Shown here: positions 1 to 62,017 of the stretch, in pieces | Layout of the letters: each line of letters starts with the position of its first letter | How positions within the stretch are numbered: the stretch's first letter is position 1 | Source of the DNA: Opitutales bacterium | GTDB lineage: Bacteria > Verrucomicrobiota > Verrucomicrobiia > Opitutales > JABDGR01 | NCBI GenBank assembly: GCA_035546135.1 | Contig: DASZWY010000136.1 | Span: forward strand, 1-62,017 | DNA length: 62,017 nt | Direction of reading: 5' to 3' | Made by a program: the position numbers and the translations under genes | The notes under the pieces: model-generated | Databases searched by the model: none | Seen by the model: only the letters and a program-made list of their open reading frames with translations | What the model was told of the DNA's origin: nothing

Positions 1-1
1 C

Positions 2-475
2 GCGAAGGGCTATCATGAATTTTTCCGCAACAGCGATATTTTCTACATGGCCAACTACGCGCAGACGGTGAACGTCATCGGCGCCATCAAGACCACGCCC
101 ACCGCCGCTGCTTTCGACGCCACCGCGCTGCCGCAGGTGCTCTATCGCAACCATTTCGGCACGATTCCGATCGAGGTGCCGCAGCAGCCCAATGGCCTCG
201 ATGTGTCCGCCGCCTGGACGGCCGACAAAAAGGCCATCACCATCGCCATCGTCAACCCGCAGACCACGCCGGACGAACTCGCGCTCAACCTTGGCCAGAC
301 TGCGGTCAAGGACCAGGCCACGCAATGGCTCATCACCGGCACTGACCCGGATGAATACAACGAGCCGGGCAAGCCCGCCAACCTGACCATCCAGGAGAAA
401 CACTTCACCCTAAACGAGGGCAAGCTTGCCGTGCCCGCCCTCAGTGTCGTGATGTACCGCTTGGATTTGCGTTGA
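2..475 (+). CDS. alpha-L-arabinofuranosidase-like glycoside hydrolase, C-terminal fragment (5' end outside window)
   Basis: The frame is open from base 2 into listed ORF 47..475. FFRNSDIFYMANYAQTVNVIGAIKT and the beta-rich tail resemble the C-terminal part of GH51 arabinofuranosidases (recalled, not searched). Confidence 0.65.
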   Translation, partial: AKGYHEFFRNSDIFYMANYAQTVNVIGAIKTTPTAAAFDATALPQVLYRNHFGTIPIEVPQQPNGLDVSAAWTADKKAITIAIVNPQTTPDELALNLGQTAVKDQATQWLITGTDPDEYNEPGKPANLTIQEKHFTLNEGKLAVPALSVVMYRLDLR

Positions 476-512
476 ACAACCCGCCGGATTTCCTACTAAA
501 TAGACCTTCCCC

Positions 513-1511
513 ATGAAACTCCCCTCGTTCCTCCATTCCCGCCTCGCGCTCGGCCTGGCGGCCGGCCTTTTCCTCGCTGCCTGCTCCAAATCGGACAACA
601 CGGCGGAATCCTCGTCCTCCTCATCGTCCAGCGCGGCGAAAAAGCCCATCGTAGTCGGCTTTGCCCAAACGGGCGCCGAGAGCCAGTGGCGCACCGCCAA
701 CACCAAGTCCCTGCAGGACGAGGCCAAGGCCCGCGGCATCACGCTCAAGTTTGTGGACTGCCAGAGCAAGCCGGAGAACCAAATCAAGGCCGTGCACGAT
801 TTCATCACCCAGAAAGTCGATGCCATCGTCATCGCGCCCATCAAGTCCACCGGGTGGGACGAAGCCCTGCAGGACGCCAAGTCTGCCGGCATTCCCGTCA
901 TCGTCGAGGACCGCAACGTGGACGCCGACAAGTCCCTTTATAAATGCTTCATCGGTTCCAACTTTACCAAGGAAGGCCAGATGGTCGCCGATTGGCTGAT
1001 TAAAAAGACCGGTGGCAAAGGCAATATCATCGAACTTTACGGCGAGCCCGGCTCCGCCGCCGCCGAAAACCGCCATAAGGCCTTCGCTGACGAAATCGCC
1101 AAGACCGACCTCAAAATCATTGATTCGCAAACCGGCATGTTCCAGCGCGACAAGGGCAAGGAGGTCATGGAAGCCATGCTGAAGGCCCACCCCAAGGGCA
1201 GTTTTGACATCGTTTACGCCCACAACGACGACATGGCCCTCGGCGCCATCCAGGCCATCGAGGCCGCCGGATTCAAGCCGGGCACCGATATCATGGTTGT
1301 GTCCATCGACGGCGAAAAGGAAGCCGTGCAGGCCGTGGCCGACGGCAAAATCAACTGCGTCGTCGAGTGCAACCCGATGGTGGGCCCGCTCGTGTTTGAC
1401 GCCGTGGAGAACGTGCTCGCCGGCAAGGAGGTCGCCCCGGTGACGTACAACACCGACCACGTCTTCGACAGCACCAACGCCGCGGCGGAAGCCCCCAAGC
1501 GGCCTTATTAA
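513..1511 (+). CDS. ytfQ: periplasmic sugar (galactofuranose-type) ABC transporter substrate-binding lipoprotein
   Basis: Lipoprotein-type signal (LAACS). VVGFAQTGAESQWRTANTKSLQDEAKARGITLKFVDCQSKPENQIKAVHDFITQKVDAIVIAP closely resembles E. coli YtfQ. First gene of a 4-gene ABC operon. Confidence 0.85.
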   Translation: MKLPSFLHSRLALGLAAGLFLAACSKSDNTAESSSSSSSSAAKKPIVVGFAQTGAESQWRTANTKSLQDEAKARGITLKFVDCQSKPENQIKAVHDFITQKVDAIVIAPIKSTGWDEALQDAKSAGIPVIVEDRNVDADKSLYKCFIGSNFTKEGQMVADWLIKKTGGKGNIIELYGEPGSAAAENRHKAFADEIAKTDLKIIDSQTGMFQRDKGKEVMEAMLKAHPKGSFDIVYAHNDDMALGAIQAIEAAGFKPGTDIMVVSIDGEKEAVQAVADGKINCVVECNPMVGPLVFDAVENVLAGKEVAPVTYNTDHVFDSTNAAAEAPKRPY

Positions 1512-1528
1512 TCGCGACGGGATTCCGC

Positions 1529-3070
1529 ATGGCCGCCGCCGAGTCGTCACCCTTGCCGCCGCTGCTCGCCATGCGTGGCATCGGGAAGAAATTTCCCGGG
1601 GTGACCGCCCTTGCCGGCGTAGACTTCACCGTCCGCGCGGGCGAAATCCACGCGCTGCTCGGCGAAAACGGCGCGGGCAAGTCCACGCTCATCAAATTAT
1701 TGACCGGCGTCTATACGCCGGATTCGGGTGAGGTGCGTTTTGCGGACACGGTCATCCGCCCGGCTTCGCCGCGCGACGCCGAGCGCGCCGGCATCAGCAC
1801 TGTGTATCAGGAGGTGAATCTGATTCCGTCGCTCTCGGTTGCCGAAAACATCGGCCTTGGCCGCCAGCCGGGCAAGTTCGGCTTTCTGAATTGGCGGGCA
1901 CTGCGCCGCCATGCCAAGGCCGCGCTCGCCCGGCTGGAAATCGATCTCGACGTGGACGCCGAACTGGGCTCACTTCCGCTGGCGCTGCAACAAATGGTCG
2001 CCATCGCCCGCGCGCTCGATTTGCAAGCGAAGCTGCTGGTGCTCGACGAACCCACCGCGAGCCTCGACGAAAACGAGGTCGCCGAACTGTTCAAAATCAT
2101 GCGCCAGTTGCGCGCCGCCGGACTCGGCATTGTTTTCGTCACGCACTTTCTCGACCAGGTCTACGCCGTCACCGACCGCATCACGGTGTTGCGCAACGGC
2201 GAACTGGTCGGCGAGTATGCGACGGCGGAATTGGGCCGGCTCCAACTCGTCAGCAAAATGCTGGGCCGTGAAGTCAGCGACGAGGAGGGCCACGGCCAGG
2301 GAGGCGGGGTGGCCGCAAAGGAATCCTCTGGCGGCATTCCGCTGCTCGAGGCCACGCAATTGGGCCGCCGTGGCGCGGTGCATCCGTTTGATTTGCAATT
2401 GCGCCAGGGCGAAGTCACCGGCTTGGCAGGCTTGCTCGGCTCCGGCCGTACGGAGACCGCCCGGTTGCTTTTCGGCATCGACCGTGCGGATTCCGGCCAG
2501 ATCCAATGGCGCGGGCAGCCGGTGAAAATTTCCTCCCCGCGCGCCGCCGTGCGTTTCGGCCTGGCGTTCTGCTCCGAGGACCGCAAAACGGAAGGCATTT
2601 TGCCCAACCTCTCGGTGCGCGAGAACATCATCTTTGCCCTCCAGGCCAAGCGCGGGGCGTGGCGGACGATTTCCCGCGCCGAACAGGACCAGCTTTGTGC
2701 GCACTATATCTCCGCGCTGCGCATCAAAACGGGCAGCCCCGAGACACCGATTAAAAATCTTTCCGGTGGCAATCAGCAAAAAGCCCTGCTCGCGCGCTGG
2801 CTCGCCACCCAGCCCGAACTCATCATTGTCGACGAGCCGACGCGCGGCATCGACATCGGCGCGAAAGCCGAGATTGAGGCGCTGGTGGCCAAGTTGCGCG
2901 CCGACGGGGTGGCGGTGCTCTTTATTTCCTCGGAAATCGAGGAGGTTGTGCGCAACAGCACGCGCATCGCCGTCCTGCGCGAACGCCGCAAGGTTGCCGA
3001 ACTCACCGGCGGCGAAATCGAACTGCACCGCCTGCTGCACGAGATGGCGGGCGTGCCGCCGAAACCATGA
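1529..3070 (+). CDS. ytfR: sugar ABC transporter ATP-binding protein (two fused ABC cassettes)
   Basis: Walker A GENGAGKST, Walker B LLVLDEPT and LIIVDEPT, signature LSGGNQQK. 513 aa, typical of fused ribose/galactofuranose-type ATPases. Confidence 0.85.
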   Translation: MAAAESSPLPPLLAMRGIGKKFPGVTALAGVDFTVRAGEIHALLGENGAGKSTLIKLLTGVYTPDSGEVRFADTVIRPASPRDAERAGISTVYQEVNLIPSLSVAENIGLGRQPGKFGFLNWRALRRHAKAALARLEIDLDVDAELGSLPLALQQMVAIARALDLQAKLLVLDEPTASLDENEVAELFKIMRQLRAAGLGIVFVTHFLDQVYAVTDRITVLRNGELVGEYATAELGRLQLVSKMLGREVSDEEGHGQGGGVAAKESSGGIPLLEATQLGRRGAVHPFDLQLRQGEVTGLAGLLGSGRTETARLLFGIDRADSGQIQWRGQPVKISSPRAAVRFGLAFCSEDRKTEGILPNLSVRENIIFALQAKRGAWRTISRAEQDQLCAHYISALRIKTGSPETPIKNLSGGNQQKALLARWLATQPELIIVDEPTRGIDIGAKAEIEALVAKLRADGVAVLFISSEIEEVVRNSTRIAVLRERRKVAELTGGEIELHRLLHEMAGVPPKP

Positions 3071-4074
3071 GCGCCCCGGTCCAACGGCGATGGCGCGGCG
3101 CGGCGGCTCTCTGGCCGCTCGCGGGCATTCTGCTGCTCGCGCTGGCCAACCTGATTTACAACCGCCAGTTTTTTTCCCTCACGGTCAAGGACGGCCATTT
3201 ATCCGGCGCGGTGGTGGATATTTTTGAAAACGGTTCGGTGTGCATGGCGCTCGGCTTGGGCATGACGCTCGTCATCGCCACTGGCGGCATTGACCTGTCG
3301 GTCGGTTCGGTCATGGCGATTGTCGCCGCGGTCGCCGGCGTGCTGATGCAGCAGGGCTACTCGATGACGGTGGCGATTGCCGCGGGCCTCGGCGCGGGCT
3401 TGCTCTGCGGCCTCGTCAACGGCCTGCTCGTCGCCTGGGCGCGGATCCAGCCGATTGTCGCCACGCTGGTGCTCATGGTCGCGGGGCGCGGCATCGCCCA
3501 GCTTATCACCGGCGGCTTTCAGGTGAAGATCAACAACGCGCCGTACAATTATATCGGCAACGGCTTCTTTCTCGGCCTGCCCCTCATGCCGATTATTGCG
3601 ACCGCACTGTATCTTGCGGCGTGGCTGTGGCTGCGCCGCAGCGCCACCGGGCTTTTTGTCGAGGCCACCGGCGACAATGAAACCGCGAGCCGCTTTGCCG
3701 GGCTGGCCGCGGGCCGGGTGAAATGCCTCGCCTATGTCGTCTGCGGGCTGTGCGCCGCGGTCGCCGGCATTTTCGCCTCCGCGAACATCACCAACGCCAA
3801 CCCGCTGCACGACGGCCTCGACATGGAGCTCGACGCCATTTTTGCCGTGGTGCTCGGCGGCACGGCGCTGAGCGGGGGCCGCTTCAACCTCCTCGGCACC
3901 TACCTTGGCGCCATCATGCTGCAAACCTTGACGCAGACGATGTATTACGTCGGAGTGAAGTCAGCGGTGGCGCCCGTGCCCAAGGCGGTGCTCATTATTC
4001 TCGTCTGCCTGCTGCAATCGGAAACCACGCGCCGCTGGCTGGGCGGCCTGCGCCGAAAAAAGGCCCGCGCATGA
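3067..4074 (+). CDS. ytfT: sugar ABC transporter permease
   Basis: Multi-TM hydrophobic protein of the ribose-type permease family. Its ATG overlaps the ytfR stop (ATGA at 3067-3070). Confidence 0.8.
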   Translation: MSAPVQRRWRGAAALWPLAGILLLALANLIYNRQFFSLTVKDGHLSGAVVDIFENGSVCMALGLGMTLVIATGGIDLSVGSVMAIVAAVAGVLMQQGYSMTVAIAAGLGAGLLCGLVNGLLVAWARIQPIVATLVLMVAGRGIAQLITGGFQVKINNAPYNYIGNGFFLGLPLMPIIATALYLAAWLWLRRSATGLFVEATGDNETASRFAGLAAGRVKCLAYVVCGLCAAVAGIFASANITNANPLHDGLDMELDAIFAVVLGGTALSGGRFNLLGTYLGAIMLQTLTQTMYYVGVKSAVAPVPKAVLIILVCLLQSETTRRWLGGLRRKKARA

Positions 4075-5042
4075 ACACCGCCCTCCGCCAGCGTCTGCCG
4101 CAAATGGTCACCGCGGCCATCTTTGTCCTGCTGTTCGCCGCCGCGGGCGCGCGCTACGCGAACTTTGCCTCGGCGGCGAATTTCGCGAACCTCTTCATCG
4201 GCAATGCCTGCACGGGCATCACCGCGATCGGCATGACGCTGGTGATTTTTTCCGGCGGCATCGACCTCTCCGTTGGTGCGGTGGCGGCGTTTACGAACAT
4301 TTTTGTGGCCGTCGCCGTCGAGCAGCACGGCGTCCACCCGCTGGCCGCGGCGCTGGCGGGCCTGGCGATTGGCACCGGCTTTGGCGCGGCGATGGGCGCG
4401 CTCATCCATTATTTCAAGCAACCGCCTTTTCTTATCACCCTCGCCGGCATGTTTTTTGCGCGCGGCTGCGCCCATTGGATCAGCACCGACAGCATTGACA
4501 TCAAAAACGGTTTCTTTCTCCAGTTCTCGCGGTATGCGGCGAAAATCGGCGGCGTGCCCGTCCATCCGCTGCCGGCGTATGTTTTCCTCGCCGTGTTTGC
4601 GGTGGGCTACCTCCTCGCGCAGCACACGCGCTTTGGGCGCAACCTGCTCGCCATCGGCGGCAGCGAGCAATCCGCGCTGCTCATGGGCCTGCCCGTCGGC
4701 GCGTCCAAAATCGCCGTCTATGCCCTTTGCGGCGCGTGCGCGGCGCTCGCGGGGTTGGTCAGCACGCTCGTTTCCGGCGGCGATTCCACCTACGGCATCG
4801 GCATGGAGCTTGACGCCATCGCCATCGTGGTGATTGGCGGCACCCTGCTCACCGGCGGGCGCGGGCACATGTTCGGCACGCTCTGCGGCTTTCTCATCAT
4901 TGGCACCATCCAGGCTGCGATCACCTTCGACGGTTCGCTCAGTTCGTGGTGGACGCGCATCATCACCGGCGCGCTGCTGCTGGCGTTCATCTTTTTCCAG
5001 CGCCTGCTCCTGCGCGCCACGCAAAAGCGGCTGTCCGCCTAG
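4071..5042 (+). CDS. yjfF: sugar ABC transporter permease (second subunit)
   Basis: ATG 4071 overlaps the ytfT stop (ATGA). Multi-TM sequence MNTALRQRLPQMVTAAIFVLL... The track start at 3723 would overlap ytfT by 350 nt and encodes Arg-rich low-complexity sequence. Confidence 0.8.
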   Translation: MNTALRQRLPQMVTAAIFVLLFAAAGARYANFASAANFANLFIGNACTGITAIGMTLVIFSGGIDLSVGAVAAFTNIFVAVAVEQHGVHPLAAALAGLAIGTGFGAAMGALIHYFKQPPFLITLAGMFFARGCAHWISTDSIDIKNGFFLQFSRYAAKIGGVPVHPLPAYVFLAVFAVGYLLAQHTRFGRNLLAIGGSEQSALLMGLPVGASKIAVYALCGACAALAGLVSTLVSGGDSTYGIGMELDAIAIVVIGGTLLTGGRGHMFGTLCGFLIIGTIQAAITFDGSLSSWWTRIITGALLLAFIFFQRLLLRATQKRLSA

Positions 5043-5069
5043 GGGCGCAGACTGGCGACGCCCGCGCTT

Positions 5070-6026
5070 TCACCCATCCCGCGCGCAGCGGAATCCGGTG
5101 TTGCCCGTCGAGCTGTCCGGCGTATTGCCGATGCGCGCGGCCACCCGGTAGCGGTTGCAGTACGAGTGGTGGCAGAGATAACTCCCGCCGCGCACGACCC
5201 GGCGTTCGCCTGCGGGCGGGCCGACGGGGTCGGTGCGCGGGCCAGTGGCATGAAAATCGCGGCTGAACCAGTCGTGGCACCATTCCCAGACATTGCCCGC
5301 CATGTTGTAGAGGCCGTAGCCATTGGCCGGAAAGCTCTTCGCCGGCGCGGTGCCGCGGTAGCCGTCCTCGGCGGTGTCGAGGGTGGGGAAGGTGCCCTGC
5401 CAGATATTGCACCGGTGCTTGCCGCCCGGCGTCAGCTCGTCGCCCCAGGCGTAGCGCTTTTGCACCAGCCCGCCGCGCGCCGCGGCTTCCCACTCGGCCT
5501 CGGTCGGCAGGCGCTTGCCCGCCCACGCGCAATAAGCCCGCGCGTCGGCCCACGACACATGCACGACCGGGTGGCTCCAGCGCTTTTTGATGTTCGTGCC
5601 CGGCCCTTCCGGATGCCGCCAATATGCCCCGGCGACCTTGCACCACCATTCGCTGCCCGCCACGCGCTCGGTCACCTGCGCCAGCAGGTCGCGTTCGAGA
5701 AAAAGATGAAACACGAACGACCAGCCGAATTTCTCGGCGTCAGTCTTATACCGCGTGGCGTTGACGAAATCGTTGAACTGCTCATTGGTCACGCAGCAGG
5801 CATCGAGGTAAAACGGCTGGAGCGTCACCGCGCGCACCGGCCCCTCGCCGTCATCCGGCCAGCATTCCGGCCCCTCCGCGCCCAGAAGAAATTCTCCGCC
5901 GGGAATCAGGCGCATCCCTGAGGGCGAACCGGCATTTATCCGCGCAAATTCAGCCTCGGAACCCGGCGCGGGAGTCAAATTCACGCCCGGCGCCCGCGAA
6001 GGGGTGCAGCAGGAATCGCCGTTCAT
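5070..6026 (-). CDS. formylglycine-generating enzyme (SUMF1/FGE family, sulfatase maturation)
   Basis: RVVRGGSYLCHHSYCNRYRVAARIGNTPDSSTGNTGFRCA is the hallmark FGE C-terminal motif. ATG 6026 is preferred over the GTG at 6071, which would run through the repeat hairpin 6059-6127. Confidence 0.85.
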   Translation of the reverse strand: MNGDSCCTPSRAPGVNLTPAPGSEAEFARINAGSPSGMRLIPGGEFLLGAEGPECWPDDGEGPVRAVTLQPFYLDACCVTNEQFNDFVNATRYKTDAEKFGWSFVFHLFLERDLLAQVTERVAGSEWWCKVAGAYWRHPEGPGTNIKKRWSHPVVHVSWADARAYCAWAGKRLPTEAEWEAAARGGLVQKRYAWGDELTPGGKHRCNIWQGTFPTLDTAEDGYRGTAPAKSFPANGYGLYNMAGNVWEWCHDWFSRDFHATGPRTDPVGPPAGERRVVRGGSYLCHHSYCNRYRVAARIGNTPDSSTGNTGFRCARDG

Positions 6027-6044
6027 GAGGATAGGAGGTAGAGG

Positions 6045-6127
6045 CACTGAGGCACTTGGACACTGAGGCACTGAGGTAGCGAAAATTACCAGGGTTGATT
6101 TGCTCAGTGCCTAAGTCCCTCAGTGTC
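6045..6127. repeat. cluster of CACTGAGG / CCTCAGTG 8-mers forming a compound stem-loop just downstream of tRNA-Asn
   Basis: CACTGAGG at 6045, 6061 and 6069. Complements are at 6103 (7/8 match) and 6118. GACACTGAGG (6059-6068) pairs with CCTCAGTGTC (6118-6127), and CACTGAG (6069-6075) pairs with CTCAGTG (6103-6109). Possible tRNA terminator, but there is no U-tract. Confidence 0.4.
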
Positions 6128-6139
6128 TGCTCAATAAAA

Positions 6140-6214
<75 letters not shown>

Positions 6215-6453
6215 ACGAGAAAAGGTAACGCGGAAAGAGGAGGATAGCCAATTCCCCTCGGGCACAGCAAGCAAAAAGGCATTTCCCGAGGGAAAACGCG
6301 CGGCGGAACGAATGGGGATGGCCACAAAAAGGAAGCGGAATCGCGCCAGTCGACCGGTTTGCAATGTGCCGTTTAGTGCCGTTTTGAAACCTTGGCAACC
6401 GTATGAAAAACCGTATTGATTTTTGGGCAACCGGTGGCATATTAGGGGTTATC

Positions 6454-7683
6454 ATGAAAAAGACCGACATCAAACTGGGCCAGTATCTCACGCGCCGGGG
6501 CAAGAAAGGCATCCTGGTGTTCCGCTTCTGGCACGAGAACACGGAATACCTGCGCAGCACGGGCACCGACCTGGCGGACGTGGCCCGCGACCGGGCCTGG
6601 GCGATTTACAACGACATCGTGAACCCGCAGGCCGGCCAGACCCCGCAGCCGCTCTTGCGCAACACGCACGCGACCGCCGGGCAGGTGGCGGACCTGTACC
6701 TCGCGGGCATTTGCCAGCGCGCCACCATCAGCCCGAAATCGGCGGCGCACAACGTGGCGAAGCTGGCGCGGCTCATCACCGAAACGGAGGGGTTTGCCGG
6801 CAAACAGGAGTGGCGCGACGTGCGGGTGAACCAACTGGATGAAGACTTTGTGAACCGCTGGCGGGCGCTCCGCTACGCCGCCAAGGGCCACGCCGGCCCG
6901 GCCAGGGCCGACCTTTGGCTGAACGGCACGCTGAACTCGACGCTGGCGCAGGCCCGCAGCCTTTTTTCGCGCGACGCGTGGAAGCTCTACGAAAAGCTGA
7001 AGATGCCGCCGCGGGACCAGCTGCTCTACGCGCCCCGCCTGGCCGAGCCGGATTACACCTTCGAGGAAATCCCGGCGCACGTGGACGCACGGATGCAATA
7101 CCTCGCGCGGGCGGCGCTCGACGGCAAGCCGGAAGCGGAATCCCCGAGCCAGGCGGTGGCGGTCATTTTCGAGCTGGCGCGGTTTTACGGCCTCACCGGC
7201 TACGAAATGCTGCATGCGCGCTGGGACTGGATGGAGGAGCAGCCGGACGGCTCCCTGGTGCTGGCCATCAAGGCGCGGCCGGCGCGGGACGGCATTCCCG
7301 CCTTCACCACGAAGCGCAACGCGAAGAACCGGCGGCTGGGCCTGAACCGCAGCCAGGTCGAACGTTGGAAAAGGGCGCCCCTCAGTCCATTATGCGCCGC
7401 CAAAGCAGCCAAGAAGAACCGCCAGCCGGACGCCGGCGGTTATATTATCCCCGGCCTGAACCGCGCCGACCGCGAGAGGACGCTGCAACGGGAGGCGAGC
7501 CAATGGGTACGGAAGTTTCTGCCGAACCAGACCAAGACACTGCACGCGCTGCGCGCCCAGGGCGGCAGCGAAGTGCTCAAAAAGTACGACCTCAACACCG
7601 CCGCCGACTGGCTAGGCGACCGCATCGAGACGGCGAAGAAATTCTACCTAGCGCGGCAAGTCGTGGCGGCGCTGGGGGCGTAG
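6454..7683 (+). CDS. int: tyrosine-type site-specific integrase
   Basis: Adjacent to att/tRNA. The C-terminal catalytic signature is visible: LHALRAQGGSEVL (HxxR box) and AKKFYLAR (catalytic Tyr region). ATG 6454 (MKKTDIKLGQYL) is preferred over ATG 6403, which lies inside a 21-bp repeat. Confidence 0.85.
   Translation: MKKTDIKLGQYLTRRGKKGILVFRFWHENTEYLRSTGTDLADVARDRAWAIYNDIVNPQAGQTPQPLLRNTHATAGQVADLYLAGICQRATISPKSAAHNVAKLARLITETEGFAGKQEWRDVRVNQLDEDFVNRWRALRYAAKGHAGPARADLWLNGTLNSTLAQARSLFSRDAWKLYEKLKMPPRDQLLYAPRLAEPDYTFEEIPAHVDARMQYLARAALDGKPEAESPSQAVAVIFELARFYGLTGYEMLHARWDWMEEQPDGSLVLAIKARPARDGIPAFTTKRNAKNRRLGLNRSQVERWKRAPLSPLCAAKAAKKNRQPDAGGYIIPGLNRADRERTLQREASQWVRKFLPNQTKTLHALRAQGGSEVLKKYDLNTAADWLGDRIETAKKFYLARQVVAALGA
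6792..6805. repeat. GTTTGCCGGCAAAC palindrome, perfect copy (inside int, read as GFAGKQ)
   Basis: Read directly from the sequence. Confidence 0.95.
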
Positions 7684-7745
7684 TCTTGGTGGTTTGTCAG
7701 CAAACAGGCTTGACCAAAGAAGCGTAGGCGACAAAAACGCGTAGC

Positions 7746-8033
7746 ATGCAACCACGACTTGCCGACTTGGTGACGCCGCCAATCTATGTCATCAACAATG
7801 ACAACATGGTTATTGTGGTTATTGTGTGTGCGATTGCTCTATTGGCGGCTTTTAGCTTAGGGTGGTATAAGGGTCCAAGCGCGATCTCATGGCTCAAATA
7901 CTGCTGGGTAATCGGATTGCTTTGGACGGGCTGGGTGGCGATTGTGAATGATGTCCATTTTTTGCTCTGCTGGCTTTGGCTAGGCCTCTGCAGCTGGCTG
8001 TTATGCAAAATAGGGAAAAGACAAGGACGGTAA
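7746..8033 (+). CDS. small hydrophobic membrane protein (moron candidate)
   Basis: 95-aa ORF with about three hydrophobic segments (IVVIVCAIALLAAF, VIGLLWTGWVAIV, LLCWLWLGLCSWLL). It lies in a visibly AT-richer island between int and the repressor-like gene. Confidence 0.5.
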   Translation: MQPRLADLVTPPIYVINNDNMVIVVIVCAIALLAAFSLGWYKGPSAISWLKYCWVIGLLWTGWVAIVNDVHFLLCWLWLGLCSWLLCKIGKRQGR

Positions 8034-8052
8034 AAGCGGCGAATAATAGCAA

Positions 8053-8514
8053 TTAATTTTTCCCGGTTTTGTCTTCGGCTACACGCTGAAGTGGCTTACC
8101 TAAAATTTTATAAGGAATTTTCCCGGCCGTCATTTCCTCACGGGCAATACGGGCCATGGATTTGAGGGCGCCGGCGAGGTCGGGATGCTTGAGGAGATAT
8201 TCGCGAAGGGTGACGAGGTCCTTGTCCAGGCTGGGGCCGGGAAGCTCGCCAGGGAGAAGCACTTCGACGTCCTCGGCGGAGAACCCCGCGCGGCGAACTT
8301 CGTCGCGGAGGTAGGCCCGGAGAATGTTGATACCGATTTCAGGACGGGGCCATTTGCTGACAAAGGCGCGGAGCAGCTTATCGTTGGGTTGACTGCCGCG
8401 GTTTAGACAATGATGAGCGGTGCGGTAGTTGACGCCTGCGGCCTCTGACCAGGCCCGAAAAGTGGTACCGGTCTCGTTCAAAGCCGCGTGAAATGCGTTC
8501 GCGAAGAGGCTCAT
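8053..8514 (-). CDS. HTH DNA-binding protein, candidate prophage repressor
   Basis: The only convincing minus-strand gene in the element, divergent from the early operon. HTH-like TFRAWSEAAGVNYRTAHHCLNRG. Its position between int and the early genes matches CI-type repressors. Function is inferred. Confidence 0.55.
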   Translation of the reverse strand: MSLFANAFHAALNETGTTFRAWSEAAGVNYRTAHHCLNRGSQPNDKLLRAFVSKWPRPEIGINILRAYLRDEVRRAGFSAEDVEVLLPGELPGPSLDKDLVTLREYLLKHPDLAGALKSMARIAREEMTAGKIPYKILGKPLQRVAEDKTGKN

Positions 8515-8603
8515 ACCCGAGGAACTATGACCATTTTGGTCAATAATGCAAACATATTATTGACATCGTGACAATTTTGAACATATATGTCCCTAAATGT
8601 CAC
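8515..8603. promoter_or_regulatory. divergent promoter/operator (genetic switch) region
   Basis: Perfect palindrome TGACCA-TTT-TGGTCA (8528-8542). Rightward promoter: TTGACA (8560-8565), 17 nt, ATATAT (8583-8588). Leftward promoter: TTGCAT (complement of 8546-8551), 16 nt, CATAGT (complement of 8524-8529), leaving almost no leader before the repressor ATG at 8514. Inverted GTGACA (8568-8573) and TGTCAC (8598-8603). Confidence 0.45.
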
Positions 8604-8806
8604 AGAACAGCGCAATCGCCAGTTCAGTCGAAGAGGTCCGAAATTACATTCTGGACTGCCTCCGCTTTCAGCAGCGCGCGTCCCGTTCGCGCGAGATCCG
8701 CGAAGCGGCCTTCCAATTTGAGGAGATCATCAAGACGGCCAAGGTGGACCCGGCGCAAGAGGTGTTGCCGCTGGGGCGCACGGGCACGGAAGGGAGCTCG
8801 TCGTGA
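8597..8806 (+). CDS. hypothetical protein (first early gene)
   Basis: 69-aa ORF directly downstream of the rightward promoter candidate. No motif recognised. Confidence 0.5.
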   Translation: MSQNSAIASSVEEVRNYILDCLRFQQRASRSREIREAAFQFEEIIKTAKVDPAQEVLPLGRTGTEGSSS

Positions 8807-9057
8807 GCGCGCTGCGACAAATGCCGGCGCGCGTGACACGGTGCCCATTGCGGGTACGGCTGGCGCGCTCGATTACAACGGCCATTCCTTTAAGCGAAAC
8901 GGAGCGCCTTGGACTGGCGTGGTGCGTGGCCGGTGGATTGGCGCTCTTGGGCGCCGGTTTGTTTTTCAGTGACCAGGTGACGGTGATTACAGGCGCGGGG
9001 ATATTGACGGTGGCGGCGTTGTTTGGCCTCGAAACGAGAACGGGAGGCCGGACATGA
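8803..9057 (+). CDS. hypothetical small membrane protein
   Basis: GTG start overlapping the upstream stop (GTGA). Hydrophobic segments LAWCVAGGLALLGAGLFF and ITGAGILTVAALFGL. Confidence 0.5.
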   Translation: MSALRQMPARVTRCPLRVRLARSITTAIPLSETERLGLAWCVAGGLALLGAGLFFSDQVTVITGAGILTVAALFGLETRTGGRT

Positions 9058-9512
9058 ATTTTCCGGCGCACATCCTCACGCAGGCCCAGAAGGGCGCGCG
9101 GCGCGTGGCGCACTGGAAGCGGACGTGCGGCCAGCTCGACGACGTGGGGCTGCTGGAGCAGCTCGAGGCGTGCGCGCCGGAGGAACTGGCGGCCGTCGTC
9201 CTGGAACTGGCGGCGTGCGCGTGCGCGATGCACCGCGACCGCGACCAGCGGCGCGAGAAGCGGGGCGAGGCGAACGTGGTGCTGGGCTGGCTGCGGCGCC
9301 GGCTGAACGACGTGACGACGGCGCGGCGGAATTTTTTGGCGGAACAGCCGGAGGTGCAGGCCGCGAACACGTTTCACCGGCTCGTGCACGCGGAACAGGG
9401 CGGCATGGGCGAATCCCACTTTGACCCGAACGGCGAATTTCCGGCGCCGGTTTCCGCTTTGGACACATCCCCAGGCAGCCCAGACCAATCGGTCGCAGAG
9501 ATTGGTGCTTAA
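9054..9512 (+). CDS. hypothetical protein
   Basis: ATGA-coupled to the upstream ORF. 152 aa. No motif recognised. Confidence 0.5.
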   Translation: MNFPAHILTQAQKGARRVAHWKRTCGQLDDVGLLEQLEACAPEELAAVVLELAACACAMHRDRDQRREKRGEANVVLGWLRRRLNDVTTARRNFLAEQPEVQAANTFHRLVHAEQGGMGESHFDPNGEFPAPVSALDTSPGSPDQSVAEIGA

Positions 9513-9553
9513 CCAAACCAGCCCAGCGCGCACACCCCTTTATTTTTTCTGCC

Positions 9554-9784
9554 ATGCCTCACGCCATCGACGAGCAGCCAGCCGAAGCCACCTGGACCAT
9601 CAGCGAAATCGCGGCGATGTTCAAGAAGGCAACCAAGACGGTTCGCGAATGGAAGGATGCCGGCGAGTTCAGTGAGGAAGGCGGCTACTTCATTCTGCCT
9701 GGCGGCGACTTTGCCATCACCGACAGCGCCCTGCGCGCGTTCATGCGCAAACGGCGCGTGCGAAAAGCCGCAAAGGGGGCGTGA
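9554..9784 (+). CDS. small HTH protein, excisionase/AlpA-like
   Basis: 76 aa. TWTISEIAAMFKKATKTVREWKDAGEF resembles the short HTH of excisionase/MerR-like (HTH_17) proteins. Confidence 0.55.
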   Translation: MPHAIDEQPAEATWTISEIAAMFKKATKTVREWKDAGEFSEEGGYFILPGGDFAITDSALRAFMRKRRVRKAAKGA

Positions 9785-9797
9785 TTTTTTTGCAAAA

Positions 9798-10547
9798 ATG
9801 AACAGCGCGCCGCCATCTTCCAATACCGGGCAAGCCCTGGTCATCACCGCCCCGAACGGGGGTGGCCGTGAGGGGGAATTTTTTATCGGCACCAAGGGCG
9901 AACGCGTGCAGCAATTGACGTTGTTAACGCTAGAGATGGCTAATGAGGTTGAGGCGCTGGAAAAAAGCCGGGCCATCTACACCGCCGACAGGTTATTGAG
10001 CGAGCGTCCCAAGGTTGCCCAATGGTGTCTCACGATGATTGCTGGCGACGTGCCGTGGCGCGTCATCACCGAGCTTACGCACGTCCACCATTACACGCTC
10101 GACGAGCTGGCCCGGCGGTTTCCGGCCGCTGTTGCTGACGAAAGGGCCTCCCTGGGGCGCAGATTTCGACTTGGGGCGCGCATCGCCCTCGAAAGGCTCA
10201 TCGACCGCCTGCCGCACATCCCCATCGAGGAGAGCGCGGACGCGCAACGGATGTCCATTGTGGCCGAAAAGCTGGCGGAAAAGGGGGAGTTACTTTTGGG
10301 CGGAGTGACGCAGCGAACAGAATCTGTCGTGGTCGATGAATGGCGCGAGCTGGCCGCTGTGCTGAAAGAGTTGCCTCGCGCGAATTCAATCGAAGCGCAA
10401 ATCGTCACAGAGACTGGTTCGTGCGGCCAAAAAAGCGCGCCCATTGTGGCGAACGCAGCGGGTCCGGTCCCCAACCTGGGCGGCGACGGTTTGCCGGCAA
10501 ACAAAACCGCGCAGGTGATTGATAATCAACCGGAAATCAATCGTTAA
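9798..10547 (+). CDS. hypothetical protein
   Basis: ATG 9798 (MNSAPPSSNTG) within track ORF 9657..10547. Possible HTH WRVITELTHVHHYTLDELARRF. Function unknown. Confidence 0.5.
   Translation: MNSAPPSSNTGQALVITAPNGGGREGEFFIGTKGERVQQLTLLTLEMANEVEALEKSRAIYTADRLLSERPKVAQWCLTMIAGDVPWRVITELTHVHHYTLDELARRFPAAVADERASLGRRFRLGARIALERLIDRLPHIPIEESADAQRMSIVAEKLAEKGELLLGGVTQRTESVVVDEWRELAAVLKELPRANSIEAQIVTETGSCGQKSAPIVANAAGPVPNLGGDGLPANKTAQVIDNQPEINR
10489..10502. repeat. GTTTGCCGGCAAAC palindrome, perfect copy (read as GLPAN)
   Basis: Read directly from the sequence. Confidence 0.95.
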
Positions 10548-10763
10548 TCATTGAATACCAATGACTTTTATTTACTCAATACGGTTTTTAATACGGTCAC
10601 ACCCCCGAATGCAGGCCGCGTGGCTATACAGGCGTGCAGCATTGTCTCGGTTCCTGGCCGAGGCTCAACAGAGGGGGGGAGGGGGTCGCCAAAACGCGCG
10701 CGGGGGGCGCGAATGCCCACGACCCACCGCCCGAAAAAAATTTACTCAAATGGGAGTCCGGCC

Positions 10764-11294
10764 ATGAACACACCAAACGACATTTCCGAAAAGGACCTCG
10801 CGGCGCTCCTCGGGATGCCGCGCAAAAAGCTGGCCGAGGCACGCACGAAGCTGACCAGCATAACGCACTACCGGCAACAAGGCCGGCTTATCATCTACAC
10901 CCCGGAAGGACAAGCCGCAGTGCAGGCCGCCCTGGTCAAGCCGAGCGAAAACAACACCCCCGCCGCGCCAGCCGACCCCGCCCAGGCGACCCCGCGCGCC
11001 GAAGCCACCGCGCCGCCACGGCTGCTCGTGAAGCCGACCGCAGGGCCGCGCCGCGCACAACTGACCTGCCTACGCACCTTCACCACGAACGAACGAATCC
11101 TCGAAGCCACGGAAGCCGGCAGCGCGACTGTCCTGCGCGTGCGCGTGCGCTCGAACAAGCAATTTCGACCCGGGATGCAATTCAGGGCGGTGCATCTCGA
11201 CGGCACCCTGTGGGCCCTCGACCAGGACTTGCCCCGCAGTCCGCGCGACAACCGTTTTTGGCCGAAAAAAACCACCCCGACGACTTCACCGTGA
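10764..11294 (+). CDS. hypothetical protein, possible N-terminal DNA-binding domain
   Basis: ATG 10764 (MNTPNDISEKDLAALLGMPRKKLAEARTKL) within track ORF 10551..11294. The upstream 216 bp look non-coding (AT-rich repeats). Confidence 0.5.
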   Translation: MNTPNDISEKDLAALLGMPRKKLAEARTKLTSITHYRQQGRLIIYTPEGQAAVQAALVKPSENNTPAAPADPAQATPRAEATAPPRLLVKPTAGPRRAQLTCLRTFTTNERILEATEAGSATVLRVRVRSNKQFRPGMQFRAVHLDGTLWALDQDLPRSPRDNRFWPKKTTPTTSP

Positions 11295-12013
11295 TTCTTA
11301 AAACCAGCTTCCCCAATCACCGCAAAGTTCGCGCCCTGCGCCGCATCACCGGCCGGGACGACAGCGTATTGTGCCTCCTCCGCTTATGGGCGTACGCCGA
11401 AGACAATTTGCGGCTGGAGTTCGACCTGACGCCGGACCAGCTGGAGGACATCTGCGAATGGGAAGGACAGGCCGGGGCGTTTTTCCGGGCGCTGGAACAG
11501 TGCGGCTGGATCGACGTGGATCCCGATGGGCGCTATTGGAGCGTGCATGCCTTCGCCGAGCACAACGGCCGGATGGTCGCCAACTGGACGCGCAACCCCA
11601 ACGGGCGACGCGGAACCCAAGGCGAAGCCAAAGAGAACCCACCCGGAACCCAAGGCGAAGCCACCCTGAACCCAAGGCGAAGCGGTTATATAGGTGATAG
11701 GGGTGATTTAGGAAAGGGATTAGGGGGATTGGGGCCGCAAGGCGGCAAAAAACGCTTTGTTCCCCCGACCCTTCAGGAATGGCGCGCTGAGGCTGTCCTG
11801 GTCGGCTGGAACAGCCCGAGCGACGTTAACGCAGCGTTTCACAGCTTCACCTCGAAGGGCTGGAAGGTCGGGCGTTCGCCGATGGTGAACTGGAAGTCGG
11901 CGGTGTGCACCTGCTTTGAACGTTGGCGCGGGGAAGGTGGGGTTGCGCAAAAAAACAGCCCCCCGACCGCAGAGCCAGGCACCGCCGCCGCCTTCGCCCA
12001 CACCGCGGACTGA
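11291..12013 (+). CDS. replication initiator/organizer-like protein (inferred)
   Basis: GTG start overlapping the upstream stop (GTGA). FPNHRKVRALRRITGRDDSVLCLLRLWAYAEDN and the C-terminal FHSFTSKGWKVGRSPMVNWKSAVCTCFERW resemble phage replisome-organizer/DnaD-like proteins (recalled). Its central linker carries the iteron cluster. Confidence 0.5.
   Translation: MILKTSFPNHRKVRALRRITGRDDSVLCLLRLWAYAEDNLRLEFDLTPDQLEDICEWEGQAGAFFRALEQCGWIDVDPDGRYWSVHAFAEHNGRMVANWTRNPNGRRGTQGEAKENPPGTQGEATLNPRRSGYIGDRGDLGKGLGGLGPQGGKKRFVPPTLQEWRAEAVLVGWNSPSDVNAAFHSFTSKGWKVGRSPMVNWKSAVCTCFERWRGEGGVAQKNSPPTAEPGTAAAFAHTAD
11612..11683. repeat. three in-phase iterons GAACCCAAGGCGAAGC (candidate phage origin)
   Basis: GGAACCCAAGGCGAAGCCA at 11612-11630 and 11645-11663. 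GAACCCAAGGCGAAGC at 11668-11683. The spacings are 33 and 22 bp. A locally AT-rich stretch with GGTGAT repeats follows (11686-11750). Confidence 0.6.
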
Positions 12014-12050
12014 CCGCATTTTTCCCAACCCACCGAACCCAAACAACACC

Positions 12051-13673
12051 ATGACCACCGCTACCCAGTCAGCCCCGCCCGCCGAGAATGCCAGCCGTTT
12101 GCCGGCAAACGCGGCGAAAAAAAGTCCGCCCCCCGCGCCGCAACTGCGGCAGATCCCGCTCGACTGCATCAAGCGGTCGCGCCTGAACCCGCGCAAGGAC
12201 TTCGACAAGGCCGCGCTCCAGGAGCTGGCCGACAGCATCCAGGCCAACGGCGTGTTGCAGCCCATCGTCGTGCGGCGCACCGAGAAGGGCGCGGAGTTCT
12301 ACGAAATCGTCATGGGCGAGCGCCGCCACCGCGCGGCGGAACTGGCCGGGCTGAAGGCGCTGCCGGCGGTGGTGCACGAGGAACTGGCCGACGCGGCCGC
12401 GCTGGAGATGGCGCTGGTGGAAAACTTGCAGCGGCGCGACATGAACGCGATGGAGGAGGCTGAAGGCTTCGCGCGCCTGCAAGAACTCATGGCGAAGGAG
12501 AGCGGCAAGAAGGTGACGCACGACGATTTGGCGGAACGCGTCGGCAAGGCCAGGCCCACGGTGACGAATGCCCTGCGCCTGACCGAATTGTCCGAGGACG
12601 TGCGCGAAACCATCCGCACCGGCAAATTGACCGCGGCGCACGGCCTGGCCTTGTTGAAGTTCAACGCGTGGCCCAAAGTGGTTCAGCTCATTGCCAAACT
12701 CATTTTGACGGAGCACGTCACCGCGGGCCAACTGGAAAAAAATCTGCCTTACGACGTGCGCCGGGCGCTGGACCAGTCGAGGCTGCTATTTGACTGCAAC
12801 GGTTACGAATTCGAAGACCATGACTGGGTAGCCGCGCAAAAGAAAAATCCGGAGAAATTCATTTCGCTGGGCGACACGCTCTATTGCGCCGACGTTCCGT
12901 GGGGCAAACAGCAGATGGCGGAGGCGGAAAAGGCGCGCGCGGCCGCCGCAAAAGCCGCGGCGGAAAAACTCGGTAAGGAAACAGGCAAAAAGGGGAAAGT
13001 CCTCGACCTAGACAAGCTTGAATATGCCGACCGGAAAAAGTGGACCGCTTTGTCGGAGGTGCCCGGCAATTTGCGCGGAGAAATTCCCGTGGAGGTCAAA
13101 TGCGCGGCGACCGAACAATACACCAATAGCGGGAAACCGTTTACGGTCATTCCAACCGGTCTAGCCAATACATTAAAGGCAAAGGCCAATCGCGCCAAAA
13201 CCGGCAAGTTGCGGGCGGAGTCCCAGGTCGTTTTTGCCTGCATTGAAAAGACCTGGGGCGCGACAACGATTTTCGATGGCGCTGCCGCGCTGAAGGACAG
13301 CGCCCTGGTGGTCATGGCGCATGAAATCCTCGGACGCTACTCCGGCAAAATGATCGAAACGGCGGCGGGTGAACTCGGCTTGACGGTCGAACGCGCCGTG
13401 ACAAGCGCGGGCTATGCCTCGGGTGCATACGGCGGCGAAAACAAAGTCCTCGATGCGTTGATGAAACTGGGCGGCCGCAACGCGGTTCGCCTGGCACTAC
13501 GGGTCGTGTTCAACAAGGAAGTCAGCAACGCGCTGGCCTACAAACATGAAAAAATGCCCGCGCGCGTGGAATGGTTCACGGCGAAGGCCGGCGCGGCGCG
13601 CTACCGCAAGGAAGCGGAAAAGCAAGTAAGCGACATCCTCGATTCCGCCAAGAAAGGGGCGAAGAAAAAATGA
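12051..13673 (+). CDS. ParB-family (ParB/Noc/KorB-like) DNA-binding protein, orphan (no ParA)
   Basis: Box I LQELADSIQANGVLQPIVV. Box II EIVMGERRHRAAELAG (GERRxRA CTP-binding motif). HTH THDDLAERVGKARPTVTNALRLTEL. ATG 12051. The ~340-aa C-terminal extension has no motifs I recognise. Confidence 0.85.
   Translation: MTTATQSAPPAENASRLPANAAKKSPPPAPQLRQIPLDCIKRSRLNPRKDFDKAALQELADSIQANGVLQPIVVRRTEKGAEFYEIVMGERRHRAAELAGLKALPAVVHEELADAAALEMALVENLQRRDMNAMEEAEGFARLQELMAKESGKKVTHDDLAERVGKARPTVTNALRLTELSEDVRETIRTGKLTAAHGLALLKFNAWPKVVQLIAKLILTEHVTAGQLEKNLPYDVRRALDQSRLLFDCNGYEFEDHDWVAAQKKNPEKFISLGDTLYCADVPWGKQQMAEAEKARAAAAKAAAEKLGKETGKKGKVLDLDKLEYADRKKWTALSEVPGNLRGEIPVEVKCAATEQYTNSGKPFTVIPTGLANTLKAKANRAKTGKLRAESQVVFACIEKTWGATTIFDGAAALKDSALVVMAHEILGRYSGKMIETAAGELGLTVERAVTSAGYASGAYGGENKVLDALMKLGGRNAVRLALRVVFNKEVSNALAYKHEKMPARVEWFTAKAGAARYRKEAEKQVSDILDSAKKGAKKK
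12097..12110. repeat. GTTTGCCGGCAAAC palindrome, perfect copy (codons 16-20 of the ParB-like gene, RLPAN)
   Basis: Read directly from the sequence. Confidence 0.95.
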
Positions 13674-14047
13674 ACGGCCTGGCCAAACAGTTGAAGCTGC
13701 AGCGGCTGCGCCTGATGGACCCGGCGCGGGCGGTGGAACGCGTCACCGAGTTGCAGGACGGCGTGGCGGAATTGGAAATGCTGGCCGCCCTGGCGAAGAA
13801 GGCGAACAAGCGCATGGCGGCGATGCTGCGGGCGCGGCGCGTGGCCGCGGGCATCAGCGAGTCGCAGTTCTGCCAGGTGTTGGGCCTGACGCGCGAGCAG
13901 CTCCACGCGCTGGAATTTGGCGCGGAGGCATGGACGCCGAGCGCGGCGCGAATGTACGCGCAGGCCTGCGAGGCCAACTACCGCCCGAAAATCCGCAAAA
14001 CGCCGGAGGCCGCGCCGGCCCCGGCCATCCAGGAGGGCGCAGCATGA
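13670..14047 (+). CDS. XRE-like HTH protein
   Basis: ATGA overlap with the ParB-like stop. ISESQFCQVLGLTREQLHALEFG is an XRE-type HTH. Confidence 0.55.
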   Translation: MNGLAKQLKLQRLRLMDPARAVERVTELQDGVAELEMLAALAKKANKRMAAMLRARRVAAGISESQFCQVLGLTREQLHALEFGAEAWTPSAARMYAQACEANYRPKIRKTPEAAPAPAIQEGAA

Positions 14048-14205
14048 ATCCCCTGAGAGAATGCAGCACAGGCGCAATGATAGTATTATTGCCCTATCAC
14101 GAGAGCGTAAACTCGAGCGTAAGCCTTTACGGGCTACCTAGGCGGCCGGCACGCAGCACAGAAGGCAAAACGCAGGCGCGTACTACTGCATTCTCTCAGG
14201 GGATT
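14047..14205. repeat. 159-bp element bounded by a perfect 20-bp inverted repeat
   Basis: AATCCCCTGAGAGAATGCAG (14047-14066) is the exact reverse complement of CTGCATTCTCTCAGGGGATT (14186-14205). The 119-nt interior is AT-richer, with small internal hairpins and a duplicated GCAGCACAG. It fills the largest non-coding gap of the replication module. Confidence 0.7.
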
Positions 14206-14228
14206 TGTGAGCAAGAAAGGAGCCGCGC

Positions 14229-14636
14229 ATGAAAGGCCTTTCCGTCAGACAGCCCTGGGCGACGTTGATTCTGCGCGCCGGGAAAGATATCGAAAACCGC
14301 ACGTGGCCAACGAGGGCGCGGGGTTGGGTGCTGTTGCACGCGTTCCAGGACGCCGGTGATTTCATGGCCATGCACTGTCTTTCATGGTGCGGACTCGCGC
14401 CAGTTGAATTTCCGAAAGGCGCGATTCTGGGCGCAATGAAGATTGACGGCTGCGTTACTGAGTCGAAGTCGCCGTGGTTTGTCGGCCCCTATGGCTACAT
14501 CATCGCCGAGACGCGTATTTTTGCCAAGCCGATCCCCTATACCGGCGCACTTGGCTTTTTCAACGTCGAGCTTTCGCCCGAACTCGGCGTCCAGATTCAA
14601 CTCGCCAATCTTCACAACATCAGGTGGGCCGCATGA
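14229..14636 (+). CDS. ASCH (PUA-like) domain protein
   Basis: LSVRQPWATLILRAGKDIENRTW is the N-terminal ASCH signature. AAGGAG Shine-Dalgarno at 14217-14222. Confidence 0.75.
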   Translation: MKGLSVRQPWATLILRAGKDIENRTWPTRARGWVLLHAFQDAGDFMAMHCLSWCGLAPVEFPKGAILGAMKIDGCVTESKSPWFVGPYGYIIAETRIFAKPIPYTGALGFFNVELSPELGVQIQLANLHNIRWAA

Positions 14637-14848
14637 AAACGAAAAAGCGCAAACGGATTTGCTCTGCCTGCGGCGTCAAGGAAGCCCAGGGGAAAGGCTT
14701 TGCCTACGCGCATTTGTGCCTGAGGTGCCGCAACACCGAGGAGGAGCTGGACGGCCAGCGGCGCGAACACTTCGTGCCCAAAGACGACTTTTCGGCCACC
14801 GGCTGTTACCACACCAAAAAATTTCAACTCCAGGAGGATGCTCGGTGA
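14633..14848 (+). CDS. small zinc-ribbon protein
   Basis: ATGA overlap with the ASCH stop. Two CxxC pairs (CSAC and CLRC). 71 aa. Confidence 0.5.
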   Translation: MKTKKRKRICSACGVKEAQGKGFAYAHLCLRCRNTEEELDGQRREHFVPKDDFSATGCYHTKKFQLQEDAR

Positions 14849-15096
14849 AAAATCCACGACTGGCCGAATTCTACCGACAGCTCCGCGCGCGCGGGGAAAC
14901 GACGGCGACGCTCGCGGCCAAAATCGGCCGCAGCCGGGTGCACCTGACGCACATTTTCAACGGCAGCAAGCGCGGGCGCTTCACGTGGCAGGTGCTGTAT
15001 CCGTTGCTCACCGAAAAAGAGTTGTCCCTTTTATTACAATGTTCCGCGTGGAACGGCACAGACGGCAAACCGCTTGCGCAAAAGGCCACACGATGA
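14845..15096 (+). CDS. small HTH protein
   Basis: GTGA overlap with the upstream stop. AGGAGGA lies 7 nt upstream. HTH-like TTATLAAKIGRSRVHLTHIFNG. The competing frame (ATG 14838) gives Arg-rich low-complexity sequence. Confidence 0.5.
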   Translation: MKNPRLAEFYRQLRARGETTATLAAKIGRSRVHLTHIFNGSKRGRFTWQVLYPLLTEKELSLLLQCSAWNGTDGKPLAQKATR

Positions 15097-17225
15097 TTTA
15101 CGACGCCAAAGAGGTCAACCGCCGGCTCGCGCAGGAAATTGCGCGGTTCTGTTTTGAATTTCTAAGTTCTGGGCGCCGGGAAGGGCGGCAATGGAAGGTG
15201 TGCGACGTGAGCAATTCACCGCAGCCGGGCAAGGGCAACGATTCATTGGTCATTGACCTGGAAGGCGGCAAGCAAGGCGTGTGGTGCGATTTCGGCAACA
15301 ACAACCAGACGGGCAGCCCGCTCGACCTGTGGATGGCCGTGCGCGGCTGCGATTTCAAAACGGCACTCCGGCAAGCGAAAGACTGGCTGGGCCTGAAGGA
15401 AACCGGCGACGCGCCCGGCGAATTTCACCGCGCCACGGCGCGGCCAACTGAGACCCCGGCGAGCGAGCCCAAGGCCATCCGCGAAGACTGGGCACCCATT
15501 AAAGAGGGCAGCCGCGCATGGAAATACCTCACAGAAGTGCGCGGGATTGCCGGTGCGGTGCTGAAAAAATACCGCGTCGGCGAGGGCGATTTCTGGTTCG
15601 GTGAGGTCAATGCCAGCGTGCCCGGCATCGCCTTTCCGGCCTACGATGCGAGCGGCAAACGGCTGCTGATGGTCAAGTACCTCGCGCTGGACCGGCCAGC
15701 CGGCAAAAAGATGACGCGGTCGAACAAGGACGCGGTGTACCACCTCATTGGCATGCACGCGTGCAACCCGAGCAAGGGCAAGCTGGTGCTGTGCGAAGGC
15801 GAGATCGACATGCTGACCGCCGCGACGGCGGGCTACGAAGCGGTGAGCGTGCCGTTTGGCGCGAAAGGCAACAGCCCGGATGGGCGCACCAACCGCGGCA
15901 ATGCGTGGATTGAGGTCGATTGGGACTGGCTCCAGCTTTGGAACGACATTCTGCTGGCCTACGACAACGACGAGCAGGGCCACGAGGCCGTGGCGGCCGT
16001 CAAAACGCGGCTGGGCGTGGACCGCTGCCTGTTCCTGGACTGGAGGGAAGTGGACGGCAAGGACCTCAACGAAGTGCATACCCGCAGCGAGGACGAACAC
16101 CTCGAACAGGGCAGCGATGTTAAAAAACTGCTGGAACGCGCCCGCGCCGAAGACCCGGAAGCGTTCAAGCGCACGCGCGATTATGAGGCGGATATTTGGG
16201 AGGAATTTTACCCGAGCAGCGGCCAGGAGCCGGGTTATGCGCCGCCGTGGGCGATGCCCTTCCGCTTCCGGCCCAACCAGGTGACGGTCTGGACCGGCTA
16301 CAGCAAGCACGGCAAGACCATTTGCCTCAGCTACGTGCTCGTTTACCTCGGCAGCCTGGGCGCGCGCGCGTGCATCTACAGCGGCGAAGTCAAGGCGCGG
16401 AAGACGCTCAAAAACGCCATGCGGCAAGTGATGGGCCGCGCCAAGCCGCAAAAACCAACGGCAGACGGCCAGGGCTTTGAACCCGACCGCGAACTGTTCG
16501 AGCGCGCGATAGCGTGGATGGACAACGTGTTTTTCATCTACGACCGCCTCGGCAGCGTGAAGCTCGATGACGTGCTCGCCGTATTCGGCTACGCCGCGCG
16601 GCGCTACGGCGTCACCCAGTTCGCCATCGACAGCCTGATGAAGCTGGACGACGTCCACGAGGACGACAACGACAGCCAGAAAATCGTCATGAACAAGCTG
16701 ACGGATTTTGCGGCGCGGTTTCCCGGCGCGCACGTCCACCTGGTGGCGCATTCGAAAAAGCCCGGCGAAAAGCGGCCGGAGACCCGGTATTGGCCGCAAA
16801 AGCACGACGTGCTCGGCAGCGTCCACATCACCAACCTGCCGCACAACGTGGTTTGCGTGTACCGCAACGTGAACAAGGAGATGCAGCTCGAACTCCCCAC
16901 CACGACCGAGGAGGAGCGCGAGGCCATTGCGAAACAATACGACGCGCTTTTCATCGTGCAGGCCCAGCGCGAAGGCGAGGGCGACCTGCCCATCCGGCAG
17001 CTGTGGTTCGATGTCGGCGCGAGCTGGCAGTATTTCGAGCGCGACGGCGAAAACCCGCGGGTCTTCTGCGACGGCGGCCAATTCCTGCCCGGCGCCGGCG
17101 CAAACCTCGCGCGCGCGGCGCTGGCCGCGCCGCCGCCGAAAGTGCACGGCCCCGCGAGCGCGCAGGCCGTGCTCGGCGGATTGGATGAGGCCGCGAAGAA
17201 AACCCCACGAACCTTCCAGCATTAA
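15093..17225 (+). CDS. bifunctional DNA primase (TOPRIM) / DnaB-like replicative helicase
   Basis: TOPRIM motifs LVLCEGEIDMLTA and LLAYDNDEQG. Helicase Walker A GYSKHGKT and Walker B FAIDSLMKLDD. Architecture is T7 gp4-like. ATG 15093 overlaps the upstream stop. Confidence 0.85.
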   Translation: MIYDAKEVNRRLAQEIARFCFEFLSSGRREGRQWKVCDVSNSPQPGKGNDSLVIDLEGGKQGVWCDFGNNNQTGSPLDLWMAVRGCDFKTALRQAKDWLGLKETGDAPGEFHRATARPTETPASEPKAIREDWAPIKEGSRAWKYLTEVRGIAGAVLKKYRVGEGDFWFGEVNASVPGIAFPAYDASGKRLLMVKYLALDRPAGKKMTRSNKDAVYHLIGMHACNPSKGKLVLCEGEIDMLTAATAGYEAVSVPFGAKGNSPDGRTNRGNAWIEVDWDWLQLWNDILLAYDNDEQGHEAVAAVKTRLGVDRCLFLDWREVDGKDLNEVHTRSEDEHLEQGSDVKKLLERARAEDPEAFKRTRDYEADIWEEFYPSSGQEPGYAPPWAMPFRFRPNQVTVWTGYSKHGKTICLSYVLVYLGSLGARACIYSGEVKARKTLKNAMRQVMGRAKPQKPTADGQGFEPDRELFERAIAWMDNVFFIYDRLGSVKLDDVLAVFGYAARRYGVTQFAIDSLMKLDDVHEDDNDSQKIVMNKLTDFAARFPGAHVHLVAHSKKPGEKRPETRYWPQKHDVLGSVHITNLPHNVVCVYRNVNKEMQLELPTTTEEEREAIAKQYDALFIVQAQREGEGDLPIRQLWFDVGASWQYFERDGENPRVFCDGGQFLPGAGANLARAALAAPPPKVHGPASAQAVLGGLDEAAKKTPRTFQH

Positions 17226-17252
17226 CCGTCCTGAGGACACAACCCAAACACC

Positions 17253-17564
17253 ATGAAAATCATCACCGCCGGCCACAAATACGAACTCGCCAATCTCGCG
17301 AGCGACACCACGCAAACGCTGCAATTCGTCGAGAAGCAACCCATTCCGGGCGACCCGTCCGGAAAATTGCAGACCGTCACGGACGGCACCACCAACGAGG
17401 AGGTGCTGCAAGTGCTGATTGACCGCATGAAATTCCTGCAAGGCAAAGTGGCCTGCCCGGAAAACGCCAAGGCCATCGGCGCGCTGGAGCAGGCGCTCTT
17501 GTGGCTGCGCAACCGCACCGCCCATCGGCAGGCGCGCAGCGTCGAAGGCACCAGCCGCGCCTAA
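17253..17564 (+). CDS. hypothetical protein (conserved-looking small phage protein)
   Basis: 103 aa. TTNEEVLQVLIDRMKFLQ and ALEQALLWLRNRTAHRQARSVEGT look like a recurrent phage family whose name I cannot recall. Confidence 0.6.
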   Translation: MKIITAGHKYELANLASDTTQTLQFVEKQPIPGDPSGKLQTVTDGTTNEEVLQVLIDRMKFLQGKVACPENAKAIGALEQALLWLRNRTAHRQARSVEGTSRA

Positions 17565-17583
17565 CTTTCAACCATTGCCCCCC

Positions 17584-18225
17584 ATGATACGTTTGCCGGC
17601 AAACCTAGTCGTCATTGACTGCGAAACGACCGGGCTGGACGCGGCCTGGCACGGCATCGTGTCCATCGGCGCGGTGGCACTCGATGGCAGCGAATTCCAC
17701 CAGGAATGCCAGCCAGGCGGCGAAGTAACCGACGTCGATGCGGAGGCCCTGGCCGTGTGCGGCATCGCCGACTTGCAGGCGCTCTACAGCCGGGAAATGG
17801 CCGCGGGGCCGGCGGTCTTGAAACTGTGCGAATGGCTGCGCGGCCTGCCGCGCGCCGGCCTGGCGCGCAAGGACAAGTTCATCCAGGGCGGCAAAAACCC
17901 GCACTTCGACCGCGAGTTCCTCGTGCGCGAATTGTCGCGCTGGCGGCGGGGGCAGACGCCGGAGGATTTCAAAGAGGAGCAGACGCTAGCCGGCCTGCGC
18001 AAATGGGCGGAAAACTGGCTGCCGCTGTCGCGCCGCCCGTTAAACGTGCATGACTGGGCTGTCGTGTGGGCGCTCCGGCGGGGCATCGCGGTGGACGCGC
18101 CCGGCTTTTCGGTGGCGCAGGTTTACCGGCAGCTGGGCTTTGCCGAGGAAGCGAAGCCGCACCACGCGCTGACGGGCGCGAAGCTGGCCCTGGAGAAATT
18201 CAAAAAACTCGCGGAGGAACTGTGA
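17584..18225 (+). CDS. DnaQ-like 3'-5' exonuclease
   Basis: Exo I LVVIDCETTGLD, Exo II GKNPHFDREFL, and a degenerate Exo III region PHHALTGAKLA. ATG 17584 is preferred to the TTG at 17575. Confidence 0.7.
   Translation: MIRLPANLVVIDCETTGLDAAWHGIVSIGAVALDGSEFHQECQPGGEVTDVDAEALAVCGIADLQALYSREMAAGPAVLKLCEWLRGLPRAGLARKDKFIQGGKNPHFDREFLVRELSRWRRGQTPEDFKEEQTLAGLRKWAENWLPLSRRPLNVHDWAVVWALRRGIAVDAPGFSVAQVYRQLGFAEEAKPHHALTGAKLALEKFKKLAEEL
17591..17604. repeat. GTTTGCCGGCAAAC palindrome, perfect copy (codons 3-7 of the exonuclease, RLPAN)
   Basis: Read directly from the sequence. Confidence 0.95.
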
Positions 18226-18227
18226 CC

Positions 18228-18575
18228 ATGAGCAACGCCCGAAACAACCATCCACCATGTTCGAATGAAGTGCTTCAGCAGCTTTTCGAGAAGCGCGAAC
18301 TAGTCAAACGCGCGCCCGGCGCGCTGGGCTACGAAGACGAGCAGACAGGCGGCCAACTGGCTAAAGGTGCAGCGTGTTATGCCATGACCGCCGCCGTCCA
18401 AATTGCCAATGGACACGACTTCACGCCGCCCTGCTACGTGCACAAGGACTGGCCGTTTAGACGCGAAGAATTTTTCCCGAACAAACCGGCGCGGGAAAAT
18501 CTGATAAGCGCAGCCTTATTCATCATCGCCGAAATTGAGCGGCTGGACCGCGCAATTATGCGCAAGCGCAATTGA
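18228..18575 (+). CDS. hypothetical alpha-helical protein, paralog 1 of a pair (see 24912..25238)
   Basis: ATG 18228. Shares LAKGAACYA, DWPF and NLISAALFIIAEIERLDR with the 24912 protein. Confidence 0.6.
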   Translation: MSNARNNHPPCSNEVLQQLFEKRELVKRAPGALGYEDEQTGGQLAKGAACYAMTAAVQIANGHDFTPPCYVHKDWPFRREEFFPNKPARENLISAALFIIAEIERLDRAIMRKRN

Positions 18576-18578
18576 AAA

Positions 18579-20552
18579 ATGGACACTGTTGCTCAAACGC
18601 CTGTCACGCCCGCCGAAGGGCCGCCCCCGGAAGCGGCGGAAATGCTGCCGCCGTGGGTGGCGCGGCTGCAGGCGCAGTTTCCGGGGCAGCAGATTGTCAA
18701 CCCGGAGCGGCCAAACCATCCGCTGCTACCGTTTCCGGACGCGCTCGCGGCGAAGCTCATCCATGAAGGCGGCCTGGACAGGTTCAACGACTACTCGATG
18801 CGGCGCAACAGGCGGCTGCGGCTGGAGAGGGTGAATCCGCTGGAGTATGGCTTCGAGTGCGTGAGCTGGAAACTGGCGGACGTGCTGTGGGGCTGGATAA
18901 CGTGGGACCAATTCTGCGCCGACCCGGACGTGCCCGACCGGTGGAAAACGGAAGCGTGCAAACAGCTCGCGGCGGAGCGGCGCAACCTCATCCTGGTGCT
19001 GGGCGGCTGGCGCGCGAGCAAGACCGAATACATGATCAAGCGCGCGGTGCAGTGCGCGCTGAAGTATCCGGAGGCGCGAATCTGGCTGTTGCACGAGAAC
19101 CAGGCGCAATCCGTGCAATATCATCACCGCGGCGTGTACAAATATCTGCCCGCAGACCAGCGCGACCTGGGACGCGGCAAGGTGGAATACGTGGCCTTCA
19201 CCTGGAAAAATGGCTTCACGGCAAACAACCTGGTGCTCCGGAACAAATCCACCATCGAGTTCAAAACCTACGAACAGTATGCGGCGAAGGACACGGCCTT
19301 CGAGGGCGCGGAACTCGGGGACAATGAGCGGCGCCCCTGCCTGGGCGCGCTGGCGGACGAACTCATCCCGTTCAACGCCTGGGATGCGTTGCGCGCGCGC
19401 CTCACCACTCGCAGCGCAACCGGCCTCACCGGCTTCTACCCGAAGCACGGCTACAATGAAACCGTGGCGGCCTTTCTCCAGGGCGCAACGCTGTTGCTCT
19501 CAGAGCCGGTGGACGGAGTCATCGCCAAAAAAGGCGACCGCGTGGACGACGTGGTGATAAGCGAGGAGCGAGTGGTTGAGAGCGACCTGCTGCTGCGCGG
19601 AGGCGACAGCCGCCGCGCCATCGTGCATTTTTTCTCCAAGTTCAATCCTTTCGGCAATTACCCGCAGTTGCTGGTAAATTTTGCCGGCGAATCGCTGGAG
19701 GGCAAGCTGGCGACCTTGGCGGGGCGCGCGTTCAAAACCATCAAGGCGCAATTTCCGAAGTTTAAAGACAGCATCCACCTGGCGGACCCCGGCGCCATCC
19801 CGCTGCATGGCACCAACTGGCTCATCATCGACCCGGCCGGAACCAAAAACTGGTTCATGCTGTGGATCCGGGTGGACCTGTACAAACGCTTCTGGGTCTA
19901 CCGCGAATGGCCATGCAAAAAAATCCATATTCCCGGCATCGGCTATCCGGAGCCGTGGGCGATCCCCGGCGCGGAGGGCGGCATGCTCGGCGGCGGCGCG
20001 CGCAGCTTTGGCTTCACGCTCGCCAACTACAAAAATGAAATCGCACGGCTGGAAGGCTGGGGAGACTTTGTGGAAGGCAAGCTCGCTATGGATGACTGGG
20101 ACGACCTGAACGGGGCCGCCGAACGCGTGCGCGCCCGCATCCTCGACCACCGGTATTGCGAGACGACGCAACAGAACTCGAAGGGCAACACCAACCTGCT
20201 GATGGAGCTGCTGAAACTGAAAGTGCGCGCCATTCCAGGGCCGGCGATGAATATCGACCCGGGCGTGCAGCTCATCAATGACCGCCTCGGCTACACCGAC
20301 AAATGGCTGATGGCCGCGCCAAAGGACCGGCTGGTAAATGAGGGGCCGAAATTGTTCATTTCGCGCGACTGCGAAAACCTGATTTTCGCGCTGAAGACAT
20401 GGACGCGCGTGGGCGGCGCGGACGAGCCCACCAAAGACCCCATCGACGCGCTCCGCTATGCGTGCCAGCACCAAATTTTCTACGCCGAGGAGCCGGACGC
20501 GAGCACGGCGGCCCGCGCCCACGGCTACGGACTGCCAAGGAGGGCAACCTAA
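18579..20552 (+). CDS. terL: terminase large subunit
   Basis: Walker A-like GGWRASKTE, Walker B LGALADELIP, nuclease-like WLIIDPAGTKNWFMLWIRVD. 657 aa, just upstream of the portal-size gene. Confidence 0.75.
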   Translation: MDTVAQTPVTPAEGPPPEAAEMLPPWVARLQAQFPGQQIVNPERPNHPLLPFPDALAAKLIHEGGLDRFNDYSMRRNRRLRLERVNPLEYGFECVSWKLADVLWGWITWDQFCADPDVPDRWKTEACKQLAAERRNLILVLGGWRASKTEYMIKRAVQCALKYPEARIWLLHENQAQSVQYHHRGVYKYLPADQRDLGRGKVEYVAFTWKNGFTANNLVLRNKSTIEFKTYEQYAAKDTAFEGAELGDNERRPCLGALADELIPFNAWDALRARLTTRSATGLTGFYPKHGYNETVAAFLQGATLLLSEPVDGVIAKKGDRVDDVVISEERVVESDLLLRGGDSRRAIVHFFSKFNPFGNYPQLLVNFAGESLEGKLATLAGRAFKTIKAQFPKFKDSIHLADPGAIPLHGTNWLIIDPAGTKNWFMLWIRVDLYKRFWVYREWPCKKIHIPGIGYPEPWAIPGAEGGMLGGGARSFGFTLANYKNEIARLEGWGDFVEGKLAMDDWDDLNGAAERVRARILDHRYCETTQQNSKGNTNLLMELLKLKVRAIPGPAMNIDPGVQLINDRLGYTDKWLMAAPKDRLVNEGPKLFISRDCENLIFALKTWTRVGGADEPTKDPIDALRYACQHQIFYAEEPDASTAARAHGYGLPRRAT

Positions 20553-20767
20553 TGCCGGGGAAGCCCAATACGACATTTGCGGCGCGCGGCACTATCATCG
20601 AGTGGGTGACCAGCGAAGGCGTGAGCGAGTTCGTGGCGAATAAAGCGCTGTCGAACAACAAAATCCCCTACGAAACTTTTGGCGCCAAAAAAAAATTTTT
20701 CTACGTCGACGCCGCCGAGCAATTCTTTTTCCCCGCCGCCGCCAAATCCACCACCAAACAAACATGA
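20552..20767 (+). CDS. hypothetical small protein
   Basis: Its ATG overlaps the terL stop (TAATG), and its stop overlaps the portal ATG (ATGA). 71 aa. Confidence 0.5.
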   Translation: MPGKPNTTFAARGTIIEWVTSEGVSEFVANKALSNNKIPYETFGAKKKFFYVDAAEQFFFPAAAKSTTKQT

Positions 20768-23076
20768 GCGACCTCAATCTAGCCATCAACACCGGCGAGG
20801 ATGCCGGCAACACCGCGCCGGAAATTCGCGCGGAAAACAATCCGTCCGCGCCCACGGCCACAGCTGACGGGATGCCCACGGTCAAAATGGTGCAGCGGCT
20901 CGCACGCGAGCTGCAAGACGCCATCGGCCAGGCCGGGGAATGGTACCGCGACATGAAATTGTCCGACGACCGGCGCTGGTGCATTTGGTTCGGGCAAACG
21001 GATTCCGGCGTGAAGGAAATGGTGGAGGGCGTGACGGAGCCCGAGCCGTGGGAGGGCGCGAGTGACACCCGCATCCGCCTGGTGGACGAAAAGGTCCGCG
21101 AGGCCGACCGGAAATGCGCCGCGGCTTTTGACCGGGGCCGGTGGAAGCTCGGCGGATTTCGCGACCAATCGGCGCGGCTCGCGGGCAAAACAACCCAGTT
21201 GTTGAAATGGATGTGGTACAGCCAAATGGAAGAGGAGGCGGACCGTGAAGCGAAACTCGCGCGGGACTGGCGCAACTCCTATGGGCTGGCCTTTACCTTT
21301 GTGGAATGGCACCGGCAGGAAGCATTGGAAGCCGTCCAGCTCGACGCCCACAAACTCGCGGAAATGATTGGCTTGAGCCACGTCACCGCCGCCGCCCAGG
21401 GTGACGTGCCCGGCTGGATTCAGAAGACGGAAATGGCGGCGAGCGCGCCGCAGCCCGCCGCGCAAACCCCGACACAGCTACAGCAGCAGCAACAAACGGT
21501 CGCGTTGCTTCGCCAGGTGAAGGATGCGTGGGACCTGCTGAACAACCCGGCGCGCGAGGACGAATTTGTCGAGCAGCTGCAAAAAGCCTTTCCGGAGGCA
21601 ACGCCCAAACGGCTGAAGCAGGCCGCGCGCGACCTGCGGAAAGACGGCAAAGCCACCCTGCCGCAGCCCATCACGCTTGAAAACCGCCCCCGCATCCGCG
21701 CGCTCAAACCATTCATTCACGCATTTTTCCCGACCGCGACCACCAACGTCATGAACGCGGAATGGTTCGCCGTCCGCGAATGGCTGACGGAAACGCAACT
21801 GGAGGAAAAGGCGAACCAGGGCTGGGACCCGAAATTCATCGAGGCGGCAAAAGGCACCAAGGGCAAGCCGACATCCACGCCCGCCATCGAGGAGAAGGGC
21901 CTGACCACGCTGGACACCAAGGACATGATCGAGGTGTTCCATTTCTTTCACCGCGAATGCGACGAAGACGGCGTTCCGGGCCTCTATCGCACCACCATTT
22001 CGCTGCATTTGCAGGGCAGCAACCAGCCGGAGGAAGCGGCGTTGTTTGCGCAGCACGAACTCTATGGCGCGGCGCGGATGAAAATGCCCTTTGTGGCGCA
22101 CGAATTTTTCACCGAGAGCGAGCGGCTGATTGACCAGCGCGGCATTCCCTACCTCATCCACACCTACCAGAACGAGAAGAAAAACGCGCGGGACATGCGC
22201 ATCGACCTGTCCACCATTTCCATTCTGCCGCAAGCCATCCGGCATGTTTCCGACCTGGACCGGGGCGCCAAAGTAAAGCCAAACACGCCGATTTACGAAA
22301 GCGTGGTCGGCTCCTTCCGCTGGGCCGAGCCACCGCACGGCCGCGCCGACCTCGGCATGGAAACCGAGGCGGCGGTGGACCGCGACGTGAACCGCCTACT
22401 GGGCTCGCCCGATGCGAACATCCCGGCGCCGCTCATCCAGTTGCACGACGACGTCCTGACCGGCGACTACACGAAGGAAATGGCGCGGGTGCTCTCGCGG
22501 ATGCTGGAGCTGATGCAGCAATACCTGGAGCCGGTGACGGTGACGCGCGTGACGGGCGAATTTCCCCAGGCGTTCCCGATGTCGGCGGACGAAATCCGCG
22601 GCGACTTCGACCTGCGCCTGATTTTCGACGCGCGCGAACTCGACTCGGACTTCGTCATGAAGAAGTTCGACATGCTCGGCAAAATCGCGGCCTACGACAA
22701 GACCGGCATCCTCGACTACAACCAAATCATCACGGCGATGCTGAACAATCTGGACCCCAGCTGGGCCGACGAGTTCATCCGCAGCAGCGACACGGCAACC
22801 AAGCAGGAAATCAAGGCGGCGATGGACGCCATCGGCTACGTGATGACCGGCCAGCAGCCGGAACTGCTCGACTCGCGCACGCCGGGCGTGAACTGGCAAC
22901 TGCGGCTTAACACGCTGCTGGGCGCAATCCAGAAAAGCCCGGTCATCCAGCAGGCCATCCGCGAAAATCCGGTCATCGCCAAACTGTTCCAGACGCTCCA
23001 GCAAAACTACGAGCAGGGCGTGGCCCAGGCGAACAACGCGCAAATCGGCCGGACGGGCGCGGCCCCGGCACTGTAA
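20764..23076 (+). CDS. portal protein (by size and position)
   Basis: 770-aa gene translationally coupled downstream of the terminase. No motif recognised by eye. Confidence 0.6.
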   Translation: MSDLNLAINTGEDAGNTAPEIRAENNPSAPTATADGMPTVKMVQRLARELQDAIGQAGEWYRDMKLSDDRRWCIWFGQTDSGVKEMVEGVTEPEPWEGASDTRIRLVDEKVREADRKCAAAFDRGRWKLGGFRDQSARLAGKTTQLLKWMWYSQMEEEADREAKLARDWRNSYGLAFTFVEWHRQEALEAVQLDAHKLAEMIGLSHVTAAAQGDVPGWIQKTEMAASAPQPAAQTPTQLQQQQQTVALLRQVKDAWDLLNNPAREDEFVEQLQKAFPEATPKRLKQAARDLRKDGKATLPQPITLENRPRIRALKPFIHAFFPTATTNVMNAEWFAVREWLTETQLEEKANQGWDPKFIEAAKGTKGKPTSTPAIEEKGLTTLDTKDMIEVFHFFHRECDEDGVPGLYRTTISLHLQGSNQPEEAALFAQHELYGAARMKMPFVAHEFFTESERLIDQRGIPYLIHTYQNEKKNARDMRIDLSTISILPQAIRHVSDLDRGAKVKPNTPIYESVVGSFRWAEPPHGRADLGMETEAAVDRDVNRLLGSPDANIPAPLIQLHDDVLTGDYTKEMARVLSRMLELMQQYLEPVTVTRVTGEFPQAFPMSADEIRGDFDLRLIFDARELDSDFVMKKFDMLGKIAAYDKTGILDYNQIITAMLNNLDPSWADEFIRSSDTATKQEIKAAMDAIGYVMTGQQPELLDSRTPGVNWQLRLNTLLGAIQKSPVIQQAIRENPVIAKLFQTLQQNYEQGVAQANNAQIGRTGAAPAL

Positions 23077-23119
23077 TTTTCCCCGCCGCAAGGCGGCCAA
23101 CCCAAAACCCGACGCTACC

Positions 23120-23317
23120 ATGAACAAGAAACGCAAAGTCCGCGCGCGTGCCCCCGGCATGACGCAAATCTCCATCAGCCTGCCCGAAGGGCTCGTCGGC
23201 AAAATCGACGAAATGGCCGATGCCGAAAACCGCAACCGCAGCAATTTCATTGCGACGGTGCTCGAAAGCCTCGCCGGCGAGCGCGGCGTGAAAGGCGGCA
23301 GGGAGGCCGGTGAATGA
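23120..23317 (+). CDS. ribbon-helix-helix (CopG/Arc-like) DNA-binding protein
   Basis: MTQISISLPEGLVGKIDEMADAENRNRSNFIATVLESL matches the beta-strand/helix/helix pattern of RHH proteins. Confidence 0.7.
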   Translation: MNKKRKVRARAPGMTQISISLPEGLVGKIDEMADAENRNRSNFIATVLESLAGERGVKGGREAGE

Positions 23318-23550
23318 CGGGCGCGATGCTCCGAGCCGAGGCATCCACGCTTTCTCTCATCTGCCAAATCCAGCGCCTTAACGGCGACAATTACCTCAAC
23401 CTGCTGGCGCGCGAAAAATTCAATTCCGGCAACTGGCGAAACCTGCCCGCGGCCGAACTTGAGCAAATCCGGGCCATTCTCCTTTCCCGGCGAGCCGCCA
23501 AAGAACGGGCGGCCCGCGAGGAAAAACAGCAATTAAAATTACCGTTCTGA
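23314..23550 (+). CDS. hypothetical protein
   Basis: ATGA-coupled to the RHH gene. 78 aa. No motif recognised. Confidence 0.5.
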   Translation: MTGAMLRAEASTLSLICQIQRLNGDNYLNLLAREKFNSGNWRNLPAAELEQIRAILLSRRAAKERAAREEKQQLKLPF

Positions 23551-23569
23551 AATCAAAAATAATACAACC

Positions 23570-23857
23570 ATGAAAAGCAAACACGTTATCATCCGCACCC
23601 GCTCCGCCGGCGTTTTCGCTGGCGAGCTCGACAACCTGAAGGACAACACCGCCGAACTCAAAAACGCCCGCCGCCTGTGGTATTGGGATGGCGCGGCGAC
23701 GCTGAGCCAGCTCTCGGTCGAGGGCACGAAGAAGCCGGGCAACTGCAAGTTTCCGTGCAAGGTGCCCAGCGTCATTCTGCCGGAGGTGATTGAGGTGCTC
23801 CCGCTCAGTGACGCGGCACGCGCCTCGATCGACGGCGTGCCGGTGTGGTCGGCGTAA
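23570..23857 (+). CDS. hypothetical protein
   Basis: 95 aa. RSAGVFAGEL and ARRLWYWDGAATLSQLS look like a recurrent phage family of unknown function. Confidence 0.55.
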   Translation: MKSKHVIIRTRSAGVFAGELDNLKDNTAELKNARRLWYWDGAATLSQLSVEGTKKPGNCKFPCKVPSVILPEVIEVLPLSDAARASIDGVPVWSA

Positions 23858-23909
23858 ATGCCGCCGCCGGCAAAAACTGAACAAAACAACCCTCAGCGGA
23901 CATCATAAT

Positions 23910-24116
23910 ATGAGCAAGCAAAACAACTCTGGCTATGGCTATGGCGATGGCTCTGGCTATGGCGATGGCTATGGCTATGGCTATGGCGATGGCTCTGGCG
24001 ATGGCTCTGGCTATGGCGATGGCTCTGGCGATGGCTCTGGCTATGGCGATGGCTCTGGCGATGGCTCTGGCTATGGCGATGGCTCTGGCGATGGCTCTGG
24101 CTATGGCTATGGCTAA
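23910..24116 (+). CDS. Gly/Tyr/Asp/Ser repeat micro-protein (GYGDGSGDGS)n
   Basis: ATG 23910 (MSKQNNSGYGYGDGSGYG...). 68 aa, almost entirely G/Y/D/S. Coding status is uncertain because all frames stay open across the tandem repeat. Confidence 0.45.
   Translation: MSKQNNSGYGYGDGSGYGDGYGYGYGDGSGDGSGYGDGSGDGSGYGDGSGDGSGYGDGSGDGSGYGYG
23979..24098. repeat. four perfect 30-bp tandem repeats
   Basis: The unit GGCTATGGCGATGGCTCTGGCGATGGCTCT starts at 23979, 24009, 24039 and 24069. Degenerate GGCTATGGC/GATGGCTCT units flank it from ~23931 to 24113. Confidence 0.95.
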
Positions 24117-24215
24117 AAAACCGGACGCGGGGGGGAGGGGCCGGGCGATAACGCGCCGACCCACTCCGCCGCGCAAGACCGGTACAATCCTCACTTCATC
24201 TAAACTCTTAATACT

Positions 24216-24770
24216 ATGGAAATTCCACTCTATTTCTGCCGGATTGTCTTCGGTGACACCAAGCGCGAAATCGCGCAGCACGAGGACAAAAAACGGCTGC
24301 TGGACACCGCCGAGCGCTGGCAAAAGCGCGCCGAGGACGCCAGCGCGGCCTTAAGCCGCTGCGAGGGAAATTTGCAGCAGGCCCAGCTCGAATACCAAAA
24401 ACTTGAGGCGCGGCGCGACGCGGACAGCCTCTACCGCGCCAGCCTGGACCGCCCCTACGCCGAGCAGCGCACCTGGCGGCAAATCCGCCTGGTGTTCAGC
24501 GGCCTGCGGCCGGACAACGCCATCCTGGGCGCCTGCGTCGCCATCGTGGACGACCGGCTGAAGGAGGCGCGCGCGATTGCCGAGCGGCCCGGTTTGCCTG
24601 CAAACGACCGCGAGCATGCGGCCGGGGGCGCGAGCTGGCTGGCCAACCTGCGCAAGGTGCTGCTGGACGCCCTGGCCGAGGCGCGCGGCGACGAGACCAC
24701 CAACCCGCAGGGGTTCGCCGGCAGCGCCACCAACGCCCAGGGCAGCCTGGGCACGCCCACCCAACCCTAA
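24216..24770 (+). CDS. hypothetical protein (coiled-coil-like centre)
   Basis: 184-aa ORF. It contains the variant palindrome at 24592. No motif recognised. Confidence 0.5.
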   Translation: MEIPLYFCRIVFGDTKREIAQHEDKKRLLDTAERWQKRAEDASAALSRCEGNLQQAQLEYQKLEARRDADSLYRASLDRPYAEQRTWRQIRLVFSGLRPDNAILGACVAIVDDRLKEARAIAERPGLPANDREHAAGGASWLANLRKVLLDALAEARGDETTNPQGFAGSATNAQGSLGTPTQP

Positions 24771-24911
24771 CCCTTTCGCCGGCGACGCGGTACAGCCCAT
24801 CGGTCCATTCAGTCAAAAAAGGCCATGAGCGGCCCGGGGTAACAACCAAGCAGCGCAATGGACACAGGCCCAGGCCGCCGAGCCGGCGATTCAAAATCAA
24901 AATTATCATCC

Positions 24912-25238
24912 ATGAAAACGGGAGCTGAAATCATCGCAGAAGAACGCCAGCGGCAGATTGCTGTCGAGGGCTGGACGGCGGAACATGACGACACGCATGA
25001 GGGTGGCGAACTGGCATTGGCCGCCCTGGGCTATTGTTTCCACGCGGCCATGCAGACAACGGCGGAAGATGAAGGCATGGGCGTTGAAACGGATTATCGC
25101 CCGGATTGGTGGCCGTTTGAGCGCCGCCTTTGGAAGCCCTCCGCCAGCCGCGTCCGCAATCTTGCCATCGCCGGCGCGCTTATCGCCGCCGAGATTGACC
25201 GCCTTCAGCGCGCCGAAAAAAGCGAGGTGGCCCCATGA
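24912..25238 (+). CDS. hypothetical alpha-helical protein, paralog 2 of the pair (see 18228..18575)
   Basis: EGWTAEHDDTHEGGELALAALGYCF, DWWPFERRLWKP and NLAIAGALIAAEIDRLQR align with the 18228 protein. Confidence 0.6.
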   Translation: MKTGAEIIAEERQRQIAVEGWTAEHDDTHEGGELALAALGYCFHAAMQTTAEDEGMGVETDYRPDWWPFERRLWKPSASRVRNLAIAGALIAAEIDRLQRAEKSEVAP

Positions 25239-25519
25239 GCGCTCCTTCCGGAAAACGATTCTCCCCCGACGAGATGAAGGCGCTGGAGACCGCCATGGAT
25301 ATCCTGATGAGCCGGTTCGACCTGGCGATCATCCATATCCTCTCACCCGGTGGCGCGGCGGCGAGCTTCATGCCGATCAAGCGGGAACTGCCGCTCGAGG
25401 TCATCCGCGACCTCAACGACAAGGGCCGCAATTGCATCCAGCAGACGTTGAACTTGCCCCGGGGCGCCATATCCACCGGCACCGCCACGGCTGCCGCCGA
25501 GGAATCAACCAAGCACTAA
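25235..25519 (+). CDS. hypothetical protein
   Basis: ATGA-coupled. 94 aa. Confidence 0.5.
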   Translation: MSAPSGKRFSPDEMKALETAMDILMSRFDLAIIHILSPGGAAASFMPIKRELPLEVIRDLNDKGRNCIQQTLNLPRGAISTGTATAAAEESTKH

Positions 25520-25545
25520 ACACCAAGCACCAAGGCAACCTTCCC

Positions 25546-26016
25546 ATGACCTTCACCGACGAACACCTCGACAGCCAGGATTGCTACCTGCGGATGCGGC
25601 GCGCGCTCAAGCGCATGGTGGGCAACCCCAGGCCGATTCTCTCGCGCATTTGCGAGACCAACGACATCGACCTGCCGGAATTGCTGGCCTTCATGAAGCG
25701 GCGCCTCGGCCGCACGGACGGCTGCAACGCCGAGCAGCTCGACGCGGTGGACGCTTATTTCACCGGCGGCCAGGAGGTATCGGCGGCCGCCGCTGCGGGC
25801 GAGAAGAAGCGCCCGCGGCGCGGGCTGGCGGAGCGCACGTCCATTATCGTCGCCGAGGCGCTGGCGCGCAAGACGGGTAAGCCCAAACCCGAGCCCCCGC
25901 CAGCCAAGAAAGGCCGGCCCAACTTTGGCCGCGGCCCGCGGTCGCTGGCTGGTACATCGGCCGCTTTGGCGAACAACGCGGCCGGGAATTGTTTGCCGCC
26001 AAACAGGGCGGGATGA
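25546..26016 (+). CDS. hypothetical protein with basic, AT-hook-like tail
   Basis: ATG 25546 (MTFTDEHLDSQDCYL) within track ORF 24958..26016. The C-terminus KKGRPNFGRGPR is AT-hook-like. Confidence 0.45.
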   Translation: MTFTDEHLDSQDCYLRMRRALKRMVGNPRPILSRICETNDIDLPELLAFMKRRLGRTDGCNAEQLDAVDAYFTGGQEVSAAAAAGEKKRPRRGLAERTSIIVAEALARKTGKPKPEPPPAKKGRPNFGRGPRSLAGTSAALANNAAGNCLPPNRAG

Positions 26017-26193
26017 ACGATAACCCGGATCCAGTCCAACCCGCGCGCCGGCAGATTCAGACGCCCGCGCCAGCCGTCGGCCAAATTCACTTTAGCACGC
26101 CGGCGCCGATGACGGTGCCGGTCAACTTGCTCATCACGGTGACCGTGCGCATCGCGAGCTAGCGATTTAAAAATCTTAAACCCATTACTTAGA

Positions 26194-26529
26194 ATGAAAA
26201 CGTACAAGTATAATGATGCCGTTCTGACGCATGGAACGTGGAAGTGGCACGACTACGGAACGGCTTATCACGTCAACATAGACAACGAATACGCACAGCC
26301 AATCGGAAAATTGATTATGAGTCGCGACGCGCGCGCCCTATGCCAATTGAAGCCTGCGCTGCGGGCATTGTGGGCTTACGTCTTAGAGATAGCTCGCGGG
26401 GAATTCTTTGTTGAGGAATCCTCGGGCGAGGATTCGTTTTCGATAGATCAGGGCAAATCATTGTCATCAATGATTCCCGAGCTTCAAATTTTGCTCGATT
26501 CAGGCGTGGTTACGGAGGTGGAGTCGTGA
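26194..26529 (+). CDS. hypothetical protein (AT-richer island)
   Basis: 111-aa ORF in a visibly lower-GC segment. Confidence 0.5.
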   Translation: MKTYKYNDAVLTHGTWKWHDYGTAYHVNIDNEYAQPIGKLIMSRDARALCQLKPALRALWAYVLEIARGEFFVEESSGEDSFSIDQGKSLSSMIPELQILLDSGVVTEVES

Positions 26530-26768
26530 GCGCCTCCTTACAATGGATTCCCGCCAGCGTTAAGCCCAATTGCTGCGAAGTCTTTGTAATTGGGGGCAAG
26601 TATGCCGCCTGTCGTGCGTTATATATTCGCCATTACTCGAATTTAGAAAAAAACATTAAGGAGGGATTCTATCTTCCCCTTGGCGGCGGATTACTCGATA
26701 GACTTGATTGGGTTGAATGGTGGTCGCCGTATCCTGAAATGCCCAAAAAAGGCGAGGTGCAGTCGTGA
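26526..26768 (+). CDS. hypothetical protein (AT-richer island)
   Basis: GTG start in the GTCGTGAGCG junction, overlapping the upstream stop. 80 aa. Confidence 0.5.
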   Translation: MSASLQWIPASVKPNCCEVFVIGGKYAACRALYIRHYSNLEKNIKEGFYLPLGGGLLDRLDWVEWWSPYPEMPKKGEVQS

Positions 26769-27292
26769 GCGAAGACGCCACCGGCTCAAAGAACCGCCGC
26801 TGCCGCGTGTGCGGATGCACGGAGGACGACTGCCGGCAGTGCATCGCCAAGACAGGCCAGCCGTGCCATTGGGTCGAGCCAGACCTGTGCTCGGCGTGCG
26901 TGCAAGACCCGGAGGGCGACGCCGAGGAGGCCGCGGAAGAGCATGGCGAGCCAATCATGCTTGATTTCAAACCGAAGCCACGGCAGCCCATGCCCGCCAA
27001 CGCGCCAGCGGGCGCGGGAGAGGAAACGCCGGACGTGATTTGCGACGGCACCGGCAGGCCCGACCTGCTGCTGACACTGCAACACTTAATCGACACGATG
27101 GCTGAAAGCGCCGGCGCGCTGGAGCTGCACGCGCGCGACCTGAAAGCCCGGCGCGGCGGCCCGGATGAGTTCGCCGCCTACATTGCCACGGAAACCACCG
27201 CCGGCTGCACGCGCACATTTGCGGAGGTGCTGGCGGAAACCGTGAACGCCTGGAGGGCCGCTGCCCTCGCCTGGCAAAGGACGCCGCGATGA
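26765..27292 (+). CDS. Cys-rich (zinc-binding-like) protein
   Basis: Second GTCGTGAGCG junction. N-terminal CRVCGCTEDDCRQCIAKTGQPCHWVEPDLCSAC has eight Cys and one His in 33 residues. Confidence 0.55.
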   Translation: MSEDATGSKNRRCRVCGCTEDDCRQCIAKTGQPCHWVEPDLCSACVQDPEGDAEEAAEEHGEPIMLDFKPKPRQPMPANAPAGAGEETPDVICDGTGRPDLLLTLQHLIDTMAESAGALELHARDLKARRGGPDEFAAYIATETTAGCTRTFAEVLAETVNAWRAAALAWQRTPR

Positions 27293-27495
27293 AAATCGAC
27301 AACAAATTCGAATTGCGGCAGCGCGTGTATTCGCCGCTGGACCCCGACGCGCGCGGCATCGTCATTGCCATCACGGTGAATGGCGCGGGCGGCGTGCTTT
27401 ATACCGTGGCGTGGGAGGACAAGAGCGAACGCCAGCATTACGACTTCGAGCTGACCGCGGAACGCGTTTTTGGCGAAAAAGGCGAAGAAGACTGA
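27289..27495 (+). CDS. hypothetical protein
   Basis: ATGA-coupled. 68 aa. Confidence 0.5.
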   Translation: MKIDNKFELRQRVYSPLDPDARGIVIAITVNGAGGVLYTVAWEDKSERQHYDFELTAERVFGEKGEED

Positions 27496-27583
27496 AATCG
27501 TGTCAAATGAAATTTTTCCCGCAGGGGGCGCCGGCGCAAACCGTTGATGCTGGTGAAAAATTGAAAATATCAAAAATCGAGTG

Positions 27584-27592
27584 TGGTATATT
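27584..27592 (+). promoter_or_regulatory. extended -10 promoter candidate (TGgTATATT)
   Basis: TG-G-TATATT in an AT-rich 100-bp gap, upstream of 27599 and the structural module. No good -35 element. Confidence 0.3.
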
Positions 27593-27598
27593 ATAGGC

Positions 27599-27832
27599 AT
27601 GACCACCCTCGAAAAACCCATCACCCGAAAAGCGGCGCGCACGATTGTGCAGGGCCGCCCCCTGGTCGTCACGCTCCTGCCGGGCAAGGACGACGACATC
27701 ATTGAAGTGCGGCAGCACGGCCGCCGGACGCGCTACGCCATCACGGTGCGGTCGGCGTATTCGCTCGGCGCGAAGAACTTCGCGGCGACCACGCGCGAGG
27801 AGCGGAAAAAATCCCGCGGACGCCGCCGCTGA
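27599..27832 (+). CDS. hypothetical basic protein
   Basis: ATG 27599 (MTTLEKPITRKAART). 77 aa. Lys/Arg-rich C-terminus. Confidence 0.5.
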   Translation: MTTLEKPITRKAARTIVQGRPLVVTLLPGKDDDIIEVRQHGRRTRYAITVRSAYSLGAKNFAATTREERKKSRGRRR

Positions 27833-28012
27833 ACCGCGCATCATGTAGGTATTTTGCCCCGGTTTGGCCTGGTTGGGCGAGGTTTGCCCCGGATGGGAGC
27901 GCGGACGGTTGCGCGCGGAAACAATTTGGGCGAAGGGTGGGCTTTACCGACGCCCTTCCACGGATTCAGCGGCGGTCTCGCAACAGGAACCCGCGCCCAA
28001 CCAAACCCACTC

Positions 28013-29356
28013 ATGACAATCTTCCGATTGTTCTGCGGCATCCTCCGCGACCAGGCCGGCGACGGCCAAGGCGGGGGTGCAAACGGTTCCTCGGGATCCG
28101 CAAAACCCGTGCCCGGTGGTCCCGGCGCCGCTTCGCAAGCGCGCACAGGCCCCACGACAGAAGGCGACGTTCACGACGTGCTGGCCGCGCGTTTTGGACA
28201 AAGCCCGACTCAACCCAAACGATTCCAACCGAAGAAACCGACCGGGCAGCGCATAGCCGTGGCAGAGCCGCCGCCCGATTTGCAGCCGGCGGACGACGAC
28301 CAGCCCGGCGACGATTCCCCCGGGAATGACGCCGAAGGCCAGGACGAAGACCGGACGGAAGGCCAAGAACCGCCGCCAGACGACGCGCAACCGCCAGACG
28401 ACGCGCAACCGACGGACGACGACCAGCCCGACGACGACTCCCCCGGGGATGACGCCGAGAGCCAGGACGGCGACGCGGGAGACGGCGAGGATGAAGGCGT
28501 CGAGTTCAGCGAGGAGCAGCAGCGCGTGTTCAACAAGCGGCTGGGCAAGGAAGTGCGCAAGCGCAAGGAGGCCGAAAAACAGCTCGCGACCGTCCAGGCG
28601 GATGCTGAAAAGCACCTGCAGGCGGCGCAGCGGGCCGCGGCGGAATTGCAGCGCGTGGCCGCCCAGAAGCTCATCCCGGTGCCAACGCCCACGGTGCCAC
28701 TCACCAACGTCAGCAACCAGCAACAACTGGACCAACTGGCGGTGAGCGCCCGCGAGTTCAAGCGCTGGGCGCAACGCAACCCGGAAGGCGGCCCATGCCC
28801 GCTGCTGGGCGCGCAGAACGGCCAGCCGGTCGTGCTGACCGCCGACCAGGTGAGGGACAAGCTGCTGACGGCGGAGGATGTGCTGGAAATGGAAATTCCG
28901 GCGCGCAGCCGCTACCTGGCCGAAGAGGCCAAGTATGAGGCCATGGCCGCCGAATACCTGCCGGAGCTGAAAAACCCGGCCAGCGCGCTGTCCGCGCACG
29001 TCAACCAGGTCTACATCGCCTTCCCGCAAATCAAACTGCTGCCGCAGCACAAGATAGCGGCCGCGCAATCGGCGCTCGGCGCGATGCTGTTCCAAAAACT
29101 CGGCGCGGGCGCCTACGCCCACGTGGAGAAGCTAACGGCAGGCGGTTCGCCGGCAAACGGCCCGCGCACGCCCGGCAAAGGAAACGCGCCGGCGCGCACC
29201 AAGCCGCCGGCGGCGACCGGCACCCGGACGCTGGCGCGGCCCGCGAGCGGAAACCCCGGCCAGAAGCTGCAGGAAAAACTCGGTTCAGGAAATGCCAGCC
29301 GCGGAGACGTCCACACGGCGTTGAAGCAGCGGTTTGGGGCGAGGCGGACGGCCTGA
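28013..29356 (+). CDS. scaffolding-like protein (acidic repeats + coiled coil)
   Basis: Lies immediately upstream of the capsid gene. A highly acidic Asp/Pro/Gln tract has an internal 123-bp duplication. It is followed by a coiled-coil-like region (EEQQRVFNKRLGKEVRKRKEAEKQLATVQADAEKHLQAAQRAAAELQ). The start is uncertain: ATG 28013, or the TTG at 27854. Confidence 0.5.
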   Translation: MTIFRLFCGILRDQAGDGQGGGANGSSGSAKPVPGGPGAASQARTGPTTEGDVHDVLAARFGQSPTQPKRFQPKKPTGQRIAVAEPPPDLQPADDDQPGDDSPGNDAEGQDEDRTEGQEPPPDDAQPPDDAQPTDDDQPDDDSPGDDAESQDGDAGDGEDEGVEFSEEQQRVFNKRLGKEVRKRKEAEKQLATVQADAEKHLQAAQRAAAELQRVAAQKLIPVPTPTVPLTNVSNQQQLDQLAVSAREFKRWAQRNPEGGPCPLLGAQNGQPVVLTADQVRDKLLTAEDVLEMEIPARSRYLAEEAKYEAMAAEYLPELKNPASALSAHVNQVYIAFPQIKLLPQHKIAAAQSALGAMLFQKLGAGAYAHVEKLTAGGSPANGPRTPGKGNAPARTKPPAATGTRTLARPASGNPGQKLQEKLGSGNASRGDVHTALKQRFGARRTA

Positions 29357-29391
29357 TTCGGCCAACCACCAACACCCAACATCCGACCATC

Positions 29392-30417
29392 ATGCCAGAC
29401 ATTGCACAGCCCGGCATCGTCGGGGCCCGCGAGGACCTCTCCGATGTCATTTTCGCGATTGACCCTCAGAGCACACCGCTCCTGGCGGCAATCCCCAAGG
29501 GCAAAGCGCCCAAGGGTTATCTCCACGAGTCCCAAGCCGTCCTGCCGAAACGCGGGAAGAAAACCGGCGTGCCCGCCGGCGAACCACGCGGGGACCCGAA
29601 GCAAGCGTCCGTCCGCAAGCTCGTCTATTCCTGCCCGCACGAACTGCGGTGGGACTGGGGCGTGGCCAAGCAGACGATTGACGTCATGGGCGACAACGTC
29701 GCCGGCATCGCCGACCTCGTCGCCGATGAAATCATGTTTGCCATGGCCAACGTCAAGCGCATGCAGGATGAAATCCTGGGCGACACCGGCGACCTGGTGG
29801 ACGTGAACGACGGCCCGACGGAAACGCGCGGCGCGGGATCGGCCATCTCGAGCGCGCCGCAAGGCTCGCACCCGATCGACCCACTGTTCCTGCCCACCGC
29901 AGCGCAAATCTACACCGGCGACCTTTCAGCGCTAACGGAAGACACATTCCGCGACCTGATTTCGGCGTGCTGGATGCGCGGCAACACCGTGCGCCGCTAC
30001 ATGGGCGTTTGCGGCATGGCCATCAAGAAGACGGTGGGCACGTGGAGCATCCGCAAGGAAAACGTCGACGGCTTCACCAACGTCCGCCAATTCCAGCAAA
30101 GCGGCCTGCAAGACCGCGTACTGTCAAGCGTGGTGGATTCCCTGGAAACGGACGGCGGCACGGTCGAGCTGCATGTGTCCGGCAACCTGAACGTGCCGCG
30201 CACCAGCGACGACACCTTCGTGCCGGACTACAACCAGGCCAACTGCTGCTACATCTTCCCGATGGACGACCAGTACTGGGAAATGGGGCAGTCGCGGCCG
30301 ATGCGAAACGACGAGGCGCCCACCGACGTCGCCTCCCGCCAGGGCACCGTGAGCTGCATCTTCGACAACCGCATGCTGCCGACGTGCATGGCGAAAATTA
30401 ACGCGGCCAACGGCTAA
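29392..30417 (+). CDS. major capsid protein (inferred)
   Basis: 341 aa, after the scaffold-like gene. The N-terminus QPGIVGAREDLSDVIFAIDPQSTPLLAAIPKG resembles the SU10/P22-like (DUF5309-type) capsid family as I recall it. Confidence 0.65.
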   Translation: MPDIAQPGIVGAREDLSDVIFAIDPQSTPLLAAIPKGKAPKGYLHESQAVLPKRGKKTGVPAGEPRGDPKQASVRKLVYSCPHELRWDWGVAKQTIDVMGDNVAGIADLVADEIMFAMANVKRMQDEILGDTGDLVDVNDGPTETRGAGSAISSAPQGSHPIDPLFLPTAAQIYTGDLSALTEDTFRDLISACWMRGNTVRRYMGVCGMAIKKTVGTWSIRKENVDGFTNVRQFQQSGLQDRVLSSVVDSLETDGGTVELHVSGNLNVPRTSDDTFVPDYNQANCCYIFPMDDQYWEMGQSRPMRNDEAPTDVASRQGTVSCIFDNRMLPTCMAKINAANG

Positions 30418-30491
30418 GCAAGCGCAGGGACGCCGAAGTGACTAAGGCGCGCCTTTGACCATCCCACTTCCACCTCAACGAAAGCAAAACC

Positions 30492-30983
30492 ATGTCAGCA
30501 AGAATCTATCCACTCTCCGCACCGGAGCGGGCGAAACACCTCGCCACCCACATCGTCAAGTTGCAATACACCGACCTTATCGGCCTGACCGGCGCGTCAA
30601 CGGCGGCCACCGCCGTCGCCGCCGTGCTGTTTGCGGCCAAGGCGGGAACGCGCGTCGAATACCTGGGGCACCGGCTGGTGACGCCGTTTGCCAATGGCGC
30701 GGACGCCGCGTTCAACACCAACACGTCGAAAGTCGGTGACGGCACCGACGACGACCGTTTTGGTCTGTCGCAGGAATTGAACCTGAACGGCACCTACGTG
30801 CCGGTCGGACCGGTCAGCGCGCCGGCCACAACCCAGCCGTATCTTTACGGCGCGGACACGAACGTCCTGGCCACCATCGGCTCGATGACGGGCAAGAAAA
30901 TCAGCGACCTCACGCAAGGCGAGGTGCATTACTTGTTCCGCCTGACGAACCTGAAAAAGGTCTCGGACAGCGTGCCGGGCTAA
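30492..30983 (+). CDS. hypothetical virion-associated protein
   Basis: 163-aa ORF directly after the capsid gene, followed by strong hairpins. Confidence 0.5.
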   Translation: MSARIYPLSAPERAKHLATHIVKLQYTDLIGLTGASTAATAVAAVLFAAKAGTRVEYLGHRLVTPFANGADAAFNTNTSKVGDGTDDDRFGLSQELNLNGTYVPVGPVSAPATTQPYLYGADTNVLATIGSMTGKKISDLTQGEVHYLFRLTNLKKVSDSVPG

Positions 30984-30989
30984 AAGCTT

Positions 30990-31062
30990 CCCGGCCAGCC
31001 TACGGCGGCATGGCCGGGCAGGGTAGCAACGGGAGCGCCGCGCGGGAAAACGCGGCGCTCCC
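30990..31062 (+). terminator. two GC-rich hairpins downstream of the capsid-region genes
   Basis: CCCGGCCA (30990-30997) pairs with TGGCCGGG (31011-31018). GGGAGCGCCGCG (31031-31042) pairs with CGCGGCGCTCCC (31051-31062), with an 8-nt loop. No U-tract follows. Confidence 0.35.
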
Positions 31063-31080
31063 ACTTCCCCACCACACCAC

Positions 31081-31536
31081 ATGCACATCGGGCCCGTCAT
31101 CAGCCCCATTTTCGGCGACATCACCGCCATGGTTGAGGCCTCGCTGCGCCGCAAAATCCGCGCGCAACTCGACGCGCAGGCGCGGCGCGCGAAAGCCGCG
31201 CAGCGGCTGGTGGCGCGACTGGCCGGCCCCCGGCAAATCATCCGCGGGCTCGGGGAGCACAAGATGATGCTAGCGCCCGACGTGTACTGGCACTGGTTCC
31301 ACCGCGAGGGCGCGGACTGCTGGGGCGACAAAGGCTTCTGCCGCGACATCGCGCGCGACAATCCGGAAATCCTGGTGCGCAATGAAAAGCCGATGGACCG
31401 CGTGAGCCTCGCGGGATTGGACGTGCCCACAACGCGGCGCCGGCCGGAACCGACCCGCGCCCAACTCACCGCGGGCAAACATCCGCGGCAGCAGGCGGCC
31501 GCCATCCTCAACGCGCCCAACCGCGCCCTGACCTGA
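31081..31536 (+). CDS. hypothetical protein
   Basis: 151-aa ORF. No motif recognised. Confidence 0.5.
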   Translation: MHIGPVISPIFGDITAMVEASLRRKIRAQLDAQARRAKAAQRLVARLAGPRQIIRGLGEHKMMLAPDVYWHWFHREGADCWGDKGFCRDIARDNPEILVRNEKPMDRVSLAGLDVPTTRRRPEPTRAQLTAGKHPRQQAAAILNAPNRALT

Positions 31537-31538
31537 AA

Positions 31539-32489
31539 ATGCGCACGCTCCCGCTCAAACAGTTGCTCGCGCAAATCGCGGTGCTCGTCGGCACGCGCTG
31601 GCAGGATTTGCTCGCGGACGAAGCGTCGCGGTGGACGGACGCGCTGAACCTGCGCATCGAGAGCGCGTGGCAGGCCTTTCACTGGCCGGAACTGCGCGTC
31701 ATCGAGCAGCGGTACTTCTACGACGGACTGTGGAAGGCCGGCAGCTACGCCGCGGGCAAAATCAAATACCACGCGCCGACGCAAAAATACTGGCAGGCGG
31801 CGGTGGCCACGAGCGCGACGCCCGGCGCGAACGACGACTGGACGGAACTGGCGGAGCCACTGTACCGCATCGTGCCCTGGGACCAGGACGACCAGCCGCC
31901 GCTCGGCGACCTCTACAGCGTGCACGCGGAAGACCCGCGCCCGCACCGGAGCGCGCGCGAGCTGGCCTTCGACCTGAACGGCGACGGCGCGCGCATCCTG
32001 CCACCGCACCACCAGCCGCTCAGCGCCTGGGTGCAGTACCGCCAAGTTTGCCCGAGGTTTGCCGGCGAACCGTACCAGGACGGCCAGGAATCGGCCCCTG
32101 GTGAAATCTATTATTACGCGCCGGCCGGGGAGTGCTACCTGTGCCTGGTCCCGACAACGAGCGTGCCGGCGGATAGCGTGCCCTTTGGCACGGAGGGCGG
32201 CGACATCATCGGCGACGAAAGCGGCAACTGGTTCGCGACAGATATCGCGCACTGGCAGCGCCAGCCGATTCCGGCATTTTTGCAGCGCGCGCTCGCGCGC
32301 GGCATCTACGCGGACCTATTGCGCGGCGACGGCCTGGAAGACGAAGCGAACGACGCCGAACAGCTTTACCAGCAGGCGCTCCAGCAGCAAATGAAGCGCA
32401 TCGTCCATCAAAACAATCAACTGCCGGAAATGCGCGTATTCCCGGGCCGGCGGCCACGCCAGCCCAGCCGCTGCCGGCTCACCGCCTAA
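31539..32489 (+). CDS. hypothetical structural protein (head-tail adaptor candidate by position)
   Basis: 316-aa ORF between the capsid and tail-fibre genes. It contains the variant palindrome at 32057. Confidence 0.5.
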   Translation: MRTLPLKQLLAQIAVLVGTRWQDLLADEASRWTDALNLRIESAWQAFHWPELRVIEQRYFYDGLWKAGSYAAGKIKYHAPTQKYWQAAVATSATPGANDDWTELAEPLYRIVPWDQDDQPPLGDLYSVHAEDPRPHRSARELAFDLNGDGARILPPHHQPLSAWVQYRQVCPRFAGEPYQDGQESAPGEIYYYAPAGECYLCLVPTTSVPADSVPFGTEGGDIIGDESGNWFATDIAHWQRQPIPAFLQRALARGIYADLLRGDGLEDEANDAEQLYQQALQQQMKRIVHQNNQLPEMRVFPGRRPRQPSRCRLTA

Positions 32490-32501
32490 ACCCCACATGC
32501 C

Positions 32502-32828
32502 ATGTACATCCGGCTAGCCACCATCGCCCGCGCCCTGCGCGTCAATGACACGGACAACCACGTGCCGGCACCCGCCAGCGCCGACAGCCGCCCGGCCACG
32601 CCGGCCCAGCCGGATTCACCCATCACCGTGCCGGGCACCGCCGCCGAACCGCCCTGGTGCGCCATCACGGCGTTGGCCGACGCCGTGTTCGACACGCTGA
32701 CGGCGAGCAACTGGAACGGCGGCACGCAACAGACCAGCGTGCCATTGCCGGCGGGCACAACCATCTACGGGAACTTCACCCAATTTCAACTCGCGAGCGG
32801 CGACATCATTGCCTACTGCGCGCGCTAA
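32502..32828 (+). CDS. hypothetical protein
   Basis: 108-aa ORF. Confidence 0.5.
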   Translation: MYIRLATIARALRVNDTDNHVPAPASADSRPATPAQPDSPITVPGTAAEPPWCAITALADAVFDTLTASNWNGGTQQTSVPLPAGTTIYGNFTQFQLASGDIIAYCAR

Positions 32829-32834
32829 ACCGCC

Positions 32835-34592
32835 ATGCCACCTCCCGCCGTCATCCGTCCCACAGCATTCCCTTCGGCGAGCAGCATCGCCGACTCCGAC
32901 GTCATCCCGATCGACGGAGCGGACGGCGTGCGCAAAATGACAATCGCTCAGGCCGCGACGCGCTTTGGCGGCGGAGGCGGGAGCGGGACGGTGACCAGCG
33001 TGGCGCTGAGCCTGCCCGGTATTTTCAGCGTGAGTGGTTCGCCCGTGACGGACGCCGGCACGCTGGCGGCGACATTGGCTAATCAGAACGCCAACCTGAT
33101 TTTTGCGGGACCAAGCAGCGGCAGCGCGGCCGCACCGACCTTTCGCGGGCTGGTTTCGGCGGACATTCCCGCCAGCGTCGCACTAAGCGGCACGCCGACC
33201 GCGCCCACGGTGGGGACGGCGACAGACAGCACGACGAAGATTGCGACGACAGCGTTTGTGCAGGCGGCGATTGCGGCCGCGGGCGGCGGCGGGGGCGGCG
33301 GCGCGTGGGGCAGCATCACAGGCACGCTGGCTGACCAAACCGATTTGAGCACGGCGCTGGCGGCGAAAGCGCCGCTGGCCTCGCCGACGTTCACCGGCAC
33401 GATGACGATTCCGACGGTGGCGGGAACGTCAGACAATTCCACCAAGGCGGCGAGCACGGCGTTTGTGCAAGCGGTGGTCGCGGCCATTCCAACAGTGCCG
33501 GCGGTAAGTGGTGGCACGTCGGGAAAAATTCTCTCGAATAACGGCACGACGGTTTCCTGGGCCTCGCCGGGCTTTTTCGTCGATGGAGACGGCAACACCA
33601 TTTTCAACGGCACAACGCCGATATCCGTGCAGTACGGCGACGGCTCGGTAAACGCGAATTTCAACGTTTACGGTTGCGTGGCCGCCTATTCCACCACGGG
33701 GCTGCATAAAATCGTTTATGACGCGGACAACACGTTGGACGTGCTGCTGATCCAAAAAAACGGCTTAAAGGTAGACGGGGTGACGCCCAACGGCCAGAGC
33801 GCGATTGATTTTCTTTCCAATGCAGACATCGGAGATGACTACGACGGAACGGGCTTCATCAAACACGATGCAATTTACGGCGCAATGGGCTTCGACCCTT
33901 CGCTTTCCTCGAATGTCCCGAGCAACGGGCGGATGTATCTTTCCTTCAGCCCCGGGTTTCAGGCGCCAGATTTCGACCTGCCGACGACCGGCGTTGGCGC
34001 GTTTGTGCTGCAGCAGGAAGGCGTCATCGGCGGCGTTTACAAGGCGGGTTACGCCTGGGCCTGCAACAATGACTGGTCCATCTCGCGCACGGACCCGAAC
34101 CGCAATGAGCAGTTCCGAATGTATGGCGTCGGCGACAGTGGTTACTACGATACAAACTGGACGCAAGTGGACGACTCCAACCACTACTGGGGCACGACGC
34201 CCATGGGCGTGACCATTCGGCAGACCAGCCATGAGAGCAAAGAAGTGGTCATCGGCATCCGCTCGAGCAATTTCACAACGGCGGGCTATGAGGTTTTCGG
34301 GCCGTCGAAAGGCTTTGTCGGCACCACCGCCGGGAATGGGCTTTCGCTTTATGCGTCCGCCGGACCGATGATGTTCACCACCGGCGGATTTGCCGCCGCA
34401 AACGAACGCTTCCGCATTGATTCGTCGGGCAACTTCATCGCCTCGAATGTGGTGACGAGCGACCTCTCCGCCACGCTGGCGAACAGCCAGTATCAGTTCA
34501 CCGTTTACGACAACGCCGGCACGGCCGTCTTTAAAATCCGTTACAAGGACGGCAGCGGCACGGTGAAAACCGGCACGGTGGCCCTCACTTAA
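32835..34592 (+). CDS. tail fibre protein
   Basis: Duplicated N-terminal module (GTPTAPTVGTATDSTTKIATTAFVQAAIAA and PTFTGTMTIPTVAGTSDNSTKAASTAFVQAVVAA), typical of phage fibre shafts. Gly run. 585 aa. Confidence 0.65.
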   Translation: MPPPAVIRPTAFPSASSIADSDVIPIDGADGVRKMTIAQAATRFGGGGGSGTVTSVALSLPGIFSVSGSPVTDAGTLAATLANQNANLIFAGPSSGSAAAPTFRGLVSADIPASVALSGTPTAPTVGTATDSTTKIATTAFVQAAIAAAGGGGGGGAWGSITGTLADQTDLSTALAAKAPLASPTFTGTMTIPTVAGTSDNSTKAASTAFVQAVVAAIPTVPAVSGGTSGKILSNNGTTVSWASPGFFVDGDGNTIFNGTTPISVQYGDGSVNANFNVYGCVAAYSTTGLHKIVYDADNTLDVLLIQKNGLKVDGVTPNGQSAIDFLSNADIGDDYDGTGFIKHDAIYGAMGFDPSLSSNVPSNGRMYLSFSPGFQAPDFDLPTTGVGAFVLQQEGVIGGVYKAGYAWACNNDWSISRTDPNRNEQFRMYGVGDSGYYDTNWTQVDDSNHYWGTTPMGVTIRQTSHESKEVVIGIRSSNFTTAGYEVFGPSKGFVGTTAGNGLSLYASAGPMMFTTGGFAAANERFRIDSSGNFIASNVVTSDLSATLANSQYQFTVYDNAGTAVFKIRYKDGSGTVKTGTVALT

Positions 34593-34690
34593 CTTTCAAC
34601 CCATTCCCCCTATAACGGCCTGCCTTGCCCACTGTTCAAATCGCGCGCGATTTCCAGCCAACAGAGGCAGGCCACCTTTCCCCCAACACC

Positions 34691-35110
34691 ATGAAGCTCC
34701 CCTACAAAAAAATCATCTTAATCCGCGCGGCGCTCAACGCCCTGGATGGCCGCGAAAAAACCGTCGAAGTCAAAGGCCAGACGAGCGTCATCGTCAAGCC
34801 GTTCAAGTTTTCCGGCAAGACGCGCCTGAAAATCGCGCGCAACCTGCGGGCGGTCGAGGGCGCGTTTCAGGATTATGACACGGCGCGCATCGGCCTCGTG
34901 CGGGAAAACGCGAAGCCGGAGGAAGACCGCGTGGCCGACGACAAGCTGGCGCAATTTAACAAGCAGCACGAGGAACTGCTGGAGAGCACGGCGGAAGTGA
35001 CGCTCGACCCGCTGGCCGAAGGGGACCTCAACCTCGATGACAACGAGATCCCGCACGGCGCGCTGGCGGTGCTGCTGGAATTTCTCATCCCGCCCGCGGC
35101 GGCAAATTAA
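34691..35110 (+). CDS. hypothetical protein
   Basis: ATG 34691 (MKLPYKKIILIRAALNALDG). The track start at 34625 is a TTG. Confidence 0.5.
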   Translation: MKLPYKKIILIRAALNALDGREKTVEVKGQTSVIVKPFKFSGKTRLKIARNLRAVEGAFQDYDTARIGLVRENAKPEEDRVADDKLAQFNKQHEELLESTAEVTLDPLAEGDLNLDDNEIPHGALAVLLEFLIPPAAAN

Positions 35111-35146
35111 AACCCCTTCACCCTCTATTAAGACCCTTTCACCCTC

Positions 35147-36190
35147 ATGAAACTCTACGGATACTACAACCAAGAACGCCTGCGCGAGAAACCGACCAAG
35201 ACGGAACTCGGCATTTTCTTTGCCGTCATGTTTTTGACGGTGGCATTATTCGCGCTGCTGTGCTTTGCCGGATGCAGCGCGCCGGCGCTGCCCGGCCAGA
35301 CGGCCAGCGAGGTGAAGCTGGACCGGGCGCAGGACGCGCAACTGAGCCACGCGGCGGCGGCGGTGCAGGCGGCGCAGACGGCCAACCAGGCGAACCCGGA
35401 GGGATTGCCGAAGACGGCGACCGCGGGCGAACTGGGCGTGGCGAACGCGAATTTGCCGGAGCCGAAACCGGAAGACGCGCGCGAGGCGCTCGCGCGGGTG
35501 AACGCGGCCCTGACCGGCCAGCTCGCCACGGCGCAGGCGGCCTGGGCGAAAGCCGAAGCGCAGGGCAACGCGCTCCAGGGCAAGATTGACGATCTGCAAA
35601 AACAAGTGGCGGCGGAGAAGGCGGCGGCGGCGGCCAACGAAAAGAAGGCCAACGACCGGCTGTGCATCATCGCGGCGCTCATCATCGGCGGAGGGTTCAG
35701 CCTCGGCGCGGGCCTCAGCCTGGCGGCGGGATTGTACTTCGCGCTGCCGAAGCTGGAATACGGCGCGGCGGGGCTCGGGCTGGCGGGCGGCCTGGCGTTC
35801 TTTGCAGCGACGCAAGTCGGCACGACGCATTTCAACCTGCTGGCGACGGGCATCATTTTGGCCGGGCTGGCGGCGGCCGCCTACACAGTCTGGCACAGCT
35901 TTGCCGCGGGCAACACGCTCACGACCAAGGCGGACGGCCTGGACAGCGCGATGAGCGCGCTGAAGACCTTTGCGGCGCACGCGGCCGCGGACGTGGAAGT
36001 GGGCGCAAAAGACCTGGGCCATTTTCTCGAAAAGGAATTTGACTGGGCGGAAACAAAAGTGGCGGACGGCTGGGACTTCATCATCGGCGCGCTAAAAGGG
36101 CTGGTGAAGAAGCCGCTGCCGACCGCCGGTTTGCCGGCAAACAACGCGGTTCCGGCCGCCACGCCCGCCTTCCCGCCCACCGCGCGCTGA
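35147..36190 (+). CDS. lipoprotein-like multi-pass membrane protein
   Basis: Lipobox-like LLCFAGCSAP. An Ala/Gln-rich coiled-coil region is followed by about four hydrophobic segments (IIAALIIGGGFSLGAGLSLAAGLYF, GLGLAGGLAFFAA, LLATGIILAGLAAAAY). It contains a perfect palindrome copy. Confidence 0.55.
   Translation: MKLYGYYNQERLREKPTKTELGIFFAVMFLTVALFALLCFAGCSAPALPGQTASEVKLDRAQDAQLSHAAAAVQAAQTANQANPEGLPKTATAGELGVANANLPEPKPEDAREALARVNAALTGQLATAQAAWAKAEAQGNALQGKIDDLQKQVAAEKAAAAANEKKANDRLCIIAALIIGGGFSLGAGLSLAAGLYFALPKLEYGAAGLGLAGGLAFFAATQVGTTHFNLLATGIILAGLAAAAYTVWHSFAAGNTLTTKADGLDSAMSALKTFAAHAAADVEVGAKDLGHFLEKEFDWAETKVADGWDFIIGALKGLVKKPLPTAGLPANNAVPAATPAFPPTAR
36129..36142. repeat. GTTTGCCGGCAAAC palindrome, perfect copy (GLPAN)
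   Basis: Read directly from the sequence. Confidence 0.95.
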
Positions 36191-36223
36191 GCGCTCCGCC
36201 CACACCCCGAACGCCCTTCGCCA

Positions 36224-36562
36224 ATGACACCGCCGGAAGTCATGAAAGCCATCCAGGACGCGACGGACAAGCTGTCGGCGAACATGACGCCAAACTACGA
36301 AATCGCGCTGCTGTTCATCCTGCTGTGCACCGTGGGCGCCGGCATCGTGGTGTTCCTCATCATGCAATACAACCGGCTGGCGGCCATCGCAAACAAGACG
36401 AACGAGCGGCTGCTGAGCCTGCATGAGGAAAACACCACCACGCTGATGAAAGTGGTGAGCGCGAACACCGTGGCCACCGAGGAAAACTCGCGCCTGATGG
36501 GCGCGGTCACCCGGCACCTCGAAGACACCCGCAGCGCGTACCTCAAAAGTTTCCACGGCTGA
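36224..36562 (+). CDS. single-pass membrane protein
   Basis: One TM segment (IALLFILLCTVGAGIVVFLIM) followed by a helical tail. 112 aa. Confidence 0.5.
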   Translation: MTPPEVMKAIQDATDKLSANMTPNYEIALLFILLCTVGAGIVVFLIMQYNRLAAIANKTNERLLSLHEENTTTLMKVVSANTVATEENSRLMGAVTRHLEDTRSAYLKSFHG

Positions 36563-36566
36563 ACCC

Positions 36567-38363
36567 ATGCGCCCGCACGCCACCTACCCGAACGAAGAAG
36601 GCCCGACGATCGACGGCGACGCGGGCTGGAGCGGCGTGGACCTGCGGCGCGACCCGGGCATCCTGCCGCAAGGGCTGGCGAGCGCCGCGCAAAATCTCGA
36701 GTTCCGCCAGGGCGGCGCGGAGACGCGGCCCAGCTTCGAGACGAAGGCGTGGGGGCAGGACTACGCGCTCGCCAACCTGGAAGACCCGGCGCTGGACTGC
36801 GACGACATTGACTTCGACTTGCCGTGGGGCTTTGGCGAGGTGCTGGGCGCGGAGGATTTCAGCAATCCGAACGGCCAGGACATGGTGCTGTTGGCGGTGA
36901 AAAACGGCGTCTGGAAAATCGTGCCGCACGCGCCACCCGACCTCATCAAAATTGAGGACGGCACAGGCATCCTGACCGGCCCGGTGGAATTCGTGCAATG
37001 CTTCGACCGCGTGGTGATGCTGCGCGGCGAGGGGCTGCCGGATTTGGTGTGGAACCCGGCCCTGGATTTCACCGCCGGCCTCGACGCGTTCCGGCCGGTC
37101 AGCCAGACGGACGCGCGCAATCCGGACCCGGCGAACACGTTTGGCGACGGCACGCAGCCCATTCCGCCCTCGACTTGCGGCGCACTGCTGGGCTCGCGCC
37201 TGTGGTTGGACTTTGCCGGGGACCAGCTCGGCGTGTCGGACATCCTGGACTACACGCGCTTCAGCGCGGCGGAAAGCCAGCTCAGGGCCAATGCCGGCAA
37301 GGCGGACAGCATCGTGGCGCTGCGGCCGCTGGCGGAACAGCAAATGGTGGTGTTCTGCGACGACTCGATTTTCCTGTTCCAGAACGCGGTGGGCGACCTG
37401 TCGACGCTGGTGCAGGCGGTGCTCACCCGGCAGCACGGCCTGGCCGCGCGGCACGCGGTGGCGCAATGGGGCAACGACCTCTGGTTTTTGGCCGGGCGCA
37501 GCCGCGGAGTGTATTCGCTGGGGGCGACGGCGCAGGGCCTGATTCAAGCCGGCGCGGACCCGGTGAGCGCGCCCATCGACCCGCTGCTGCAGCGCGTGAA
37601 CTGGGGCGCGATTGGCGGGGCGTGCGCGGAGTCGCACGACGGCCGCTTCTACCTGGCCGTGCCGCTGGACGGCGCGACGCACAACAACGCGCTGCTGGTT
37701 TACGACGGCCTCAACCAGGCGTGGGCGGGGCTGTGGAACGCGGACTTTCTCGACGTGTACCGGTTTGTGAAAGTGAAAGTCGGCGGCAGCTGGCGGCTGG
37801 CCTGGGTGACGGGCAACAGCAACGCCAACCGCCAATGGCACGGCGCGCTGGTGCACCTCGGCGACGACCTGCAGGATTGGGCGTTTGGCGCGGCGCAGCC
37901 GATTGTCAGCACGCTGACGACGCGCGGCTACGGCGGAGTGCTCAGCGGCAGCCCGGAATGGAAGCGCTTCCTGGCGGCGGACGTCGAGGTGGAGACTTTC
38001 TACCCGCGGCTGACGCTCACCCTGACGGCCAGCGGCCAGCGCGCGCAGACGCTGCTGGACGGCGCGACGCCGAACCGGACCGCCAGCGTGAAGTTTGCCG
38101 GCAAACCGGTGAGCCTCGACAACCACGACGGCCGGCTGGGCTGCGCCGACCGGGCAGACTACGCGGTGCTGACGGGCGACTTTCCGCTGACCTTCGGCGG
38201 CGGCGTGGCCCTCGGGCGCTTCCGCCGCCAAACCCTGCGGCGGCGCGTGCGGGCGCGGGGGCGCTACGCGCAGGTGGCGCTGACCTGCGACCGCGGCGCC
38301 ATGCGGGTGCGCGGCGCCAACCTGCAATTCATCATCACCGACCGGGAGGACGTCTCGCGATGA
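36567..38363 (+). CDS. large virion structural protein (tail tube/nozzle-like by size and position)
   Basis: 598-aa ORF in the tail region. No motif recognised. It contains a perfect palindrome copy. Confidence 0.5.
   Translation: MRPHATYPNEEGPTIDGDAGWSGVDLRRDPGILPQGLASAAQNLEFRQGGAETRPSFETKAWGQDYALANLEDPALDCDDIDFDLPWGFGEVLGAEDFSNPNGQDMVLLAVKNGVWKIVPHAPPDLIKIEDGTGILTGPVEFVQCFDRVVMLRGEGLPDLVWNPALDFTAGLDAFRPVSQTDARNPDPANTFGDGTQPIPPSTCGALLGSRLWLDFAGDQLGVSDILDYTRFSAAESQLRANAGKADSIVALRPLAEQQMVVFCDDSIFLFQNAVGDLSTLVQAVLTRQHGLAARHAVAQWGNDLWFLAGRSRGVYSLGATAQGLIQAGADPVSAPIDPLLQRVNWGAIGGACAESHDGRFYLAVPLDGATHNNALLVYDGLNQAWAGLWNADFLDVYRFVKVKVGGSWRLAWVTGNSNANRQWHGALVHLGDDLQDWAFGAAQPIVSTLTTRGYGGVLSGSPEWKRFLAADVEVETFYPRLTLTLTASGQRAQTLLDGATPNRTASVKFAGKPVSLDNHDGRLGCADRADYAVLTGDFPLTFGGGVALGRFRRQTLRRRVRARGRYAQVALTCDRGAMRVRGANLQFIITDREDVSR
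38093..38106. repeat. GTTTGCCGGCAAAC palindrome, perfect copy (KFAGKP)
   Basis: Read directly from the sequence. The frame was checked against the CDS. Confidence 0.95.
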
Positions 38364-38893
38364 GCTTTCTCGACACTCCGCGCGACCTGCCGCAATTAGG
38401 CGTGACCCGCGCCGACTTCTACCGGCAGATCGAAAACGCGACGCCGGGCGCGGACTTTGCCGGGCCGACCATCAAGGTCGCGGGCGGCGCGGTCAACATC
38501 GCGGACAGCGTGCCGCGCTGGATCAAGGTCACGAAGGGCTACGCCGATTTCGCGGCGGGGGCAACCACGAATGACATTGAAGTCCTGCTGCTGCCGCCCA
38601 ACGGCGTCATCCAAGCGGTCGCCTACCAGCATGGCGCGGCCTTTGGCGGCGGCGGCCTGAGCGCGCTGACGATTTCAGTCGGGGTAACGGGCAACGCGAC
38701 GAAATACGGCGCGGCCCGCGACGTGGTCGCCGCGCCGAACACGCTGAACACCCTGGGCGGCGGGGGCACCGAATCAAACGCGGCCTCCGCCAGCATCCGG
38801 GCGTTTGCGAGCGCCACCGGCGACAACCTCAACGCAGCCACCACCGGCAGCATCGACATCTGGATTTGCTACGCGGTGCTGCCCAGCAGCTAA
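38360..38893 (+). CDS. hypothetical structural protein
   Basis: ATGA-coupled to the upstream gene. 177 aa. Confidence 0.5.
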   Translation: MSFLDTPRDLPQLGVTRADFYRQIENATPGADFAGPTIKVAGGAVNIADSVPRWIKVTKGYADFAAGATTNDIEVLLLPPNGVIQAVAYQHGAAFGGGGLSALTISVGVTGNATKYGAARDVVAAPNTLNTLGGGGTESNAASASIRAFASATGDNLNAATTGSIDIWICYAVLPSS

Positions 38894-38895
38894 CC

Positions 38896-39753
38896 ATGAG
38901 CGGAGAACTCGACATCACGCCAGGCTTTCAGATTTCCGGCGACGGAAACACGCCGGTGACCGTGGGCATGCTGAACCAGCTGGTGCAGGGCATCCTGGCG
39001 CGCGTGGCCAAGGCGGCGATTACGGCCCGCGAACTGGCGGACGGCAGCATTTCCCTGGACAAGCTTTCCGCGGACATCAGCGCGCAACTGTCCGCCGGAC
39101 TGGCGGACGGTTCGGTCACGGCGAACAAGCTGGCGGTCAACGCGGTCGCGACGGCGAAGCTCCAGGACGGCGCGGTAACGCTGGCGAAGCTGGACAGCGG
39201 GCAAGGCTGGCTGCCGGCCATGTATGTCATTTATCCCGGCACGACGCTGGCCGGGTTTCTGCGGTGCGAAGGGCAGGCCGTCAGCCGGACGACGTATGCG
39301 GCGCTGTTCGCGGTGCTCGGCACGACGTTTGGCGCGGGCGACGGCACAACGACGTTCAATTTGCCGGACGCGCGGGGCGGCGTGCCATACATCGCCGGCG
39401 ACCCCGGTGTCACCGACGTGCTGGCAAAGACGCTCGGGCAGGTCCTGGGCCCCGACAAGCATACGCACGCGATGACCGGCAACGTCGGGGACACGGCGCT
39501 GACGCAGGCCCAACTGCCCGCGGTGCTGACGGGCCTCACGTTCAACTTCGACAACGGCTCCGGCAACGGGGGATTTGCCCCGGAGCGATTGCAGGTGGGG
39601 AACTCAGGCACGGTCTCCGCCTCGGGCACAGGAAGCCTCGCCAACCCCGGCGGCGGCCAGACGCACAACCACGGCCCGGGCACGCTCGCCTCGGACAAAC
39701 AAGCCCACACGCCGCGCGGCGTGGTGCTGGGCTACCTTTTCGTGAAAACATGA
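38896..39753 (+). CDS. tail fibre protein with tail-collar domain
   Basis: TYAALFAVLGTTFGAGDGTTTFNLPDARGGVP is the phage tail-collar (MdpB-like) motif. N-terminal repeats DGSISLDKLSA, DGSVTANKLAV and DGAVTLAKLDS. Confidence 0.75.
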   Translation: MSGELDITPGFQISGDGNTPVTVGMLNQLVQGILARVAKAAITARELADGSISLDKLSADISAQLSAGLADGSVTANKLAVNAVATAKLQDGAVTLAKLDSGQGWLPAMYVIYPGTTLAGFLRCEGQAVSRTTYAALFAVLGTTFGAGDGTTTFNLPDARGGVPYIAGDPGVTDVLAKTLGQVLGPDKHTHAMTGNVGDTALTQAQLPAVLTGLTFNFDNGSGNGGFAPERLQVGNSGTVSASGTGSLANPGGGQTHNHGPGTLASDKQAHTPRGVVLGYLFVKT

Positions 39754-40118
39754 CGCCCATCCAACAAGCCGTGAAAGCCTACGAAAGCCTCGGGCGCAAC
39801 TTTGCCGAGGACCATGGCGCGTATCTGGAATTCGGCTACGTCGTCAGCACGCCGAACTGGTTTGTGATGGCGCGGCCCGTCAACCTCGCGCAGCCGGCGA
39901 GATGGCTGACGGTGGACGACCTCAACTCCACGTTTCCCAACTGCCCGGAGGCGGAGGCGTGGTACGTGCAATTTGCCTGCGGCCGCGGCGCGTTGCGCCG
40001 GTTCATGCAGCACCTGCCCTTCTGGCTGCCGAAAATTTGCTGGAAGCGCAGTTTGAAAAAGCCGCACAGCCCGCTGCGCATCTACCGCCTCGACCGGCTG
40101 GCCGGCCTCATCTCCTAA
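39750..40118 (+). CDS. hypothetical protein (fibre-associated by position)
   Basis: ATGA-coupled to the fibre gene. 122 aa. Confidence 0.5.
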   Translation: MTPIQQAVKAYESLGRNFAEDHGAYLEFGYVVSTPNWFVMARPVNLAQPARWLTVDDLNSTFPNCPEAEAWYVQFACGRGALRRFMQHLPFWLPKICWKRSLKKPHSPLRIYRLDRLAGLIS

Positions 40119-40122
40119 TTTT

Positions 40123-41073
40123 ATGGCACCGGATCCTCCATCGCCGCCCCCGGCACCCAATATTGGCGCGGAAACGCGCGACACGCTACAGGCGCAAATC
40201 GACCTCGCGCCGCAGCAATACGCGGCCACGGCGACGTACCAGCCGCAATACACGCAGCTGCAAACGCAGGAACTGGAAAACGCCACGAACCAACTGCTGC
40301 CCTGGTACCAGCAGACGGTTTACCCGCAGGTGTCGAACCTGACGCAGACGGCCACGACAGCGCAGCGCCAAGCGGACATCAACGACGTGGCCAACCTGGG
40401 GCCGGAGGCGACCGCGGCTTACCAGGCGGCGAATCCCCAGCTGACGAAATCGCTGGACCAACTGACGGCCACGGCGACCAACACCGGCCCCGACCTGCTG
40501 ATGCAGCGGCTCAGCCAAAGCGCGAACGACAACCTGACCGCCAACGGCCAGCTGACGCCGAGCGACCAACGCATGGCGACGCAGCAGGCGCGCGCGGCCT
40601 TCGCGGCGCGCGGCACGGAAATGAGCAATCCGGCGGTGCTGGCCGAACTGGAAAATTCGACGAACCTGCAACAGCAGCGGCTCGCGCAAGCCACCCAAAC
40701 CGCGGCGGCCGTGGAATCGCTCGGACAGAACCAGACGAACGCCACGCGCAGCTTTCTCAGCAGCCTGCCGGCCATCTACGCCGGCGCGAGCCTCGACCCC
40801 TTTCAGGCGATTCTCGGCCGCAGCGTGGTCGCGCCGGGCGTGGCCAACTCGACGGTGGGAACCGCGGGCAGCGCGATTGCCGGCGCGGGACCGGCCCAGC
40901 AGTTCAATCCGTTCAACTCCTACGCCTCCGACCTGTACAACACGCAATACAACGCGCAGGCCGCCGCGAACATCGGGTCCGCCAACCAGAGCGCCGGGCT
41001 CTTTGGCTCGATTTTTGGCGGCCTCGGCGGCCTGGGCGGCGGCTTGCTCAGCAATCCTTATTTATTCATGTAG
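40123..41073 (+). CDS. Gln/Ala/Thr-rich virion protein, internal/ejection-protein candidate
   Basis: 316 aa. Low-complexity and helical, with a Gly-rich hydrophobic C-terminus (LFGSIFGGLGGLGGGLL). First of three terminal genes of increasing size. Confidence 0.45.
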   Translation: MAPDPPSPPPAPNIGAETRDTLQAQIDLAPQQYAATATYQPQYTQLQTQELENATNQLLPWYQQTVYPQVSNLTQTATTAQRQADINDVANLGPEATAAYQAANPQLTKSLDQLTATATNTGPDLLMQRLSQSANDNLTANGQLTPSDQRMATQQARAAFAARGTEMSNPAVLAELENSTNLQQQRLAQATQTAAAVESLGQNQTNATRSFLSSLPAIYAGASLDPFQAILGRSVVAPGVANSTVGTAGSAIAGAGPAQQFNPFNSYASDLYNTQYNAQAAANIGSANQSAGLFGSIFGGLGGLGGGLLSNPYLFM

Positions 41074-41075
41074 CC

Positions 41076-42275
41076 ATGCCCTACGCACCCGGAGTTTCCT
41101 ACGAAGGCGGCCAGCTCATCGGCCAAGGCATCCAGGCTTTCGGCCAGAGCCTCGGCGCCGGCATGCAGCAGGGCGAGGCCCTGGCCGAGCGGCTGAAGCA
41201 GTTCCAGCAACAGCAAAAGGAATACGACGACCAGCTCGGCGAGCGCACGGACAAGGCGCGCGCGTTCGCGACAGACTTCCTCGGCGTGCCGGACGGGCAG
41301 GCGGCGGCGATGAGCCTCGGCCAGCTCGAAGGATTGCACGACGCCTACGTGACCCAGGCCGCGCAAAAACTCCAGCAACAGCAAGGCGCGGAAGCGGACG
41401 CCAACACCGCGCTGCTGCAACAGCGGCTGAACCAAAACAACACGGACCAGCAGGCCGTCCAGGACGCCGCCGCCAGCTTTACCGGCGACGGGGACGCCTT
41501 CGTGCAGCGATTGTTGATGGCCGGCTACGACCCGGCCAAGGCGGCGCTGATGCAGGAGCATTTTGACCGGGCGGGCGACCACAATTTCAAGCCGAGCGCG
41601 GGCGCGGTGACGCTGCCGGACGGCTCCAGCGTGCCGTACGTGATGCAGAACCGCGGGCAGGCGCAATTCCTGCCGCCGAAGCCCGCAGCCGCGCAACTGC
41701 CGCCCATCGGCCACACCATCACCGCGGGCGACGGCACCAGCCTGGTGTTCGCGGGCCGCACCGACCCGAAGACGGGGCTGCCCACCTACGAAACCGTGCG
41801 GGAAAACGCGAAGCCGCTGGACCCGCAGGCCGCGCAAATGCTCGGCGGGCAGTACCAGGCGGCGCTGGCGGACGTGCAAAAACTCCAGCAGGCCGGGCCG
41901 CCGCAAAAGGGCATGTTGGGCAGCTGGACCGACGCGGGGCTGGAAAAGGCGACCACCGACTACAACCAAAAGCTGACGGCGGCGAAGTTCAAGGCCAACC
42001 AGCTCGCGGACAGCCTGCAATTCAAAGCGCCCTTTCCGGAGGCGCAACCCCCGACGGCCAAGGGCGGCAAAACGGCGGCGAGCCCGGGCGGTTTGCCGGC
42101 AAACCAAGGCGCGGCCGCGCCGGCCAAGCTCTACCAGGTCACGCCGCAGGGCGTGCAGTTCGCGCCCGGCACGAAGCCGGTGGACGCGCTTCAGCAAATG
42201 GTGGACGACGGCGTCATCTCGCAGGCCGCCGCGCTCCAGCAGCTCCAGCAAATGGGCTACAAGGTCAAGAAATAG
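41076..42275 (+). CDS. Gln/Ala-rich virion protein, internal/ejection-protein candidate
   Basis: 399 aa. It contains a perfect palindrome copy. Function is inferred from position only. Confidence 0.45.
   Translation: MPYAPGVSYEGGQLIGQGIQAFGQSLGAGMQQGEALAERLKQFQQQQKEYDDQLGERTDKARAFATDFLGVPDGQAAAMSLGQLEGLHDAYVTQAAQKLQQQQGAEADANTALLQQRLNQNNTDQQAVQDAAASFTGDGDAFVQRLLMAGYDPAKAALMQEHFDRAGDHNFKPSAGAVTLPDGSSVPYVMQNRGQAQFLPPKPAAAQLPPIGHTITAGDGTSLVFAGRTDPKTGLPTYETVRENAKPLDPQAAQMLGGQYQAALADVQKLQQAGPPQKGMLGSWTDAGLEKATTDYNQKLTAAKFKANQLADSLQFKAPFPEAQPPTAKGGKTAASPGGLPANQGAAAPAKLYQVTPQGVQFAPGTKPVDALQQMVDDGVISQAAALQQLQQMGYKVKK
42091..42104. repeat. GTTTGCCGGCAAAC palindrome, perfect copy (GLPAN)
   Basis: Read directly from the sequence. 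Confidence 0.95.
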
Positions 42276-42278
42276 CCG

Positions 42279-45200
42279 ATGCCCCAACTCGCGGACATGG
42301 TCGAAGCGCCGCCGCGCCTGGCCGACCAGGTGGAGGCGCCCCCATCGCTGGCCGAGGAAGTGACCGCGCCGGATCAACTGCCCGAAAACCCGCAACCGCG
42401 CGTGCTGGTGAAGGCGGCCTACAACGACCCGAACGCGGTGACAAGCTACCAGATGGACAGCGAAGACGTGCCGCACAGCGTGGACAACAGCACGCCGGCC
42501 ATCTACCGCCCGCTCTACGACCAGGCCACGGAGCAAATGCTGGCAGACTGGAAAGCGGGAAAAAAACCGATTGACTGGAGCAAGCTGGACGGCGCGGGCG
42601 TGCTGGGGATGGCGGGATTGCTGATGCAGGCCTACCCCGACGACGCGGCGAAAATCAGCGAGGAGGCGCGGCCCTATGCAAAAGCGATTCTGACCGCGCG
42701 CGGCTTTCCGGATGAGGACGCCAGCACGCTCGCCGGCACCACGCGGCGCTTTGAGGACTTTGCCGGGGCGGCGGGCGGCAGCGCGCTCACCGACCTGGCA
42801 CAAAAGGCCGACCAACTCGCCACCGGCGCGACGCCGCAGGAAGCGGACGAGGCAATGGCGAACGCGTCGATGCTCGCGCGGCAGAACCGCGCGCTGTCCG
42901 CGCTGCAAAACGACGGCGACACCAACTGGCTGAAAACCGCGGGCGTCCTTTTGAGCTGGGCGGCCGGCGCAAACGCCGTGGCGCGCGGGCAGCTGGGCCT
43001 CCGGACCATGGCCGCGCTCGATGCGAGCGGCGCGCCCGTGCTGACCGAAGCCGGCACACCGCTGATGGTGCGCGCGCCGTTTCAATACGCCGTGGATCCA
43101 CTGTCCCTCCAAGGCATCCTGCGCAATGCAGGATTTTCAGCGGCGTACGCGGGCGCGCAGGGGCCAGAATACGTGCCCTCGATGCTGGCGCAAACCTTTG
43201 GCCTGCCGCAGGACCGCGTGAAGTCGGCGTTGGAGGCGGGGGGCCTCGACCTCGTGTTTGGCACGATCCTGCGCGGGCTGCACGGCGGCAGCCAGCTCGA
43301 CCAATGGCGGAAGGCGCCGGCATTTTCCGACCTGGCGGACCTGAACGACAAAGATTTCCAAGCGGCGGCCACGAAACGGGTGCAGGGCGCGCTGGCGGAC
43401 GAACTGGAACGACGCGCCGCTGCGGCGCGACCACCCGGAGCAGCCCCAGCGGACGCTCCCAAGCTCGCCGACCTCGCCGAAGCGCCCGAGGAAGCCACCA
43501 CGCCCGCCGAAGCCCCCGCGCCGGCCGCGGGCGATGCCGAGGCGCAATTCCTCGCCAAGGCCGCGCCGCCGCCCACCGAACCGCCGCCGACCGGCGGCGA
43601 AGCGGACGTGAACCAGTTTTACGATCTGGAGTCCATCACCGACCCGGAAGGCTTCGCCAAGCGACAGGACGTGCAAAAATTGCTGGGCGACTACGGCCTG
43701 ACGGAAGACGAAGTCGCGCGCACCACGGCGGACCGGCGCGCCGAACTGCTGAAGCTGGCGCCGGACGAAGTGAAGCAGCTCTACGCCGCGCAGCGCGAAA
43801 CGGACGCCCAAGAGGCCCTCGCGCGCCAGGCGCGCAGCGACGCGGCCCGCGCCGAATGGGAGCAGCAACAAGCGGCGCAGGCGCAACTCCGCAAGACCGC
43901 CGGCCTCCGGGCGGCCGCCGAGGCCCGCGCGGCCCAAGCCGACGCCGCCGCCAGCCAGGCGGCAAAGGAGGAGGCCTGGCAGCAACAGCAAGACGCGCGC
44001 GCGCAGGCCAGCGAGCCGTTTCACGCAATCCCCGAAGAAGAAATCAGCGACCGGATGGAATACCTGCAGTCCACCGAGCCGGAACACCTGGACGACGCAG
44101 CGCTGCAATGGGGCGCGAACCACGGGCTGGATTGGGCGGCCCAGGCCTTGCGCGAGCGCACGCTGCAAGACCCGATTGTGCGCGCGCAGATGCAGCAGGA
44201 ACACGACGCGGCAGAGCAGGAAAGCGGGGCGGTAGACCTGCTGACCGCCTTGCGCCGCGCGGGCCGCAAACTGCCGAGCCCCCAGCTCGCGCGCGCCCAG
44301 GGCGACCCGATGGCGGGCGAATTGCAAGACCTTTCCGACAGCCTGACTTTCGGCCAGCGGCAGCAAATCTTCGACTACAACCGCTACACCGACCCGGACC
44401 GGGTGCGCGAATCGCTGACGGAAGAAGGCTTCCGCTATGAGACGCCGGCAGAACTGCTGGCCGACGCGATTGACAACGCGCGCGGCTTCGCCCGCACCCA
44501 GGCCGCGCCGATGCTGATGCGGGAGGCCGCGGCGCCCCTTGACGAAACGGCAGAACGTGGTAATATAGGCAGCGATGAACGGCCAACACAGCAAGAACTC
44601 GCCCTGGGCGCGCAGGCCGTCGAGACATTGGGCCACGGTGCGAATGGGCCAACGGAAACGCGGATTGTCCCTGCAACTGGACACGGAATCCACCTGTCTG
44701 AGGGTGAGCCGGCGCGGCCAGGTGCTCACCTTGGCGGGCCCGGCTGGCGCGACGCGCTGCCCTCGTCCATAAAGTGGAAGGGCTACGGACTGGCGCGGCG
44801 GCTGATTGGCGACGGCGTCATCACGTTTACCGGCGAACCAATTCACGGGTGGGACGACCTGGCCGCGCGCGCGCAGGTGTTGCGCAACCCGCTGTTCGAG
44901 ACCTTCTACGCGCTGTTTTTCAAGGACGATACCTTGGCGGGAGTCTATGCCGTATCGAGCCGCGAGCCGTCCATCACGCGCACGCTCGCCCCAGGCGACA
45001 CGCCGGCGACGCTGAAGGCGATGAAGGCCAAGCTGGGCGCAAACGGCTACGCGTTTTTGCACAACCACCCCACGGGCGACGTGCGGCCGAGCCCGACAGA
45101 TGTCGAAACGTCGGAATGGCTGGCGGAGGAAATGGGCGACGGCTACCGCGGCCACATCGTCATCAACCACACGAAATACGCCATCATTTTTCCGAAAGAG

Positions 45201-48200
45201 GACGCGGAAATCGCCATTGAAGTGCGGGCGCTGCCCGGCGCGCGCGGCCGCGACCCGCTGCGGCAGCCGGAAATCAAGCATCCGGCGCTCGGACAAGTGA
45301 TGGCGTTTCCCGACCAAATCGCGCAAGCCGGCAAAGCGATGGAAAGCGGCGGAGACACGGTGACGGCGTTCCTCTTGAACAAGCGCAAGGTCATCAACGC
45401 GGTGGTGCAACTCGCGGTGGACGACCTGACGCGGCCCGGCACTTTTATAGACCTCGGCATGGCGCTGCGCGAATCCGGCGCGCCCGGCGCGGCGCTTTAT
45501 TACGCCGGCCCGCGCGGCGCGGAAGTCAAGCAGGCGGCGCACGACCTGATGCAGCGCGGGTACGTGCACGATTATGCGATTAAAAATGCCGACGGCACGA
45601 TGGATTTTCCCGGCCACGAGGAGTCGCAAAAAGCGGAGGAACGGCGAAACCGGCAGGCGGCAGAAACCACGAGCCTGCGCGTGCAGGAGGACGAAGACCC
45701 CGGCCAATTGGGCGAGTACCAAGCCAACGCGCCGTACCGCGTGGAAGTCAGCGACCAGAAGTGGGCGCCGCTCGAGCTGGGCCACCTGGAGAAGGTGCGG
45801 CCCGTGGAAATGCCGGAGCTGGTGCAGATGATTCGCGCGCTCACCGGCGACTTGCCGGAGCTGCGAAAACTGCCAAAGGCCGATGGGCTGTTCCGCGTCA
45901 GCCCGGCCGGCACGGCGCGCGTGGTGTTGGATCCCCGCATCTTCACGAACGCGGTGGACGCAAGCCGCACCGCGGCCCACGAGCTGGGGCACCTGGTGGA
46001 CTGGTTTCCGTCCGAGGCCGACCAGGGCAAGGGCACCTTGAGCCGGGGCAACATCCTCGGGCACCTGGCCGCGTTGCGGGGATACCTCAAAAACACGCTG
46101 GAGGCGATGCCGAGCGATGAGGCCAAACGGCTAACGCCGGAAGACCGGAAGTTTTTGCGCAACGCCGCAATGAAGAAAGCCGGGCCGCGACCGCCGGGCC
46201 GCCAGCCAGAATTTCTAAAGAGCTGGCAGGACAGGGCCGCGGCGATTTACCGCAGTCTCCTCGAACAAGCCGCCGAAAAACGCGGGCTGCTGCAACGCGA
46301 GGCGGTGACGGAGGAGCTGAAAACCATCACGGAATGGTGGCGGCCCTTCGAGCCGGAGAACGTGCCGGCGTCCTACCTCAAATACCGCTACAGTGCGAAA
46401 GAACTCTACGCCGACGCGCTCTCCGTGCTGTTCAACAGCCCCCAAGACCTCGCGCAGAAAGCGCCGAAGTTCTGGAAATCGTTTTTTGCCTACCTCGACA
46501 AGCGGCCCCAGGCCAAGGCACAACTGTTCGAAACGTGGGAGCTGCTGAACCGCGGCCAGCGGGCCGTGCTGGCGGAGCGCGAACGGATGATCCGGGGCAT
46601 GTTTGCCAGCGGCGAAGAACTGTTCATGCGCAAGTTCGAGGAACGCCGACTGCGGCACAACTCGCTGGCGGGCTGGAAAAGCCGCCTGAAACAGGAATTT
46701 TGGGACCACTATGCGCCCGTGATTGACCGCGCGCGGCAAAAATACGGACACGAACTGGACCAAGTGGGCCAGCCGGCCAAGTTTTACGACGACCCGCGCT
46801 GGATATTTGACGCGCATCCCCTCGCCGCCGGCAACCGCGAGTACATCTTCAGCAGCCGGCTGTTCCACCGCATCGTGCGGCCGCTGGAACGCAGCGGCCT
46901 GACCACACAGCAGCTCGGCGAGTTCATGCTGCACAACCGCATCCTCAACGAAGCCTACGCAGACCAGGCGGGCAACGCCGGCGGCCGCGCGAACCTCGCC
47001 AATCCCCTCGGCCTGACGCCGCTGCAGGCGCGGCAGCACCTGCTGAAGCTGCGGCTCGATTTGGGGATGGAGAAGATGACGGCGCTCGAACGCGCCGCGC
47101 GCGATTTTCAAGACCTGACCTTTGCGGCGACGCGCGAAGCGGTGGACGTGGGCAGCTACCACCGCGAGACCTTCGCCAAAATCGTCGAGCCCAACCGGCG
47201 CAACTACGCCACCTTCGCGGTGCTCGACGGGCTGGAAAACAATCCGCACATCCCCGCCGGCATCCGCGCGCAAACCGGCACGCTGAAGGACATCGCCAAC
47301 CCCTTCACCGCGCAGGTGCTGAAAACCATCACGCTGCTGCGGCTGAACGAACTGCAGCGGGCGAAGAACGCGATGCTCGATGGTTTGGCGGCAAACTTTC
47401 CGGGCGACTTTGCCCGGGCGGAAGTGACGCGGGACGCCACCGGGCGCGCGACGCCGCGGCCGCCGCCGGACGGGCGCGAGCAGCTCATGCGGCTGGTGGA
47501 CGGCCAGCCGGAATACTGGAACACCGACCCCTACATCGCGCGCGCGTTCGAGCGGCTGGTGCCGGCGCAGGCCTCCGCCGCGCTCCAAGCGCTCAACCTG
47601 CCCTGGCAAAAAATCTTTTACCCGCTCGCCATCAAATACAATCCGGCGTTCATGCTGTGGACGGCGCTCTACCGGCATTACATCCAATCGGCGCGCAACC
47701 TCGGCGCGGTGACGCAGGGCCGGGCCGGATTCTGGAAGCTGGCGGGCGCCTACCTGCGCAACTACCAGGCGGCGGCGGCCTATGCGGACGGCAAGGCCCT
47801 GGAAACGGCGGGGGCCGGCATCGTCAACGACATGATGCACAACCAGGCCATCGGCACGCCGCTGGACACGCAGATTTACACCGACGCGCGCAACGACCAC
47901 CTGGAACAATTGCTGGAACGCGCACGCGTGCTGCCCGAGCGCAAGTCGCCGTGGCAGGAGCACAACCTGTTCCGCACGCTGACCTGGCTGCCCCGGCAAA
48001 TCGCGCGGCAGGGGTCCATCCTCGCCGTGCTGCCCAAAGTGGGCGCGTACGACGTTCTCACGAACGAGCTCGGCATGCCGCGCGGGCTGGCGGCAAACGT
48101 GGTGCGAAACTACATCGGCATCCCCAACACGCGGAAGAAAGGCACGTACACCAATATCGCGGCGGTCATCCAGCCGTTTCTCAATGTGGCAATGAAAGGC

Positions 48201-49184
48201 TACGCAGCCGACGCGGCCCTGGCCACCCACCCCAAGACGGCGGCAGGCTGGTGGTATCGGTACGCCATGAGTGACGGCCTGATGCAAATACTGCTGGCCC
48301 TGGCCGCCGCCGGCGTGTTCGGCAAGGCGCTGGAGGAAATGAGCCAAGGCATCGGCGGCCGCGACAAGATGAATTACGCGGCGCTCCCGCTCGGCACCAC
48401 GGAAGGCGGCGAATACGGCCACAAGACCACCGAACTGCGCCTGCCGATGGATCCGAGCGCGAAGGCGATTTCAGGACTGCTGTACTGGACGACCTACAAG
48501 GCGGCGATGACGGCGCAGGGCCGAGCCAGCGCGGCCACACCGCTGCCCAACGCGCTGAATTTCCTGACGGAACAACTGCCGGGCGAAAACCCGACCCTGA
48601 AAATCGCGCAAGCGTGGAAACAATATCTGGGCGGCCAGAACCCGATTGACGACTACCGCGGGCAGCCGATTCTGACCGACAACGAATTTCTGGCCGGCGG
48701 ATGGGACAGCCTGAAACCGATGCTGGCCTGGACCGCCGACGAGGGCGGCGCCAGCTCGTTCTTCCGCTACGACCCGCGGGCAAACACCACGACGGAAACG
48801 GTCGTGGGCGGCGCACCGGTGCTCAGCAGCATCCTCAAATTCACCGACCAGGGTTACCGCGAGCAGCAACAGGCGCAGCAGCTCGCGGATGAAAGCGCCC
48901 ACGCGCGCGCCGTGCTCGATTTGCCGGCCGGCGTGCAGGCGCTTATCCACGAATACGAATACCTCGACCGGGTGAAGGCCGCCGACCGCACGCCGGCGCA
49001 GCAAGAACGCTTCGCGGAACTGGCGGCCTGGCATCACGCGCTCTACGACCGCAGCGGCGGCGGCCCATCGCTGATGCAGCACTACGTGCAGGCGCACAGC
49101 AGCGGCGACACGACCGCGGCGCAGGAGCAGGCCCAGAACCTCGCCGCGTTCAGCGCGGGCTATTTCCCGCAATCCGCACATTGA
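42279..49184 (+). CDS. giant polyvalent virion protein (2301 aa) with JAB/RadC-like and zincin HExxH modules
   Basis: Uninterrupted 6.9-kb ORF. The JAB/MPN-RadC motif FLHNHPTGDVRPSPTDVETS has its first His at residue 928 (nt 45060). The metallopeptidase motif AAHELGHLVDW is at residues 1234-1238 (nt 45978-45992). N-terminal short repeats (LADMVEAPP / LADQVEAPP). A Gln/Ala coiled-coil tract lies near 43800-44000. Confidence 0.8.
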   Translation: MPQLADMVEAPPRLADQVEAPPSLAEEVTAPDQLPENPQPRVLVKAAYNDPNAVTSYQMDSEDVPHSVDNSTPAIYRPLYDQATEQMLADWKAGKKPIDWSKLDGAGVLGMAGLLMQAYPDDAAKISEEARPYAKAILTARGFPDEDASTLAGTTRRFEDFAGAAGGSALTDLAQKADQLATGATPQEADEAMANASMLARQNRALSALQNDGDTNWLKTAGVLLSWAAGANAVARGQLGLRTMAALDASGAPVLTEAGTPLMVRAPFQYAVDPLSLQGILRNAGFSAAYAGAQGPEYVPSMLAQTFGLPQDRVKSALEAGGLDLVFGTILRGLHGGSQLDQWRKAPAFSDLADLNDKDFQAAATKRVQGALADELERRAAAARPPGAAPADAPKLADLAEAPEEATTPAEAPAPAAGDAEAQFLAKAAPPPTEPPPTGGEADVNQFYDLESITDPEGFAKRQDVQKLLGDYGLTEDEVARTTADRRAELLKLAPDEVKQLYAAQRETDAQEALARQARSDAARAEWEQQQAAQAQLRKTAGLRAAAEARAAQADAAASQAAKEEAWQQQQDARAQASEPFHAIPEEEISDRMEYLQSTEPEHLDDAALQWGANHGLDWAAQALRERTLQDPIVRAQMQQEHDAAEQESGAVDLLTALRRAGRKLPSPQLARAQGDPMAGELQDLSDSLTFGQRQQIFDYNRYTDPDRVRESLTEEGFRYETPAELLADAIDNARGFARTQAAPMLMREAAAPLDETAERGNIGSDERPTQQELALGAQAVETLGHGANGPTETRIVPATGHGIHLSEGEPARPGAHLGGPGWRDALPSSIKWKGYGLARRLIGDGVITFTGEPIHGWDDLAARAQVLRNPLFETFYALFFKDDTLAGVYAVSSREPSITRTLAPGDTPATLKAMKAKLGANGYAFLHNHPTGDVRPSPTDVETSEWLAEEMGDGYRGHIVINHTKYAIIFPKEDAEIAIEVRALPGARGRDPLRQPEIKHPALGQVMAFPDQIAQAGKAMESGGDTVTAFLLNKRKVINAVVQLAVDDLTRPGTFIDLGMALRESGAPGAALYYAGPRGAEVKQAAHDLMQRGYVHDYAIKNADGTMDFPGHEESQKAEERRNRQAAETTSLRVQEDEDPGQLGEYQANAPYRVEVSDQKWAPLELGHLEKVRPVEMPELVQMIRALTGDLPELRKLPKADGLFRVSPAGTARVVLDPRIFTNAVDASRTAAHELGHLVDWFPSEADQGKGTLSRGNILGHLAALRGYLKNTLEAMPSDEAKRLTPEDRKFLRNAAMKKAGPRPPGRQPEFLKSWQDRAAAIYRSLLEQAAEKRGLLQREAVTEELKTITEWWRPFEPENVPASYLKYRYSAKELYADALSVLFNSPQDLAQKAPKFWKSFFAYLDKRPQAKAQLFETWELLNRGQRAVLAERERMIRGMFASGEELFMRKFEERRLRHNSLAGWKSRLKQEFWDHYAPVIDRARQKYGHELDQVGQPAKFYDDPRWIFDAHPLAAGNREYIFSSRLFHRIVRPLERSGLTTQQLGEFMLHNRILNEAYADQAGNAGGRANLANPLGLTPLQARQHLLKLRLDLGMEKMTALERAARDFQDLTFAATREAVDVGSYHRETFAKIVEPNRRNYATFAVLDGLENNPHIPAGIRAQTGTLKDIANPFTAQVLKTITLLRLNELQRAKNAMLDGLAANFPGDFARAEVTRDATGRATPRPPPDGREQLMRLVDGQPEYWNTDPYIARAFERLVPAQASAALQALNLPWQKIFYPLAIKYNPAFMLWTALYRHYIQSARNLGAVTQGRAGFWKLAGAYLRNYQAAAAYADGKALETAGAGIVNDMMHNQAIGTPLDTQIYTDARNDHLEQLLERARVLPERKSPWQEHNLFRTLTWLPRQIARQGSILAVLPKVGAYDVLTNELGMPRGLAANVVRNYIGIPNTRKKGTYTNIAAVIQPFLNVAMKGYAADAALATHPKTAAGWWYRYAMSDGLMQILLALAAAGVFGKALEEMSQGIGGRDKMNYAALPLGTTEGGEYGHKTTELRLPMDPSAKAISGLLYWTTYKAAMTAQGRASAATPLPNALNFLTEQLPGENPTLKIAQAWKQYLGGQNPIDDYRGQPILTDNEFLAGGWDSLKPMLAWTADEGGASSFFRYDPRANTTTETVVGGAPVLSSILKFTDQGYREQQQAQQLADESAHARAVLDLPAGVQALIHEYEYLDRVKAADRTPAQQERFAELAAWHHALYDRSGGGPSLMQHYVQAHSSGDTTAAQEQAQNLAAFSAGYFPQSAH

Positions 49185-49215
49185 TTTGGCCTCGACGGGC
49201 GGCAAAAATCAACGG

Positions 49216-49229
49216 GTTTGCCGGCAAAC
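49216..49229. repeat. GTTTGCCGGCAAAC palindrome, perfect copy (intergenic, 32 bp after the last phage gene)
   Basis: Read directly from the sequence. Confidence 0.95.
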
Positions 49230-49321
49230 GAATACCAGCGCACGCGCAGTGACACGGTGTCACCCGCTCGCAAAATTATTCCGGAAAATATTCCTCAGGA
49301 CGCGGCTTTCAAAACCGGATT

Positions 49322-49344
49322 AAAAACCGTAGCAGGCGGTTTTT
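49322..49344. terminator. AT-rich hairpin with flanking T/A runs (possible bidirectional terminator at the prophage right end)
   Basis: AAAAACCG (49322-49329) pairs with CGGTTTTT (49337-49344), with a 7-nt loop, followed by AGGTTTTT. The stem is weak. Confidence 0.3.
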
Positions 49345-49406
49345 AGGTTTTTCGCAAATTGCTATAAATCAGATAATTGCCGTTAATTTTAAGACCTTCC
49401 GGCTAC

Positions 49407-49446
<40 letters not shown>

Positions 49447-49590
49447 TTGGGGGAACTGCCAAAAGGGAGATAATTGGGATTTTCCCTCCTTCCGGCAAGC
49501 TAAAATGGCGCCGAAAAATTAAACTATGAATGCTACAGAGGACGGATAAAGAAACCAAAAACCCGCGCCATTCGTGGAATCCGTGGTTGC

Positions 49591-51390
49591 CTATAACCGC
49601 GACAGCAGCAGTTCGCGCTCGAAGATCATTTCCTTGGGGAGGTGGTCGAAGAGGGAGATGAAGAGTTCCTCGTGGGCGAGGGTTTGGAGGGCGGTGCGGG
49701 GGCGGTCGAAGGCCATCAGCTCGCCCCACTTGGCGCGGGGGTAGTCGAGGCCGCGCCAGTCGATGTCCTCATAGCGCGGGAGCCAGCCGAGCGGGCTTTC
49801 CTTGGCGAAGGCGCGGCCATTGGCGCGTTCGACAATCCAGCGCAGCACACGCATGTTTTGCCCGTAGCCCGGCCACATGAATTTGCCCTCCGCGTCCTTG
49901 CGGAACCAGTTGACGTGGAAAATGCGCGGCGCCACTTCGAGGTGCTTGCCGACCTTGAGCCAGTGCCGGAAATAGTCGGCCATGTGATAGCCGCAGAACG
50001 GCAGCATGGCCATCGGGTCGCGCCGCAGCGCGCCGACCTTGCCTTCCGCCGCCGCGGTTTGCTCGGAGCCCATCGTCGCGCCGAGGTAAACGCCGTGGCT
50101 CCAGGTGAACGCCTGATAGACCAGCGGCACATCGCTCATGCGCCGCCCACCGAACACAAAGGCCTTGATGGGCACGCCCGCCAGATTGTTCACCTCGGAG
50201 TCGAGGCAGGGGCAATTGGCGATGGGCGCGGTGAAGCGCGAATTCGGGTGCGACGAAGGCTGCCCGCAGCCGGGGGTCCAGTCCTGGCCCTGCCAGTCAA
50301 TCAAGTGCGCGGGTGATTCCTTGGTGAGACCCTCCCACCAGACATCGCCGTCATCGGTCAGGGCGACATTGGTGAAAATGGTGTCCTTGGCGCACGAGGC
50401 CAGGGCGTTCGGGTTCGTCTCCGCCGAGGTGCCGGGGGCGACGCCGAAGAAACCATTCTCCGGATTAATGCCGTAGAGCCGCCCGTCCGCCCCGGGTTTG
50501 ATCCATGCGATGTCGTCGCCGACGGTGGTGACCTTCCAGCCCTTCATTTCCTTGGGCGGGATGATCATGGCGAAATTCGTCTTGCCGCAGGCGCTGGGGA
50601 ATGCCGCCGCGACGTAGGTCTTTTCGCCCTCCGGATTTTCAACGCCAAGGATGAGCATGTGCTCCGCGAGCCAGCCGTGGTCGCGCGCCATGACCGAGGC
50701 GATGCGCAGGGCGAGGCATTTCTTGCCCAGGAGCGCGTTGCCGCCGTAGCCCGAGCCGTAGGAGACGATGCTGCGCTCCTCGGGAAAATGCACGATGTAG
50801 GTGTTCTCCGGGTTGCACGGCCACGGCACGTCCTTTTGCCCGGGCTTGAGCGGCTGGCCGACGGAGTGGATGCACGGCACGAAAAATCCGTTGTCGCCCA
50901 GCACGTCGAGCACCGCCGGGCCCACGCGCGCCATGATGCGCATGTTGACGACGACGTAGGGCGAGTCCGTCACCTGCACGCCGATTTGCGCGAGCGGCGA
51001 GCCAACCGGGCCCATCGAGTAGGGGATGACATACATCGTGCGCCCCGCCATGCAGCCGGTGAACATGTCGGTGAGCTTGTGGCGCATCGCGCGCGGCTCC
51101 TCCCAATTGTTCGTCGGCCCGGCGTCATCCTTGCTGACCGAGCAGATGAACGTGCGCTTCTCGACGCGGGCGACGTCGCGCGGGTCGGAACGGAATAAAT
51201 AACAATTGGGCCGCTTGGCTGGGTTGAGCTTGATGGCCATCCCGCTCTGGACCATGCCGGCGAACAATTCCTCGGCTTCCACCGCCGAGCCGTCGCACCA
51301 GCGCACGGCCTGCGGCTGGCACATCTCGGTCATTTTACCGATCCATTTTAAGAGGGCGGAGTGGGTGGTCTTGGGTTGGTAGGCGCTCAT
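49591..51390 (-). CDS. pckG: phosphoenolpyruvate carboxykinase (GTP)
   Basis: 599 aa. Hallmark [18 protein letters not shown] kinase motif, with full-length resemblance to GTP-PEPCK. Confidence 0.9.
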
Positions 51391-51437
51391 GAGCTTGCTT
51401 TAATTATCGGTCTGGCGCCGGCGATGCCAAGCCGTGT

Positions 51438-52859
51438 TTAGTGACGGTGTCGTGACGATGACGACGAGTCCGAGGATCGGGAACCGGAATGTCGTCGCGA
51501 GGATTTGGACGAGGAGGAAGACGAGGAGGGGCCGGACGACGACGAATGAAAGTGCCGGTGCCGGCGGCGGCGGCGCTCATATTCCTCGCGTTCGGCCTTG
51601 GGTGGCGGCCGCAGAATCGCGAGGCCCACCAACGCCAACAGACCCGCGCCCGCGCCCCAGCCGGCGGCCCGGGCGCCCAGCTTGGCCCACGGCAAGGGGT
51701 CCGCCGTATCCGGCGGGTCGGCCTTGGCAAGCAGGGCGTAAATGGGGTCCGTCAGGTTGAACTGCGTTTCCGCATCGGCGACCGTCACGCGCAATTGGTT
51801 CAGCACCTGGTTTTCGGTCTCATATTTTTTGCGCAGGCCGTCATAGGTGCCGCGGGCGGCCGTCAGATCCTGGTTTTTGCTTTGCATGTCCTGGAGGCGC
51901 TTGCTGGCCTGAAGGTAATTATTCTGTGCTTCCTGCAAGTCTGCGCTCAGTTGCCGCACCACCGATTCGGTGGCGGAGGTCAGGGCGTTGACGGCGGTGT
52001 CCATGCGGGCCTTGGCGTCCGTCATCGCCGGGGATTCGGGTTGAAAGCCTTGGTTTTGCAAATTCTGGACGTTGATCGCCGCGTCCTGCGCCGCTTGGTA
52101 TAAATCGGCAATGTGCAACTGGCCGCGGACGAAATCGAGGTCCCAGACTGGTTTTTTCGCCGCGGTCTGGTCGACCACCTGCTGCCGGCGCAAGTCGAGC
52201 GAGTCGAGCCGGCTCTTCAAGTCAATGACCTGCTTGTTCATGTCCGCGATGGCTTGCAGGTAAACGGTGTCCGAGCCGGTGTTGAAATTCGTCATGTCAT
52301 ATTGCGCGCTCAGGTCCTGCATTTGCTTTTGCAGGCCTGCGACTTTTTTTTCCTCCCCGGTCAGTTTCGCCCGCAAATCGCCCAGGCTCTTGGTTTCGCG
52401 GTCGCTCTTGGCGGCATTGCACTCCGCCACAAATTCCGCGGCCATCGCGTTGGCGATTTGCGCCGCCACCTTGGGGTCGGGGTGCCGGAAGCCCACGTCC
52501 ACGAGCCGGTCTGTCGCCGTGATGGTGCGGCCGCTCATTAAAATCTCCACCGCGCCGCTGCCGGCGCTCCATTGGAACCAGTGCTGGTAGGGCGCCAGCA
52601 GGTTGCGCCGGTCGGTTTCGCTCAGGCCCGCCGCCACCTTGCGCAGGAGACCGTCGGAATACAGCGGTGAGAGATACATCGCCAGCGCCTCCCGCGACGT
52701 GACCTGCCCGGCCGAGCGCGCGTTGTAGTCCGAGACCTGCGCATAGGCCGTGTAAACGCGCCCGAAAATCGCCGACCAACCAAGGTAAATGGCCGCGACC
52801 GCCACGAAAATCCCGAGCAGCGCGCGGCGGCGCTGGCGCATGACATACAGGAGATTCAT
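51438..52859 (-). CDS. polysaccharide co-polymerase (Wzz/GumC-like) protein with Ser/Arg-rich C-terminal tail
   Basis: N-terminal TM (LLGIFVAVAAIYLGW), a long coiled-coil periplasmic region and a C-terminal TM (AGWGAGAGLLALVGLAIL). ATG 52859 (MNLLYVMRQRRR) is preferred to 53084. Confidence 0.6.
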   Translation of the reverse strand: MNLLYVMRQRRRALLGIFVAVAAIYLGWSAIFGRVYTAYAQVSDYNARSAGQVTSREALAMYLSPLYSDGLLRKVAAGLSETDRRNLLAPYQHWFQWSAGSGAVEILMSGRTITATDRLVDVGFRHPDPKVAAQIANAMAAEFVAECNAAKSDRETKSLGDLRAKLTGEEKKVAGLQKQMQDLSAQYDMTNFNTGSDTVYLQAIADMNKQVIDLKSRLDSLDLRRQQVVDQTAAKKPVWDLDFVRGQLHIADLYQAAQDAAINVQNLQNQGFQPESPAMTDAKARMDTAVNALTSATESVVRQLSADLQEAQNNYLQASKRLQDMQSKNQDLTAARGTYDGLRKKYETENQVLNQLRVTVADAETQFNLTDPIYALLAKADPPDTADPLPWAKLGARAAGWGAGAGLLALVGLAILRPPPKAEREEYERRRRRHRHFHSSSSGPSSSSSSSKSSRRHSGSRSSDSSSSSRHRH

Positions 52860-53143
52860 GGGGGTTTTTTCACCCCGAGGCCGGGGCGAAGGGCAGATAA
52901 TGGACGAGATTGCCCGGTTAATCAAGACCGCGCGTTTCCCGCTTTGGTCCGGTAATGTCTCACTTTGGGCCGTCGCAAGCGACACCCCTACAGTTTTTGT
53001 CCCTGTTGCTGTAGGGGCGCCGCTGGTCGGCGGCCCTTCTGTAAGTTCAAACTGAGACCCGACCACAGCTCTGGGGGCGTTCATCTGTCGCCGTGATTTT
53101 TAGCTTCATTCATGCAAACGCCTCCTTCATCCTGCTCTTTCTC

Positions 53144-54127
53144 ATGAAATACCGCGAACTGGGCCGCACGGGCTGGAAAATCTCCACAGTCAGTTTTGGC
53201 GCGTGGGCCATCGGCAGCATGTGGGGCGATGTCCGCGACGAGGATTCCCTGGCCGCCTTGCACCGCGCCCTCGACCTCGGCGTCAACTTCTTCGACACCG
53301 CCGACGTTTACGGCGACGGCCACAGCGAGCGCCTCATTGCCCGGCTGCGCCGCGAACGCTCCGAGCCCTTTTACGTCGCCACCAAGGCCGGCCGCCGCCT
53401 CAACCCCCATGTGGCCGACGGCTACAACCGCGCAAATCTCACCGCTTTTGTCGAGCGCAGCCTGAAAAATCTCGAGGTGGACACGATTGACCTGCTCCAG
53501 CTCCATTGCCCGCCGACGGACGTCTATTACCGTCCCGAGACCTTCGCGGCCCTCGATGGCCTCGTCAAAGCCGGCAAGCTGCGCCACTACGGCGTCAGCG
53601 TCGAGCGCGTCGAGGAGGCCCTGAAGGCCATCGAATACCCCGGCGTGCAATCGGTGCAGATTATCTTCAACATTTTCCGCCAGCGGCCCGCCGATTTGTT
53701 TTTTGCGCAGGCCAAAAAGAAAAAAGTCGGCATCCTCGCGCGCCTCCCCCTGTCCTCCGGCATGTTGTCCGGCAAGATGACGAAGCAGAGCCAGTTTGCG
53801 AAAGACGACCACCGCGCCTTCAACCGCCACGGCGAGATGTTTGACCGCGGCGAGACATTCTCCGGCGTGGACTACAACGTGGGCCTCTCGGTCGTGGAGC
53901 AGCTTCGTCCCCTGGTGCCCAAGGGGATGACAATGGCGCAGTTCGCCCTGCGCTGGATTCAGATGCACCCGGCGGTGACCTGCTCCATCCCCGGCGCCAA
54001 ACGGCCCGACCAAGTCGAGCAAAACGCCCTCGCCGCCGACCTGCCGCCCATCACGAAAAATAAAATGGCCGCCATCCAGAAAATTTACGACACCCGCGTC
54101 AAGCCCCTGGTGCAGCCCTATTGGTAA
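53144..54127 (+). CDS. aldo/keto reductase
   Basis: MKYRELGRTGWKISTVSFGAWAIG, then DTADVYGDGHSERLI, then IPGAKRPDQVEQN: typical AKR motifs. Confidence 0.85.
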   Translation: MKYRELGRTGWKISTVSFGAWAIGSMWGDVRDEDSLAALHRALDLGVNFFDTADVYGDGHSERLIARLRRERSEPFYVATKAGRRLNPHVADGYNRANLTAFVERSLKNLEVDTIDLLQLHCPPTDVYYRPETFAALDGLVKAGKLRHYGVSVERVEEALKAIEYPGVQSVQIIFNIFRQRPADLFFAQAKKKKVGILARLPLSSGMLSGKMTKQSQFAKDDHRAFNRHGEMFDRGETFSGVDYNVGLSVVEQLRPLVPKGMTMAQFALRWIQMHPAVTCSIPGAKRPDQVEQNALAADLPPITKNKMAAIQKIYDTRVKPLVQPYW

Positions 54128-54151
54128 ACTCCGATTCCTTTTTTCCACCCC

Positions 54152-55774
54152 ATGAAAATCGGCTTCGAACCCAGCGCCGCCCTGGCTGCGTTTGTCCTGC
54201 TTGGTTCATCTTTGCCACTCAGGGCGTTGGACCCTTCCACGATGCCTGATTTACTGACTTTGCAGGCTGCATCCCAGGCAACGCAAAAAAAGCTGCAAGA
54301 CGGCGCCGCTGCCAACTGGACGACGATCATCACCAAACCCGGTGGGGCGCCCATTACCATCAATGTCATCCGCGAGGGGGACCGGTTCAGCTATTCCTTT
54401 CGCATTCCCGATGGTTCATCCACCACGGAAGTCACGCGAGTGGTTCAGCGTGACGGGGTTTGGTATGTGACGGACCTAGATCAACGGGGAAAATACCGTC
54501 CCTACGAGTGCCCGTTCCAAATTCCCTCCATCGCCGTTTTATTGCCGCGCGCCAATTTTCTTACCGTGGATCGGCCGACGGAAAAACCGCTGGGAGATTT
54601 GCAGGGAGTGAGCAATAATATCGCGACTTTTCACAAGCCGCTGCCGTCCGCGACGAGGGTTGCCCTGCAAGGGGCCAAAAAGCAGGGCCTCGATAGGTTG
54701 GCGGCGGACCCCGCGAATCCCAAGGCCGGCGCGCTCCGGCAGCAAATCGCGCAAATCGACGAATTGCTCAAGAATGGCTTTACCTACCGGGTTGATTTGT
54801 CGAACGGCATCATCATCGACTTCAGCGATGCGCAAATGCAGTTGCAGGTACGCGACTTTCACTGGCTTAGCGTCGCCCCGCCCGCCACCTGGGTGGTGGC
54901 CAGTGGCCGGTGGCCGGATTACACCGCGCCGCCACTGCCCAATGACCGTTCCCAATTCGCGCTGATTCTTGGCAACGCCTCGTGGCGCCCTGGCCTGGGC
55001 AGTGATTACGACTTGAAGCTCTTGGATTTGAACACCGGCGACTTCCGCCGCGTGCCCTATCACGGCGAATCGGCCATGGATGGGGCTTTTTTCGACAACC
55101 GGTCAAAAGTCGTTGTCACGGCGCTAGACGCGATGGCCGGTACGAGCGGGGTTTACACCATTGATTTGGCGACGGGCGAAAACCGTCCGCTCGTGACGGG
55201 CGCAATCAGCGACGCGCTTTTTTACGATCCCGCAGTGTCACCGGATGGAAAATCTGTCGCCGTGACACGGACTGTGCCCGGAGGCGACCTGCTCAAGCAC
55301 CAGGTGGTGATTATCGATTTGGCCACCGGCCAGTCCCACGACGTGGGCAGGCCGGGTGATTACGCCTTCTTGTCCTGGCGGCGCGACGGCAAGGGTCTGA
55401 TCATGCATCGGATTGAGCCTGGTTCGCCCAACCAAATCACGCCACGCAACATTGTCTCCTTGGATTTGCAGGGCACTCTTGCGGTCCTCCACCGGGGAGA
55501 TACTCCGACCGTGCTCGGCGATGGCCGGATTCTTTTCCAGGATGACACCGACAACCTCTGGAAGACCTGCGACGTGCAGGGCCGCAACCCGCAGGTGTTT
55601 GCCGACGGCTTGGCCAAGCACCTATTTGCTTCCGCCGGGCCCGATGGTGCGCATATTTTGTTTATCCGCAAGGAAGACAACCAGACCATGCAGCCGGTCA
55701 TTGTCGATCTCCAAGGCCACGAGAATCTTGTGCCGGTTCCAGCGGCATTATGGACCAATCCTTCTTGGGAGTAG
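54152..55774 (+). CDS. secreted protein with TolB-like beta-propeller repeats
   Basis: Signal-like N-terminus. Repeats of the SPDGKSVAV / SWRRDGKGLI type in the C-terminal half. Confidence 0.5.
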   Translation: MKIGFEPSAALAAFVLLGSSLPLRALDPSTMPDLLTLQAASQATQKKLQDGAAANWTTIITKPGGAPITINVIREGDRFSYSFRIPDGSSTTEVTRVVQRDGVWYVTDLDQRGKYRPYECPFQIPSIAVLLPRANFLTVDRPTEKPLGDLQGVSNNIATFHKPLPSATRVALQGAKKQGLDRLAADPANPKAGALRQQIAQIDELLKNGFTYRVDLSNGIIIDFSDAQMQLQVRDFHWLSVAPPATWVVASGRWPDYTAPPLPNDRSQFALILGNASWRPGLGSDYDLKLLDLNTGDFRRVPYHGESAMDGAFFDNRSKVVVTALDAMAGTSGVYTIDLATGENRPLVTGAISDALFYDPAVSPDGKSVAVTRTVPGGDLLKHQVVIIDLATGQSHDVGRPGDYAFLSWRRDGKGLIMHRIEPGSPNQITPRNIVSLDLQGTLAVLHRGDTPTVLGDGRILFQDDTDNLWKTCDVQGRNPQVFADGLAKHLFASAGPDGAHILFIRKEDNQTMQPVIVDLQGHENLVPVPAALWTNPSWE

Positions 55775-55789
55775 GCGGGCTGTGGGTAT

Positions 55790-56839
55790 TCAATCAATCA
55801 CGCGGGCGACTTGCCCGCGGACATAGGCCGCCAGTTCCAGCAGCCGCGCCGTCGCGGGCAAACCGTCCCATTGCGCCAGCGCGTCCTCGCCCTTGCGCAA
55901 TTCGGTCTCGAAGCGCTCACGCACGGAAGTCAGGACGCCATGCTGCTTCATGCGCTGGGCCAGGTCCTTGACATTGGCCATGCCGGCCAGCACGTCGCGG
56001 CGCAGTTCGGCGGCCTCAGTCTCCGGCAGGCGCTCGATAAGGCAGAGCAGCGGCAGCGTGAACTTTCCGCTGGCCAAATCCGTGCCGAGGGTCTTGCCGA
56101 TTTTGCCTTCGTCGCCGCAAAAATCCGCGATGTCGTCAAAAAGCTGGTAGGCGATGCCCAATTGCAGGCCGAAGCGGCTGGCGGCCTCCAGGTATTCGTC
56201 CGGATGCCCGGCCACGCGCGCGCCGAGCAGGCACGACACGCCGAACAACTCCCCGGTCTTCATCGCGATGACTTCGAAGTACTCGTTCACCGAAAAGCGC
56301 GGGTTGCCGCGTTCGAGGGTTTGGTGAATTTCGCCCGCGCACACCCGCTGGGTGGCCCGCGCCATCGCCCGGCATACTTCGGTGGAAAGAAAGTCCGCGG
56401 CAATTTTCAGCGCCTGGGCCAGGAGGGCATCGCCCAGCAGCACGGCCACCGGCGCGCCGTATTTGCGCCCGACGGTCGGCACCTGGTGCCGCAGCGCCGC
56501 GCCGTCGAGCACGTCGTCGTGCACCAGCGTGGCGAGGTGGATGAGTTCCACAACCGCCGCCGCGCGCACATGGTCCGGCAGCACGCGTCCGTCCGTCCAC
56601 CCGCTGCAAAAGACCAGGGTGGGGCGGATGCGCTTGCCGTGGCCGTCGAGGGTGTAGCGCGCCAGTTCGCGCAGGGGAGGCTCAAAGGTCTCGATCTCCG
56701 CGGTGAAGAACCGCTCCAATTCTGCCAAATGCGGCTGGATTTCCGACGGCAGCCCCGGCGGTTTGGCCGAGGTGGCGGGCTGTCGGCGTGCGATGGGTGC
56801 CAGCATGGGCGTAAGGTTTCGGGAGATTTGGTTGGACAA
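55790..56839 (-). CDS. polyprenyl diphosphate synthase (IspB-like)
   Basis: First Asp-rich motif LATLVHDDVLDG. Second motif YQLFDDIADF. Confidence 0.85.
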   Translation of the reverse strand: MSNQISRNLTPMLAPIARRQPATSAKPPGLPSEIQPHLAELERFFTAEIETFEPPLRELARYTLDGHGKRIRPTLVFCSGWTDGRVLPDHVRAAAVVELIHLATLVHDDVLDGAALRHQVPTVGRKYGAPVAVLLGDALLAQALKIAADFLSTEVCRAMARATQRVCAGEIHQTLERGNPRFSVNEYFEVIAMKTGELFGVSCLLGARVAGHPDEYLEAASRFGLQLGIAYQLFDDIADFCGDEGKIGKTLGTDLASGKFTLPLLCLIERLPETEAAELRRDVLAGMANVKDLAQRMKQHGVLTSVRERFETELRKGEDALAQWDGLPATARLLELAAYVRGQVARVID

Positions 56840-56931
56840 CCCTCCGCCGGGCGGGCAAACCGCCGAAGGAGCAATGGATTGGCCGTTCGCCCGGCATTAG
56901 CCGGGTGCAGCAGCCAATCTAACCCAGGCCC

Positions 56932-57564
56932 ATGAGTCAAGCGAGTCAAGACAGCCCCCTTTTGCTGGCCGCCTTTGCCGGGGCCGCGGGCTACGTCTTT
57001 TCCGTCTGGCTGGGCGACCTGCGGCATGGCCGCACCGGGCCGGGGTCATTCCCGGGGGCGACCTACTGCTCGAAGGCCGCCGTGCTTGCGGCCATCACCG
57101 GGGCGCTCGTGCTGCTCGGGCTTGAAACCGGCGGCGAATACGCCCTGGGTGTTTCGGCCCAGCAAAGCGACATCACCGCGCTCTACCTCGTCGCCATGGT
57201 CGGCGCCGCGTTTGGCGAGGAATTGATTTTTCGCGGTTACCTCGTCGTCACTCACCATGGCCGGGCAATGCTGCTGGCGGGCATTCTCGGCTTTTCCGCG
57301 CTCTTTGCGCTGCTGCATCCGTTTTTGTGGGACTGGAAAAGCCCCGCCACGGGCCAACCCGCGCAACTGGTTTTCGATTTTTCCCTCAAGGCCTGGTGGA
57401 GCACCGCGATGGTCGCGCTCTTTTCCCTGTGGCTCTATGCGATGCGCTTTTCAAAACTAAACCCGTCGCGCTCGTTGATTCCGTGTTTTTCCGCGCATCT
57501 CGCCAAGAACCTCGGCGTCTTCGCCATCAAACTCATCCAAGGCCACGTCACGTCATGGTGGTGA
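56932..57564 (+). CDS. CPBP family intramembrane metalloprotease
   Basis: Motifs EELIFRGYL, FALLHP and HLAKN in a multi-TM protein. Confidence 0.7.
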   Translation: MSQASQDSPLLLAAFAGAAGYVFSVWLGDLRHGRTGPGSFPGATYCSKAAVLAAITGALVLLGLETGGEYALGVSAQQSDITALYLVAMVGAAFGEELIFRGYLVVTHHGRAMLLAGILGFSALFALLHPFLWDWKSPATGQPAQLVFDFSLKAWWSTAMVALFSLWLYAMRFSKLNPSRSLIPCFSAHLAKNLGVFAIKLIQGHVTSWW

Positions 57565-57572
57565 AGGCTATT

Positions 57573-58745
57573 TCAGCCGAGGCACCGCACTGCCAGTTCG
57601 CGCATGATGGACTCTTCCTCCGCGGCGCCGCGCTTGAGCAAATCCTCGAACGCGCCGACGAACGCCGTCTGAAAATCAATCAGCTTCTTTAACGGCAGTC
57701 CCTTTGCCTTTTCGCCGAGTTTGCCGAGATACCACACGTTTTGGGTGAAAACATTGAAGGTGGACTTGTCCTCCAGCCCGCCGAAATGCCGCGCATACGC
57801 CCGGCGCGCGGATTCGAACGAGCCTTTGTCAATGCCGCCGTAGCCGAAGCGCAGTTCGCCGGCGTCCAGCAGCACCCGCAATTGAATCATCAGCCGGTTG
57901 CGTCCTTGCAGACTCGACAGCAGTGGCCGCGCCGAATGGCCGGCAAAGAAATACCGCTTTTGCGCTTCGAGCGTCCAGGTCAGGTCGAGGGAAAAGAAGG
58001 CCTGCGCTGGTTCAAAGAAATCGCCCTCGCCAAAGTCCGGCACCAAGTCGCGCACCAGCGTTTCGGTGATGGTTCCGCCCTTGGCTCCGAGATACGTCGC
58101 CAGCTTGCGGGTCTCCTCCAGCGCAAGGCGCGTGTGCCCGTTGACTTTCGCGGTCAGAAACTCCAGCGCCCCGGGCGCGAACGCCACGCCCATTTCCTTT
58201 GCCGCCTGCTGGGCCAGCCCGGCCAAGGCCTCGCCGGCCCCTTCGCCGCCGAGAAATTCAAATTCACCCGCTTTTTGCAGCCATTTGAACTCGCTGCGCC
58301 GCCGATCCACCGGGCAGGCCGTGATGAGCACCGCGACAGCGGCGGGGTCCACGGTTTCGAGCAGCGCCTGCAAGTCCGCCACCAGCGTTTTGGCGCCCTC
58401 GCTGCGCCCGGTCACGGTGTCGGCGAGAAAATTGACATCTTTGAGCCACACCGCCTTGCGGTCACCGAAGAGCGACAGGGTCTGCACGGCGGCGCGGAAA
58501 CGCCCGACCACCGCCTCCAGCTCGTCGAGGTTCTGCGCCGTGCCTTCGATAATTTCGCGGGAAAATTCGTCCGTAAGCCCGGCGGACATTTCCGTGAAAA
58601 GTTCCCGGCCGCGGCGCGAGACGAGAAAATCATCGTCGCCGCAGATAAACGTGAAAGCTTTGGTGGCGGCGGAGGGCACGGATGGCGGTCGTAATGGGCC
58701 GGTTGCGGGTAACGTGCCGATTTTTTTCCAAGTTGCAACCCGCAA
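57573..58745 (-). CDS. holA: DNA polymerase III delta subunit-like
   Basis: FICGDDDFLVSRRGRELF, SLFGDRKAVWLKD and the overall helical C-terminus resemble HolA. The start is uncertain. Confidence 0.55.
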   Translation of the reverse strand: MRVATWKKIGTLPATGPLRPPSVPSAATKAFTFICGDDDFLVSRRGRELFTEMSAGLTDEFSREIIEGTAQNLDELEAVVGRFRAAVQTLSLFGDRKAVWLKDVNFLADTVTGRSEGAKTLVADLQALLETVDPAAVAVLITACPVDRRRSEFKWLQKAGEFEFLGGEGAGEALAGLAQQAAKEMGVAFAPGALEFLTAKVNGHTRLALEETRKLATYLGAKGGTITETLVRDLVPDFGEGDFFEPAQAFFSLDLTWTLEAQKRYFFAGHSARPLLSSLQGRNRLMIQLRVLLDAGELRFGYGGIDKGSFESARRAYARHFGGLEDKSTFNVFTQNVWYLGKLGEKAKGLPLKKLIDFQTAFVGAFEDLLKRGAAEEESIMRELAVRCLG

Positions 58746-58748
58746 CCT

Positions 58749-60494
58749 TTATCTTCCACGCGCGCCGCGCTTGCCGGCCTCCGCCAGCGTCAGCAGCAAG
58801 TCATTGCGCGAGAGCGTGCCCACGAGCCTGTCCGTGCCGCTTTCGACGATGGGCAGTTCCTGTTCGTGCTCGTGGGTGAATTTGACCAGCGCCTCCGGGA
58901 GGGGCGTGCGGGGGTCGAGGGCCGGCGAATTTTCCCGCGCGATGTCGCCGGCGATGAATGCCGCGGCCAGGCCGACGCTGTGCAAATGCTCGGTCATATC
59001 TTCGAGGCAGACCACCCCGAGCAGTTTCCCGCCCTTGCCCACGAGGTATTGCCGGTCCAGGCCGCCGGCCACAAATTTCCGCGCCACTTCGCCAAAACTC
59101 GCCTCCGGGCGGACGGTGTGCGGCTGCTTCTGCATGATGTCGGCGACGGTGAGGGTTTCGAGCGGGCGGCTGAACAAATCATAGGCGTCCGGCGCGGCAT
59201 GGTAAAGCGAATGCATCTTCAGGCTGCGGAAGGTGTAGTAGCCGATAACGCTCGCGAGCATCAGCGGGATCATAATCTCGTAGCTGAGGGTCATCTCGAA
59301 AATCATCAAAATGGACATGAACGGCGCCTGCGTCGCCGCCGCCAGCACCGCGCCCATGCCGATGGTCGCAAAGCCGGCCTGGTCAAGCCGCAAATCGGGA
59401 AACAGCGCCGCAAACCCCTGCCAACACAGGAACCCCGTGCAACTGCCGACCACGAGCGTCGGCGTAAACACGCCGCCCACGGCACCCGAGCCAAACGATG
59501 CCGAGGTCGCCAGCATTTTCGCCACGAGCGTCACAATCACGACCTGCCAGACCCATTTCTCCTGGACCAGCGATTTGACGACCTCATAGCCGTTGCCCGT
59601 CACGTCCGGATGCGCCATCGCGATAATGCCCACGGCCAGCCCGCCCAGCGCCATGCGCAACGGCAGCGGCCCCGGCACGCCCTGAAACCACTTCTTGAGG
59701 TAATTGAGCATCGTCAGGAACAGCCCCGCCATCAGCCCGCAGGCCACGCCCAGCACGCCGAAGCACAGCAGCTCCCCGGGCCGCGGCATCGCGAAACTGC
59801 CCAGGCGATAAAGCGGGCCGGCGTCGGAAAAGATGTGCACGGTCACAATGCTCGTCACCGAGGCAAAGATGAGCGGCCCGAGGCTTTCCATGGTCAGCGA
59901 GCCCACCGTGATTTCCGAAACGAACAGTGCCCCGGCAATCGGCGCGTTATACGCCGCCGCAATGCCCGCCGCCGCGCCGCTGGCGACAATCAGCCGCCGG
60001 CGGGCGGGCGGAAAATTTCGCCACTCGCCCATGATTGAACCGCCCAGCGCCGCCAGTTGCACCATCGGGCCCTCGCGCCCGATGGACGCGCCCGTGGCGA
60101 TGGAGAACAACGCTGCCAGCGAACGGTACAGGCTCGATTTTATCGGCAGCTTCCCATCGCCCAGCATGATGGCTTCCATGTAGTCCGCGTTTTTTTGCCG
60201 GAAAAATTTGTGCCCGTACAGCAGCACCAGCCCCGCCACCAGGCCGCCCAGCGTCGGCACCACCAGCTTGGCCCAGTCCGGCAGGGTGGCAAAGGCGCGG
60301 ACGCCGCTCTCGTGGCCCTGCGTCAACCATTGCTGCAGCGTGATGGTCGCCCCGCGAAACAACAGGCCGAGCACCGCGCCCGTCCCACCCACCGCCGCCG
60401 CCATCACCAGGTTCCACTGCGCCTCCGTTGGCTGCATCTGGCGGCGCAGCCACAGCCACGCGCGCAACAGGATGAGCAGGTTTTTGTCTTTCAT
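58749..60494 (-). CDS. ClC family chloride channel/transporter with C-terminal CBS pair
   Basis: Selectivity motifs GREGPMVQL and GAVGGVFTPTL. The C-terminal ~140 aa are CBS-like. Confidence 0.85.
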   Translation of the reverse strand: MKDKNLLILLRAWLWLRRQMQPTEAQWNLVMAAAVGGTGAVLGLLFRGATITLQQWLTQGHESGVRAFATLPDWAKLVVPTLGGLVAGLVLLYGHKFFRQKNADYMEAIMLGDGKLPIKSSLYRSLAALFSIATGASIGREGPMVQLAALGGSIMGEWRNFPPARRRLIVASGAAAGIAAAYNAPIAGALFVSEITVGSLTMESLGPLIFASVTSIVTVHIFSDAGPLYRLGSFAMPRPGELLCFGVLGVACGLMAGLFLTMLNYLKKWFQGVPGPLPLRMALGGLAVGIIAMAHPDVTGNGYEVVKSLVQEKWVWQVVIVTLVAKMLATSASFGSGAVGGVFTPTLVVGSCTGFLCWQGFAALFPDLRLDQAGFATIGMGAVLAAATQAPFMSILMIFEMTLSYEIMIPLMLASVIGYYTFRSLKMHSLYHAAPDAYDLFSRPLETLTVADIMQKQPHTVRPEASFGEVARKFVAGGLDRQYLVGKGGKLLGVVCLEDMTEHLHSVGLAAAFIAGDIARENSPALDPRTPLPEALVKFTHEHEQELPIVESGTDRLVGTLSRNDLLLTLAEAGKRGARGR

Positions 60495-60961
60495 GACGAG
60501 GCCGGCAAGCTGGCGGAAAGTTCGCCGTCCAGTTCCAGCAGCTTGAGGAACTTGTCCGGTTCCGTGGCGGACATCAACTCCGCTCGCACCAATGGCAACC
60601 GGAGCCGGCGCAACAGCAGTTTGCTGAATTGCAAATACGCGCTGATGTCCGCCCGCGGACAGCCCACCATCACGATGAGATGCGCCAGGTCGCGCTTTGG
60701 GCCAAAGGGCACGCCGGCGGGGCTGCGGCCGACCGCCACCACGCGCGATTTCACGGCGTCCGTGCGCGCATGGGGCAGCGCCACGCCTTCGCCGACATAC
60801 GTCGTCAAAATATTTTCGCGCATTTGAATGTCCACGACGAGCCGTGCGGGGTCAATCACCCCCGGCTCACCGGCTAGACCGCGCGCCAGCAGCTCGATGG
60901 CCTCCACCGCATCGGCCGCTGCCAGGTCAAGATTCACAAAGACCCCCATTCCGATAGACAT
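60491..60961 (-). CDS. PTS EIIA type-2 (PtsN/EIIA-Ntr-like) domain protein
   Basis: GEGVALPHARTDAV active-site His region. ATG 60961 is preferred. Its stop overlaps the ClC start codon. Confidence 0.7.
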   Translation of the reverse strand: MSIGMGVFVNLDLAAADAVEAIELLARGLAGEPGVIDPARLVVDIQMRENILTTYVGEGVALPHARTDAVKSRVVAVGRSPAGVPFGPKRDLAHLIVMVGCPRADISAYLQFSKLLLRRLRLPLVRAELMSATEPDKFLKLLELDGELSASLPASS

Positions 60962-61204
60962 AAACCAATTGGCACGGGAGAAAAAGCAAAAACCGTGCGG
61001 AGCCGATTTCACAGCCCGTCCAAATACCCTAAGACGCGGCATCGGGATTCTTCGCCAGCGCCGCCAAATAAGCCGCCATCCACTCGGCACGGTTTCGTTG
61101 CACCAAGCCGTTCAAAAGTACGCGAATCAGCGACTTCGGGTCGGGAAAATCCGTAATGCCGCTGGTGAGCTTCGGGGTACCATGGCTGGGCATCGTGAAT
61201 GGAT

Positions 61205-62017
61205 TCAGGCCGCCTTGGTCGCGGCCGGGATGGGCGCGGCGAGGGCGGGGCGGGGGAATTCTTTTGCCCGATACTGTGCCACGAGGTCCGCCATTTTCTT
61301 CGCGACGTCCGCGTACTTCGGGTCGTGGGCGAGGTTTTTCAACTGGTGTGGATCGTTGACCATGTCGAGGAGCATCGGGCCGCCGAGGTCGTATTCCGCG
61401 TAGCGCCAGTTTTCGACGCGCACGCCGATGCCGGTGAGGGCGTTGCCGTTTTCCTTCCAGACTGTGAAGGCCGGGTAATTCCAGTCCGCCATGGGATTGT
61501 CGAGCAGTTTCGTCATGCTGCGGCCTTCCTGACCCACCGGCGCGGGGAGACTGCACAGTTCGGCGAGGGTCGGGTAAAGGTTAAGGGTCTCGACAATGCG
61601 TTGGCAGACCTGGCCGTTGCCTTTGGCCTGCGGCGCGGCGATGAACATCGGGATGCGCGCGCCTTCCTCCCAGAGCGAACCGGCTTTCGACCACTTGCCT
61701 TTTTCACCGAGCTGGTAACCATGGTCGGCGCTGAAGCAGATGATGGTCTTGTGCCGGAGGTTTAGGCGGTCGAGTTCGGCAATGACGCGGCCAATGTTCC
61801 AGTCCGTCCACGCCACGGAGGCGAGGTAGGCTTGGATGACTTCCTTGGCGGTTTCGGGCGTCGAGTCGCGGCCAATAAACAAGTCCGCATTGCGCGGGCG
61901 CAGGCAGCCTTCAGGAAAGCCCTCGGGCACCGTGCGGCGGGGCGCGTAGTCCACGGGCAACTGGATTTTATCCAGCGGCATCAGGTCAAAGAAACGCTCC
62001 GGCGCGGTGGGCGGGCT
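61205..62017 (-). CDS. sulfatase, C-terminal part (5' end outside window)
   Basis: FSADHGYQLGEKGKWSK is the conserved sulfatase C-terminal motif. The frame stays open to the window end. Confidence 0.8.
   Translation of the reverse strand, partial: SPPTAPERFFDLMPLDKIQLPVDYAPRRTVPEGFPEGCLRPRNADLFIGRDSTPETAKEVIQAYLASVAWTDWNIGRVIAELDRLNLRHKTIICFSADHGYQLGEKGKWSKAGSLWEEGARIPMFIAAPQAKGNGQVCQRIVETLNLYPTLAELCSLPAPVGQEGRSMTKLLDNPMADWNYPAFTVWKENGNALTGIGVRVENWRYAEYDLGGPMLLDMVNDPHQLKNLAHDPKYADVAKKMADLVAQYRAKEFPRPALAAPIPAATKAA

Follow-up and report, generated by a model that had tools for sequence, protein, structure and literature searches.

The window analysed here is a stretch of 62,017 nucleotides from contig DASZWY010000136.1 of an Opitutales bacterium. 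It carries a 43 kb prophage flanked by a 40-bp repeat at tRNA-Asn. The prophage gene on which we concentrate, and its context, are as follows.

29392..30417, + strand: major capsid protein, SU10 type (context gene)
36567..38363, + strand: 598-aa gene resembling tail-hub, 'head closure Hc3' or 'stabilization protein' genes; first of the conserved block
40123..41073, + strand: 316-aa Ala/Gln/Thr-rich protein, candidate ejection protein; homologues occupy the corresponding position in L003 and L005
41076..42275, + strand: 399-aa Ala/Gln-rich protein, candidate ejection protein; size kept, sequence weakly kept in relatives
42279..49184, + strand: whole gene for the 2301-aa giant polyvalent protein, final gene of the prophage late operon
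49407..49446, no strand assigned: attR, identical over 40 bp to 6175-6214 (5' part of tRNA-Asn)

The 2301-aa gene is the last of the prophage. Its ATG lies 3 nt past the stop codon of the upstream 399-aa gene, and attR starts 223 nt beyond its own stop codon at 49184. An earlier inspection of the letters alone (hereafter the sequence-only reading) was therefore right to close the late operon with this 6.9-kb ORF. The GC content at the three codon positions is 0.70, 0.47 and 0.83, and neighbouring phage genes are alike, which marks the coding frame. Relatives of the encoded protein match at E-values down to 1e-237. A 437-aa, Arg-rich ORF at 38805-40118 was set aside as an artefact of reading the wrong frame. 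Since the host is an uncultured MAG, the prophage may be defective, though its reading frames are intact.

Within the att-flanked prophage, the giant gene shares its strand and operon with the genes for the SU10-type capsid and the tail-hub-like protein. The order is tail-hub-like (598 aa), 316 aa, 399 aa and 2301 aa, and this block is kept in related metagenomic phage contigs of ~40 kb. The two proteins ahead of the giant are Ala/Gln-rich, in agreement with their earlier description as low-complexity proteins; searches of both against PHROGs, Pfam and NCBIfam gave no match. Podoviruses keep their largest internal or ejection protein at this site. The podovirus-like arrangement of ejection genes suggested by the sequence-only reading is supported by the conserved block, and by the occupation of the gp16 slot in phage Baldr (see below). 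A conjugative-element reading was dropped, since the gene sits in a structural operon of a phage and transfer genes are lacking.

A very long, largely helical protein with one hydrophobic helix could also be the tape measure protein of a long-tailed phage. This is scarcely credible here. Genes for a tail tube, sheath, chaperone and baseplate are absent, nothing lies between the giant gene and attR, and both the capsid gene and the tail-hub gene are podoviral in type. Moreover, related modules occur in phages that have been reported as, or assigned to, podoviruses, namely JC1 (PMC9144972), phi24B, HTVC010P and Baldr, which has a T7-like layout. The tape measure identity was dropped on gene content.

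The features of the 2301-aa protein, in order along the gene, are these.

42282..42371, + strand: three tandem 10-aa peptides of the form PxLA[DE]xV[ET]AP, aa 2-31 (PQLADMVEAP, PRLADQVEAP and PSLAEEVTAP)
42396..43448, + strand: N-terminal domain, aa ~40-390; found otherwise only in P0025 and P0082, with no family match
43458..43487, + strand: fourth peptide copy, PKLADLAEAP, aa 394-403; begins a Pro/Ala-rich linker
43767..44015, + strand: Gln/Ala/Glu-rich helical (coiled-coil-like) tract, aa ~497-579, read from sequence
44229..44528, + strand: small helical domain of ~100 aa, aa 651-750; recurs in 9 other giants, including LPD38-type P0022
44826..45233, + strand: RadC-clade JAB/MPN+ domain, aa ~850-985; putative metal site E874, H928, H930, S938 and D941
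45270..45593, + strand: second RadC-like domain, degenerate (MPN-minus), aa ~998-1105; lacks the Glu and the HxH
45771..46598, + strand: HExxH (zincin-like) domain, aa ~1165-1440; H1234, E1235 and H1238, candidate third ligand E1375 in ELYAD
46599..49046, + strand: large domain, chiefly alpha-helical, aa ~1441-2256; remotely related to C-terminal modules of LPD38 type
48264..48332, + strand: sole strongly hydrophobic helix in the protein, aa 1996-2018

One 2301-aa chain holds a RadC-type JAB domain, an HExxH domain and an LPD38-like helical domain, in keeping with the phage polyvalent protein that had been proposed from sequence. The short N-terminal repeats, the Gln/Ala coiled-coil tract and the JAB and HExxH modules listed in that proposal were all recovered, and the repeats gained a fourth copy after the three at aa 2-31.

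The conserved core of the protein is its C-terminal ~1100 aa, comprising the HExxH domain and the large helical domain. Clustering at 50% identity left 1934 representative clusters with the core module, 1305 of them at E<=1e-30; they come from many bacterial phyla. The module is always C-terminal, in proteins of 1000-4100 aa, and solo forms of ~1100-1200 aa exist. The N-terminal parts vary among members and include RadC, MuF_C, a DarB-like methylase/helicase and InPase/DarA_C. This is a large, uncatalogued subfamily in which differing enzymes are hung on one 1100-residue carrier. Its practical value lies in better annotation of 'hypothetical' giants in podovirus-like prophages and metagenomes. 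The sequence-only reading had recorded ~1000 residues without motifs; these belong to the carrier, and the C-terminal 1100 aa were missed there as the true conserved unit.

Pfam, PHROGs and NCBIfam searches of the whole protein returned only sub-threshold RadC matches, and Pfam LPD38 (PF18857) did not match it at E<=1. Profile comparison was more informative. The helical domain aligned with the LPD38-type protein PTXU04_00025 of an Escherichia phage (hhalign 96.3%, E 1.7e-9), which is itself 28% identical to the LPD38-positive P0022. Direct hhalign of the module to P0022 was weaker, at 59.7% or lower. Fold searches of BFVD matched C-terminal pieces of phage giants annotated LPD38, LT_GEWL, RelA/SpoT or methylase (E 1e-28 to 1e-13), those annotated LPD38 at about E 1e-13. 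The helical end is distantly related to the LPD38-type ends of giant podophage proteins. The structure model of the module is of moderate quality (pLDDT 66.7, pTM 0.48). With the whole model, a PDB fold search gave no match at E<=0.001 and only generic helical-repeat proteins, and a PDB sequence-profile search returned low-complexity noise only. No sequence or fold similarity was found to the solved ejection proteins in PDB (T7 gp14-16 and others).

Whole-protein tblastn against 50,697 phage records gave a single weak match, to Pelagibacter phage EXVC032P 'Baldr', and close cultured relatives are thus lacking. The Baldr match is a 2329-aa hypothetical protein (EXVC031PHodr_020, WDQ27601.1), the only cultured-phage protein found with the full module of HExxH and helical part (hhalign 100%, E 5e-58, 953 columns). 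Its gene occupies the T7 gp16 slot, behind tubular tail A/B and two small genes and ahead of the tail fibre. Identity to the 2301-aa protein is about 21-24%; the N-terminal half of the Baldr protein is different, and no RadC motif was found in it.

We next consider the JAB domain. The 2301-aa protein carries HNHPTGDVRPSPTD at aa 928-941, within FLHNHPTGDVRPSPTDVETS, which spans aa 926-945. In the 23 aligned JAB segments, E874, H928, N929, H930, P931, S938 and D941 are invariant, and the JAMM metal-site set E...HxH...S..D is complete. Pfam RadC (PF04002) was matched by 23/23 segments, with a best E-value of 4.3e-23, whereas Prok-JAB was matched by 11/23, and more weakly. The isolated segment of the 2301-aa protein scored 23.0 bits against PF04002 (GA 22.1); the whole protein scored 18.5 bits, below threshold. 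The family profile matched RadC of Chlorobium tepidum (PDB 2QLC) at E 5.5e-16. The model of the domain, with local pLDDT 75-87, had 2QLC chains as its best Foldseek matches (E 7e-7, target-normalised TM 0.79, rmsd 1.9-2.4 A). The JAB module belongs to the RadC clade. It shares with RadC the HNHPxG...PS..D signature, the upstream Glu and the fold, and differs in lying inside a giant phage protein, in the degenerate copy behind it, and in the T that replaces S in HNHPTG.

The degenerate copy was missed by the sequence-only reading. It aligns with the intact domain (hhalign 95.3%, E 2.1e-8), is without conserved His and is modelled as an alpha/beta fold (pLDDT about 80). RadC is present in 35/168 phage-type relatives, at a fixed ~280-350 aa ahead of HExxH; the distance from H928 to H1234 is 306 aa. 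The protein is a clean example of RadC in a phage-type polyvalent protein, where its fixed partner is a dead copy of RadC.

The JAB module had been proposed to target host ubiquitin-like conjugation. As an injected isopeptidase, it would strip ubiquitin-like modifiers and so disarm defences that conjugate them (Bil/Bub- or CBASS Cap2-type). The invariant JAMM catalytic set agrees with this, as do weak fold matches to an Rpn11 homologue and PfJAMM1 (E about 2e-3 to 7e-3). An active MPN+ domain beside an inactive MPN- copy also recalls Rpn11/Rpn8-type pairs. Conversely, RadC is the best structural match by far: the TM of 0.79 to 2QLC compares with 0.38-0.54 to Ubl-specific JAMM enzymes, and the Pfam matches above favour RadC likewise. 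RadC substrates are not known (PMC11981726), and RadC is argued to lack the groove for a ubiquitin tail, with nucleic-acid substrates predicted instead (PMC5512222). A role against ubiquitin-like conjugation is therefore improbable, and the proposed target finds no support. A literature search for a role of RadC in phage anti-defence found nothing specific. Because no biochemical activity is known for RadC, a version that probably enters the cell at the outset of infection would be useful for probing what RadC does.

The HExxH domain carries AAHELGHLVDW at aa 1232-1242, with HELGH at 1234-1238 in a predicted helix (395-411 of the model). Among 159 aligned family members, H1234 is kept in 159/159, E1235 and H1238 in 158/159 each, and E1375 in 157/159. 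Given this conservation and that of the JAB segments, neither motif is a chance occurrence. E1375, in ELYAD, lies in a helix 137 aa downstream, owing to an insert, and would be the third ligand. A beta-beta-alpha-beta-beta-alpha pattern is predicted for the domain (pLDDT about 57-69). No Pfam or NCBIfam zincin model and no PDB sequence matched the region; the fold search gave faint matches to anthrax lethal factor, at E>2.

Phage-type polyvalent proteins were described by Iyer, Burroughs, Anand, de Souza and Aravind (2017, J Bacteriol 199:e00245-17; PMC5512222), who predicted that they are packaged and delivered with the DNA and proposed their self-processing. Such proteins are presumed toolkits injected with phage DNA, of which very few have been studied. 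The class is already known, and the 2301-aa protein looks like a new member. It shares with the described set a giant single chain, a (pro)phage late or packaging context, and the combination of a zincin-like HExxH domain (their commonest hub) with RadC and an LPD38-like end. There are two differences. In the summary of Iyer and co-workers RadC is confined to polyvalent proteins of conjugative elements (PMC5512222), whereas we found it in phage-type relatives. In addition, the HExxH domain and helical end of the present subfamily are matched by no Pfam-A or PHROGs model.

The LPD38-class podophage giants are a second point of comparison (Burkholderia phage JC1 gp69 / Bcep22 gp75, Stx phage phi24B gp47 and Escherichia phage PTXU04_00025). 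Each is encoded by the last or near-last gene of the virion module with smaller virion proteins ahead, and has an N-terminal part that varies and bears enzymes, ahead of a conserved helical C-terminal end that is homologous to that of the present protein at profile level. They differ in that Pfam LPD38 itself is unmatched here, and in that HExxH is fused directly ahead of the helical part, which is not the case in PTXU04. The cargo here is RadC and pseudo-RadC, where those giants have a DarB-like methylase/helicase or a lytic transglycosylase. JC1 gp69, encoded by the last gene of its morphogenesis module, was found in virions by mass spectrometry (PMC9144972), as was phi24B gp47 (bioRxiv 10.64898/2026.04.10.717836). 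The link from the 2301-aa protein to these virion-detected giants is remote.

With T7 gp14/gp15/gp16 and P22 gp7/gp20/gp16, the locus shares a position after tail hub genes, three proteins of rising size and an expected envelope-crossing role; the 2301-aa protein is much larger, and its enzymes are unrelated to the T7 gp16 transglycosylase. The C-terminal domain of the coliphage N4 virion RNA polymerase gp50 consists of C1 with HExxH and C2, ~110 kDa and helical (PMC13434306), and the C-terminal region of gp50 is needed for encapsidation (PMC5512222). In both proteins, an HExxH subdomain precedes a helical subdomain of ~1000 aa at the C-terminus of a giant, and each giant, ejected in N4 and presumptively so here, is encoded behind two smaller ejection proteins (candidates here). 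Homology to the gp50 domain was rejected, as single-sequence, 312-sequence HMM and profile-profile hhalign comparisons were all negative. The likeness is an analogy of architecture only.

Taken together, we judge it about 70% probable that the gene product is a phage-type polyvalent protein and serves a temperate podovirus-like phage as its largest internal (ejection) protein. Packaging and injection, which we infer for the 2301-aa protein, are supported by synteny, including the gp16 slot in Baldr, and by remote homology to virion-detected LPD38-type giants. A very unlikely alternative places the protein in the cytoplasm of the producing cell, as a late- or lysogen-expressed multi-enzyme serving, for example, superinfection exclusion or anti-defence. 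The gene does adjoin attR, a frequent site of prophage accessory ('moron') genes. However, a 3-nt gap, a common strand and the same codon usage couple the gene translationally to the structural operon. Its position recurs in phage contigs that are not integrated and in Baldr, a lytic pelagiphage, and remote relatives of the protein are virion proteins.

As an ejected polyvalent protein, the giant would have two parts. The C-terminal ~1100 aa, the carrier, would probably secure packaging in the capsid and exit through the tail alongside the DNA; jointly with the 316-aa and 399-aa proteins, it may also help to build a conduit across the envelope. The N-terminal ~1150 aa would be an exchangeable cargo that enters the cell as infection begins. 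Here, the predicted cargo comprises the N-terminal domain flanked by the repeated 10-aa peptide, the coiled coil, the small helical domain, the intact RadC-type JAB domain and its inactive copy. The HExxH domain most likely processes its own protein, so that cargo is freed from carrier. Catalysis, self-processing and a target of the RadC pair are all things that we infer for this protein.

Alternatively, the HExxH domain could act on the host envelope and not on its own protein. It would then cut peptidoglycan cross-links or envelope proteins and open a path for the conduit, like the T7 gp16 lytic transglycosylase. The authors of the phi24B study propose such a role for the gp47 metallopeptidase. 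Some relatives have a lytic transglycosylase instead or in addition (LT_GEWL matches; JC1 gp69 is LT-like), and the fixed attachment of HExxH to the carrier, in 158-159/159 members, is as expected of a part of the ejection machine. Conversely, the domain matched no cell-wall hydrolase family. To our knowledge, HExxH gluzincin-type domains are not usual peptidoglycan peptidases, whereas M15 and M23 are. PTXU04_00025 and like LPD38-type relatives are without HExxH; hence, HExxH is not required for ejection as such. We regard action on the envelope as unlikely, and self-processing as the better account of the domain.

The N-terminal half offers a more speculative extension of the ejected polyvalent protein. 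The short peptides PxLADxVEAP, which occur at aa 2-31 and again at an internal domain boundary (aa 394-403), might be address or cleavage tags peculiar to the lineage. Either the HExxH domain of the same chain or a partner in the capsid would recognise them, and the carrier would pack the protein and then cut the cargo loose after ejection. RadC and pseudo-RadC might likewise form an obligate MPN+/MPN- unit acting on an early-infection substrate. We consider this rather unlikely; if true, it would provide a general rule for cargo loading and release across the family of ~1900 clusters. A word-based search for relatives with the N-terminal 480 aa found none, the output being swamped by low-complexity candidates. 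Duplicated N-terminal peptides were present in 42% of family members, compared with 1% of shuffled controls.

The window is an entire 62-kb contig from a 2.9-Mb metagenome-assembled genome, and a prophage occupies ~6.2-49.4 kb of it. The 40-bp sequence at 6175-6214, within tRNA-Asn (6140-6214), recurs perfectly at 49407-49446. The flanks are chromosomal and encode an ABC transporter, an FGE-sulfatase-type enzyme and GTP-PEPCK. Besides the genes listed, the prophage carries a primase/helicase gene, a tail-fibre-like gene and a gene for a 598-aa tail hub resembling 'head closure Hc3 / stabilization protein'.

Features of the prophage and its giant gene.
11916-13673, ParB-like gene, inside the prophage
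29392-30417, major capsid gene, SU10-type, inside the prophage
42279-49184, + strand, giant gene, 2301 codons open by ORF reading
45270-45593 (aa ~998-1105), degenerate RadC/JAB copy, directly downstream of the JAB domain, alpha/beta, pLDDT about 80
49216-49229, and at 6792, 10489, 12097, 17591, 36129, 38093 and 42091, copies of the palindrome GTTTGCCGGCAAAC

The genes for 657- and 770-aa proteins (18579-20552 and 20764-23076) occupy the positions expected for terminase and portal. Both match syntenic genes of Phage C75C1 and neither has any match in PHROGs, Pfam or NCBIfam; in this phage lineage, packaging genes have diverged strongly. The giant gene comes last before attR, and behind it is a weak terminator-like hairpin (49320-49346). 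Given this position, the gene content, and a search of the prophage that found no tail tube, sheath or baseplate genes, the element looks like a temperate podovirus. That the giant protein is a tape measure protein is extremely improbable. One further ORF (38805-40118, 437 aa) is Arg/Gly/His-rich and was set aside as an apparent wrong-frame artefact; by codon-position GC, the real gene at this locus is likely 38866-39753 (295 aa).

The sequence-only reading had described the giant ORF, its two metal-site motifs, N-terminal repeats, a Gln/Ala-rich tract and two preceding low-complexity proteins. All were found as claimed, and the observation is therefore confirmed. The frame is open and starts with ATG, 3 nt past the stop codon of the upstream 399-aa gene. 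GC by codon position is 0.70/0.47/0.83, a pattern equal to that of other plus-strand phage genes. Long antisense ORFs (up to 975 aa) at the locus were rejected as a side effect of high GC. The JAB motif FLHNHPTGDVRPSPTDVETS spans aa 926-945, AAHELGHLVDW spans aa 1232-1242 and the Gln/Ala/Glu tract covers aa ~497-579. The preceding proteins, of 316 and 399 aa, are Ala/Gln-rich.

Polyvalent proteins have been known as a class since 2017. What is new here is a very large subfamily, delineated by an HExxH domain plus helical carrier, that has no database model. A word-indexed search returned 21 giant relatives of 1856-3745 aa. By local BLAST, aa ~1165-2256 are common to all 21, and aa ~830-1165 to some only. 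When aa 1151-2301 were the query of an exhaustive HMMER search, 1934 representative clusters matched at E<=1e-3, and 1305 did so at E<=1e-30. The match is almost always C-terminal, in proteins of 1000-4100 aa, and in a few cases the carrier module makes up the entire protein (~1100-1200 aa). Upstream of the module, relatives carry RadC, MuF_C, DarB-like AAA_34/Helicase_C_4, a ResIII helicase, or InPase with DarA_C. Thus, a constant C-terminal carrier bears exchangeable N-terminal cargo. An AlphaFold2 model of the carrier is mostly helical and of moderate quality (pLDDT 66.7); its single strongly hydrophobic helix is at aa 1996-2018. Scanning one genome of each species turned up the module at 29 loci. 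All are in MAGs, which belong to Verrucomicrobiota, Gemmatimonadota, Proteobacteria, CPR groups, Planctomycetota, Acidobacteriota and others. Just one of 40 relatives of the host has it, and such patchiness fits a phage gene.

A small helical domain of ~100 aa (LLxxLxxAGxxLP...GE...) lies at aa 651-750 (44229-44528). It recurs in nine other giants, including the LPD38-type protein P0022, and no Pfam model matched it in a whole-protein scan.

The HExxH residues H1234, E1235 and H1238, and the downstream ELYAD glutamate E1375, are almost invariant, being kept in 157-159 of 159 aligned modules, as are ~70 further positions. The predicted order of the region (strands, helix, strands, HExxH helix) fits a zincin. 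No family model and no solved zincin matches the domain; hence, of the zincin module originally proposed, the conserved motif stands and membership of the zincins is probable from motif and predicted order. Conservation suggests that the domain is enzymatically active.

Is the carrier related to known virion proteins? Nothing in the PDB resembles it. Among predicted viral structures, it matches C-terminal pieces of many phage giants (E 1e-28 to 1e-13), annotated as 'large polyvalent protein associated domain (38)', LT_GEWL, RelA/SpoT or methylase. Pfam LPD38 does not match the giant protein. The 159-sequence module profile aligns with the LPD38-type PTXU04_00025 at 96.3% (E 1.7e-9, 477 columns); direct comparison with P0022, LPD38-positive by Pfam, is weaker (59.7%). 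Many cultured phages with genomes of ~35-65 kb, on hosts that include Vibrio, Bacillus megaterium, Pelagibacter and E. coli, encode LPD38-type ends, and several of these phages are known podoviruses. In Pelagibacter phage HTVC010P (KC465898.1, 13027-16650), the annotation shows the LPD38-like region not as one long gene but as several short CDSs that adjoin or overlap, which may reflect a split gene or annotation or sequence errors.

Virion evidence exists for such remote relatives. JC1 gp69 (4515 aa, LPD38 near its end) gave 51 unique peptides from CsCl-purified virions, and its gene is the final one of the morphogenesis module, behind those of virion proteins gp67 and gp68 (PMC9144972). The phi24B gp47 protein (2811 aa) was seen by proteomics, not in the cryo-EM map, and has been proposed as an ejection protein (bioRxiv 10.64898/2026.04.10.717836). 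In N4 vRNAP, the C-terminal domain comprises C1, with HExxH, and then a ~110-kDa helical C2 (PMC13434306), a layout like that of the carrier, and this region is needed for encapsidation (PMC5512222). No profile-level relationship between the two was found, so this is an analogy only.

A search of 50,697 phage records returned a single match, in Pelagibacter phage Baldr. By profile comparison, the 2329-aa 'hypothetical protein' of this phage contains the module in full (probability 100%, E 5e-58, 953 columns). The Baldr order is capsid, tubular tail A and B, two small genes, a 606-aa gene, the module gene and tail fibre, which places the module gene at the position of T7 gp16. Module relatives also close the structural block in two ~40-kb metagenomic phage contigs. 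Proteins ahead of them (~600-690, ~350-440 and ~400 aa) have weak but significant similarity to the window's 598-, 316- and 399-aa proteins. A non-packaged, cytoplasmic giant protein is very improbable.

Phage C75C1 (OQ984151.1, 39.5 kb) has counterparts of the 657-, 770- and 598-aa genes. Its giant gene (~2770 aa, 38751..7576 across the origin) follows 'head closure Hc3' and fibre genes, but is absent from tblastn matches of our giant protein at E<=1e-5. Hence, the slot is kept and the occupant differs.

The RadC-like JAB assignment held. The motif HNHP(S/T)G...PS..D is present in 35 of 168 family proteins, and HNHP(S/T)G lies 282-348 aa ahead of HExxH in 31 of the 33 with measurable distance. 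E874, H928, N929, H930, P931, S938 and D941 are invariant in 23 aligned JAB segments, all 23 of which match Pfam RadC; their profile matches Chlorobium tepidum RadC (PDB 2QLC, E 5.5e-16). In an AlphaFold2 model of aa 831-1440, residues ~850-985 form an alpha/beta domain predicted with confidence, closest in the PDB to 2QLC chains (E 7e-7, TM 0.79, rmsd about 2 A). These data show the module to be a genuine RadC-clade JAB whose putative metal site is intact. Ubl-specific JAMM enzymes were far behind (TM 0.38-0.54), and the anti-Ubl role once suggested for the JAB is unlikely.

The degenerate copy aligns to the N-terminal two-thirds of the JAB domain (hhalign 95.3%, E 2.1e-8), lacks the Glu and the HxH, and is present in 32 of 32 aligned RadC-bearing relatives. 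The arrangement is thus, as judged from these residues, a putatively active copy followed by a dead one. We found no description of such a pair in the literature, and the RadC/pseudo-RadC pair at fixed distance from HExxH is new. RadC has no established substrate (PMC11981726) and has been listed as confined to polyvalent proteins of conjugative elements (PMC5512222). Contrary to that listing, phage-type polyvalent proteins carry it here.

Given the domain identities, carrier/cargo organisation, operon position and remote homology to virion giants observed here, we propose a mechanism. The giant protein would be packed into the head via its C-terminal module and would exit through the tail together with the 316- and 399-aa proteins. 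Its carrier would help bridge the envelope, its HExxH domain would cleave the polypeptide, and the RadC pair would work in the cytoplasm early in infection. We give this whole scheme a probability of about 0.7; packaging is more likely than processing. Action of the HExxH domain on the envelope, which is compatible with the scheme, is doubtful, though less so than an anti-Ubl JAB.

Peptide repeats are a further new feature of the family. Of 152 family proteins that are at least 1500 aa long, 42% duplicate a ~10-aa peptide inside their first ~80 residues, compared with 1% when the N-terminus is shuffled; 18% show another copy of it hundreds of residues further along (3% in controls). The peptide varies by protein and the arrangement is kept (for example in family proteins P0020, P0033, P0054 and P0057). 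In the giant protein, copies lie on both sides of the N-terminal domain, at aa 2-31 (42282-42371) and 394-403 (43458-43487). These peptides may serve as tags for docking or cleavage.

The 14-bp palindrome GTTTGCCGGCAAAC occurs in eight perfect copies, and all of them fall within the prophage. Of these, one is 32 nt past the stop of the giant gene and another 188 nt ahead of its start.
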